Source: Fimbriosthenelais zetlandica (taxonomy: Eukaryota). From it: 64,000 bases of DNA. The DNA is taken from positions 3,720,001 to 3,784,000 of the forward strand of contig OZ365116.1 in the NCBI GenBank assembly GCA_977030845.1, in the 5' to 3' direction. A model generated the notes under the pieces. It searched no databases and had not been told where the DNA came from. It was given only the letters and a program-made list of their open reading frames with translations. Positions 1 through 64,000 of the stretch are shown here, one piece after another (within the stretch, counting starts at the first letter, position 1; every line of letters starts with the position of its first letter). The translations under genes and the position numbers were made by a program.

Positions 1-1250
1 GGGAAGGGCCCGCCTGAGTGGACATGCAAAGGCATATTCCACTTACACTATTGGTATGGTAAACAACTTTCTTACCCTGGAGGGAAAGTTTGTATTCGGG
101 TCCCTGTACAGGGACTGACTTGAACGTGCTAGAAATGTTTTTAGAAAACAAATGTCAAATGTTCAGGCTGCGGCATAAACAAATGGGACAGTCATGCCTG
201 TCTATAATTCCCACTTCCATATACTACTGGGATTCTCTGTAAAGCATTTATTGTATGATCCTATAGATACATTTTCGCCAATGTTTTCTGTGTTGGATGT
301 CCAATGGTTGCCCTAGGGTATATGCCCTCTGTGCCAACTCCCATCAGGGTAGGTGTAAGGGACCTGTAACAAAACAACGGGACAGGTCAACGAACTTCCA
401 TTACCCATGGCAGCGTCACTAGAACAAACAAGCTTTGTAATATAAGTAAGCCACTTGCATCCAGGCCAGAGATCCAACACAAACAAGTTGTCCCGAGGGA
501 TACATAAGCTGCATTCAACTACATCTTGGCCTGGATAAGCAGCATATTGAAAGGGTATCATTTAGCAAGCAGCTACCATTCCCTCCGGAAGTCCATCGTG
601 GAACTAATCAAATGAAGATTAATGGTCTGAGTTGGCCTGTAGGGGGCTGTGCAGTCCCCCTGGAACTAAACCTAGATTTGTCCCTTTACGCTTTACCACA
701 CCCCTTCCGGGCTTATGCCTGTCAATCAATCTGGGTTGAAGGATGGATGGCTTAGGGTTGTGGGTTTTTAACAGAATTGTTTCTAATAGGCTTTCCCTCC
801 CACCTTAAATTTACATGTACATGCATACTGCTTTCTCCTTGTTTTAATTGACTTTGTTGGGACGTGTTAAAAGATTGGAGAGATTTTACTAGTGTTAAAA
901 CTGTGATGATTAATAATAGAATTCCTAATCTTACTCATGAATTCATATATCAATCCATAATATAGTTTTTTTCACTAGGTCATAACTCGAAAGGAAAATA
1001 ACTTTCATTAATTGATGATTACCTTGTATTCCTGATATTGAACTTATTCCTTCTAAGAAGAATACATGACCAGAACTGACCCGGGTCAGGTCTCGGTGGT
1101 GGTATATGTATATAATATACCCCTGGGGCTGAATGTGCATGGATGCTTGTCCCAAGTGCTTCAACTTTAGCCCCAGGGGAACACCGCCTACCCTCCCAGA
1201 ACTACTTTCGGTCAGTTCTATCTAATTATTTCATCCCCATTATCCAAAAA
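1..1250 (-). mobile_element. Possible heavily decayed CR1/L2-like LINE remnant (ORF1 esterase-like and ORF2 AP-endonuclease-like fragments)
   Basis: Minus-strand fragments weakly recall LINE motifs in the expected order. RRCSPGAKVEAL (about 1190-1155) resembles ORF1 SGNH-type CxPGAKV. IPRDNLFVLDLWPGCKWLTYITK (about 500-435) resembles endonuclease IPGYNLFRxDRxxGGGVxIYIK. SIGSYN (about 265-250) resembles xLGDFN. Stops and frameshifts throughout; resemblance judged by eye only. Confidence 0.3.
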
Positions 1251-4200
1251 AAGAACCATTTATTACCGTGGTATCCTCTAGGTCCGAGGTTTACATAATA
1301 TAGGGGAAATACAGTCCTAAATGTTTCATATATTCCCTAAATAGTCCACATCCCCCCAGTCTATGTTAAGGCTATGGGTGGCCAGTATTGGGATGTTCAG
1401 AAGGTGTTAGTTCAATATTAAACCTTTGCTGGCCTGATATACACTGCGTACATCATACCCATGTCCTGTTCATTTAATGTAATAATCTGAATATTGGTGT
1501 CCATCTCGCTGGAGTAACCCTATCGTTTATATTTGTCGTTTTGTGCCACGTATTGTATCATACTAAACCTTACCCCTTCCCGCCATCGGTATACATTTCG
1601 TATGAGAAGAACTATCTAGAGGTAAAAGGAAAATAATCGTTAAGAAACGGATGAATTTTTATGAAGGATTCTGAAAGAAATGTCCTTGTGTTAGTATGCA
1701 ATGATTAAATTAATAGTGTTCATAATTATTCTCTTTCATTGTTTTTAAAAATTTCATTCAAAAGGAAATAGATTTAAATTGAAACGAACAAGACAAGATC
1801 TTCAGCATCTTGTTTTAATGTAAAGGGTGGGGTGTACTGCATTATTCTGGCATTTTTCTGCATCAAAATTCTTATTGCCATCATTGTCAAATGCTTCAAA
1901 TTTAACATGGATAAAATAAGCATAAATAATAAATTATAAGTATTCTACGCCACTCTGTGTATACATCATTAATTCACCTTACCAAAAGTCGCCTGTGTAG
2001 CAGTTGCCATGGTAAAACTTGTGTGTTTGGTTCACCTTATTCCCTGTAGGAGCGCGACTGAAGCGACGATTTCAAGAACGCCGTGGCCAGAGCAGCGGTA
2101 TCAAGAAAGCCAAGAAGCGCGTCAAACAGGAAGTGGTGCACGCCTACCTAGGCACGTACTTCCGGTTCTTGTCTGACCTCCTGAGTGCTGTGTAGTGTCT
2201 GTGATTGTCGCCATTTTGATTTTTTTCTTCACTTGGTCTGTAATTCTGCTTGTATCTTGGCTGTTCTTGAGTCGCGCTTTGAAATGTTTCCACTACTTTT
2301 CAAATGAAGTTGTACACACTGCAATTGATTGTTTCATTCATGATTTAGGTTTTTCGATCAATTGCCACAACTGACGTTTCTTGCTGAATTTTCAAATGGA
2401 TAAGCTAGATATCGATGTGACACAATACTGGATATATTTTGAATAGTAGAGGGGAGAGGGCAATGACAGTGTAAAATATATGCTATTTTTGAAAATTGAT
2501 TACCTGAGAATGCTTGGGAATGAGTAAATAACTGCATTCAAATGCATGCAAACTGCTAATAGCATTTACTAGATATTCAGATGTGTACAACCTTAATTTC
2601 ACTTCTCAAAATCTCAGTGAGAGCTGTTGCATCTTTGACACTTGATTGGTCTGCACGATTGTACACTTTGAATCTAGTTGTTTTACATGTTTTTCAATTA
2701 TCTTAAGGGAAGAGTAACACCTATAGAATCGTGCCACGTACTTTAACGTCTGCATTCGTCTCCTCGCCTGTAAGACTATAAATGTTCTGTTTCGATTTCT
2801 AGGACTCTTATTTGTATATCTCTACTATTAGTCAATCATGATTAATTCAGAATATTTTTCCTATTTTCCTAATGATTTTTAGTATACAGATGGTGCTATA
2901 AGTGTTCTGCCATATTCTTAATGGACCTATATACATGGAAGCATTCTTGTAGAAAAAATGGCTAAGTATAGTCGCATTAATGAAGTGAATATATTTTGAT
3001 ATACCACAGCAAGAACGGCTTTTAGTGACGAGATAGAGCTAGTAGCTTTCCATTGGTTGAATGTATACATGTTCATTAGTTCTGAAATAGACGCAGCATT
3101 TGTATTCATTGGAATTGTTCTCTGGTTCGTTGGGCTTGTGAATATTCAACAGGTTCTCTACAAGTGCAGTCTTAGCTAATAAGATCTTTCAGACTATATT
3201 GCCACCAAATTCTGATTTTTAAAATGTTCTTTTAAAGACAGAATTTTAAATAGTTTTCAAGGACACTCATAAAATATGACCAAGGGGGTATGAGAATTTT
3301 GTAATGGAATTCGTAGACAGGCTTGTGGGACAATATGATGCCCTTTGGAACTCGGTTGGTATTTCCAGCAAAGGAAAATCCGTTTTGCAGCAATCAGTTT
3401 TGATAAAGCTACTGATTAAAGCTTTTGCACATATCCATCGAAGATATGAATAAATGATTGATTTCCCGTGACCTTAACTTTAAATCTTGACTTTTAAAAA
3501 CTTGACATCCATTTGTCAGGCACTAAAGTATCAAAGCATATTCATCCTTGTCCCTGCAGAGGCTAAGAGAAAGATCGCCATTGGGGAAAAGCACCATCAG
3601 AAAGCACTTCAGGCTCTCTCACAATCTGTCAAATAAGTCAATGCCACCAAGCTATAGAAATATGGCCCTCTCTACTCTCCCCTTCCACTCTATCCCTGTC
3701 ACATCTTTGTATGAACCATCAAAGGGATCTTCAAGATCAAAAGTACATAGGAACATTGCGAGATGGCCAGACTCTAACTTCTGGAGGGCTGGGTGGAGAT
3801 CTGCCACCTTTGAATTGTCAGTGACATGAGCTTATAGAGCCGCCCTGCAGGTTTTATTGAGGGGAGATCTTTTGCTCATTGAAAAGTGGTAACTGAATTT
3901 ATGGGCGTCGTTTGCCGTTCCTGCATGAGATGATAATTGAGGTGGAATGTACATGTACTTATCCCTTGAGAATTCGAACTTTGAAGTTTTTCGCGGTTCA
4001 GTACAGATACATGTACCTTTTTTTCAATTTTCATTGAACTTCCCTTTTGAAGTCACAATGATCTTTTGACAATTTCATAACTGATTTATGTTTAAATGTT
4101 AAATATTTTATACTGCGTGTGTGATGTATTACCACATATAGGCATTAATATTAACATTCCCTCCATTATGTCTGTACATGTATGGTGCTTTTGACGGGTC

Positions 4201-6154
4201 ATGGGTATCAACTGCAGTTCAGCAAACAGGCAAAGTGTTATATATCATAGTCTGATAGGTGAATGGCATTCATTGGGGCTGCCTTACACCCACCTAATGC
4301 ATTTAATGCCCAGGTGGGGCTTCCCCTTACTTACAAATACTGTCACCCAATAGACTGCACATTCACTGCCAATTTCTTCACCCCCTACTGCTGCCATTTC
4401 TCTTATGATTCTCGGCTCTATCCTTGTCACTGTCGGTTGCTTAGTTTGTAATTTGCTGATGGTCCTTCCTGGGCCAGCTGGAGGGATCAATTATCTCCGT
4501 TTTCCCCCGAGTAAGGCCCACGGTTTGTGGTCTTATAATGGGTTGGGTATTGGGTTTTGGATTGGAAACTGTTGAAATGCATACGACCAATATAAATGAC
4601 AAGCAGAGACCTCTATTGGGAATTACAGTCACCAAGCTGTGATTCTTCAAGCATATCCTGCTCTTAAAGTAGATTTTGTGAAGGAATTTTAACGGCAACT
4701 TTGCTGTTTTTCTAACTGTTTTTCACGCTGGCATGCATAATTTTGATATGAAAAAGGGGCAGGTACATGTATGTGAATGTAGTGTTGCTTTTAGAAATAT
4801 GTTCTACCCCCAATATGATTACAATGAAGAGTTATGGGTTCCCTAAGGGGGACTTCTACATGTGGGGAGAAGTGGTAAAAATATCAAGGTCAATTGTCAT
4901 TCACTCTGGTCTTTTTATTGCACTCCCGAGTCTTTTCATGTACATGGTAAGACTGATAAATAAAGGCCCTGACAAGTACCCTTCTATCCCAGTTCAATCA
5001 GCCCATCTCCAATCACGAATTTAAGAGGAAATGCTAGACCCAATTGGTGTTTTGGGACTCCTCTGCTGGCATAGAATAAATGACATTTGAATTTTCCTTT
5101 AACAGAAAAAGTATGGTTTGGAACGGAGCTGTCTAAACATTTTGAACTCTCTTTGATCCCACTTATTGTCTTTGTGTTTTTTGTACTTATAAATTTTGGT
5201 CTTAAAAGCTGGCCATTTGTCACAGAGACCATTGTCTTTTTCAGGATTTATTTCCAGGCAGGAAAGTGGGTCTTTTTATTTTTTGCTTTAGAAATATCGT
5301 AGAAAAATGTTTTGTGATTTCTTTTCATTTCCAACCGAGTTTTGATCTATGGGATTTCCTCATGGGAATGCCTTCTCATTTTCACATTTACAAACAAAAA
5401 GATAGATCTCTGGTCGGGAAATTGTGCAGAAATCTCAGAGCAACTGGCGTGGAATTGAAGAATCTCTGAGAGTGTCATTTGTTGCCACCTGAAGAGAGAT
5501 AAACAAGTTGGGTCTGCATGGAATGAGGTAGTCCATCTCCAATCATCTGGGGAGGTGTATGAGAAATAGTTCCCCCTCTGATAAACCAACCATCAAATGT
5601 GCCCTGCTCAGGCCCAGCCCAAGCCTTGCCCTACTACCAACCTTTATCTTAGTAAGGTGTAACCCCTACCTCCCGCTATCGGATTTATAGGCTTATGTCC
5701 AAAGCCCCTGATCTGATGACGTTCAAACGTCGAACCTAGTGACGTTCGGACGTCTTTTGACGGAATTGTGGTCAAGCGAAGTTAGCCTTGGATGTTATTT
5801 TCGCATCACCACTGATGCAACCCTCTGATGGGGGTTGAGCCGTTTTGCCTTTAAGTTAACTCCCAGACTGCATGGTTTTAATGCTTTTCAGTTGAATGCC
5901 CTTTAAATATCTTCCCAATTTATTAATAAAATCTAAAAAAAAACAAAAAACAAAGATTAACAATGTGATTAAATATCTTCCTCCTAAGATTTATACGTGA
6001 ATGTTTTTATTTTCCATTGTGATTTTCATTTATTTCAGAAATGGTTTTGGTTAATTTTTTGTTATAAGCTTTTGACTTGAAGAGCCTATATCCAATGTGT
6101 GGAGACATGTTTATTTTTAAAAGTTGATTTTGATGTATTTATTGGTGTTTACAG

Positions 6155-7865
6155 TGGCGGTGGTGGTAGCTTTCTTCATCTGCTGGGCTCCTTTTCATGC
6201 TCAACGTCTGATGACCGTCTTCGTACCGGACAATCAGTGGACCCAAGAACTCATACAAATACAAAGTATCCTCTTCTATATCTCAGGTCAGTACAGGCTT
6301 TCTTGTCATCTTTAAGAGGAGTACTAAGAGGTCATTCAAAATATTACGTAATCTGGGGGGTAAAGCTTTGCTTTACTCTGTGTCAGGTATAACCTTGCGT
6401 TACGTTAAAGGAGGTTAATTTTGGAGAGAAAAAGCGTTACATTTGTCTAATGGTAATCTCATGAATACATTCTTGAACGTCCTTACTTTTTACCTAACAT
6501 TTGAGTTTGAGTAATATAACGTCGTTCCTTATCCTGTTGTTGAACTATTGGGCCTTTGTGGATTCAAATTGTGGTAATCAGAAAGTACATGAAAGGCTAT
6601 TTGGAAAAAAAGTAGTATAGAAAATGCGGCATTGTAGCAGGTCCCAGCACCACAAATCCATCATGATCATGAATTGGACTAATATAAACGTAAATGTCCG
6701 GAACGACGTAAATGTCCGGAATAAAGGCATTGAATTGAATTGAATAAATGCAGTAGCCTACATATTTGCTTTAGCACTTTTTTTGTTCCTCAAGGAGAGG
6801 AAATATGGTTTAATTGTTGTATGGAGACAATTCTTTTTTCCCTTTCCACCTTGAATTGTATGTATTATATATGTATATATATAATACAGTTAGTCTTTCT
6901 GATAGACAAAATGGTATGGTAATTTGAAGTAGAGGCTATAGGCCTATATAAGTTCTGAATGTGAATGCATTCCCTGGTGATGCTGCAAATGTAACTCGGC
7001 CATCTTGATTATTGTCCACATCCGCCGTTATTGTTCTTTGCTGCTTAAATCCATCCCTAGTTCCTAATTTATCCGACATAATGACACCACAGGGTCTTGA
7101 ATGCAATGTCAGAGACATATAATAATACTAATACTCACATATTACAGTTAAAATATGATCCTGTCCTGAGCCTCATTTGGTCTGATCACTGTAATGCCTA
7201 TGTTTCTTTTGAAGGGGATTTGGAAGCCATTGTAACCTCAGTCTTTCCCTATTTTATTTTCAGGTGTTCTCTACTTTGTCAGCTCTACCGTAAACCCTAT
7301 TCTTTATAACCTGATGTCACGGAAGTACCGTAAAGCCTTTAAGGATACCATGTGTCGCTGCTGTGTGAGCAAGGAGAAGCGGCTTGCTGACCGATCACGT
7401 TTTCTCTCGGAACGTATGTCCAACACTTATGTCACCATGGCTGGGCCATACCATACTAGTAATGACAAATCAGCTTTGTTAGCCCACAGAAGGGCCCAAC
7501 AAGCACGGCAAAAAGCAGACACTGCAAAGCAAGCGACTAAATCAAGACTGGGGGACAGTACAGACCAAAGCGATGGAAAGCCATGGGATTCACTGAAAAC
7601 TAATCTGGCCAAGGAAAATAACAGCGGGGGGCTGGAGGTTAAAAAGGGTGGCGTGGCCCTCAACGGGCAAGTTTGTAATGACGTCAAGTCATCTAATAGG
7701 AACGTCAGTGACAGCCCGTCGTCATCGACGTCATCTTCAAGGGCATTAAAGATGGCGGCCAAGGACGAACTAGAAATGGCCTGCTTGACAGGAGAGGAAA
7801 AACACAAAGAGAAACATCAGGTGATTCGAATGAAAGATCACAAGAAAGGTGGAACCTACCTATAG
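6155..7865 (+). CDS. Class A neuropeptide GPCR, neuromedin U/pyrokinin (PRXamide) receptor-like; last two coding exons (TM6-TM7 and C-tail), 5' exons not found in window
   Basis: Exon 6155-6286 (ttttacag/gtcagt) encodes VAVVVAFFICWAPFHAQRLM with the TM6 CWxP motif. Exon 7264-7865 (cag acceptor, stop at 7863-7865) continues in phase 1: FYISGVLYFVSSTVNPILYNLMSRKYRKAF (NPxxY plus helix 8). The WAPFHAQRL signature is typical of NMU/pyrokinin/CAPA receptors. Confidence 0.88.
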
Positions 7866-10800
7866 GCTAAGCCCAATCTGTCTATTACGACATTGCTTCA
7901 TCATCACTTACTTTTGCGACATTAGAGAGCTATTTTGCGACATTAAAGAGGTACTTTATATGCAAGAAGGGTGATAGATGGTGGTGACCTTTCAGGTTTA
8001 TCACCATCTACTACAGAACACGGACACTTTTCTTCATTATTGTATTACTTCTTTCTTCATACACAAAGAGGATGATGGAATCTTTGTTTAGATGACCTTT
8101 ATATGTTAATGTAGCTTTTAAGAATTTGTCGGAGGAAGACTATCAAAGAGTTTTATCAGTAGAGTTTTATAAGTGAGAGATTAGGACAGGTTTTGGCAGA
8201 TGATTCCTCCAGGTGCTTCAGCAGACTCCTTGAGAGCAGCATTTATTAGATGTAAACATTTATTCCTTCATTAGAATAGAAATATACCGATCTAGGTTTT
8301 TAGAAATTACATAATTATTGTGAAGGCTATTATTGATATTACCGCAGAATCTACTTTTATTGAAGCATTAACTATTTTACATCCTGAGTGCTCAGATATT
8401 TGCTCGATGCCTCAGATACTGTCAGTAGCCTACTTGTTCATGCTCTAGCAAAGAAATGAAACCTATTATAATATATGTGTATATATTGGTGGAATTATAT
8501 ATATATATATCTTTGGAGCCTTTCTTTTCTGGGTGCTACGCTGACATTGTCACATCTCTTGTTATGCTCTTGAAGTATATATTATCAACAGCAGTCTATT
8601 TATCACTGCCATATGATATTGGATGTCAAGTTTTCGTGAATAGTTTCATGTGGTGTCTCACAATAATTTCGTTAATCTTGACATGAGACGTATATTTTAT
8701 CAAAATACACTAATTCTAATACATATATATATTATACACATAAAACTCAGTGCATATTGGGAGCAAATATTATGGAGAAATGTGCGTTTCATTATATTAA
8801 AACAAAAGTTGTGTAGCGTTTGCAATTGTTTCATTGATTCACAAAGCATATAGTGCTTGCTATTGTTAGGTGATTGCTACTGTTGTTGGTTGGTCATGAT
8901 CAAATGTTTTATTAAAACATGGATGTATACAAGGAGGAGATTGATTTGCAAATATAAATCAGTAGCATGATGTGCTGAATATAGTTGATATGCTGGTAGA
9001 TGTTTAATAAGGAATAGGGATTGATTCTGTAAAAGTAACTTCCAAGATGGCGTGATGTGAGGCCACGTGACGACATGATGACGTCAGACAGGCTGAGGAC
9101 GAGGCTAGACCTTGAATAGACGAGACATCGAGGTCGTATATTTGAAGATTTCCAGCCAAGAATATACCATCAATAGGCCTCAGTCTGCGGGAAAGGCTAA
9201 TATGAGTAAAGATTAGATCAATCGATGTGCTGTTCAGAAATAATTGAGGAATGCACATAGAACTAATTCAAAAACACACTCTTCATAGACCTTTACATAC
9301 CTTCAAAATGAGTTCAAATAAATAGTAATTTTAGTAATTATTTGTCTACGTGCTTCCTCGGTTGATATAATTTTGCCATGATTAACACTGCTACAGCAGT
9401 ATAAGATGTCACCAACATTGTGAAGTAACGAAGTCATTTAAATAACCTGAAGCATCTGATTCCTGGGGTAAATTCTCACATGGGGCCCATTTCATAATAT
9501 AGGTATTATTAGATTATGAAACGGACCCTTGTAGGAAAAAAATGCATTCTGATGCTTCTCAAATAATATAAGATTGTTTGCTATTCAAATACCTATTATT
9601 TTCTTATAATAAATATTTCTTGCTCCCAAGATCTCTAGATATAGTGATTGATATGTACGTATACGTATGAATGACCAGACAATATTTATGTATATAGAAT
9701 ATTTATATTAATAAATACAAAGCTTAAGAAATGTATCACAGGCAAAGGATATATGTATCGTGTATATAGATATATGAAATCTATAATTATACAATTCTGT
9801 ACATTCTAGGTATATGACTTTATTGGCAAGTTTGTGAGGATGTTATATATATGTGTATAAAAGTAAAGATGACTACTTCTCATGCCAATAGATCGTGTCT
9901 CATCATGATATAAATTAGTTGGTATAATAACAAAAAGGGCTGATTTTACTGCACGAACAAGTTACATGTCGTGGTTGGAAGGAGGAGGAGCAGAAGTAGT
10001 GGAGTTAGCTTCAGAGCTATTTATATTTAGGTGGAAATAAGCACCACTTATCAAACCAGCATTTCTCTGCTGTTCATTATCTTATGTCAAATTTATGAAA
10101 CTGAATAAAGGAAAATGACACAAAACACCTTCTTTCCCCAGTCTGTGTAAGGTTCCTTTGCTAATTCAGGACTTTGTATTCTGAAAATGAAGTTGCATGG
10201 GGCTTTTCAATTATTTGGGTAGCATTTTGAAATGTACATCGGGCTTGTCTCTATCGATCCGTGGCAAGCTGCCCACTCTAGCTTTTTTAGGCTCCAATAT
10301 AATGATTATATAATATCTTGCATACAGCTGAGGGCACGAAAACAGGTCTTACTTTGCCCTCGATCCTCTATATACATAGATAGAAGGCCTATAGCGTGTC
10401 CAACTATAGAGTGGAAACCTCGGACTGACCAGTGGGCAAGTTCACACACAACAACTCATGTAAAACCTGAGGTAATTCATCTCTCATTAAGTTGTTCTAC
10501 TCGTACTCAGGGTTAGTTTATGGTCGCCAGAAGAAGTCCTTCTTGTGGAGATATTGTGGAGAACAATTCATGATCTCGGGACAACCTGTCATTGTTAAAC
10601 ATGGAAGCCCAGCCCAAGTCTTTATACTGGGAGTGCTCTTATGAGATTAGGACGCTTTCTTCGCCTTCGGTCCTCCCCATTTGTCCCGGAAATTACTCCT
10701 TGAAGTTTTACCATTTTCTCGCCATATACATGCAGGTAAATGTACTTTTCATATATTCACATCTTGTGATTTGACTCATCTGTACTTTAATGTGTCTTGG

Positions 10801-13800
10801 AAATGATGGTTCAGAATGGTTCTGATGGGAGCACTACGGACCTCTGGTGAGAAACATTGGTATATTGAACAATGTAGACGCACTTACCAATGTCCAAGTG
10901 AGAGTCCAAAACTTGTATATAAGCGGTAGAAGGTGCGTGATGATTATGTCATATTTTTCCCCAAAGATTTTCCAAAAAAAACGGCCATCAGCTTTGACAA
11001 GGAGAAAATCTCTCAAATGAACAGAACACAATGCAAAATACTTAATTTATATAATTTCATATTGACATATACATAAAACAATTTGGAGACATTTTCAACG
11101 TATTATATATTTCCATATTCAGTTAAAAGTAATTAAGAATATGAATCCTGACGGAATGATACAGACTTTCAAGCAGACTGGATAATCTGATATACCGGAG
11201 TTATCATGAAGACAAGGTGAGTTAGTATGGCAGGATGGCGTTAGGGGTCAGGAGGAGTCATTTTCTGACAGGGATCAGTAGGGCTAGTTCATCTTTACCC
11301 AAAGCTTGATCACCGCTGATGTCATATACTTGCATTATATGATCTTTGTATTTCTCAAGTTCCTTTCCATCTGGGTCCTGAAGTGGGAAAACAAAGCATA
11401 TAAATATTTGTTTAGAAGTGGGAAAACATAGCATCTAAATGATTCTTTTGGTATATTTTGAAAATTTCAATTAAAAATAGGATGTATCCTTCAGTGGTAT
11501 TAGGCCTCTACGTACCCAATGGAGGGTGCTTAATCTTATATAGTGACTTTATAATGGGGCAATAAGGAACCTATCAATCTTTCATTATGATTAAGCCTTA
11601 TACCCGCAGGCTTTTGCCCTTTTGATCCTGCAAAATGGTAGAGATTGGGCATGCAAAAATGTCATGAATTTTTAATTTTTGTGGGTGTGTTTATTTACCC
11701 TACTTTTATGCAATCAATATAGTCCATAGAAACGATAATTAGGCCTAAGGGAATTTAAGGTGAGTGAACTTCCCTTACTTATGAGTAGGGAACATGAGCC
11801 CTAAAATTTAAAACATTAAATTGAAGGTTTTATTGAACATTATCATTCTTACCTGCCCGCCTTTCTTCATGAAATCTCTGATGAATGCAAATAGTTCTGC
11901 ACCGGCAATTTTTCCGTCCCCATTCTGTGAAAAAAGAACAAAGATGACAGTATTTGGTATTACAAAAATCGTGAAACGGTTGAGTAAATAATTTATTTTT
12001 TAAATGCTGAAAATTCAAGTTGTATAATGCATTGTACTAAACTTAATATGCTTACTTTGTCGTAATGATCAAAGACTTCCAGAAACTGTTTTCTTGTCAG
12101 CTGAAATATAATTTATCATGATGAATGTAAGGATATAATAGGCGTGGAGAGAGAAGACTTTAAGTGGATAAAAATTACGAAAGCTTGATTTACAATTTCG
12201 TATTCCATAATAGTATTTAATCATCTATTAAAACTAAATAACGAACTGTTTTAATATGTCAAGCTTGCCTTGGATCCTCTGTATCTGTCGAGGAAATTAT
12301 CCTCGACCCGAAGGAATCTGTAATAAAATGTATAGAAAATGTTAACACCGATATCATTTACATTCAAATACATGTATCCAATATTCATGTATTATATATT
12401 GGCTCTTAACGATCTAATTGTTCATATCAATGGAAAATCAAAAGATAGATATATTCTCTAAGTTAACCATACATGCAGTGGAAATATCTTTCTCTTTGGG
12501 AGGGAAATATCTGTTAATTTTTAATACTAACGTAGACAGTTCAGAAAGACTGATGACGCCGTCTGCATTACAGTCTATAGCACTGAGAATGGCCACCTTC
12601 AGAGAGTCTACAGCTGCTGAGCTAGCTTCCTACAAAAAGACGTAGAAAAATAGTCATTAGTGAGCACATAAAAGGCTGCAGGAATAAATACAGGGGTATC
12701 AAAAGGAGGTAGTGCTATGGGAAAACTGCCCTGTCCCCGAAATATTTGGAGACAGTTGAGCTTTATATCTCTTTATCACAGAAAGAAATCTCAAACTCAA
12801 TTGTTTTTTTGAAATATTTAGTAGAATTAATTTTTGTGTCCGAAAGGGCACACGTTTGTGGCGTCCGACAATGGCACTTTGGTCCCAAAATGACACTTGG
12901 GGGCTAAAAGGGCACCTGGGGCCCAAAATGGCAGTAGAGATTTTACTATGAATTGATCATAAAGTCTGATTGCCTCACCTTGCCCTGCCCTTTCAGGTAA
13001 TCAATAACAAAATCCTGAAGTTCATCCTGGTCCATGTAGCCACTCCGATCCTGTTTAATGACAATTTTTGGGGAAAAAATGAACAACTCTCAAAAAATAA
13101 TTACCATATTATCACAATATGTAACCCACTTATGACATGTTTTACCATGTAAGCAACACAACTTATTTCAAGTAGAAATTTTAACTGCCATTATAAGGTA
13201 CAAACTTCTTTGAAGATGTTTTTTATCATAGAGAAGATCCGGTGCAATGTGTTAGGATGGTAGGATCTCTAATCGATATAAGAAACAGATTGTATTGATT
13301 ATAGGCTTTGATGTGAATACTTGATGAGATCTACCTTGTCGTATGTCAGCCAGACCCTCATAAAATCCACGCAATGCATGTCTGTCAACAAAACAGACAG
13401 AAAACACGTCTGGAAAGTTATCTCAACTTGTGTTCTGATCTATTCAATGAGCTGAAAATTGCATGTAATGTTTCAGCAGAAATAATTTTACCTTTAAATT
13501 TTAAACAAGAACAAAATGCTATATTTCTTCTTGAGAAGAAAATTACATATTAGTGTAAAAATTGGCGGAAAAGACATATAGAAATACATATAGGAGGGCG
13601 CTCTGCGTCATAATGGGAGATGTTGGGGCGGGTCTCCACCCCAACTCTATATTAAATATTAATGGATACATATTTCAGGGTGTTTAAACATGATTATATA
13701 CCATTTATTATCGACTCCGAATCATACACGCGCCAAATCTACTTGGTTTAAGTGAGCCTTTAGGTCCCCTTCGCATTTGCCAGGTGAATGAACACAGATT

Positions 13801-16073
13801 TGGTGCCAATATAAACCCATATGAGTACCCAGGAGTACTTTAATTCATGGGTGGAGGTCTCAGCCACTGCACTCTTTCAATTAGTGCTCGCTGATTATTC
13901 TCAATTCGGAGATTTAATTTAGCAAGGACAGACCTATATATGTAACTTAAGTCATTCATAATTTATTGGCACGATTACAATAAATTTAAAGTTACTTTAT
14001 ACATAGGTTCATAGTTCAGTGAGCTTCTAATGCCATTTAGATGTATTTAGTACAAAAACACTTGTCACGCCTGAAAATTATTGCATGCGAATGCCATTTA
14101 TATTTATGCCATTATGTTAAATTATTAGATAAACTCCAATGATTTAATATGCTCCATGATACGCCTCATGAAATGTTCAATATCCGAGTAAAATTAATGC
14201 ATGGAATTTAACAGTGAATATAAAGTATGTGGGTTTAATGCAAAAATGTATGATCTTGTATCATTTAATCATTTAAATGAAAGCTCTCTGCAATATGGAA
14301 ATATCATTAAGACGGAGAAGTGCTTTATTGCACTGACAGAAATCAGTAAAATGATAAGAATGATGGCCATAAAATGCAAAGCAAAATCAGATTTTATCAG
14401 ACATCTTTCTTATAAAGATAGTGATGATTTTGATATATCAAATCCCATATCAATTAATAAAGATATCTGAAATTAATAAATCCTTATTAGATTTATACCG
14501 ACCTTTATATCTGTTCACAAGCCTCGTGGAAAGTACTCTGGATTGTGGTTTTGTCTTTTGTCGATTTGGATACAGTTGAATGGCTTTGTTGTTCTATATG
14601 CTGCAGACCTGTGGATTGATTAAAGCAAGCAGCTCCACAAAGTCCCTGAGCCTCCCACTGGTAGCGTTCAGGAATTTATTAACCGATTTATGCGGATTAA
14701 ACGGTTGTGTTCGGCTATAAAGTCAGTGACTTTCTGGGTCTAAATGCTGCTTATCCTAACTTTCTACGATATCCAGCAGGGTTTGAGCTTATCGCAAACT
14801 CATAACGTTAAGAAAATCTTATATAAATGTAACTACTATGACCTAGAAACATTAAATGTGCCCAAACCAGCTTAGGCCTGTCATTGGATCGATTTTTTAT
14901 TATATTAACCGTTTAAAAAAGTGTTCCACATTACACATTTTGATAGGAAAATGATAATAGGTTTAATACAAGTTAAAATTAGTTAAAGTCGAATCTCAAA
15001 GTGAGAAACGTTTCAAATTCCTTTCCGATACATAAAGCGGATTTAATTCGTTCTTTATAATATGCTAGTCTGATAGGCAATTTAACTTATGAGTGTATAG
15101 AAAGTCTTCTTCTAAATATAGAGAGTATTTTTGGAGATACTAATGGGGGGATAATGATATCAGCCAAGGCGCGTGAACCAAGTCATTGATAACAAAAAGT
15201 GTAGACACCCAATGGCCTGGGATAAAATTAACAAGGGGAGAATGGCGACTGGGGACGTGTCTTATGAATAATCTATGAATTATCATGAGGTGGGATTAGA
15301 GATCAGGGCCACTCCCTGGCGGCTCACCCAACCAGTTAATCATTGCTTATTTGCATGCGGTCACACCATCATTTCTAAACGCTGTGGTCATGCATACATT
15401 CAGATCGAATAGCTAATATGACTTTTATTGAAATTTAGTTCTCAATGTTCCAGCTAATAGTATAGCCTATTGAAGTTCTGCTATTTATCCTAAAGTTGTC
15501 CAACCCTTTAGGCTCGTTTTACCATCAACTAATTATAGATATGTTGAGTTACTGACCATGATGTCCATGACCAAGGTCAGGAACTCAACAAATCAATCTA
15601 TGAATAGTCGATGGTAACGTATATCAGGGAAACGGGGGTAAATGACATCATGGTAAGGGCATCATGGTAACATGGTAACGGACATCATATTGAGTAGTGG
15701 ATGGTAATGGACAAAGTTTCGATATTCCCACAGCCAGCCGAATCGAACCCGAAATAATTTTCGCGGGTGCTCTTTAAAGTCCTTTTAGACCAAGTAACTA
15801 GTGGTTTGGAATGACGAGCGTCCGGAAAGATTAGGATACTTTATCAATACTTTCTATTAGGCGGGTGCCGATTAAGCAACACTCGGTTGATTTAAAAAGA
15901 TAATTGAAAATTTGTCTTCTCTGTCATTGTTTATACTATGCTATATTAAGACAAATTCTAATATAATCATTCAGACGACAGACGTCAGTCCGAAAGATTT
16001 CTGGATGATTTTGGTGCTTCCTGTAATGTAAAATGCTGAGCGATGCCCCAGTAGGCCCACCACCGGCAAAAAC

Positions 16074-16820
16074 GGGAACTAATGCTCAATGCTAAGTGAA
16101 TGGTAGCCAAGCCAATGATAAAGCATTGAGCGTTAGTTCCCCCTCTTGCCGTATAGCTGCGCAAGGGCGCAACCCCTATTATCGCTCGATCACAACAATG
16201 CTTCATTTAACTCGCCGTTTACAGGTTTTCAGACAGCTTACCTCTGTTCTTTTACATATGATGAATTCTTCGTGAGAATCTACCGACGAATTCCAATTTA
16301 GGCTCATTTTGGTGCTTCCATAGATCTGCAAATGCCGTCTGCAAATTCCGAGCGCGCTCCATTGACTTAGCATTGAGCGTTAGTCCGGTGGCGGGGTAGT
16401 CGCATGGGGCCGAAAGTGACTTAATCGTCACCGGACGGTCAACTTTAATTCGATATAGTTTCTTGTTCTAAATAAATAGCCTAAAATTTATAGGTCGCTC
16501 GGCAAATTCATAATTATTTACAGGGCACCCGCCCAACCAAATTTGTCTAGGCCCACTTCACGTTTTCATAATTTATAGGGTGCTCGCCAAGGCATTGCTA
16601 GTAAGCCTAATTTCGGCCCATGCATGTTACAATTCTGTACGAACATTTATTTTGGGCGCCAGGGTGCTCGCCATTCAGCTGTAAATTCTTTGGCGATGGA
16701 GAAGCCTATGTTTTTAGAGGGTGCACTCTATCTTTCAGAGCGCCCGCCTTATATGATGGCATTGAAATTACCCAAAATTACTTTGGGGGTGCTCTGAAAA
16801 GGTTTGCAGGGCGCTCGCCT
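16074..16820. repeat. Non-coding repeat with internal inverted repeats and a reiterated 12-mer (probable non-autonomous DNA transposon fragments)
   Basis: 20-bp hairpin 16074-16093/16122-16141 and a 26-bp inverted match 16078-16103/16359-16384. Six copies of an AGGG(C/T)GCTCGCC-like motif between 16492 and 16819. Confidence 0.5.
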
Positions 16821-17279
16821 ATATACATTTTGCAGGGTGATGAAAATGAGATTCCGGATATCTTGACTATAATGGGACTGCATGCGGCAATGATCCACTG
16901 TGATTAAAGCTGATGGTCTGAGATCAGGTTATACTTGAAGAAAGAACTGGATGGTCTGGTTGTTTTCTTGATGTTTTTATGCAAACCGGTCAACTCAGTA
17001 ACAATTGTAAATTTAATAAATTAGACACGTGTAAATCATTCAAAACAGCACCATGAATGAAGAACTATTATATTGTGAGTATATGTCAAGTGTGTGTATC
17101 ATTAATAACCAATAACATGCTCGGAATATATTCAAACTAAAACACTCCATTTTCTGTTAAGATGATCTTTATGTTCCATGCATGTTTAGTGCATCGAATG
17201 TCACCGATGAAAGTTATTTGTGGGATGAAGGCGCAGGTCCTATGTCAGTTTTACCAGGAGTAAAGCTCAGGTATTGTAT

Positions 17280-18455
17280 CTACTTTCTCAGAGACAAGTA
17301 TGCCCGGAGTTTAGGGGGCAGTGGTAACATTGTAATTTTATCGTTAATGTTATCACTCAGTGCCCTTCTAATGACTATCTTACACAGATCTTGTAAATGT
17401 CTGAACCTATTCTCCCACTGTCCATACAGCCAGTCATGTATCTCAGGGAAGGGCAGTAACTTTACTGGCCAGTTTTTCTCCTCTATCCAGGTTTCTTTTG
17501 ACAGGTCTGAGCCAGCATCCACAAACAATCTCACGAGTTTAACATCAGCCTCTCGTGAAGCAACAAACAGTGGTGTTTCTCCGAGATGGTTCACACAATC
17601 TACCTCAGCCCCGGAGTCGATCAGCAGCTCAGCGATGGCTACCTCATGCTCGCACCGACTCCTGTCCACGGCCCGCTTGGACGCGAAACAAGACAACTGT
17701 CTGTCCCTGAGATAGAAATCACTGTCTGTCCTGCACAGAGTGAGGAGATTATCATTGGCCAGGCGGTTAGCTACCAGATGCAGGGCCGTCTGCTCAATGA
17801 AGTTTCTGTGGTGGACAGACGCGCCATAAGAGATGAGATCCTGGACGAGATTCAGATCATTACAGACGACACTGTGGAAGAGAGGCGTCCACAGGTACTT
17901 CTCCTCCATGTTAACTAAAGCCCCAGCCTTGTACAGGAGCTGGACCACCTCTCTGTGAGCTCCTTCTACGGCTCTAAACAATGGTGTATGTCCCACTTCA
18001 TCCCGAGCGTCTACTTCAGCTCCTGCGTCGAGCAACCAAGCCACCACTTTAACATGGCCTTCTAAAGCTGACCAGTGAAGGGCGGTCATTAAGGCTTCAT
18101 CCCGGGCGTTAATGTTAGCCCCATGGTCAACCATCTTAGTGACCAGGTCATATAAACCCAGGCGGGCCACCATATGGAGCGGTAGACGATGACACGCCAT
18201 TTTCTCAGGGATATTAACATCGGCGCCTCCATCCACCAATAAATGAGCGATTTCAAACTGCTCCTTGATGATGGAGAGTGTGAGTGGAGTGTGGGCATAG
18301 ATGATGTAGTCCAGGTTGATACCAGCTCCTATTAGCTCCTTTACACGGTCAATGTCAGCATTGTTAATGGCAAAGTGGACTTGTACTGGTACGAAGGTAT
18401 CACGCGAAGTCTTGAAGTCTATAATGAAAAACCGGCATCCAAAGTTTATTTTCAT
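17280..18455 (-). CDS. Ankyrin repeat and SOCS box-containing protein (ASB family; putative Elongin B/C-Cullin5 E3 ligase substrate receptor), uninterrupted coding region
   Basis: Multiple ankyrin repeats (TPLTLSI, LPLHMVA, TALHWSA, TPLFRAV, TPLFHSV, TALHLVA, TPLFVAS) and a C-terminal SOCS box (HLQDLCKIVIRRAL...LPLPPKLRAYL). First ATG in the open frame is at 18455 (the ORF track uses a TTG at 18500). A possible N-terminal extension to 18720 is interrupted by TAA (see findings). Confidence 0.93.
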   Translation of the reverse strand: MKINFGCRFFIIDFKTSRDTFVPVQVHFAINNADIDRVKELIGAGINLDYIIYAHTPLTLSIIKEQFEIAHLLVDGGADVNIPEKMACHRLPLHMVARLGLYDLVTKMVDHGANINARDEALMTALHWSALEGHVKVVAWLLDAGAEVDARDEVGHTPLFRAVEGAHREVVQLLYKAGALVNMEEKYLWTPLFHSVVCNDLNLVQDLISYGASVHHRNFIEQTALHLVANRLANDNLLTLCRTDSDFYLRDRQLSCFASKRAVDRSRCEHEVAIAELLIDSGAEVDCVNHLGETPLFVASREADVKLVRLFVDAGSDLSKETWIEEKNWPVKLLPFPEIHDWLYGQWENRFRHLQDLCKIVIRRALSDNINDKITMLPLPPKLRAYLSLRK

Positions 18456-19195
18456 GAATTCAATGTTATTTAAGACCAAATCAATGTTATTTAAGACCAA
18501 ATCAAACTTGTCAGAATTAAGGTCCAGTGAACTAGTTTATATATCTGTTTTATTTAAATTATTCGTACTTGGGTGAGTAGAGCCTACGTGAAGTGGACTG
18601 GGCAGACTATGTCCATCTGACATGGATATATCAAGAGCTGGCAGGGGTGGAGGAGGTGGAGGTGGCGGGTCCAGGCATTGCTGAGGGGGTGCACGATCCT
18701 CTTGAGACATATTTTCTGAAAAAATGTATGCAAACAAATAAGTACAAATACTGAGATAGTTTAGTGAAGTACCGGTACCTGTAGGCTATCAGATAACCAG
18801 TATAATTTAATGACATTATTCATTTCACGATTTCGCATAGTTGTCATTACCATCAGAGCTGAGCCTGATTTAATAGGTGACAGAAGCATATTGAATGAAG
18901 AAAGGATTCTCAAAGATTCCCTAAGATATCAATTTAAAGTCATGGGAATGACCAGGTAAACCGTAAAAACAAAAGCTCTGCCCCGCCCCCCTGGCAGCTC
19001 TGCTGGCTAAGGCAGGCCTGACGGAAGACCGCAGGACGGGACTCAAAAAGCCCTGCAATCGGTATTATTTTCGTCTAGATGGGGTTGTCAACAACAAAAC
19101 AAGGATTATTATACATCAATGGTCTGGTAGGCATCTATATCTATGAAATTTAAAGGAAAATAACTGTCTGATACACAAATAATGCGTTAAATTAC

Positions 19196-19905
19196 CTCTC
19201 ACGAAGGCTCTTGTGTTCAGAAGTCGGCCATATTGAATCAGGGTAGTAGCGCGATTCAAAATATCAGAACGTCATATATCCCCTTTTAGAGATTGTGGGA
19301 GGTAGAATGAAAAGTAAAATTGACAAAATATTTCTAAAGATTTTTATTATGGGTCAGTTAATCATATTCTTAATCAGAACTAATATTGAGATAACTGTAG
19401 AGGGGAATCTCATCGAGAATATTTTGGTCGCGCGGTTGCTTGACAACTGCGAGATTAAAGAAATATAGCCACGTGGAATGCTTGAAGGACATGAACCTAT
19501 ACATGATATTAGAATCAGGTAGATCTAACTTTGTGCAATGCCCAAAAAATATGTTATTTTCTAATATATGAAAATTTCAGATTTATGTGGATCTATTTTA
19601 TTTTCTTACATCGGACCCCTGTGTAGGAACATTATAAATCGCGCTGCTGTAATGATAAAAAAAACATTAATTATGGACCAACATTAATTACTCTTACAAA
19701 ATATTACATTTAAAGACTAAATAGAGTGATTAAAACCATTTGAGAACTATTGTTTGGTCAAAAATTAAATAACAAAAACACAACCCTAACTAGGTCACGT
19801 GAGTTGGCCATGAAAACAAACATGGCGGACGACTGATAGTTCTGAGATGATACTTTCTCGAGATTTCGTGGATTTATTTCTACTCATTTCATCTCCTATT
19901 TCACG
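19196..19905. promoter_or_regulatory. Divergent promoter region between the ASB gene (-) and GOLGB1 (+), including both putative non-coding first exons
   Basis: Minus-strand donor gag/gtaatt at 19196/19195. Plus-strand donor cacg/gtaagc at 19905/19906. E-box GTCACGTGAG at 19794-19803 and YY1-like AACATGGCGG at 19819-19828. Confidence 0.6.
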
Positions 19906-20836
19906 GTAAGCCTAATCCAAATCCATACGCTAGTCCTGCTGAATGTTTAACCCATTTGCTTTGATTGACCTCCTTCAGAATTAGGATAAATTAGCTTTAA
20001 AAACTGGCAGGAGACAGACAAAAATATACGACGTGGTAGATTTTGTGTTTTGTACATCTGACCCAGTCACAACAACAACAAAATGAAGACAGCTGGATCA
20101 CCTATTCAGGTTCTCCCTCGCCTGATTATTAAGCAGGGCACGTTGTCATCTCGCAACAAACAATAGGCTCGATCAATACCAAGTTCTCTTTTGGTAATAG
20201 GAGGCATATGAACCTTAAGATTTGACAACTCGGACCTTTAAATTGGATCATTTTCACCCACCCTCCACTTCCTATCTTCGCCACTCAGGCCTATTATAGG
20301 AACAATGACTAAAGTATATTGCGTGTCTCACAATCTGCTAACATTGGCTTTTACAGTTATTACTTAAAAACGCCAACAATTAATGAGGGTGAATGCCGAA
20401 TGTCTACCTAGTCCTAGATAGAGGCGTGGCCCTAGCCTTGGCTTGGAGGCTTGGTCTCCTAGCATAAATATAAGCACGAATCTTAAACATTGATATTACG
20501 GTATTATAATGTCAACACCTCGATAGGATTTACCGTAACAAATAATGGGAAAGCCAAAAATACGGATTTTTATTTGTTCCTGATTCACGGAGACAAATGT
20601 GCCTAAAATTTAAGAATGTGTGAAAGCTAAGGCCACCCTGTACTTCGAACCCACCACCAAAAAATGTCCATGAACTATTATATTATATATCGTACTAATA
20701 CGGTACCGTAATATGTCAAACAGTGTTTCTATAATGTATTCATAATGAATTTACCCTTGTTGTGAAAAGGTTTTTTCGCTAATATAGACAATAAATTTAT
20801 TTATACAGGTAGTACAAGCTATAGTCTAGAGGCAGG

Positions 20837-22504
20837 ATGTGGGGTCGATTGACTGGCCTAGCCAGCACCGTCCAGGGTACCATGGAGGAAACCCTGGAGA
20901 ACCTGTCCATGGAGCAAGAGGTCAGTATATAGGACATCCTTCTATTATAGTTCAAAAGGTGAAAGGTACAATGTAATGCTGGAAATCTATTTATAATATA
21001 AAGCTTTTAGGGTTATGTAAATAAATGTCCTAGAATCTAAATTGAATAAAATAGGCCTAAAACTGTTTAAAAGCATTGAGTGGGTTAAAGTAAATAATGT
21101 GAGTGTGTGGTGTTGTAGGAGGGGGCGGAAGGCGGGACAGGTGTGATGGAGATGTCCACAGATGATCTACGTATGCAGTATGATCAGTCACAGATGCTCA
21201 TCTCACAACTGAAGGACATGGTGCGTCAGCGAGATGAGTCAGCCCGTGCTAAAGATAAAGAACTCAATGTAAGAAACTCAACCTCATTTATATCAACCGA
21301 CTTTTCCAAACTGATTTTTTCGGTCATTTTGTAAAATTATCTGTATCACTTAATGATAAAAATAGATAAACCCCCAAAAATATATATCAGTTTCCTGACT
21401 ACATAGTCCATTATCGACAAGCAAAAAGACTTTTTTGTTATCCCGTATATCAAATATATCATTTCCATTAACAAAAAGAAAACAGACATGTCTCCACATG
21501 GCGTTAAATCACCATTCATTCATTCCACTGCAGTGTGACTTTAACCAAAATAATCCTGTACATTATCCATTCCTGACGAGTGGGAGACATTTCGTGTTTC
21601 CGCTCTATGATATGGCTAATCCTAAATAATGTATTTACAGGAGGCTGGTGCCAAAATGTCCAAAATGAAACTCCAGGCCAAATCTAAGCTTGCTTCGCTG
21701 AACAAAGAGTTGGAGGAAGCTAGGAGAGTGGCCTCAGACGTAATGGAAAGAGTAAGTAGTATTAATGCTATCTTAATGAATAACCACGTTTGATACAGAA
21801 AACACTTGTCGAAATAATAACCTCATTTTCAAATCATATCTTGCACATCCATGTATAAGATGAAACTATTAGTTTGACGTCTTATAATTTAAGATAATCT
21901 TTTTTGTTGTAGAGCTCAGTTCATTCAGATGATAGTATGAGTACCACAGCATCTGAGGTGAGCTCAGTGATGGAGCAGAAATCACGGGCAAAAACTAAAC
22001 TTCTAAAGAAGAAATTGAGAGACATGGAGAAAAAACTGCTCGAGAAAGAAGAGATGATTTCTCAGAAACAGCATGAGGTGGGTTTGTTGTCCAGTAGATT
22101 ATTCTCGCTAAATGAGGGTATTTTATATGGAATGTATTTGTTTTATTTCTACTAATATTTCCCATGTTTTAAGTGTTTTATTTATTCCATATTGATGATA
22201 TATTGTAGGTGGAGGCTAAGATGCGGGTGATTGAGGAGCGAGATACTGTCGTCACTAAGTTAGAATCGACAGACACCCACGAACATATCACGCTGAAGGA
22301 AGAGGTGATTAAAGGTCGAGACAAGGCCATAGAGGTGAGGAAATAACGACAATATGTACCCATGGTTTTAAATATAGCTGTCCATTCTCTGTAGAGTGAG
22401 GAGGTGGAGTAATACCCAAGCGAGCGGAGTGATCGAGGGTATTACGAAGTCTCCCACCCGTGTAAAATAATAATGGCTAATCTAGCAAATTATGTCTTAC
22501 CTAT

Positions 22505-22575
<71 letters not shown>

Positions 22576-25500
22576 TTTGTACATATATGTGGTATCAAGC
22601 CTGTTACTCAACTTCTCGGTTTTCGTTTTAAGTTGTAGACTACTCACTTATAATGTTTAGAAATGTTAAACGGTATACAACTCTCACTGGAATACAAATA
22701 CCTAAAATAAATTACTGAAATTAATTAGTAATCTGGATCTCTTGTGTCCATAGTTGCTACAGGAGACTGTGAAGGAGAAGGAGAAAGGTTTAGAGGACCA
22801 GGCGGCCGTACTGGCCAAGTTACGGGGTAAAGTAGAGAGTTCAGAAGAGCAGGTGGATCTACTTAAAGAGCAGCTCTCCCAGGCCTCCTCCCAGAGTCAG
22901 GCTTCACAAAACCAGGTACAAAAACTATTACTACCTGGACCAGACAGATATGGTTGGTTTAAGGGGTGGTCGGATATAATTCATATAGGGAAGCACTGTA
23001 TTTTAAATCTAGAAATTAGACATTGGACTTTTTCATTCAGGTTCGTAATTTTCAATAATTGCCTATCCAGCTTTTCTTTATTCAGGTTTATAGTATTTAG
23101 TTTATTGATGAACAACCTGTAAGATGATTTTAAATCTTGTACATGAATTGTTTTGTTGAGGTTGAGCGTTTGGAGGGTGAGTTAGAGGAGAGGACGGAGG
23201 AACTGAAGCAGGCTGACGTACAGCATCAACGTGAACTACAGAGACTCGTGTCTAAAGGAGACGTGGACATACAGGTAAACCTCATTAACATGTCAACCTC
23301 TCAAAATACCCTAGCATGAAGGAAATACCATAGACATATCATTTTACAATTTCAGAATTCCAGTTAAAAACTAACTGTACACACTCTTTTTCTTTCTGTT
23401 TAATATTCTAAAAATTGTGTTAAAAAATTTTTAAAAACCATACAGGTAATGAGTAACTTTGAGGACTGTATGATTGCAGTCCCTGCTTTGATTATCCTGT
23501 ATCTATAAGAAGAATGAAGTTTGACATTGTGTTTTTATGTCCATTCCGTTAGGATCATCAGGTTTGAGCTTCTTCCCTTATGCCTGTTACCTAATATTAA
23601 GTCCCAATTTGAAGGAGCTTCATTTATATATTGCCTGCAAGAAAACTATTGCTTATAATTTCGACTCGGTCTTGTCATTGTCTTGTGCATGGGTGAAGTT
23701 TAAATGGAAATGGCAGGAATAAATATTATACATGTATGATGTGTATAAGATCTGTGGTTGTCCAAGACAGATAGAGATAGACACAAGATTAATCTCCATT
23801 TCTCAATCTCGTTATCTCTGGATTTTGGGAATAATACCTCGCTACAATACACAGGTTAATAGCCTTAATGTTGGGAAACATTGTATATAAAATGATTGAA
23901 TTTAATGTCACAATATTAAGCTATCAAACTAAAAGCCACTGTTCGACCTTGCTTGTCACAGAGGTGTATTTTATTTTATTTTATTTTATTTAGGACGAAG
24001 TGTTAAAGTTGTATGAACAGAAGTTGAAGGACACGTCCGAGATCCTTCAGTCCAAGGTCAAGGTGATTAGCGTGCTCCAGGGAGAGATCGGTACCAAGGA
24101 GAAGGAGCTACTGGAGCTGGGAACCAAGGTGAAGGTCACAGAGGAGCGGCTCTCTATGACAACTGAGCAGATGAGACTGATGCAGGTCAGTGGTCACTTA
24201 CATCATGCAGGCTAATTATCCACAGTCATATACTATACTGTAATCGACTCTTTGGACTCTTTAAAATAGTGTCCATTAATTAGACGGAGCTATATATGAA
24301 CCCTCACGCATTTTAAACAGGGAGAAAGTGTTCCCCACTAACAGGTTTTTCCGTATATTATTTCACTGCTAGGAAGTAAAGCAATTGTTACAATACAGAA
24401 ATCCCTTGAACATCATCACATAAATTTGAATCTTTCTCGCCATTCCAGGAAAACTTTGTGGGTATGGAATCATCATGGAAGGAAGAGAAAACAGCCCTGA
24501 AGGACATGGTAACAGCCATGGAGATGGAGAAAAACAGCCAGGTTCAGCAAGTAACAGCTGCATTAAAACAGTACGAGGGAGCTTACAACCAAGCCGCAGC
24601 CCAGTACGCTACTCTCCAACAACAGTACGCTCAGGTAGGCTCGATACGCTCCATACTATAGCTAACCTTGGTTCAAATGTTTTTCTGGCCGTTATGTGAG
24701 GTGGCTGGTATATGTTGAATTTTTGTCTATTTTTTTTTAATTTAATATCAATCTTTAGTACCAATCTTGTAGATTAAAATGTATTTTTTGTGTATATCAA
24801 ACAGGTTACGGCTGAATTGGAACAAGCCCGTGCGTCCTCCTCAGGCCCCAGCCCTGAGGCCTCGACATCTGATGATTCTAAGATAAGGGAAGAGTTGGCA
24901 GCGGTCCAGAAAGAGCTGGAGGTGAAGAGCAAAGAGCTGGAGGAGAAGGAGAGAGAGGTGGAAGGTATGAAGAAAAACACAGCTGAGGCGAGCACCAAAT
25001 CAGACACCAAGTTTACCAAGTATAAAGCCCAGGCCACGGCCAAGGTGAAGCGACTAGAGAAGCAGCTAGAAGAACTGCAAAAGGTAAGCTTCCCAAATCG
25101 TTTTATCATTTAAATATTTGGAAAAACTTTCTCTCGACATCTTTCCTTTGTCCTTGTAAAAGTTCTCAAGGGGGGATTTTCACCTGCTGATCTCACATTG
25201 TTTGACATGATTTACATATAACACTTTATGATTTTTTTCAGAGTTCCAACCTAGCAGAGGAAGTAGTAGCATTGAAGAACCACCAAGCGGAGCTGGAGGA
25301 TGAGAAAGGTAATCTACAGCTGAGGATCGTCGACCTAGAGGACTCCCTCGCTACGCAAGGTGAAGGTCCAAACACCTCTCCTCACTCACCTCCCTCCATT
25401 ATACTTCTACCCCTGACTCTCCCTCCATCCCTTCCTTATCCTTCTACCCCTGACTCTCCCTCCATTCCTTCCTTATCCTTCTACCCCTGACTCTCCCTCC

Positions 25501-28500
25501 ATCCCTTCCTTATCCTTCTACCCCTGACTCTCCCTCCATCCCTTCCTTATCCTTCTACCCCTGACTCTCCCTCCATCCCTTCCTTATCCTTCTACCCCTG
25601 ACTCTCGCTCCATCCCTTCCTTATCCTTCTACCCCTGACTCTCGCTCCATCCCTTCCTTATCCTTCTACCCCTGCCTCTCCCTCCATCCCTTCCTTATCC
25701 TTCTACCCCTGCCTCCTCCCACCTTTCCCCCTCCCCTCCCTTCATTACCCCTGCCTCTCTCTCACTTTTTCCTCTCTCTTCCTCTTCATTTCTCTCCCGC
25801 TCTCACTTTCTCTCTTACTTTCTTCCTCTCTCTCGCTTTCTCTCTGGTTCTCTTTTCTATTGCTTTTCTATGCATTGCTTTTGATAGCTATAGACAGCAT
25901 TCATTTAATCATTGATGTCAAGCTATGCTCACTGGTTGGTTCTATTTGGTATTTTATTGATGTCAAGCTTTGCTCACTGGTTGGTTTTATATGGTATTTT
26001 ATTGATGTCAAGCTTTGCTCACTGGTTGGTTTTATATGATATTATATTGATGTCAAGCTTTGCTCACTGGTTGGTTTTATATGGTATTTTATTGATGTCA
26101 AGCTTTGCTCACTGCTTGGTTTTATAGGGTATTTTATTGATGTCAAGCTAAGCTCACTGGTTGGTTTTATATGGTATTTTATTGATGTCAAGCTATGCTC
26201 ACTGGTTGGTTTTATATGGTATTTTATTGATGTCAAGCTTTGCTCACTGGTTGGTTTTATATGGTATTTTATTGATGTCAAGCTATTCTCACTGGTTGGT
26301 TTTATATGGTATTTTATTGAAGTCAAGCTTTGCTCACTGGTTGGTTTTATATGATATTTTATTGATGTCAAGCTATGCTCACTGGTTGGTTTTATATTTC
26401 CAGGTAACTTAGAGCAGCGTGTGAAGGAGATTGAGGAGGTGAGAGACTCCGTAACGAGAGAGAAGGAGGAGTTAATCAGTCAAATAGAGGCTCTCACACA
26501 AAACAAAGACCAACTCTCTACACTCGTCCGTAATCTCCAGGACCAACTTGATCAGGTACACCTATTAAGAAGTTTCACGGGTGCAAACCCTCCGGATTTT
26601 GGCCGGATTAGAATTTAGAATATTAGAATTTTTTGCCTCCTCTATGAATACTATGAATCCTAATAAGCTGGTAAAAATAAAATAATTTATTTTTCAGAAT
26701 AAGCTAGCCCATGATGAGGAACTGAAGAAGGAGATGGCTGGTGTGCGGGACGACCTAAACACGGCCCACGACACAGCTCGTCATCTACAGGAGGAACGAG
26801 ACAACGAGAAGAAATCACGCGTGGCTTTTGAGATGAGATTAGTGGAGTTTGAGGAGTACAAGAAACATGTGGAGATTGATATTGTGAGCTTTATTACTTA
26901 CTTCATGTCTTTATACTGAAAACATCTTAGCTATAGGTAGTTTGTAATGTACATAGTAGACTTTATTTAAAGTTATAAAATAGACAGTATTAAACCTGTA
27001 AATTATACAGTATTAAACCGGTAAAATAGACAGTATTAAACCTGTAAATTATACAGTATTAAACCGGTAAAATAGACAGTATTAAACCGGTAAAATAGAC
27101 AGTATTAAACCGGTAAAATAGACAGTATTAAACCGGTAAAATAGACAGTATTAAACCGGTAAAATAGACAGTATTTAAGCTTATAAAATACACAGTATTG
27201 AACTTATAAAATAGACAATATTTAAACTTATAAAATAGACAGTATTGAACTTATAAAATACACAGTATTGAACTTATAAAATACACAGTATTGAACTTAT
27301 AAAATAGACAATATTTAAACTTATAAAATAGACAAGTATTTAAGCTTATAAAATAGACAATATTTAAGCTTATAAAATAAGCAGTATTTAAGGGTATACA
27401 ATTTATATTTTCAGCAAACAATGACTGGTGAAATCAGTGAACTGAAGACAGCGGGGGAGAATCTGCGAGGTGAGGTGAGAGCGAGTGAGGAGAGGGAGAC
27501 TAACCTAGAGAATGACAAGGTGAAGTTAGAGCTGCGTATGGCAGAGCTGGAGGAGGCGCGGGATACCGCAGACCGGAGTAAAGCTGACCTAGAGACGGAG
27601 ATAGAGAGACTGAAAGACAAACTAGAGTACGAGAAGCAGCCCAACATCGCCTTCGAGAAGGAGAACGAACTATTACAGATGGAGGTAAGAGATAAATGTT
27701 AATTTTATTTATTACAAAGAACCGTAAAATCTCTAATTATATTTAGTTAATTCATTTTAATTTTAAATGATTTTCATTGGAAAATGTTGTCATGAAAACT
27801 TGCTGAGAGACTTTTGCTGACAGTTACAGGAACTTCGGGGTAATCTCTCAGAGCAACTAACCAAGCAAAGTACAGAGATAAATGACCTAAAACAATCACT
27901 AACTGGGCACGTGGAGGAACTCAATACAACCAAACTCAAGCTGAGCAACAAAGAGGAAGAAGTGGAAGCTTTCTGTACTAAATTTGCCACCAGGGAGACA
28001 ACCCTCGCTGAGCTCCAAGTAGATATTGAGCAGCGACAACACAAGCTAGATGAAATGGGTGAGCACAACCGTCAACTGAAAAACGACCTGCAAAGTATCC
28101 AGTCCCAACTGGTGAAGTCCAGCTCAACTATTGAAAACCTCAACTCTGTTCATAAAGCAGAAAAGGAGCAACTGAACCAACTCATCAAAAGCAAAGACGA
28201 AGCGCTTGAAGAATTGGAAAAGAAAGCTGAGAGGAAGGACGATGAGCTCCAGATTCTATCGTCAGAGTTAGAGAAAGCCAGTGGCTTGATCGAAGAGATG
28301 AGAAGAGAGAAGAATGACCTGAACGAGACCTGTTCTCAGCTAGAACTTGCCAAGTCACAACTCGTGAGGGAGCTTGAAATCAGCAGAGAGGGACAGAGCC
28401 AAGAGGGACAGAAAATGGAATCCAAGCTTCAGTCTGTCCTTGGCCAATTATCTGAAGTTGAAAATGAAGTTTCACGCCAACAGAGATTAGCTTCTGAGTA

Positions 28501-31500
28501 TGAATCCTCCAATACTGAGTTAGAGAAGAAGCTGAGAGAGAAGACTGACGAACTGGACAAGATTAAAAGCGAGCTTGAGGGGAAAGTGGTCAAAGTTGAG
28601 GAGCAGTTGAAAGAAAAGGAAAGCCAGTTTGCTTCTGTTCAAGAACAGTTACTTCAGTCTCTGAAACTGGTCCAAGAAAAGGAGTCTTCGTATCAAGACC
28701 AGCTGAAGACTGAGAAAGATCAGTACAATAAGATGATAGAAGACTATCATAAAAAAATACTGGGCCATGAAAAGGCTTCAGATGAACTCCAACGAGACGT
28801 AGCTGATCGTGAGTCCAAAATCAAATCTCTTAATGGAAATCTGGAGTATGTGAATAGTGAACTGGTTCAGAAAGATAAACTCCTTCATGACACCCGGGAA
28901 GAGATGGGTGGCTTGAAACAGCAGATGGACGTGCAGATATCCAAGATGGCTGAAAGTGAAAAACTCCAGGCTAAAGTGATTGAAGAACAGGGAATAAAGA
29001 TTACGTCCTTGATGGAGAATCTGGAAGAAATGAATGAACAATTAGGAAAAAATTCCACCCAAACGGAAGAGCTGGAGTCTGAACTGAGAAATGTTAATGA
29101 AGCTTTGACAGTGGCTCGGACTTCACTCGAAGAAATGGAGAAAACCCAGAAGACTTTGACTGAGGAGTTACAGCATTGTAAGCACGAGTTACAGACTTAC
29201 ATGCACCAAACAGCTGAGTTAACTTCCAAGTTAAACGAAGAAACAAAAACCAATTCAGAGCTCCAACAAAAACTCACTGATGCACTTTCTGCTTGTGGCC
29301 ATCTTGAAAATGAGCTCAAAATGAAATGTGAGGAGTGTGTGCAAATAAATGAGAAGGTTGTAGCTCTCTCCACAGACTTAGAAGGCCAACATCTTAGTTC
29401 TGAAGTAGCAACGCAAAAACTAACTGAGAAGGATAGTGTTTTGAAATCTATGAATGAGAATTTGCAGAGTGTAGTTGAGGAATCAGGTCAACTGAAGGAA
29501 AAGTTGAGAGAAAAGCAAGGGGAGCTAGAAAAGGTGGTGAAGGATGTAGACAATCTAAATCAAAGTCTGAAGAAAAAGGATGATGAATTGAAGGAAATTT
29601 CTGATAAATTGGATGAAACTTCTAAAGAAGTTGATGAATTACAAACTCAATTAGGAAATACAGATAGTAAGTCTAGCCAACAACAGGAACTTATTCAAAA
29701 ACTGAAGCAAAAGTTGAAACAAACAACTGTGACTTTGAAAAGTAAAGAAGAAGAAATAGAAACTCTAGAAGGGTCACAAAAGAATCTGACTGAACAAGCT
29801 GCTTCTCATGCTAAGAAAATCGAGGATCTTCAGCAAACCATTGAATCTAAGAATAGCCAACTTGTACTAGCTACAAAACAAGTAGAAGAACATTCCACTG
29901 ATGCGCTCAGCAAAGCAAGTCTAATCAAAGACCTTGAAGATAAACTGAGTCAATTAAATACTCAACAAGAGATTTCTCATCAAGAGTTACTGGACCTCCA
30001 ATCCTCTCATCAAACTAAGGACAGTGAATTAGAAAGGCTAAAGAAATCTCTTACTGAGAGTGGTGAAAATATTGCTGACCTCAACCAAAAGCTGGAACAA
30101 GCAGACACCTATGGTACACAGGTACGAGGAACGGCTGAACATTTAGAGAAGTTAATCCAAGATAATGACACCAGGTACAGGCAAGATGTCACAGTCCTGC
30201 AGACTAAAATACACGAATTGGAAGAGTCAGAAAAGATGTCCCTGGGTAAGCTAAAAGAGAAGAATCAACAAGTGTCTGACTTGACGAGTGACGTTGAGAC
30301 TAAAACAAGACAGCTCCAGTCACAACTAGAAGCCACACATCATAGTGGCGAGGAGCTCCAGCGAAGTCTGGCCCAGAAAGATGAACAGATCGGAATACTC
30401 ATGAAAACTGCTCAAGACTTCCAAAAGGAATCAGTTGAAAAGGAAAGGCAAGTTGAAGCACTGACTTTAGAGAAGGTTGGTTTGCTACAGAAAGAACAGG
30501 CTCAGAATGAAGCTGTGAGCAAGTTAGAAGATGCTCGGAGCAACCTACAGGAAGAGTGTAAACGGTTACAAGGTTATTTGTCAGGGGCCAAACAAGAACT
30601 GGAAGAGAAGAGCGGTCTGTTAGATGCCACAAAGTCCACATCTGAAGAACTAGCTCATCAACTGAGGGACCTCCATGACAAACGAGTCTCACTAGAGGAA
30701 CTTCTAAAACAAAGAGATGAAACATTGGAACAGCTAAATGCTAAAGTAGAGGAGAAGGATGGGGAGATCAAGAAAATGAAGGAATCATTCTCTGAGGCAA
30801 TGGCCAAGAAAAGTGAAGAGATGGAACAAAAAGCTCAGGAGCTTGGGCAAAGGTTGAAAAAGGTCGTTGAAAAGCAGCAAGCTCAGCAGGAATCAAAGGA
30901 TGCTGAGATTGAAGTTCTCACGAAGGCTGTTGGTGAAAAAGATGAGAAACTCTTTAAGATGACTGAACAGTTACAAGACCAGTCTGAACGCTTCCATGCT
31001 ACCATGGCAACCCTGGAAAACGTTCAGACAACAGGCCTGCAGGAAACTGAGAAAACCAAGTCCTTGGTTATGGAAAAAGAGATGGAGATTCAGAACTTAA
31101 AACAATCAGTCTCAGACACTCACTCGTCTTTGAAGGAGAAAACTAATGATCTTGAGAAGACGAGGGCTTTACTTAAAGATAGAGATGAACGGTTGTCCAC
31201 TATGTCACAGAGTCTCAGTCAGAGCCAAGAGGCTGCTCAAAACTTGAACTCTGAAAAGGAACAGTTAGAGAAAAGGTTTGTTGAAATCCAAGAGGTACAA
31301 GGCTTGCTGAAAAGCGAACTTGGAGAAAAGCAGAATCTCTGTCAACAACAAGAAAAGACTATAGAAGAAGAGAGGTCAGCTGTTAGCAAGCTTCAAACTC
31401 AGTGCCAGGAACTAGAGAAAAGCCTCGAGGAGGAATCAGAAGGAAAGGCTGATGAGATAGAACACCTACACTCAGAACTAAAATCGAAATCTAGGGAACT

Positions 31501-34500
31501 GCAGATGGTTGAGAAAAAATTATCCAGACTTGAAGATTCAGAAAGTAAGGAGAAAATGCGTGTTGAGGAGTTATCAGGCTTGATGTCAGAGAAAGATCAA
31601 CATATTTTGTCTCTTACTCATAAACTAGAAAATATGGACAAAGATCTGAAAGCTTCTATCACTGAGAAAGGCTCCAAGGAAAGTGAATACATGGACATTG
31701 TTCACAAGTATGAGACTGTTACACGTACCTTGGAAGAAAAGGATAAACAAATAGAAAATCTGAGTGAAACATTAGGACAACTGAATGAACAGATAACATC
31801 GTATTCAGTTCAGATTGAACAACTTCAAGCAAATGAGGACAATTATCTGAAACAAATAGAAGATATACAAGGAACTGTAACACAGAAATCTGAACAGATT
31901 GTGATGTTATCCTCTGAAATAGAATCTCATCTCTCAGAAATATCGAGAGTCCAAACTATGCTGACTGAAAAAGATGCCCATGTTTCACAACTTCAAAAAG
32001 TAGTTACTGATTTGCAATCCCAGAGTGACGAATCAAGTAAGATTGCCTCATGTCAAGCCATACTCCAGGACCAACTTACCTCACTCCAAACACAATATGA
32101 AAATGCAACAAAAGTTCTTCACGAAAGGGACCAAACCATAAGCGACCTCAACCTAACTATAGATGAAAAGCAGAAGAATCTACAGGACTATGAAAAAGAA
32201 CTAGACGAACTGAAAGAACAACTCCTTCAATCAAGAGAGACGATTGAAAGCAGTTCAGTACAAAGTGAGGCTGAGCTCTCAGTACTGAGAGAGAAAGTAC
32301 AAGAATCAAACACTCAAATAGAACAGTATGTCATCGAGATAGAATCATTGCAGCAGGATAAAGCCAACCAGAGATCTGAGAGTGACGTCCTGGGTAGAAC
32401 GATCCAAGAGAAGGACATGAAACTAGAATCTTTAAGTGAGAACCTTCAGGCTCTTGCTCTAAATCTAGAAGCCACCAACAATGATCTAGAGGCTTACCGT
32501 AATGCTCTGAGTGCTGCGGAAAACAAAACACAAGCCCAAAAAGAAGAGTTAGAAAAGGCATCCAAGACCGTGACAGAGTATGAGGAAAAGGTACAGGCGG
32601 CTACCAAAACAGTGGAGGAGAAAGAAACACAAACTAAAAAGTACCTGGTACTCATTAAAAAGTTAAAACAACAGATGACTGAGTTAAAGGAAAAAAGTAA
32701 AGCCTCAGCTGATCTAGAGACTTCATTTGGAGAGAAATCAAGTCACTTAGAAGAAAGTCTTAAACAAACACAGGAAGAAAAAGAGAAGCTACAAATCCAA
32801 CTTGATGAGTTATCAACAAGTAATTCAACTTTGAATAGTTCACTTCTGGAGAAAGAAAAGTCAAAAGAGGAAATGAATACTCAGATTCAACAGTATGCGG
32901 CTTATGGGGAAGACCTTCAGAACCAGCTCGACCTGGCGTCCCAAAAAATAGAATCATATGAGAAAGATGTTTCCCTGCACCAGTCCCAGCTTTATGAACT
33001 GAAGCAACAAGTGTCCACTTTCAGGGACAAGTGTGCGGCAGATGAAGCCAAAATCAAAGAACTAACATCCCAAGTGGAGAAAGCCCAAGACCTGCTTCAA
33101 GCCCAGTCTCAGAGTTATAAGAGGGAGCTTGAAAACCTGCAATTAGAATCAGAAAGCAAGGACTCTGCTCTGAAAGACACAGCGCTTCAGATTCAACAGG
33201 TTGTTCAAGAAAGGGAAGAGACCAGTCAAAGACTTCACATAAAGGAACAGGAGCTTGTCCTGTCACAACAAGAGGCGCACAGACTTAATACAGAAGTGAG
33301 ACAAAATGTTGACCATGTTCAACTCCTCCAATCAAGTGATTCTGAGAAGGAAACTGCTCTTTCCTCAGCCCTGAGTCACGTGAATCAACTCAAAATGAAT
33401 CTTGATAGAGAAAAATCCCGAGTCATTGAACTAGAAGAAGATAATGTGGCCTTCCAATCCAAAACTTCCGAGAAAGAGAATCTTCTTGCATCCCTCCAAG
33501 AAGTACAGTTACAAAACCAAGCTAAGATCTCTGAGAAGGACAATGTGATTCTATCTCTCCAACAAGAAATGATAGAGATTCAATCCAAGGCCTCTGAGAA
33601 GGAAAACATTGTGGTTTCGCTCCAGCAAGAACTCCTAGAAATCCAGAAAAGTATCTCAGACAAGGAAGCCTCAGAATTGCATTTGAAGGGTGAAGTGCAG
33701 GCACTTTTGCTCCGAGCTTCTGAAGCTGAAGCCACCGCCTCGATTCAAGTCCGTGAGGAGATGACAGCAATCAATGCCATGTTACAAGATAACATTGCTA
33801 CACTCGCTGCCAAGGAAACTGAGGCTTCCAGATGGCAACAAGAAGTGACCTCCCTTCAAGCTGCCTTAGAAGAACTCCAGACCACATTAAGTAGTATGGA
33901 ATCCAAACATGACGTTAAGGTGAAGGACTATGAGCAACAAATTGAAGATCTGAAGGCATCAGCTGCTCTCACTTCCGAGGAAAAACCTGATTTGTTAGCT
34001 AAAATAAAATCACTCCAGGAAGAAAATGTGTCTTTGCGAGAGGAGGTGGAGGCGAATTCTGATTGGGTCATGGAAGGGACTCAATATAGCAAGACAGCTG
34101 AGTTAGAAGAGAAATTATCAGGGCTTGAAAATGAGTCAACGCTTCTTCAAGACAAGTTACATTCCATCCAGGAGAGGAACAGTTTGTTAGAGGACGAGTT
34201 AAAGTCGAGTCATTCCAGATACGAAGCGTTGATGGAGGAGTATTCCATGATGAAGGAGAGTAAGGAATTTGAGGATCAGATGGATGACGATGCCGAGGCT
34301 CTGAGATGGCAGCTGGAGGCTGTGCAGGCAGAGAAGGACACACTACACGACCAAGTTACAAGTCTATCTGAAGAGAGAAACAAACTAAACACATCCTTAG
34401 CAGAAACGGAGGAATGTCTCCAGAAGGTACAGTCTGAAATAATGACAATGAGTAGTCGTTCAGATGACCAGGAAGTCGAACTGGACACCCTCGGTAACAA

Positions 34501-37500
34501 GGTCTCTGTCACTATAGAAGAGAAGGAATCTCTAACAGCCGAGTTAGAAAAGACCACAAATACCTTGATGACTTTAGAAGCTGCTTTCAACAAGCTTACT
34601 GCAGAGAAGGACAATTTACAGATCATGTTCCAAAAACTACAATCAGATTTCGAAATGGCTTCTGAAGAAAATAAGAAGTTGGTTCATTACAAGGAAGAAG
34701 TTACCCAGAAGTTTGAAGATGTGTCCCTGGAAAGGACAGAGATCGCAAGTCAGTTGGAAAGATTGATGACAGAAAAGGATAGAACATTGAGTGCGGCTTC
34801 GTCTCCCGTCAAAGAACACAAGTTTGAAATAAAACCAGTTGAAGCAGAACAATTACAGCGAGCTCCAGATGAGGCCTCCATGACCAGGGATCTCCAACAA
34901 AAACTAACAGAGGCTGAAACTGAGAAAGACGAGTTAACAAGCAAGATGGAGATCCTCGAAATCAAGAACGATAAGATGTTAACAAAGCTGAAACAGTTTA
35001 AAGACAGGAATGATAAACTTCAGGCTCAGGTAGAGACATTGACTGGACAGATACAGGCTTCCACATCCACCTTTGATGAGATGAGAACAGGTCTGGAGAA
35101 GGAAAAACTTCATCTTGAAGTTGCCCTTCAAGAGGCGCGAGGTCAGGTGGCGGCTCGTGGAGGTCATCTACAGAAACTCATGTCAGATTTAGAGGGTGAG
35201 AAAGCACGATATGCCACACTGGAGGCTGAGTTCCAAGGCACAACAGAGGAAATGCAACTCCAGGTAGACAAACTAATGCTTGAACTGGAGCACCTCAAAG
35301 ATGAGAATCAGTTAGCCAGGAATGAGGCGGAGACTACAGCCCGAGAGCAGGTCCACAAACTGAGGGAGCAGCTCGACAAAACGTCAAGTAACGAGGAGCA
35401 CTTGACGACCGAGATGAGGAAGTTACGTTCACAATACGATAACGATGTCAAGTCTCTGAAAGAGGAAAAACAGAGCCTCAATGAAAAACTATCAGAGATG
35501 GAAACATCAGAGAGGTTAAAGAGGGAGGCATTAGAACGGAAAAACACAGAGCTAGAGGAGCAGTACAAACAGCTGGAATCAGACATAGAACATTATCAAG
35601 ACTTAATGTGTAAACTTAAACAGCAGATGAAGGTGCAGGAAGACAAGGTGAAGAAGGTGGAGGGAGAGCTACAGGCTGTGGAGGAAGAGAAGGACGCCCT
35701 GGAGGAGCAGGTAGAGAGTATAGAGGAGTTACAGGATAAAGTGGTCGACACATCAGCGCTTAATGAAAGCCTGCAACATGAGATCTCTGAACTCAAGACA
35801 AACCTAGAGACAACCTCAAAGAAGAAGGTGGCTCTACAGGAGGAGATAGATGGACTGAGCTGGAAGGTGGAGGAGTACACTGAGCTAGACGAGGACCTCG
35901 CACAAACACGCGAGCGACTCTACCAGATACAGAGCGAAAACGGCGGCTACAAGCGCAAACTCCGTGAAGCGGACGCCAAACTACAGGAGCTTTCTACAGT
36001 GAAGGAAGATTATCAAACCTTGACTGATGAGTATAATAAACTACTACAAGACAATGGACTGAATGTGAAACAGGTGGAGGATATGTACAACCAGATCAGG
36101 ACGCTGAGAGATGTACAGAGTCTGTATGAAATCATGAAAGAAGAACAAGAATCGATGGATACTCAATCAAAATCAATGTCTGTACAAGCTCAACAACTCC
36201 AGCGAAATCTAGCGGAGGCCATTCAAGAGAAGGAATGGTGCAAGACTGAAATACACACAATGAAAGCGGAAAAAGAGAAAATGCTGAGTGACATGAAGAA
36301 GATGAAAGGAGAGAAGGAGAGGTTGGAAATAGAGAATAGAAGTCTGGAGGCTGAGCTGGAGCAAGAGGGGGAGAGAGTAGCTGCCGTGGACAAGGTGAGG
36401 ATGGAGAGAGTACAGATGAGTCATGCTGCCCCAACACCGAGTCAATCACAGAGTCATCTAGAGGGACAGCTGAACGAGGCTATACAAACCATCCATCAGA
36501 AGGAGATGAGACTGGAGGAACTGGCCATGCAGGTAACTCCATACTCTATGTGTCCCTATGTCTCAAGTTCTTTGTGGGAAATATTATTGTGAATTTAAAA
36601 TAATTGAATTTAAAATCACATACTAATGTTGAGTTTTTTGTTCATGGTTTTTCCTTTTATTTCTTCCCACTTATATAACATTGCTTTTCATGAAACCTAG
36701 GGCTAGGGTATATTATTTTTATGGATCTTTCTTCTTTTGAGTACTTACCTTGAAAATGATCATTACTTCTTTACCCTAATCAGGTGAGCCAAATAAGTGA
36801 GGAGAAAACACATCTCAGTTCCCAGCTCAGCTCTGCAAGCCGCAGCATGGCCGAGCGAAGTCGGCGAGTGAAGAAGATGGAAGAGAAACTGAGAGAGTAT
36901 GAGGATAGTGAACGCGGAGATGCTGGCCACAGGGCCGCCACAGAGGCCCGGAGAGCCCTCTCTCAACAAACAGTGGAAGTAGAGGTGCTACAGAGAGAAC
37001 GAGAACAGCTGTGTTCAGAACGAGATACAGCTCTGTCACGGGCTGAACATTGTCACCAACAGGCGGAGACGCTGAGGTCAAAGGTCAAACAGCTGGAGGA
37101 ACGAGTAGGTGTACAAGAGAGGGAGATAACCGAGCAACGGCAGGCTGCAACACAGCAACAACGACAGCAACGTCCACAGGTAAGCCAACTCTTTACCTAA
37201 TCTTAATATCGCCATGTGGGTGGCCAAATGTGACTAAGAAAAAAAAATATAACAAGTATAAATCTACTTATAATTGACATTATAAACTTCTTACAAATTT
37301 TATTATAGTATTTCCTCCTCGATCATTTTTTCTCAAGAAAAACATGATTTTTAGTGAAAAGACAGTGACATGTTGAGTTTATATACATCAGGGCTTGGTT
37401 TATGTTGCAGGCTGTCGAGTCGAGGGCCAGTCGACCAGTCTCCATATCGCCCGAGGTCGACCCGGCGCTTGAGTTACAGAACCTCGGCAAACGGTACAGA

Positions 37501-40297
37501 TTTGAATATTCGCCTGTGCATCTTCCCCACAGGTGTGCTATAGGAGTAAAACTTGAGTCCTCTCTTAGGCTATTTGCTATCGGCTATAATCCAGGATTAT
37601 CCTGGTGTCAAATCTTTACCTCGTCCAGTAGCATTCCTGCTGTGAAAGGCTTCAGCTGATACAGTAGCTTTAGCTCTAACGGTTATACAAAAAACACCAA
37701 ATGCCAGTCATTTACTTTTTATAGGGATACCTGCTTACTTACCTTTATTCCTATCCCTTTTTAAAGGAAACATGTTTGTATTTTTGAGATATTTTTTTTG
37801 TAATTACCTATGTTGTGAATGTCACGAAGTTGTCGTATGAAAGTCTCGCACTAATGAACTGATTATATTTCTCATGTCCAGTCCTGACTTAGACCAGCTC
37901 GCAGCGGGCCTACCCAAGTGAGTTCCCTAACTCAGCTTACTCAATAGATGTGGGTGTTGTTGCCTTGTAGATCAGCGGCCCAACTCATGATACCTATAGT
38001 GTTGTGTCATGATACCTATAGTGTTGTGTCATGATACCTATAGTGTTGTGTCATGATACCTATAGTGTTGTGTTATGATACCTATAGTGTTGTGTTATGA
38101 TAACTATAGTCTTGTGTCATGATAGTGTTGTAGATAGATCCCAAGCGGAGGCCCAGGGATTGTGATAGTGCTCCCTGATCCACTTTCACTTCTCGTGATT
38201 ATAATGTTTAAAACCTTAGATAGCTATATGACGGACTCCTATGGCAGGGGCTAGGACTGATAAGTTGTATGGTGTTGTGACCCTCTAAGTTAGAATTGCT
38301 TTTACAGGCTTGAAAAATGTCATTTAATATCACATTAAGTCCCTTGTGTTCCACTTAGCTCTATTAATGTTTATTACAACCTTCCATATAAATATATATA
38401 GTTGGGAGTTTCTTGTGGTTTATCTATTAACATTGACTCAATTTTGAATTTCAAATTTCAATAATTCTAATTTTCCGGGTTCTTGGGAATATTTTTGTTT
38501 GTTCTTTTACAGTCATATTTATGTGGGGCCCAGTGCCTTTTTCTTGTTAATATTTCAGTTATTCTTTTCAAAATTTGCCTGTCTCTCTCTCTGACCGTCT
38601 CGAGGCTGAATCTCTTTCTGTGAATGATTAAATTTTGCTTGATGACAGTTTGGCGGAGTCTGAGATGAATCTGGAATCAGCAGCTGACGACAAGTCGAGG
38701 TTAGAGCAGACGTTAGTGGCAGAACGTGAGCAGAGACTAGCACTGGAGGAGGTGCTGGCCCAGGTACAGGAACAGCTGCGATACCAGGACCAACAAACCA
38801 TCCCACAGGTACAATTATTCTAAACCATCCCACAGGTACAATTATTCTAATCCATCCCACAGGTACAATTATTCTAAACCATCCCACAGGTACAATTATT
38901 CTAATCCATCCCACAGGTACAATTATTCTAATCCATCCCACAGGTACAATTATTCTAAACCATCCCACAGGTACAATTATTCTAATCCATCCCACAGGTA
39001 CAATTATTCTAAACCATCCCACAGGTACAATTATTCTAAACCATCCCACAGGTACAATTATTCTAATCCATCCCACAGGTACAATTATTCTAATCCATCC
39101 CACAGGTACAATTATTCTAATCCATCCCACAGGTACAATTATTCTAATCCATCCCACAGGTACAATTATTCTAATCCATCCCACAGGTACAATTATTCTA
39201 ATCCATCCCACAGGTACAATTATTCTAATCCATCCCACAGGTACAATTATTCTAATCCCTCCCACAGGTACAATTATTCTAATCCATCCCACAGGTACAA
39301 TTATTCTAAACCATCCCACAGGTACAATTATTCTAATCCATCCCACAGGTACAATTATTCTAAACCATCCCACAGGTACAATTATTCTAATCCATCCCAC
39401 AGGTACAATTATTCTAATCCATCCCACAGGTACAATTATACCTTTATACTCCAGTTTATTACCGGTATAATCACCTCAAGCGCTTCACTTGTATGTAATC
39501 AATCCGTAATCCATGTATAGGCACCTTCCCATTGTCCTATGGTTTGACTTAAGGTCATATAGTTATTTTGTATTTATTTAGCTTTAAACTTTCTTTCAGT
39601 ATTCCCTCCATATCGATGACTTGGCAGAGGTGGACGAGGAAGGTGCTAGACTTATCCCGGCGAGAACACTTAGTAAGTGCTTCATGTATTATGTTCTTAA
39701 TTATAAACATGTATTGTCTTTATTTTATAATTTGCAGGGTATATACAAGTCTTCTATACATTCTAGAATAACTGTTTAATTGCTTTCACCCTGCTAAGAT
39801 GTCACCAGACTGTGACAAAATTTTAACTTAAAAAACCCAGAGATGTATGAGAATATTTCTCATTGCAGCGCGTCAATGGCGGAGTCACTACTGGCGACTG
39901 CGGAACTGGTGGCTGCGACGCAGGTATGGCGAATATTTTAGGTATATCTAAATATGACATATATGAACGATAAATATATATTATATGTGTTAAATAGTAG
40001 TAGTTTATTATGATAAATATTATTCCATATTAATTTTTAAATATTCCGATCATTTAATATAATTATGATATGACTTATAAATTCATTTGTGATTTAAGTA
40101 GGAATGACGGATGTTGAATAAATATTTTTAAAGATTTCTATTTTGAATACATATTATTTTGAATGTTTTCCATTATTTGCAGCGCCTGGTTGAGTCGAGG
40201 TGTGCTCTCTGGACCCAATCTTCGCGGTACCATCATTATCTATCTCATTCTCCTCCACTTCTATCTTCTATTCGGCTGTTACCTCGGACTCCTATGA
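20837..40297 (+). CDS. GOLGB1: Giantin (golgin subfamily B member 1) orthologue, about 3,970-aa coiled-coil tail-anchored Golgi tether, 22 coding exons
   Basis: Exons: 20837-20920, 21119-21268, 21641-21751, 21913-22077, 22209-22334, 22754-22915, 23161-23274, 23994-24185, 24449-24634, 24805-25083, 25242-25359, 26404-26555, 26698-26883, 27415-27684, 27824-36532, 36784-37179, 37411-37493, 37882-37917, 38649-38808, 39600-39672, 39869-39923, 40183-40297. All are GT-AG with consistent phases (11,922 nt). The N-terminus MWGRLTGLASTV and SQLKDMVRQRD...KMKLQAKSKLASLNK parallel human giantin MLSRLSGLANVV and VELKDIIRQKD...KLKLHAKAKLTSLNK. The C-terminal TM segment IIIYLILLHFYLLFGCYLGLL-stop parallels AIYFLMIHVLLILCFTGHL. 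Confidence 0.92.
22502..22578 (+). repeat. (TTTA)n microsatellite, about 19 units, in a GOLGB1 intron
   Basis: Perfect tetranucleotide run read directly. Confidence 0.95.
25390..25718 (+). repeat. 37-bp pyrimidine-rich minisatellite, about 8-9 copies, followed by a CT-rich tract to about 25870
   Basis: Unit cttctacccctgactctccctccatcccttccttatc repeated in tandem, starting about 30 bp after the donor at 25360. Confidence 0.92.
25911..26398 (+). repeat. 45-bp minisatellite, about 11 copies, abutting the acceptor of exon 26404
   Basis: Unit attgatgtcaagctttgctcactggttggttttatatggtatttt. It explains the repetitive 15-aa ORFs in the track. Confidence 0.95.
26975..27390 (+). repeat. 23-bp AT-rich minisatellite, about 17-18 copies in two sub-variants
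   Basis: Units aaaatagacagtattaaaccggt grading into aaaatagacagtattgaacttat. Confidence 0.9.
37986..38125 (+). repeat. 22-bp minisatellite, about 6 copies
   Basis: Unit catgatacctatagtgttgtgt in a GOLGB1 intron. Confidence 0.9.
38797..39439 (+). repeat. 27-bp minisatellite, about 24 copies, each containing the exon end and 5' splice site
   Basis: Unit aaccatcccacag/gtacaattattcta. The first copy overlaps the end of coding exon 38649-38808. Confidence 0.97.
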
Positions 40298-43250
40298 TGA
40301 AAAATAACCGAGGACTTCATGACGCACTCTCACCTCGGCTCACAGAGGTCATCATATCTTTATACTACGATCTGAAGTATAAGAACTTTTCATACATCTT
40401 ACTAGGTTGAGAAGGACCAGATTGTTTTGGACAAAGCTCCAAAAGTTTTGTTTTGCTAAATCTTTAAAGGCCAAGGACGAAGTTTGGATGGTTTGAGATA
40501 TTATTAATGTGAGAGATATTATAATTTTAAACTTGTCAAATTATGTTTGAAAGTAGCCTTGAAGCCGGCTAATTTTCAGTTTAGTTAATAATGCATTTTA
40601 TTTGACAATGTTTTGTAAACCGTGACAATTTCGATGGACATGTATAACATCGCCTCTGTCCTAGCTAAACGTGTGGGACGGTTTAATTTTATGCTTCTAT
40701 TTTCTTTGCTTTGTATAAGGAAAAGTCCAGGTATGGAATCTCACTTGATAATGGTATGTAGTTTGTACTAAGTCAAAACAACTCCAGAAGTTTTAACTTG
40801 TTAATGATTATTTCTGAGTCGGAGTTAAGGGATGATTCTCTCTTCCCACCACTCATCTCTCATTGATTGTGAGGTTTGAGTCCATTGGATGGTAGTCATT
40901 CAGTAGAGCTAGTTATTCTTACTTCCATAGGCTTTCCATTCATTAATTAGGATTATCGTTAATCCCAAGGTGAGAGGTGATGTGAGCCACTGTTGTTGAT
41001 TATTAACCATCTGTGATAATCTTATCTATAGGTATTAACTGTCAACTGATCGGGATTATCTCCTAGTACCAGTACACATGGTGCCATTCTGGTTAATCCC
41101 TCATTCCATTACGAGTTGTGGAAACCAACACATTAATTATTATTAATCAACTATAATGTCCTTCACTTCATTATAGGTTTGATATTTTAGAATGATAATA
41201 GGGATTCTCCATTTCATTATTTGCTTTCTTTGCATTAATTTCGTATTTGTAATTACATATTTTAATTCGTTATTATCTCTCTTACCCATTTCCATTGCTT
41301 CTGTGTTTTAGCCATTTAAATAATACAGCTTGTAGAGATCCATAATTTACTTGGTTATATATGAACATTTATAATTTAAATCGGTAAATGGAGCAATTGC
41401 TTCAACATATCAGACTTCATCAGAAACAATTTTAAACTGGATTTGAACATGAAAATGTGTACAGAATATAAATGTATGGCTATTTCCTAGAATCAGTAAA
41501 TGACAAAAATATTTATATGAGAATTTTATGTATGGTTGTATGCACTAGCATTTCACGCGACCCATGCTTGTCTGAAACTGCATTCACTCAATGTCGTGTA
41601 ATTATATGAACATCTAAAAATCACGCTATTTTCTTGAATAACCTCTGGATATACAAACAAGAGAATGTAATAATGGGTAATTTACCTGAAGATAAACTTC
41701 CAGTCGCCTGTATAATAATAATTTGTCACTTTCTTGTGTCTCGGGGAGTTGTTCCCTTCTATGATTATTGCCAATGTTCACTGTTTTAAATGGAAATAAT
41801 ACTGTGATAAATGTTTGGAAGTTGAGAAAGAATCATGCCGCGAATTTCTATTAGTTACATAGAAAGATTATTGATTAAAACTTCCCCAGAATTGACCTAC
41901 CATGTTGATGGCTAGCAATATATGGATTATATTGAGGTATAGTCGTCGCTTCATAATTAATATTAGGTTATTAATCTATTATGAAATGGGCAAGTCAGAT
42001 ATTTTTAATCAAATGTTTGGAACTAGATGGCATTTCATAAGGATCACAAACTGCATGGAATGTGAACTGAATATTGTGTAAAGTTCTGTAAATGTATTTA
42101 TTTCCACGCATATTAATTTTTTATGCACAGAAGGTCATTAATCTATTATGTGGGTTTTAGAATATATGGATTCTAAAAAGTAATCATTTTTGGTTCGTAT
42201 ATGAAATGTAATGTAACATTGAAATGTATTTGGGTATATTGCTTTATTCTTGTATTTGGAGAATAATTCGTTATTAAACGGATAGCGGTAGTACAATCAA
42301 GGTTGATTAACGTGGGTTCTAATTCATTATTGGGGGATCATATATTAATTATTGTACATACAAAACGTGCTCATTAATATCTGATGTATAATAGTGTTCT
42401 ATCTGAACTCACCCACTCTTTGCTATGGTAGGTTTTAAGGCTTGTATTTGAAGTTCAATACTTCTGAGAGAATGTCGCATTTTAACATGTACATTTTGTT
42501 CTACAATAGGATATATGAAGTTGAATATAGCGCTTATTTCATTACATGTGATAACACTCTATATATTATATTATTCAAACCACTGATTAAGTTAAATTAA
42601 AGAGAATTAATCTAACCCTATTATCTGTAACCATAGATTTTAAAGAATGTGAGTTTATGCTCTCCCGCGCCACTGCCCATGCAGTCATTCGCATACCCTC
42701 CGAAAGAATGAATTAACACAAAATTTGTTTAAGAATATGTTGGAAAAACTTATGAAAGTGATTGTAATATAGAAGGTGTAAGGGTGCTGTGACATTATCA
42801 ACTACTGCAAGCTGTATACATACTGTATTACACATGGGCCATACTGGTATCATGTGGCTATGTTATGAACGGAGGTGATGGAATAAATACTCTATAAAGA
42901 GTGTATATACAAGTACTTTATCTTATCAAGTTATGTTCACATTGCAACCTTCTGATCAATGTCCCTCTAACGGTAACAACTGTAGCGTCCTATGGAAATG
43001 CCTAGAAAGTCAAAACTTTTGGGGGGGAAATGCTACGGTCGTTCCCAACTAAATAATTATGTTGTTACCCATGACTACAGAATTAACGACCTTTACAAAA
43101 TTATATTTTAATTATAATTTTTTTTATAAATGGTTTACTTTGCGATTGTGGGATGGTCGCGAGAGATCACCTATTTAAATCCTTGGGTCTGGCCCTGATA
43201 TGTCATCTATTCTTCCCATGTGTTGTGATTTGTATGGTTTCCCAAAAGAA

Positions 43251-43321
43251 TTGCCAGGCAGGGAATCGAACCCGGGTCTCTGGCGTTCCAGGCCAGTGTC
43301 TTACCCCTGGCCTACCTAGGG
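43251..43321 (-). tRNA. tRNA-like element/pseudo-tRNA (Gly-type scaffold, GGA at the anticodon position), copy 1
   Basis: CCCTAGG TA GGCC AGGGGTA AGAC A CTGGC CTGGAAC GCCAG AGAC CCGGG TTCGATT CCCTG CCTGGCA A. It is 71 nt with an A-box-like TAGGCCAGGGG, a perfect B box GGTTCGATTCC and a downstream TTTT. Acceptor and D stems are imperfect. Confidence 0.7.
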
Positions 43322-44899
43322 CGACCTGATATATGCTACGGCCAAAAGGTGACCTAGCTTACTATTATGGTATCGTGCTTCATTGCGCATGTGCTCAGGC
43401 CAGGCGCGGGGACACTTCCGCCACTCACGACTAGAATCAAGCTAAACATGAAATAGAGGAGGGTGTCATTTTCCGTCGGACAAGGACGTGAACAATCCGT
43501 GTCACGACTCTGATTTCGAAAATCTTTAATATCTCGGCAACCACTCGGTCTTTTTTAGAAATTCAAAATGGAAAATCTTAGTTGGGAAAATGTCTAATGG
43601 GTGGTATAGGAAATAAATACTGAAACTGCTTCTAAAAATTTCGATTTTCAAAATATAGCCAATTTCACAAGGTGTCCCGACTCCAGCCCTGTTTCCAATC
43701 CAAGGCTCCGATCTCAGCTGAAAGTCCGGCACAGTGGCGCCCTCAGGTGGTGGATGAACGAAGGCCTATATGACGATTGGCGCAAAGGCCTATAGCATTG
43801 GACTCTATGGAAGGAGCAAGCCAGCGCGACTGCAGCGCCCCGAGATATGATGTGGGAGAACGCTGAACTATGCTACTATAGCATTGAACTCTATGGAAGG
43901 AGCAAGCCAGCGCGACTGTACAGACATGATCTAGCGGGGGACTAGATGAACTATGTTCCTGGCCTCTTTGTCTCCTCTTCCTCTGTCCTCTTCCTTCTCC
44001 GCTCTCTCCCTTCTCTGCATCCAATGCCACAACCCTTCAGTGCCCCTCAATCTGGTTCTGCGAACCTCCCACCCGTGGCCTCTTGAAGCCCTCTGACCAC
44101 TGAAGCGTTGAAAAAGTTGAAGCTATTTCTGGCATATTTTCTCTCCAAGTTTACCTCCTCCCATGATCCTTTGCGGCTCGATTTTTAAGAAGTTGAATAT
44201 CTCCGCAATTAAGGGGTCTAAAATTATAATTGAAACGGATTATTCTTAGTTGGGAGCACCTCCAGGCGGCTATGTGGTTTTTATTTCAATAAAATTCATT
44301 TAAAATTTCTGATTTTCAAAATTGACTGAATTTCTTCAATTAGCATTGGAGTGAATGGAAGGAGGAGCCTGAGCGCCAGTGGCGACCCGAGATGCCCTAG
44401 CGGCGAAATCGTGAACTACTATGCCCGAGCCCCTGTCCCGGCTGGAAGGCCTATGCTGGCTTGTGCATAGTAGTTCAAGTTTTCGCCGTTAGGGAGTCTC
44501 GGGTCGCCACTGGCGTTCGGGCGCCTCCTTCCATTGACTTCAATGCTAACTGATGAAATTCAGTCCATTTTGAAAATCCGAAATTTTAAATTGATTTTAT
44601 TGGAATAAAAACCACATAGCAGCCTAGAGGTTCTCCTAACTAAGAATAATCCGTTTAGTTTGTATTTTTAGACCCCTTAATTGCGGAGATATTTAAGATT
44701 TTCGAAATCAGAGTCGTGACACGGATTGTTCACGTCCTTGTCAGACGGAAAATGACACCCTCCTCTATTTCATGTTTAGCTTGATTCCAGTCGTGAGTGG
44801 CGGAAGTGTCCCCGCGCCTGGCCTTAGCACCTGCGCAATGAAGCACAATACCATAATAGTAAGCTAGGTCACCTCTTGGCCGTAGCATATATCAGATCG

Positions 44900-44970
44900 C
44901 CCCAGGTAGGCCAGGGGTAAGACACTGGCCTGGAACGCCTGGGACCGGGGTTCGATTCCCTGCCTGGCAA
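44900..44970 (+). tRNA. tRNA-like element/pseudo-tRNA (GGA), copy 2
   Basis: CCCCAGG TA GGCC AGGGGTA AGAC A CTGGC CTGGAAC GCCTG GGAC CGGGG TTCGATT CCCTG CCTGGCA A, with TTTT at 44976-44979. Confidence 0.7.
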
Positions 44971-45104
44971 ATCGCTTTTGATTGCCACCTGGAGCGCTAC
45001 GCATGTATGCGGCTTATAGTGTTGACATGGGTTTGGTTTTTTTTTCGTTTGAGTTGCCGATGGGAGGAGTATCGTGCAATGACCTGACGATAGCAGACAG
45101 TGTG

Positions 45105-45175
45105 TGCACGGTAGTCTAGAGGTAAGACACTAGCATGGATCGCGAGAGACCGGGGTTCGATTCTGTGTCCATTAA
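45105..45175 (+). tRNA. Diverged tRNA-like element (GGA) in the spacer of the large inverted repeat, copy 3
   Basis: TGCACGG TA GTCT AGAGGTA AGAC A CTAGC ATGGATC GCGAG AGAC CGGGG TTCGATT CTGTG. The D stem GTCT/AGAC is perfect, the acceptor stem is decayed, and a T6 run lies at 45179-45184. Confidence 0.55.
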
Positions 45176-45246
45176 ACGTTTTTTCGCTGCTCACCACAGT
45201 GGAAGTGCTATAGAGTTAACATTGGCCTATGGTTTCCCAAAAAGAA

Positions 45247-45317
45247 TTGCCAGGCAGGGAATCGAACCCGGGTCTCTGGCGTTCCAGGCCAGTGTCTTAC
45301 CCCTGGCCTACCTGGGT
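45247..45317 (-). tRNA. tRNA-like element/pseudo-tRNA (GGA), copy 4
   Basis: Nearly identical to copy 1 (5' ACCCAGG...), with a TTTTT terminator just downstream on the minus strand (45239-45243). Confidence 0.7.
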
Positions 45318-46199
45318 CGACCTGATATATGCTACGGCCAAGAGGTGACCTAGCTTACTATTATGGTATTGTGCTTCATTGCGCAGGTGCTCAGGCCAGG
45401 CGCCCGGGCACTTCCGCCACTCACGACTGGAATCAAGCTAAACATGAAATAGAGGAGGGTGTCATTTTCTGTCGGACAAGGACGTGAACAATCTGTGTCA
45501 CGACTCTGATTTAGAAAATCTTAAATATCTCCGCAATTAAGGGGTCTACAAATACAAACTAAACGGATTATTCTTAGTTGGGAGCACCTCTATGCGGCTA
45601 TGTGGTTTTTATTCCAAGAAAATTCGTTTAAAATTTCTGATTTTCAAAATTGACCGAATTTCATCAGTTAGCATTGAAGTCAATGGGAGGAGGCGCCCGA
45701 ACGCCTGTGGCGACCCGAGACTCCCTAGCGGCGAAAACTTGAACTACTATGCACAAGCCAGCATAGGCTGTATGAAGCATGGCCTTCCAGCCGGGACAGG
45801 GGCTCGGGCATAGTAGTTCACGATTTCGCCGCTAGGGCATGTCGGGTCGCCACTGGCGCTCAGGCTCCTCCTTCCATTCACTCCAATGCTAATTGAAGGA
45901 ATTCAGTCAATTTTGAAAATCAGAAATTTTAAATGAATTTTATTGAAATAAAAACCACATAGCCGCCTGGAGGTGCTCCCAACTAAGAATAATCCGTTTC
46001 AATTATAATTTTAGGCCCCTTAATTGCTGAAATATTCAACTTCTAAGAATTCGAGCCGCAAAGGATCATGGGAGGAGGTAAAGTTGGAGAGAAAATATAC
46101 CAGAAATAGCTTCAACTTTTTCAACGCTTGAGTGGTCAGCGAGGATCGAGGCGCACTGAAGGGGCAGCGGCGACAAGGCGAACTACTACGACTGCCCTG

Positions 46200-46435
46200 T
46201 TGATAGATAGAGAGAGAGGGAGGTAGAGAGGGGGAGAGATATAGAGAGAGGGGGTGAGAGAGGGAGAGAGAGATAGAGAGAGAGGGGGTGAGAGAGGGAG
46301 AGAGATAGAGAGAGGGAGGGGGAGGGAGGGGGGAGGGGGGAAGACAGATTCTAGGTCTGGCTTAGGAATAGATATATACAGTATAGAGAGAGGAGAGGGA
46401 GGGGGAGGGAGGGGGTGGGAGGGGGAGGGGGTGTG
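46200..46435 (+). repeat. Purine-rich GA/GGA low-complexity tract immediately upstream of the PLA2 start
   Basis: Runs of (GA)n, GGGAG and GGGGAG. Confidence 0.85.
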
Positions 46436-46488
46436 AGCCCAGATAATATAACTCAGTCCATGCATCATCCAGACTGACGAAGATCATC

Positions 46489-48484
46489 ATGATGAAACAT
46501 CCATTCTCCTTCCTACTTCTCTTCCTCCTGGTCATCACACCATTGTCTAGTTCGTCCCCAGTCCGTCAGAAGCGCTACCTGATGTGGGCAGGTACCAAGT
46601 GGTGTGGTCTTGGAGACACCGCCTCTCATGACGAGGATTTTGGAACAGAATTGGAGGCTGATAAATGTTGCCAAGCTCATGATTACTGCCCGGATAAAAT
46701 CAAGAGATGGAAGGAGAAATACCACTACAAGAACTGGCGCTTCCATACCATCAGCCACTGTGCCTGCGACGAGGTGTAAGATATTTTAATATCATTATTC
46801 AATAATTCATGGAGTGAGCCAAATACTCCCATATAGGCCTACCTGTGCTACTTTCCCTCCGGAATTTACCTGACAAGTATAAATATTGTCATGCATGTAT
46901 AACGAGGGCAAACAACTACTTTTTGAAGGGTGCAAGAAATGTCTCTAATACACCAACGGCATATTAAAATCAAATCTAGTACACATACATGTATATAATT
47001 ATATCAATGTTAATTTTTGTAGACCAGGCCCGGGTTACAATGTTTTCTTTGGGTGTATCAGTCAACAGATGGTCCCCAAAGTAGGCGAACTGGTTTCTTT
47101 AAACATCCTCCATTTCTCTATTACAACCTGCCATGAGAACAGCTTGAATGGAGCTAACATCCTAATAACATATACAATGTATCTCAACCTAGACTCCACA
47201 CATGTACAAGAGTCATGTTTAAAAAGAAAACAAATGTTAAAAAAATAAATTTCATAGGTCTGCCTTGTGTTGGGATTGTATAGGTGTATATTTAGGTTGG
47301 GATTGTATAGGTGTATATTTAGGTTGGGATTGTATAGGTGTATATTTAGGTTGGGATTGTATAGGTGTATATTTAGGTTGGGATTGTATAGGTGTATATT
47401 TAGGTTGGGATTGTATAGGTGTATATTTAGGTTGGGATTGTATAGGTGTATATTTAGGTTGGGATTGTATAGGTGTATATTTAGGTTGGGATTGTATAGG
47501 TGTATATTTAGGTTGGGATTGTATAGGTGTATATTTAGGTTGGGATTGGAGAATTTATACATGACAGACTATGAGGCTATCGTGCCGGTGGTTGATAACC
47601 AAACCTTTCTATAGTTCTATACCACAAAGAGAACAATAGATCTATTATGAATCTATAGTGGAATGACCTATCTCTGCCTGTCTCTGTCTCGCTCTGTCTG
47701 ATCAGTTACTCTCAAAGTGGGAGAGACAAATGAGACATGAATGGAGCTAATACACGAGTGGGGTGCCAAGTTTATGTCAGCTATCACAACTTCAATGTGA
47801 TCCAGCGTCAATATGGTCTCCTGGAATGACGCCAGGTTTTATAGGTGCTGAGGGCACTGAGTGAATGGAGCAGCTCTTAATACGCTCCCTGGATTGTATG
47901 AGTGGGTGTAGGGGGTTCATTATAGGGCCGAGGATATGGTAGTTATAGAGGCCCATCCCTCTCAGATGGACTTTTGGAAAAGAGGGGTCGGAGACAAACC
48001 TAGGATGTGGTCCCCCAAAATAATACATAGGCCTATTGAGGGACAAAATGTCATCACCAAAAGGGTTTGGTCCCAGCCTCGTGCATGGACCTACCCCTGC
48101 ATGAACTCGCCCTGCTTATCAGTGACCTCCATTTCCCCCCAAATCCTCTGCCCCTGTTATTCAACTTATTGGTTCTAAAAATGATCCAATTTTTGTTTCA
48201 GATTTAAGCTTTGTCTACAGAGCGCTAACACGACGACGGCAGACAGCATCGGTGAATGGTTCTTTAATAATCTGCGTATTGACTGTTTTACCGTCTCCTA
48301 CGAGCTAACGTGTATAGCCCGCCACTGGTACGGCTCCTGCCGTGTCTACGGTATGGACTATGTAGCTCACACAAGAGATTCTGTACCTTACGTTCCAGCT
48401 AGTCATGATCCATACATCAATAATAATACCATCTATTACCCCTACCCTCCCCGTATACGTGACTCTATTAAATATACATATTAG
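46489..48484 (+). CDS. Secreted phospholipase A2, group III (bee-venom-type fold), 189 aa, two coding exons
   Basis: Exon 46489-46775 (donor gt/gtaaga) joins exon 48202-48484 in phase 2. Features: hydrophobic signal peptide, RQKR dibasic processing site, Ca-loop GTKWCGLGD, catalytic CCQAHDYC, HCACDEVFKLCL, IGEWFFN...CF. AATAAA near 48569. Confidence 0.93.
47270..47548 (+). repeat. 27-bp minisatellite, about 10 copies, in the PLA2 intron
   Basis: Unit tgggattgtataggtgtatatttaggt. It accounts for three repetitive ORFs in the track. Confidence 0.95.
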
Positions 48485-50262
48485 CTAACCCGATGCCCCG
48501 ACCATCTCCCTCCATCATCATTCAATCAGAGCTACCCTCACAAGTGACAGTCTAGTTAAATGACAATGAATAAAAGATTTCTTTAAAAAACAATTGATTC
48601 GACATTATTTCATTCTTGGCAATTAAAAGCTTAGAAAAGTAACTTTAAACATGGAACGGATTATAGTACAAAAGACATTTTTGAAACTCAGTTAAAGGCC
48701 AATAATAACAAGATTACTTTGATAAAATACTTTCTTGATTATTCAATATAATATACTCCGTCGTTACAATTAAAAACATATCAAAGTAAGTTTGAACATG
48801 GAATTGAGGCTAGGTCCTATTATCAAAGACTAATTTCAAATATATTTGAAGAACATTATCAAACCAGCCCAAAGTTATCTATTGACTAACGCATATATAC
48901 ATCTTACACATATACAATCTTTATCTCAATTAATCATCAGTTTGCAGGTTAAAGTATTGAAATTAGACACCGGTACAGATTGCACAAATCCCAGAAGCAT
49001 AGATCTATACAAAGCTGCAAGCATTTGGGACACAAGAAAAAATCTTCCAACATTTAAATGCATTTATCCTGCTTAACATAATAATGACTAAACCTTTCAC
49101 TGAAGAGTAGGTCAAGAAAGTGAACAAAAGTGCAAATGAATAAAACCAAAACTATATATAACTTTTCACAAATAGCGATATCTTTGATCGTAAAACTCCT
49201 ATAACTTTCATATACCAAGCCATTGACTGAAGAAAAGGTGCATGTAAATATGTGTGCTAAAAGTACATCCGGTTAAAACTTGTTAAAGTTCTTCACAAAA
49301 ATACATTTTTGCTACAATAAATACTTATAATTTGCAAAATAATCATATTGCTGAAATTGCTTTAGAAATATACTCATGCCTTGTGGGAAACTTTCCGTTC
49401 AAGACCATATCATACATTATCAGTTTAAAATATGACAATCGAAAATAATTATATGACGTGTGCTTATCAATGAACCCAGGAGAAATATAGGCTACACCCT
49501 GAACATTCCTACACCCTAAAAATTTTTCTTTTCTTCTCGAGTACTTTACCGCTGGTATTAGGAAAAAGAATAAAAAAAATTTTTCTACCTTCATTCCTAC
49601 ACCCTAGTCCGAAATACATGTATCAGATCATCTTAAAGTTTGACCCTAAATCTGATATACAAGTGCATTGGTATATACATCTTTTGAGTCCCCAAACAAT
49701 TAATTGTGTGGGGTTCCACTCTAGAGGGACAAGATCTTATAACAAATGTAGACCTACACAGGAAACAATAGCTGAGGATTCTGGAGGATGCAGTGTTCAT
49801 GCATGGAAGACTGCGGGTAGTCGTACAACTTATTGGCTTTTATCACATCATTTTAAACAATACACAACCATGGGATAACCTTTTTCAACACCAAGCTTGG
49901 AATATATCCCATGTATTGGCACACTTGAGATTTCCTAACAACAAAGGGCATCAGTTATCAGGATGTAAAATAATATATCATTATTTCCATAAGTCATCTT
50001 TTAAGTCTTTTTCCTCACATCCATCTATTTTAACTATACATCCCAATTCGTTACAAAGTAGACATGATATATACAAGAGCTAATGGAAGATATAGAAGAT
50101 ATCACAATGTGCAATTATAACAGAATATGGTAGATGATATGAAATAACGAAGAGAAAATGCTACAGAAAGAGTTCAGAACATTAAGAATTATTTATCTCC
50201 TGTTAGAGAAAACAGTTGGTTTCATCTGGAGATATTTTGAACTAAACGTGAGCTTCGTGTTG

Positions 50263-53200
50263 TCATCTAAAGTTGAGGTGGGAATGTTGGCGGAGCTCAG
50301 TCAATAGTGATTCCTCCACAGGCTCTTGTAAGTCTCCCCTGGAAAAATGGGAAAAGTTACTGAGAGACTAGTTTAACTTATACTTGTTTTACGACTATCA
50401 TGATTGAGGAAGATATGGTTGCGGAGATTAATTAGCTTAATTTGGAGTTCATTAATTTATTAATTTGTATTCTGTACGGGGTATTGTCTTATCATAGAAC
50501 TATATAGAGGCCTTTATAAGGTTCTATGGTCTTATGACAAAGCTAAAGTACAGAGTTAAGATGGGACTCAACTCTTGCGATTTTGCTTGTGATAATGCCA
50601 AAAATGTGCTCAAAACAGCATAATTTATAGATTGTGGATAAAGTGTCAAATGCCTTAATGCTGTCCTCCACTGGTACTTCTCATGTCGACACATTTGTCG
50701 CAGTGAGTCAAAGGCAACAATAATAATAGTGGAGTACATAGAAGATGAGAGGATAGAAGGGAAGGTAGGTACCTGAACATATCGTGGACAGTAAGGAAGC
50801 CCGTGTGATGTTGTACAGAGTCTGATCGCTCACGGGTACGTTCCTGGTTCCTGTCCCACCTCATGATGAAGTTCTGAAAACCACAATGAAACAAGTACAA
50901 ATACTGCACGAACAGAAAATTAACAACCCAAATTCTTAAATTTTTCAAAAATATTGTCGGTTGAATAACTTTAAACTAATGTTTTCCGCTTTCTGTATAT
51001 GTACCGACATTAAATAAAGTTTAAAATGACATGAAAAATAAATTCAAAAATACAATACTCACCTCTAGAATAAGAGCTGTGAAGAGGTTAAGGACAATCA
51101 CCACTGTTAACAACCACCAACCAATGAAGTAAAGCTTCGTCCAACTGAAACAAAAGAAAATAAAATATTTATTTTTAGCCATGGGTAGATAACAAAACGT
51201 GAGAAGAAGTACGATTTTTTTAAGAAGAAATATGTATATTGTTAGATTTAGTCTAAATTAATTGAGTTCGATAAATAAGAATAAGTGAGTGAAAATGAGG
51301 AATTACCCGTTTACGTAGCGTGTGTAAGCATCGAGGAACACCTGCCAGTTGTTGACGACCATGATATCCCACAGTACCACTAGCGCCGCCTAGACCCAGC
51401 AATTAAAACGCCATAACACTATACACTGACATTTATTCATTTGGATGAAAAATATTTTCATTTCTCGCTCTTAACTAAAATAATCCGAGAAAATATTATA
51501 AATCTTGAAAAAAAAATTAGATAAGAAAAAGCCTATTCATGAAAGTATCAACAGGTGTGAGATTATTCACGAAGCTTATATCTTTTATATCTTAAATTAC
51601 GAATTAGGATTGGGTGAATATATACTTACTCCAAAATCATCAAAGTTATTAGCCCAGTATTGGAGGTTCTCATAGCTTCCACATTCATAATGTTTGGTGC
51701 TGAAAAAAGAAATATCAGCAAGGTTGATCAGTAAAGGACTCATAAAGGTACTTGAGGAATATAGAAGAATTTCACGGGAGAAAATGTTCCAAATAAATCA
51801 CCTGTTGGTTTTATTTTCAGCATCAGGCGGAATAGCATCTCTGAATATCTCCATACCCAGGAGGGCGTAGGAATAGTACAAGACCTGCAAGATTAAATCA
51901 TTCAAGATCATATAGAAATGTTAAAATAGGATACTGCAAGACCTCAAATCATCCAAGAACATTATAGAAATTGTAAAAATAAGAATAGTATAAGACATGC
52001 AAGATTCAATCATCCAAGACCATTTTATTAATGATGTTAAGTATGTTAAAAAGGAGAGGTCGTACAAACTGACTGGTGTATTTGTATATAAATTATACAT
52101 TTCAGTCGTGTGTTGGCCTTCCTGGATCGAAATGAACAAGTTATTTGATAGATGAATTATTCAATAGGTGAGAGTGAACTACTTACAACCAGTATGCCAG
52201 CAAAGGCCTTTAGGTTCTTGACGAGGTCCACGAGTGTGTGAACCACCACAGACATGGCCTTGATCTGAGTGACGATTCTCAGTAGACGTATCATGATCAA
52301 CATGTTGATGATCCGGACTAGATCCCACAGAGCCTGGCTGTGTGTCACCACAGACTCACTGAAAACATTGAAAAACAATTCACATTTAGCTGAAGAATAT
52401 CTCCACACGAGAAGGAATCCGAAACTCTGACAATGAATTAAGATTCATCAGGAAATCGTATTCATATATAATTTTGCAGGAGTTAGACTGGTTTTCAAAG
52501 ACATTCAAATTCTGGAAACAGTATTTGATGTTCGAAGACATTCCTATATTTTTCAGAAATCTCCAGATTTAATCTAGCAGAATAAACTGGTAAATGGAGA
52601 TGGGAGAGGACATACCTTCCCCACATGGGGATTCCATACATAGCGAGGTAGATGATTTCCACAACCTGCAGCAGAAGATAAAAGAATTCCTTTTAAATGC
52701 ATGAGGTTTAATATACATTTAAATTATAATTTTGAATATTTGGTAGACCTATATGGAAAGTAAGTTTATAAACGAATAAAATGTTGCGCTTTCATAAGAG
52801 AACTTACCACTAGAACTAGTGTGATCAAACCATCAAATATATTCCCTTTCTCAAAGATGTACCGCCTCCATCCCAGCGCCCATAACTTGAACGACTGCTC
52901 CACTAAATAATAGAAGATGAAGATCAAATTCAGCACCTGGAAGAAACAGGAAAATCTCTTAGTGAATATGATTTGAAAGATTATGAGTTTTAGTTTAATT
53001 TCAGCAAAGTGGACAGAAGAAATCAGGCACGTTGTACAACCAAAGATATATAAAAATTACCCCCAACATTGTGTGACTCGAACTTCGTATTTGATCGTAT
53101 TCTGTACTCAGTTCAACCTGAAATTTAAAAGATAAATAATTTCAATGATTATAAACATTTATAATTGAATGTATTAGCAAATGAATGAATGGGTTTTCAA

Positions 53201-56200
53201 TAGATACACCAAGAAGACGTGATAACATGAGACGTTAAATTAATGACATTTACACTTACTGATATACAGATGACATTGCCTAAGGCAACAGCACAACCAA
53301 AGTAAGTGAAGAATCTACTAGCACCGACAGTCTGAAGATTCCTAAGGAAAGGCCGGTTTATTTCACGAATAGGAGGTCTCTGAAAGTGTTTAAAAGGGAC
53401 GAGAATTATAAATAAATCTCAGAGCTAATCAGCCGAATCTGACTAGAAATCTAAGGGAAGGGAAGGGTCGGTGAAAGGTAACGGGTATAGCATTATGGCA
53501 ACAAGAAATTACTATCTGACAGACAAAATTCATCGTCCTCCCGGATCCAACATTACCAGAAAATGATAAAAGATCGAATTGTACAGTATTTACCATTATA
53601 TTAATGTTTTTATCTACAATCAAAACACAAGATATCAAGCACAACTCACCACTTTTTTATCGAGATCCAGCTCGATGGTGCTGAAGACTGCCTGAAAGTC
53701 TGTGGACGTGAGAAGACCTCCCATATTGTCATCCAATTCCTGAAAAACATGAGAATACATTATGAAAAATATCTTAAAAGAATAATGGCGGTTTCCTCTG
53801 ATGTTCAATTGCTACTCGTGTTCGGCAAGCACATTCTGTAACTTTAATTATTAAAAAAACACAATTCTTTAAAGTGATGTTACTTATAACTGCTCTTTGT
53901 TGGAAACATTGTTAGATTTCTTTTATAGCATATGTAATTAACATTAATTCATGACAAAAATATCTTTACCGCAAACATGGCCATTTTGTAGATAGGTAGA
54001 ATGGTAGCCTTCTCTATGACCAACCGTAGATGAGACACGGGCACATTGTGCCTGAAAAAAACAGAAATAAAGTGTATTATAAAATACATAACTCATTCTA
54101 ATGTTTTGTTTCTTTATAGCTAGTCAAATCCACAATAGTTTAATCTTTTATGTCAAATATTAATATATAAAACGTTCTCATATAAAGGTTTCTCACCCTA
54201 TGGTATCAAAGTTGGACCTGAACTGGACAGACACCTTCCTGTGTCTAAGTACTTCAAATGCTGCTCGCACACCAAGACGCCTCCGGAAAAGACTGCCTTG
54301 CATGGAATTCTGAAACAATTAAAATGTGTTATCAACATATTTTACTCATTATATTTAAGATTGTAAAACAATCTATATTAGATTAACTGAACTCACAAGA
54401 AAATATCCCCTGAACTGGTTATAGATGACGGCAGTGAGCATGTTCATGAAGCAGTAGAGACCTGCAAGTGGGACATGTACTTGATTAGTCGAGTGTAGCA
54501 ATTCATGGCTTGAGTTTTAAAACAGACAGAAATAAAAAAAAAACTTAAATAATCAATAAAGTATATGACTCACCGATGAAAAGGAATACAATGAAGTATA
54601 CTGCATAAAACCTATTGGAACTGTAAGCCGGAATCATGACTGAAAAAAAGATACACAGACAATCAGCCAATTAGTTCATAGATAGTTCAATATTCAAATG
54701 TCTTAAGATGAAAATATTTTGAGATTGAACTCACTGTCAGGATTATTGGCCGTGGTTAGAAGAACGAGAAGATGAACGAATGAATCCTGTAACGTCCTGA
54801 AGTATTTATTTTCCTTTTTGCCACCCTAAAAATGAAATCAAACATTAGATTGGTATTGAATATAATTATTATCAGTGCATATTTTGGGGGTGGGAGGGGG
54901 AATTACGAGGAAATGATTGACATAAACTCTTAAAAAAAGATTCAATGACATAATGTACATGTATTTAAATCATCTATGAGGAGTATAGAGTGTTAGGACA
55001 TGTGACTCTATGGACATCTATTCCATCCACTTAAAGCAGAAAAACACCAATAAGATTAGTTTATAAAACCTTATAGTAGATTATCCAATACAACTTCCCA
55101 AACAAACGATGCGAATCTCCATAAATATACAGCTTGAAAAAAATAGCATTCGTAATTTAGAGATTTAAAATGTGGTATGAAAAAGTGGTGGTTAACATGA
55201 GAAATGCAGTGCTTCCTGGGAGTGAACCCTGATCATAAAAACATTCATTACAATTTAAATTGAAAACCACTTAACATCTAGATAACTTTCCTCAGAACAA
55301 GCATGCCCCTTCAAATTATAATGATGCTCCTTTTCGATAGAAACTGTTACCAAAAATCCTTGAGGCCAAAGCTGTGCCTACCATAGACTGGGTCCTTTCA
55401 TTATGCGCCAGAGATAAAATGGCAGCCGGAATTAGAGTAGTTCTAGGAACCTGAAGGTTGACATTCTAAATGTGTTAATGAGGGTCACTAGCTAATAGCT
55501 GTAGCTACATGGTAAAACAGTATAGAAAGAATGACTAGGACAAGAGAACACTATTCATATATACACTCATCCTCCCCTAATGCGACCAACTTTAGGGCTG
55601 ACCCAATATGGTCAGTTGAGGGTCCACTATCGTCTGTACCTACAGTATTTCCCTACAAGAACACCCTCACTAAACTGTCATTATAAAATGGACAATTAAT
55701 CCCGGACTAAATTTCTAGAAGGAAGCATATTAATATACCGTACATAAAAACGAAAGACTTACATATTCCAGCGGGAAAAGAAGCATCCCGAAAAGAGTGA
55801 AGAAATACAGATGGATGAAGATGAGAAGCAGCACGCTAAAAGGAAAATAACAGTATGTATTGTATTATCTTGTATTATTTACCCAGAAATTAACATTTAT
55901 TAAACGATATCCTTCTATAGAAATTGCAGGACGATTTACAGAGAAAAAGCTTTGGTACCTGGCGACTTGCGGCACGGTGCGCCTCAAACAGTTGACGGTT
56001 TTTTTCATCAGGGATGAATTCTGCAGCAGGAAGAAAGGTCTCAACATGCGGCGGATCCTGACAGGCTGAAGACAGAAGGAAAATATCATTATATGTGAGA
56101 CTACGATACGCCACTCAAGGCACTCGTATGAACAGAGTAATTCTTATATTAAACGATGAGCATGGGAAGGTACCAGTCAGTTCTAAGAAGTCAAGAGACA

Positions 56201-57916
56201 GTCTACATATTCCACATTGAAGTACTTGCTATTATATAGGAATATTTTAAGTTAAGTTACCAATGCATTCTATATATGTATATATGACAAATCTTTACAT
56301 GTATGTGCAAATCAAAATCTTCAAACCCAAACTCAAGAGTAGCTGAACTGTAAAAGTAGAAATCCAACTAACCTCCTCGCAGCCATATATGAGAGACACG
56401 GACCAGTCTATGAGAGACACTGTCATCACCACAATATACGCCAGCAGCCATTTATTCTTCACCAGGTCTTGCCTGCCCTTCAAGTACACCTTGGTGGTCA
56501 GATCTGCCACTAAGAGCAACAAGCAGAATGATTCTATGGATTCTGTGATGCCGCATGGCAGCTTGATCCGGGTCCGATCCAGCCGGGGGACTGTGGTGAG
56601 AATGAGAGAGGATGGGAACTCCACAAATGCCAGCAAGTGGAGCACAACTATCACAGAATTAAGGAACCTGGAAAACGTAAAACAGAGTCTTTATATTTCA
56701 GTTGGATGACAATCAAACCCGCAATTTGAGAATGATGGTACTTCCTCGATTTTGGGATCAACCAGTAAAAGTATGGTATCCAATATAATTTATGATAATC
56801 AATTATGATTGTAACAAGCAAGTTTAAGTCTCACCATTGCACTGGTTTTGAGTAATATAATCTATAGAGCTTCAAGGAACGGGAATCAACTTTGTGATGA
56901 ATTGATCGGTACTGCAAAGAAAAAACTAGAAAATATATTATCCCTTATAACATTATACGTTTAGCTCCAGCTAGACCACAAAGAGCAGGAGCCATTTTTG
57001 TCGCCAATTGGGGCTCCCTAGAAGCCAAATAGAAAAGAAAGAAGCATTGAGGGTAACCTGCACCAGTGATTGTGGCTGACTATTGGGGTGTTAAGGGTAG
57101 ACGGGACAGTGTGAGTAGGGTTGACAAATCGAGGTGGAATGGTTGGCTTGTAGCTTCCTACCAAACTACCAATATATATCGGTATATTATATATATTATA
57201 CCGGTATTACGGTAATTAGGAACATTTAAATTAGGATAATAGTTCAATAAATCAGTGTTTAATTTTACCTGTACAGCATCCTCGACAAAGACACATGCTT
57301 GGAGTATTGTCAGGTCATCTGCAAACAGTAACAGAAAACATTTTTATGAAAATGATAAATAATGGCCATTCTGCAAGTCTAAGACTAAGCCTGTGGCAGG
57401 GGCTATGGGGTGTCTTCTCTGAGTCTGAGGTCAGACTAACCTAGATCCCAATCATAAGCAAAACTTTCAGTGAAACTGAAATCGAAAGGTTTGCTTGTGA
57501 TCATTGGCAGGTCAGGAATCCTAATTAGGCCTATGTATAGTACGGTACCGTAGGCCTAGGCAATAGTAGGCCTATAGTACCGTATAGGCCCTATACAGGC
57601 TATAGGGTATCATGTTACCTGTAGTGTAGGCTCAAAGAAAACTGTCAAACAACCCATAGCACCTCTACCACAACCCAAAGAGAAAAAGGCAGACAAGTGA
57701 CACCCTTCGTGGACTAAAAACAATGGATATAGGTCCATAATACTGGAGTAACAGACCTGGTAAAGGAACCCTATAACTGTCTTCAGCCGAGGAGGAACCA
57801 CTGGCGGAGGAGGTTTCCACCTCAGGCCAATCTGTCAACGATGCTTGTCCTCTAAAATAGCCATAACCCGACCTCCTCTCATCTCCTAACAATGGCTCAC
57901 GTTCTAATCGCTGCAT
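50263..57916 (-). CDS. TPCN2: Two-pore channel 2 (endolysosomal cation channel), 786 aa, 24 coding exons
   Basis: Exons 5' to 3': 57916-57757, 57318-57269, 56911-56835, 56667-56373, 56065-55959, 55835-55763, 55450-55382, 54825-54735, 54639-54574, 54461-54397, 54309-54197, 54051-53970, 53739-53650, 53379-53260, 53117-53061, 52936-52808, 52665-52616, 52358-52187, 51884-51802, 51699-51630, 51389-51307, 51144-51063, 50873-50773, 50338-50263; phases consistent. N-terminal dileucine signal EREPLL (human ESEPLL), QACVFVEDAVQYRSI, PCGITES, and filters TTANNPD and VVNNWQV. Confidence 0.95.
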
Positions 57917-58237
57917 TCTTGCTGACTTTGATGAGATGGATCACTTAACAACATCGTTATCGCGAAATTAAGAGTAAATCCCTCAGGGATCATGTGTTTG
58001 TTGACCAATATGTCGGGCGGAAGTTATGACCCAGTTGATAAGTAGGTCAGCGGCCCGTGCAGGTTTCAGTTTGCTGCTTCGAAAGAGTGTCCATAGACGC
58101 GCTCTCTGCCTGGCGCTAGTTCTGCTCCCGTCCGCGCGAGGGCAACCTCATCCAAACACATTTCCGGTTCCTGTTGAGTGAAGCGGTGTGAAGACAAGAA
58201 ACAAAATATTAAATTTCTGGCAAGATAGCAGCGCAAT
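57917..58237. promoter_or_regulatory. Compact bidirectional promoter between TPCN2 and SMAP/C11orf58
   Basis: Divergent start codons only 321 bp apart. The segment is GC/CpG-richer and has an ETS-like TTCCGG near 58163. Confidence 0.7.
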
Positions 58238-59688
58238 ATGAGTTCTGATGATAAAACCGCTGTGTCAGAGGAAAAGGGGAGGAAGAGGAGCATCGAAGAA
58301 TCAAAGTCAGATGAGGTAAGTCTTGAATATTTGGGTGAAATGGGGCAAGAAGAACCTCCCGGCCACTGGCACTGTCACTCACTCCGTCTCACTGCCTGGC
58401 ACTGCCATAGTGTCTTAGTGACTGGCACTGGCACTGTCTCTCCTGACTAGTAGTAATACCCAGGCCAGTAGGCCTAGCCCTAGATAGAGTATCCATCCCT
58501 ATTCCAAGAACAGCCCGCTGGGTGGAGCCTGTGTAACCCTAGAAGGGGCTGATCATATAGGCTAGCCTAGCCCTAGACAGAGTATCCATCTCTACCTGAC
58601 TACCAAGGTAGAGGGACAGGGTTGGTTATACTGGCTAGCCTAGCCCTAGTTCTTACTCCCATTGGCAATGATCATATTGGCACTAATACTGTAATTACTA
58701 CCCTATTAATAATTGGTTTTACTCCTACACGTGAGGTTGTGTCTAAACTACAGAATATACCGGTACCCAGTATCACTTATCAGAGTCACATTGACTATTT
58801 TATCAATTTCTAGGTCCATTCAGCTAACAACTGGGAGAAGGCAAACTTGGGAGATGAAGAAAGACATCAGAAATTCCTACGCTTGATGGGTGCATGCAAG
58901 GTACGACAAATAGATTTATTAGTTGCCCTGTACCCAAATGTCTCATTATCTAGTGGCACTAATTTGTTACCGATTTTTAACATTAATTTTCTTGTCATTT
59001 CATGGCACACTATAGAAGGAACACAAGGGACGCTTCGTGATTGGTGACAAAGAATCTAGGACTGACAGAACACGTGAGTATAATTGAGAAGCTTAAACTT
59101 AGCCTAGGTCATGCGGATAAAATTAATTTTTCGATAAAATCTCATTTCATTTTCCGGCATGTCTAGGTCAAATAAGTAACAAGTACCAGTACCCAGTAAA
59201 ACCAAGAATTGTAGAGTAACTATTCTTAGTAAAACTGCAATTTTATACTGAAAAATCCTGGAATATTGGTATCCTCTAAGTGTAGACTAAGGCTTTATGT
59301 ACCGACGAAATAAACATAGTTGCTGGTTTCTTATTTTGCAGAGGATTCAGCTATGCTTATCAACAAGAAGTTGGAGTCTCAGTATAATGAAGGAATGGAC
59401 CTGAAGCTGAGCGGGGCTGCCAGACACCATACTGGTCTAGGCTTCAAGGAGGAGGAGGACAAACCCACAAAAGATACAACTACAACTGAAAAGGAACAGA
59501 AAGGAGAAACCGAACCAGAGCAGAAAGAGAAGGAAACTGAACCTGGACAAAAGGACAAGGAAGCAGACCTTGGGCAGAAAGAGTCCACAAAAACAGAGAC
59601 AATTTCACAAAAACCTAACGGCGAAGATGAAACTACATTGCAAGAGGATGGGAAAACTGACATGAAATTTGTAAAGTCGTCAAGCTGA
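58238..59688 (+). CDS. C11orf58: Small acidic protein (SMAP) orthologue, 189 aa, four coding exons
   Basis: Exons 58238-58315, 58814-58900, 59016-59073, 59342-59688. [51 protein letters not shown]...GLGF and the terminal FVKSSS parallel human SMAP ([35 protein letters not shown] ... FVKSSGS). Confidence 0.92.
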
Positions 59689-60588
59689 ATAATCTCATAT
59701 TCATAAGTTGCAGTGTGCTTCGCAATTTTTTTCTGAGTGTTTGAGATATTTAGGTGTAGGGCCTAGGCTACACATGAAAGATTAAATTGATATTTCTTGT
59801 AGGTAAAGGTTTCATATCGTTGCAATTATTACCTGTAAAATTATACTTCTTACTTTGTGTGCGTCGTAGGCCCATTAGGTTTATCAATCAATCAATGAAC
59901 ATTATGCACAAGTGGATCGAGTCATTTAAATGCAAATAATATATGATAATTTTAGTCTGTTTGTCTTCCAGTTTTCGGAGGAATATTAAACAAATTGTAA
60001 GTCCTATTTGTAGGCCTACAATATACCCTATGGGTAGTAAAATAATATGAACTTTGGAAACCATCTACCTGATACCGGTAACATGTTTCAATGACATCAT
60101 GGACATTAATGAATTTGATTTGTAATACTTAAATCGTCTATATTATAGGCTATAAAATGAAGTCATTTCAAAGGCTCTGGAACATTTTCCGCAAATAATT
60201 CATGAGGCTACAGCTGGTAGCCTACAAGGAGCGGGCCTGGTATTGTCAATTACAATGGATCTCTCACGTTGATAATGAAACGAATAATAATTATAATATT
60301 GTAATAAAATTACTACGGTATGTAAAATAAGTTCAACACATTTTTCCTTTGTTTATTGTTCCTACTAGTAGCCTTTAGAATTTATCTACTCCCGTCATGA
60401 TTGTTAGGCCTAGATGCCATGATAGGCCTACATCATAGTACATGTATGTGTTTGTTCACAAAAAGTTGGTCAAATCCGCCCATTCAGCCAGCTATTGCTA
60501 GATTCACTAATGAAAAAAGTCTTTTTGAAGCTAGTAGCCAATCAGAGTCATCCTTAGATCTTGAATCCCCAAATCTGAATTTAGGCAG

Positions 60589-60629
<41 letters not shown>

Positions 60630-60636
60630 AAAAAAA
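60589..60636 (+). repeat. C39 homopolymer followed by A9
   Basis: Counted directly. It lies just upstream of the putative non-coding first exon of GFUS (donor at 60859/60860). Confidence 0.9.
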
Positions 60637-61574
60637 TAGTAAGCCTAAGCTCTAGTTCTATCTCTCTACTATGCTATGTTCTATGGCCTACGGTTCCCAA
60701 ATGATGGTGATGCCTGTGTTGGCCACCACGCGTCAGCACCGAGCCATTGATTTTCCACATTGATCTGCCACGTTTATCGGCCACGCCTTGCATCCAGCCT
60801 CTTCCACCTCATCAAACCAGGTAGTCATCATACGCAGGTCTCCATCGTTTTCTCCTCAGGTAAGTCTCTATTACTTCTATTTCTCTTAATTAACGTCCTT
60901 TGTACCGGCTCCGAGTGTTGAAGTTACTGGGCGATAATAGGATAGTTTATCATTGAATCCTATAATAAAGCATGGAGATTGAAGTACTGTTAGATAGAGA
61001 TGCTCCCCACGAGGCCTGGGAGGCTGAGTGAACATTAAAGGCAGTGAAAGATATTGATCAGAGTCATGTCTATGCTTTAACAACGGATAACGAAATTCTT
61101 AACTTTGGTACCGGATTATATATGGCCACTATCTATTTATTATAGGCCAAAGAGTGTAATGATTCCACAATGATTATACTACAGTACCGTAACTAGTATA
61201 GGCTATGTAATGACTAATGAAAACCTTTCAAACCGAAATTGACGAAAAGATTAAATAAATAAAAAGTTCAAATAAATTTATAAATAAATCTATAGATCTA
61301 TCCAGAAATCAATCCCTTGCTGGCAACTCGCAGCATGGTACATTGGTTGGCTGCTGTGCTTTGTAACATGTTTATTTTGTTGCTAACGGTAATGCTAGGT
61401 TGAAGCTTTAATAATTTATTTTCACCCCCTTGGATTAAGCCTATTGGCATCTTTGCTATTGGTATTTTCTTCATCAGTTGATACCAAGTGTAATAGGTAG
61501 GAGAGGCTTCTATTTAAAACTGTTTTATTATTCCAACTTGAAATAACATCCTTTTCTAGTATTACCTTTTATGA

Positions 61575-64000
<2,426 letters not shown>

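What the first reader, a model, noticed from the sequence alone, without database searches (positions are those of the whole stretch)
43233..46165. Palindrome of palindromes: nested foldback element that carries Pol III tRNA-like units at its ends
An inverted repeat with arms of about 0.9 kb (44094-44975 and 45240-46139) and a spacer of about 260 bp. Each arm is itself a 229-bp stem with a 40- or 55-nt loop. By eye the two big arms differ by scattered substitutions, whereas the two halves of each inner stem are clearly more diverged, so the inner foldback appears older than the outer inversion. A third unit (43233 onward) is inverted relative to the left arm, giving alternative pairings. Each unit ends in a tRNA-like gene read away from the body of the repeat. 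In copies 1 and 4 the shared sequence stops about 18 nt past the tRNA, just beyond its T-run terminator. This is the opposite polarity to a SINE (head then body), so it looks like a DNA foldback module that captured and propagates a tRNA-like cassette. The CT-rich tract at about 43965-44015 may be the mirror of the GA tract at 46200-46330, which would extend the arms. It could form cruciform or multi-hairpin DNA and long dsRNA, directly upstream of a gene. I do not recognise the family; novelty is inferred.
Basis: partly seen in the sequence, partly recalled or inferred. Interest (0 to 1): 0.8.

Follow-up and report, generated by a model that had tools for sequence, protein, structure and literature searches.

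The report
Nested foldback repeat carrying tRNA-like mini-genes
Just upstream of a phospholipase A2 gene in an animal genome sit two and a half copies of a non-coding ~0.9-kb repeat, each a long hairpin ending in a decayed tRNA-like mini-gene. It is most likely a foldback-type repeat rather than a SINE, and is unusual mainly for the mini-genes at the arm ends.

Summary
Two ~0.93-kb arms (44033-44979 and 45239-46165) are inverted copies at 94.8% identity around a 260-nt spacer. Each arm holds an older inner hairpin with 252-nt arms at about 86% identity, and 25 of its 34 mismatches are shared by both arms.

Each arm ends in a 71-nt tRNA-like unit. It scores 37 bits on Rfam tRNA, has a GGA anticodon, an exact B box and a T4-5 run 3-5 nt downstream. 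It reads away from the body, so the SINE layout fails.

The units are relics:
- The acceptor and D stems are broken.
- The minimum-energy fold is not a cloverleaf.

A third partial copy (43233-43551) matches only the tRNA-plus-linker block at 93-94%. A weaker fourth tRNA-like unit (18.7 bits) lies in the spacer.

My best reading (0.55) is a local cluster of a non-autonomous foldback-type repeat built by successive inverted duplications, with the Pol III mini-gene carried as part of each arm. I could not define termini, target duplications, copy number or expression, because no reads or outside copies were reachable.

The scan had already noted similar ~1-kb foldback arms with tRNA-like units on other pieces of this genome (for example s1-231872, which has a follow-up). 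I could not check those notes. Interest is moderate.

The parts
43233..43551 (-). Unit 0, conserved block. It comprises 18 nt of 3' flank including T4 (43244-43247 on +), the tRNA-like unit 43251-43321, a ~190-nt linker, and the first ~40 nt of the hairpin arm.
   Evidence: (D3, I3). It is 93-95% identical to R (direct) and L (inverted), and the three copies are star-like equidistant.
43552..43960 (-). Unit 0, diverged remainder. It is a collinear ~65-70% relative of the tRNA-proximal hairpin arm, with a ~120-nt insertion and an 86-nt tandem duplication (43790-43832 / 43876-43918). There is no distal arm and no tail.
   Evidence: D6, D8; z 8-12.
43960..44018 (.). CT-rich tract just outside the left arm. 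It may be the counterpart of the GA tract at 46205-46437.
   Evidence: sequence. One search found no alignable similarity beyond it.
44033..44179 (+). Left arm (L), outer end and tail. It includes a 37-nt indel relative to R.
   Evidence: I2; tail 91.8%; extension, z=7.1.
44180..44709 (+). L inner hairpin: arms 44180-44431 and 44458-44709, loop 26 nt.
   Evidence: I4; 86.5%, no indels; minimum free energy -384.5, z=-37, for 44168-44721.
44710..44899 (+). L linker between the hairpin and the tRNA-like unit. It contains ATATAT at about -15.
   Evidence: (95.8% to R).
44900..44979 (+). L tRNA-like Pol III mini-gene (44900-44970, anticodon GGA) plus T4 at 44976-44979.
   Evidence: (37.1 bits).
44980..45238 (.). 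Spacer. It contains a T9 run (45037-45045), a decayed second-type tRNA-like unit (45105-45175, + strand) with T6 (45178-45183), and the 11 nt (45228-45238) shared by R and unit 0.
   Evidence: D7, I6, I7; 18.7 bits.
45239..45317 (-). R tRNA-like mini-gene (45247-45317) plus T5 (45239-45243 on +).
   Evidence: (37.0 bits).
45318..45507 (-). R linker.
45508..46052 (-). R inner hairpin: arms 45508-45759 and 45801-46052, loop 41 nt (it has a 15-nt insertion relative to L).
   Evidence: (I5).
46053..46165 (-). R tail and the outer end of the inverted repeat.
   Evidence: (I2).
46205..46437 (.). GA-rich tract with 32-34-nt sub-repeats, interrupted at about 46343-46385. It lies between the right arm and the ATG of the phospholipase A2 gene (46489).
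   Evidence: (D1, D2).

Best explanation
This is a local cluster of two and a half copies of a non-coding, non-autonomous foldback-type repeat.

The basic module is about 0.93 kb. Read in the sense of its tRNA-like unit, it runs: outer tail, a 530-nt internal hairpin, a 190-nt linker, a 71-nt tRNA-derived Pol III mini-gene, and a T-run.

The architecture grew by two successive inverted duplications:
1. An older one made the inner hairpin. Its arms are now about 13.5% diverged, and most differences are shared by both outer arms.
2. A younger one copied the whole module, mini-gene included, into the L/R palindrome. Those arms are now 5.2% diverged.

The partial unit 0 either belongs to a diverged subfamily that shares only the terminal block, or had its tRNA-plus-linker block overwritten by gene conversion from L or R.

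The mini-gene keeps a usable A box and an exact B box with its own terminator. It could therefore still be transcribed into an RNA of about 85 nt, but it is not a working tRNA. It travels as a passenger of the arm rather than driving retroposition.

Shown here: the anatomy, the relative ages, the polarity, the decay of the tRNA-like units and the hairpin stability. Inferred: that this is a dispersed, DNA-mobilised family, and that Pol III is active on the mini-genes.
For: The shared mismatches show that the inner hairpin predates the outer duplication.

Identity between L and R is uniform across tail, arms, linker and tRNA-like unit (92-97%). All parts were therefore copied together and have drifted neutrally since.

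The tRNA-like units match Rfam tRNA at 37 bits. They have two acceptor and two D-stem mismatches, and their minimum-energy fold is not a cloverleaf (z about 0). The B box GGTTCGATTCC is exact and the T4-5 run follows within 3-5 nt.

There is no coding capacity. ORFs are at most 110 aa, and the three ORF probes found no relatives.

The arms differ by 47 substitutions plus an indel and have different flanks. A read-chimera artefact would give perfect arms.

Leads only, not checked: nine or more first-reader notes and one follow-up from other pieces of the same genome describe 1.9-2.5-kb foldbacks, or clusters of ~1-kb arms, each with a tRNA-like Pol III unit at the arm end.
Against: No second locus could be examined, so dispersal is unproven here.

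No target-site duplication or clean terminus was found. The outer ends run into CT/GA microsatellite, and the hairpin ends show no duplication (reading).

The three copies of the 300-nt block are star-like equidistant. That fits a single local rearrangement or gene conversion as well as it fits family membership.

The GA tract next to R may belong to the promoter of the phospholipase A2 gene. If so, host sequence was duplicated, which favours a local event.

The G+T skew on one strand of the ancestral hairpin hints at transcription, which a purely DNA-level parasite does not need.
Confidence: 0.55

Rival explanations
1. This is a purely local segmental event with no mobile family. A tRNA pseudogene with its upstream region, which already held a palindromic insertion, was duplicated in inverted orientation by fork stalling or template switching near the Pol III unit. 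A gene-conversion patch later overwrote part of unit 0.
For: All copies in the window lie within 3 kb. The three 300-nt blocks are star-like equidistant. Orientation alternates (-, +, -). The high-identity patch in unit 0 is bounded on one side by the end of homology. CT and GA tracts sit just outside both arms, and one of them adjoins a gene start.
Against: Unchecked notes describe the same architecture, ~1-kb arms with tRNA-like ends, at many other loci of this genome. The units are richer in GC and CpG than the flanks, as foreign or repeat DNA would be.
Confidence: 0.2
2. Each arm is, or descends from, a transcription unit for a long hairpin RNA that serves as a small-RNA precursor. Its 3' end would be defined by cleavage at the downstream tRNA-like element, in the manner of MALAT1 and mascRNA.
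For: The order is hairpin then tRNA-like unit, on the same strand. At the 25 ancestral arm-to-arm mismatches the tRNA-sense strand carries 10 G:U against 2 A:C (p=0.04) and 38 G+T against 12 A+C (p=3e-4). The sense-strand RNA is 43 kcal/mol (L) and 19 kcal/mol (R) more stable than the antisense strand. The arms have no indels in 252 nt.
Against: The skew also appears at non-wobble mismatches (18 against 8), so a strand-biased mutation process explains it as well. Changes since the L/R split show no bias. About 20 mismatches break pairing on both strands. The tRNA-like units fold poorly. No RNA data could be obtained.
Confidence: 0.1
3. The body is an element that inserts at a fixed distance upstream of Pol III genes, as Ty3 and Dictyostelium TRE5 do. 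The tRNA-like units would then be pre-existing targets rather than part of the element.
For: The body always lies 5' of the tRNA-like unit. A tRNA-like unit without the body exists in the spacer, so these units occur independently.
Against: The tRNA-like unit and 8-19 nt of its 3' flank are as similar between copies as the body is. They were therefore copied together, at least locally. There is no coding partner and no target duplication.
Confidence: 0.08
4. The inversion is an assembly artefact.
For: Palindromes are prone to mis-assembly, and no reads could be laid on the locus.
Against: The arms differ at 47 positions plus a 15-nt and a 37-nt indel. The spacer is unique.
Confidence: 0.03

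Closest known systems
Foldback-type DNA transposons with very long inverted arms: Drosophila FB, Galileo (PMC3573991), Tetris (PMC4079207) and Tm1 of root-knot nematodes (PMC3169594)
   Same: Most of the element is made of two long inverted arms around a short middle. It is non-coding. Simple or tandem repeats lie at the arm ends (the GA-rich 32-34-nt sub-repeats at 46205-46341). It tends to form compound clusters.
   Different: Here the arms are built around a second-order palindrome rather than tandem sub-repeats, and each carries a tRNA-derived Pol III unit. No target duplication, conserved terminal motif or transposase partner could be identified.
tRNA-derived SINEs
   Same: A tRNA-related sequence with A and B boxes is linked to a non-coding repeat body.
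   Different: The body lies 5' of the tRNA-like unit. A T4-5 terminator follows the unit at once, and many T-runs in the body would stop Pol III. There is no A-rich or LINE-like tail. The layout fails the SINE definition.
MER6 DNA transposon carrying the SINE V domain (PMC6887750)
   Same: It is a precedent for a SINE-derived segment being multiplied as a passenger of a DNA transposon.
   Different: In MER6 the passenger is a conserved SINE body domain, not a promoter-bearing tRNA-like head with its own terminator.
Hairpin-RNA (endo-siRNA) loci and the MALAT1/mascRNA type of 3'-end processing at a tRNA-like element (from my own knowledge)
   Same: A long, near-perfect inverted repeat could give double-stranded RNA. 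A tRNA-like element lies 3' of a longer RNA on the same strand.
   Different: No expression data exist here. The tRNA-like units are poorly folding relics, and the arrangement is repeated and inverted like a transposon.

Membership tests
tRNA-derived SINE | A 5' tRNA-related head with internal A and B boxes | tested here: met
   Rfam tRNA scores 37 bits. The B box GGTTCGATTCC is exact. The A box TAGGCCAGGGG matches 7 of the 9 specified positions of TRGCNNAGTGG (reading; the consensus is from established knowledge).
tRNA-derived SINE | The body lies 3' of the head and is co-transcribed by Pol III | tested here: not met
   The shared body lies 5' of the tRNA-like unit in all three copies. T4-5 follows 3-5 nt after the unit, and similarity ends 8-19 nt past it.
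tRNA-derived SINE | A 3' A-rich, simple-repeat or LINE-derived tail, with flanking target duplications | tested here: not met
   Neither was found at the unit ends.
Foldback-type (long-TIR) non-autonomous DNA transposon | Two long inverted arms make up most of the element | tested here: met
   The arms are about 930 nt at 94.8% identity with a 260-nt spacer.
Foldback-type (long-TIR) non-autonomous DNA transposon | Target-site duplication at the two outer ends | tested here: inconclusive
   The ends of the repeat lie 14-35 nt from CT/GA microsatellite, and no duplicated flank is recognisable.
Foldback-type (long-TIR) non-autonomous DNA transposon | Multiple dispersed copies, and a transposase-coding partner | not testable with these tools
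   Only the window is readable. No runs were listed. The ORF and DNA probes found nothing. Notes from other windows are unchecked leads.
Palindromic MITE (inner hairpin taken alone) | Small size, terminal inverted repeats, target duplication, and independent copies | tested here: inconclusive
   Size (530 nt) and inverted arms are met. No duplication flanks 44180/44709. The only copies lie inside L and R, plus a diverged half in unit 0.
Functional tRNA gene | An intact cloverleaf and an isotype-consistent body | tested here: not met
   The score of 37 bits is only just above the threshold of 29. Acceptor pairs 1-2 and two D-stem pairs are broken. The minimum-energy fold is not a cloverleaf, with z between -0.7 and +0.3. 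A GGA (Ser) anticodon sits on a 71-nt body that lacks the long variable arm (the isotype rule is from established knowledge).
Hairpin-RNA / small-RNA locus | Transcription of the inverted repeat and small RNAs mapping to it | not testable with these tools
   No sequencing run was listed. Only indirect strand-skew hints exist.

The most novel reading that the evidence does not exclude
The ~0.9-kb arm may be a dispersed transcription unit of a new kind: a long hairpin RNA whose 3' end is cut out by the tRNA-processing machinery at an attached tRNA-like tag. The hairpin could be a small-RNA precursor, or the RNA form of the element itself. The family would be kept under RNA-level constraint in its source copies. 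The foldback arrays would then be by-products of a repeat that uses a 3' tRNA-like tag.
Probability: 0.1. Interest if true: 0.8.

Novelty: new variant of a known kind. Interest (0 to 1): 0.45.

Why it matters
If the family is truly dispersed, it would be a foldback-type repeat that multiplies promoter-and-terminator-bearing Pol III mini-genes by a DNA route rather than by retroposition. That would seed many TFIIIC/Pol III binding sites and long hairpin-forming DNA next to genes, here 50-330 nt from the start of a secreted phospholipase A2 gene. Such sites can act as boundaries, replication-fork barriers, double-stranded RNA sources and rearrangement hot spots. It would also explain part of the many odd tRNA-like 'genes' that tRNA finders call in this genome. 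As it stands, this is a well-described but functionally untested repeat.

Tried and rejected
Searches that led nowhere:
- Reads: the look-up of sequencing runs listed nothing, either with the 2-kb palindrome or with the neighbouring exon. Read laying could therefore not be used, and assembly support, copy number by depth and RNA or small-RNA evidence are all untested.
- Outside copies by ORF probes: the 52-aa linker ORF and the 72-aa tRNA-antisense ORF found nothing. The 73-aa hairpin ORF, run against 1.8 billion representatives, gave only chance hits to bacterial repeat proteins.
- Outside copies by DNA pattern in metagenome contigs: none.
- Rfam: only the tRNA model matches. A sub-threshold plant miRNA hit (MIR5635, 49.8 bits against a threshold of 149) merely reflects a long hairpin.
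- Organism: not identified. The closest relative of the window's ankyrin-SOCS gene is 78% identical, on a Logan contig of run ERR14368245. The atlas searches point vaguely to invertebrates. A paper search for the accessions was empty.
- Literature: searches for foldback elements with tRNA-like units found no description.

Ideas I rejected:
- The tail and the linker are not inverted copies of each other (z=0.3).
- A decayed second-type tRNA-like unit to the left of unit 0 is not supported (z=2.5; no Rfam hit).
- The repeat does not extend beyond the CT and GA tracts.
- The TATGGGG termini reported for another foldback of this genome do not occur at this locus.
- Readings of the hairpin ends as piggyBac-like (TTAA) or Tc1-like (CAGTGC) fail, because the inverted repeat continues past those motifs (reading).

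Full report
**What is there.** The region 43.2-46.4 kb holds the only large inverted repeats of the 64-kb window. The repeat finder gives arms 44082-44978 and 45239-46150 around a 260-nt spacer (I1+I2). A gapped alignment of the two arms, which I call L and R, has 850 matches, 47 mismatches and one 15-nt indel, which is 94.8% identity. The repeat continues significantly to 44033-44052 / 46145-46164 across a 37-nt indel (z=7.1, 0 of 500 shuffles).

Fourteen to 35 nt further out lie a CT-rich tract on the left (43960-44018) and a GA-rich tract on the right (46205-46437, with 32-34-nt sub-repeats). Nothing beyond them aligns.

**The inner level.** Each arm contains a hairpin:
- In L it spans 44180-44431 / 44458-44709 with a 26-nt loop.
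- In R it spans 45508-45759 / 45801-46052 with a 41-nt loop.

The arms of each hairpin are about 86% complementary. In L there are 34 substitutions and no indel. As RNA, 44168-44721 folds into one 250-bp stem with a minimum free energy of -384.5 kcal/mol and z=-37.

**The tRNA-like ends.** ARAGORN and Rfam call three 71-nt tRNA-like units at 43251-43321(-), 44900-44970(+) and 45247-45317(-). All have anticodon GGA and score 36.7-37.1 bits against a threshold of 29. Each lies at the end of its unit, reads away from the body, and is followed by T4 or T5 within 3-5 nt. The B box is exact and the A box is close.

They are not good tRNAs:
- Acceptor pairs 1-2 and two D-stem pairs are broken.
- None of them gives a cloverleaf as its minimum-energy fold, and their energies are no better than shuffles (z between -0.7 and +0.3).
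- A GGA anticodon on a short-arm body fits no normal eukaryotic serine tRNA (established knowledge).

A fourth, more decayed unit with a T6 terminator sits in the spacer at 45105-45175(+). It is 83-85% identical to the others over 54 nt and scores 18.7 bits. Nothing upstream of it resembles the linker. Such mini-genes therefore also occur without the body.

**Polarity.** The shared sequence lies 5' of the tRNA-like unit in all copies. It ends 8 nt (L) or 18-19 nt (unit 0 and R) past the unit. Both strands of the body are full of T4+ runs, so Pol III starting anywhere upstream could not reach the tRNA-like unit. The SINE layout of head first, then a co-transcribed body, is tested and not met.

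**The third unit.** Unit 0 starts at 43233 with the same 11 nt (TATGGTTTCCC) that precede R. It is 93-95% identical to L and R for about 300 nt, covering the tRNA-like unit, the linker and the first 40 nt of the hairpin arm. In that block the three copies are star-like: there are 5-12 unique changes in unit 0, 7 in R and 9 in L.

Beyond 43551 the sequence remains collinear with the tRNA-proximal arm but at only about 65-70% identity. It has a ~120-nt insertion and an 86-nt tandem duplication, and the distal arm and tail are missing. This mosaic has two possible explanations. One is gene conversion of the block from a neighbouring copy. The other is that unit 0 belongs to a diverged subfamily that shares only the terminal block, which is the usual pattern for the cis-required ends of DNA transposons. 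I cannot decide between them from one locus.

**What it most likely is.** Identity between L and R is uniform across all parts: tail 91.8%, arms 96.8% and 93.7%, linker 95.8%, tRNA-like unit 94.4%. The mini-gene was therefore copied together with the body and has drifted neutrally since. Nothing in the region codes for protein.

I conclude that this is a cluster of a non-autonomous foldback-type repeat built by successive inverted duplications. A decayed tRNA-derived Pol III mini-gene is carried as part of each ~0.93-kb arm.

An assembly artefact is unlikely, because the arms differ at 47 sites and two indels, and the spacer is unique. It could not be excluded with reads, since none were listed.

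**Is it a family?** Within my reach this is untestable. No sequencing run, ORF probe or DNA pattern retrieved another copy.

The scan's own notes are leads only. They list at least nine first-reader findings on other pieces of the same genome. These describe 1.9-2.5-kb foldbacks, or arrays, whose ~1-kb arms carry inward- or outward-facing tRNA-like Pol III cassettes. One follow-up describes 'four inverted, non-coding 1-kb repeat arms, each carrying a decayed tRNA-like mini-gene'. The sizes match this locus. L+R is 2.07-2.13 kb with inward-facing units, and unit 0 plus L is 1.75 kb with outward-facing units. If the arms are homologous, the family is dispersed and tends to sit in alternating-orientation clusters. 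That raises my confidence in the family reading to about 0.55, against about 0.2 for a purely local duplication.

**Hints of something more.** At the 25 ancestral arm-to-arm mismatches, the strand that is sense for the tRNA-like unit shows two skews:
- It carries 10 G:U against 2 A:C (p=0.04).
- It carries 38 G+T against 12 A+C (p=3e-4).

The sense-strand RNA hairpin is also 43 kcal/mol (L) and 19 kcal/mol (R) more stable than the antisense strand. This would fit RNA-level selection on a hairpin transcript that ends at the tRNA-like element.

However, the skew is also visible at non-wobble mismatches (18 against 8, p=0.08) and is absent from changes since the L/R split. A transcription-type mutational asymmetry in the ancestral copy explains it equally well. 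Either way, it suggests that the source copy was transcribed in the tRNA-sense direction. I give the functional hairpin-plus-tag reading about 0.1.

The units also stand out in composition. Their GC is 45-48% and their CpG observed/expected ratio is 0.83-0.86, against 33-39% GC and a ratio of 0.56-0.66 around them.

**Comparison with known kinds.** The element works like a foldback-type element (FB, Galileo, Tetris, Tm1; PMC3573991, PMC4079207, PMC3169594). Membership in any superfamily cannot be claimed, because no target duplication, terminal motif or transposase partner was found.

It is not a SINE. The multiplication of a SINE-derived piece by a DNA transposon does have a precedent in MER6 and the V domain (PMC6887750). 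My literature searches found no description of foldback arms that carry complete tRNA-like promoter-plus-terminator units. Dfam and Repbase could not be queried.

I rate it a new variant of a known kind, of moderate interest.

Noticed in passing
window 46489-46776 (+): This is the first exon of a secreted group III-type phospholipase A2. It has a signal peptide, the WCGxG calcium loop and the CCxxHDxC active site (Pfam PF05826, E=5e-21). It starts about 50 nt after the GA-rich tract, so the foldback lies in or next to its promoter.
   Followed up: partly
window 38798-39439 and 47269-47548: There are two very regular 27-nt minisatellites: 23.8 copies at 97% identity and 10.4 copies at 100%. They create long spurious ORFs on both strands.
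   Followed up: no
window 27911-36592 (+), continuing at 36784-37200: A single uninterrupted 2893-aa ORF encodes a giant coiled-coil protein that looks golgin- or centrosome-like by composition. It ends about 6 kb upstream of the repeat cluster.
   Followed up: no
window 17280-18500 (-): A single-exon ankyrin-repeat plus SOCS-box gene lies here. Its nearest relative in the protein collection is only 78% identical (Logan contig of run ERR14368245), and the next is 51% identical. This genome and its close relatives are therefore poorly represented in public data.
   Followed up: partly
window 43238-46150 against the flanks: The repeat units have GC of 45-48% and a CpG observed/expected ratio of 0.83-0.86. 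The window as a whole has 39% GC and a ratio of 0.56. The repeat seems to have escaped the CpG depletion of its surroundings.
   Followed up: no
window 44180-44709: The inner hairpin arms differ by 34 substitutions but not a single indel over 252 nt. That is fewer indels than I would expect for neutral decay at 13.5% divergence.
   Followed up: partly
window 45037-45045: A T9 run lies 67 nt downstream of L's tRNA-like unit, in the spacer. It would stop any Pol III read-through past the weak T4.
   Followed up: no
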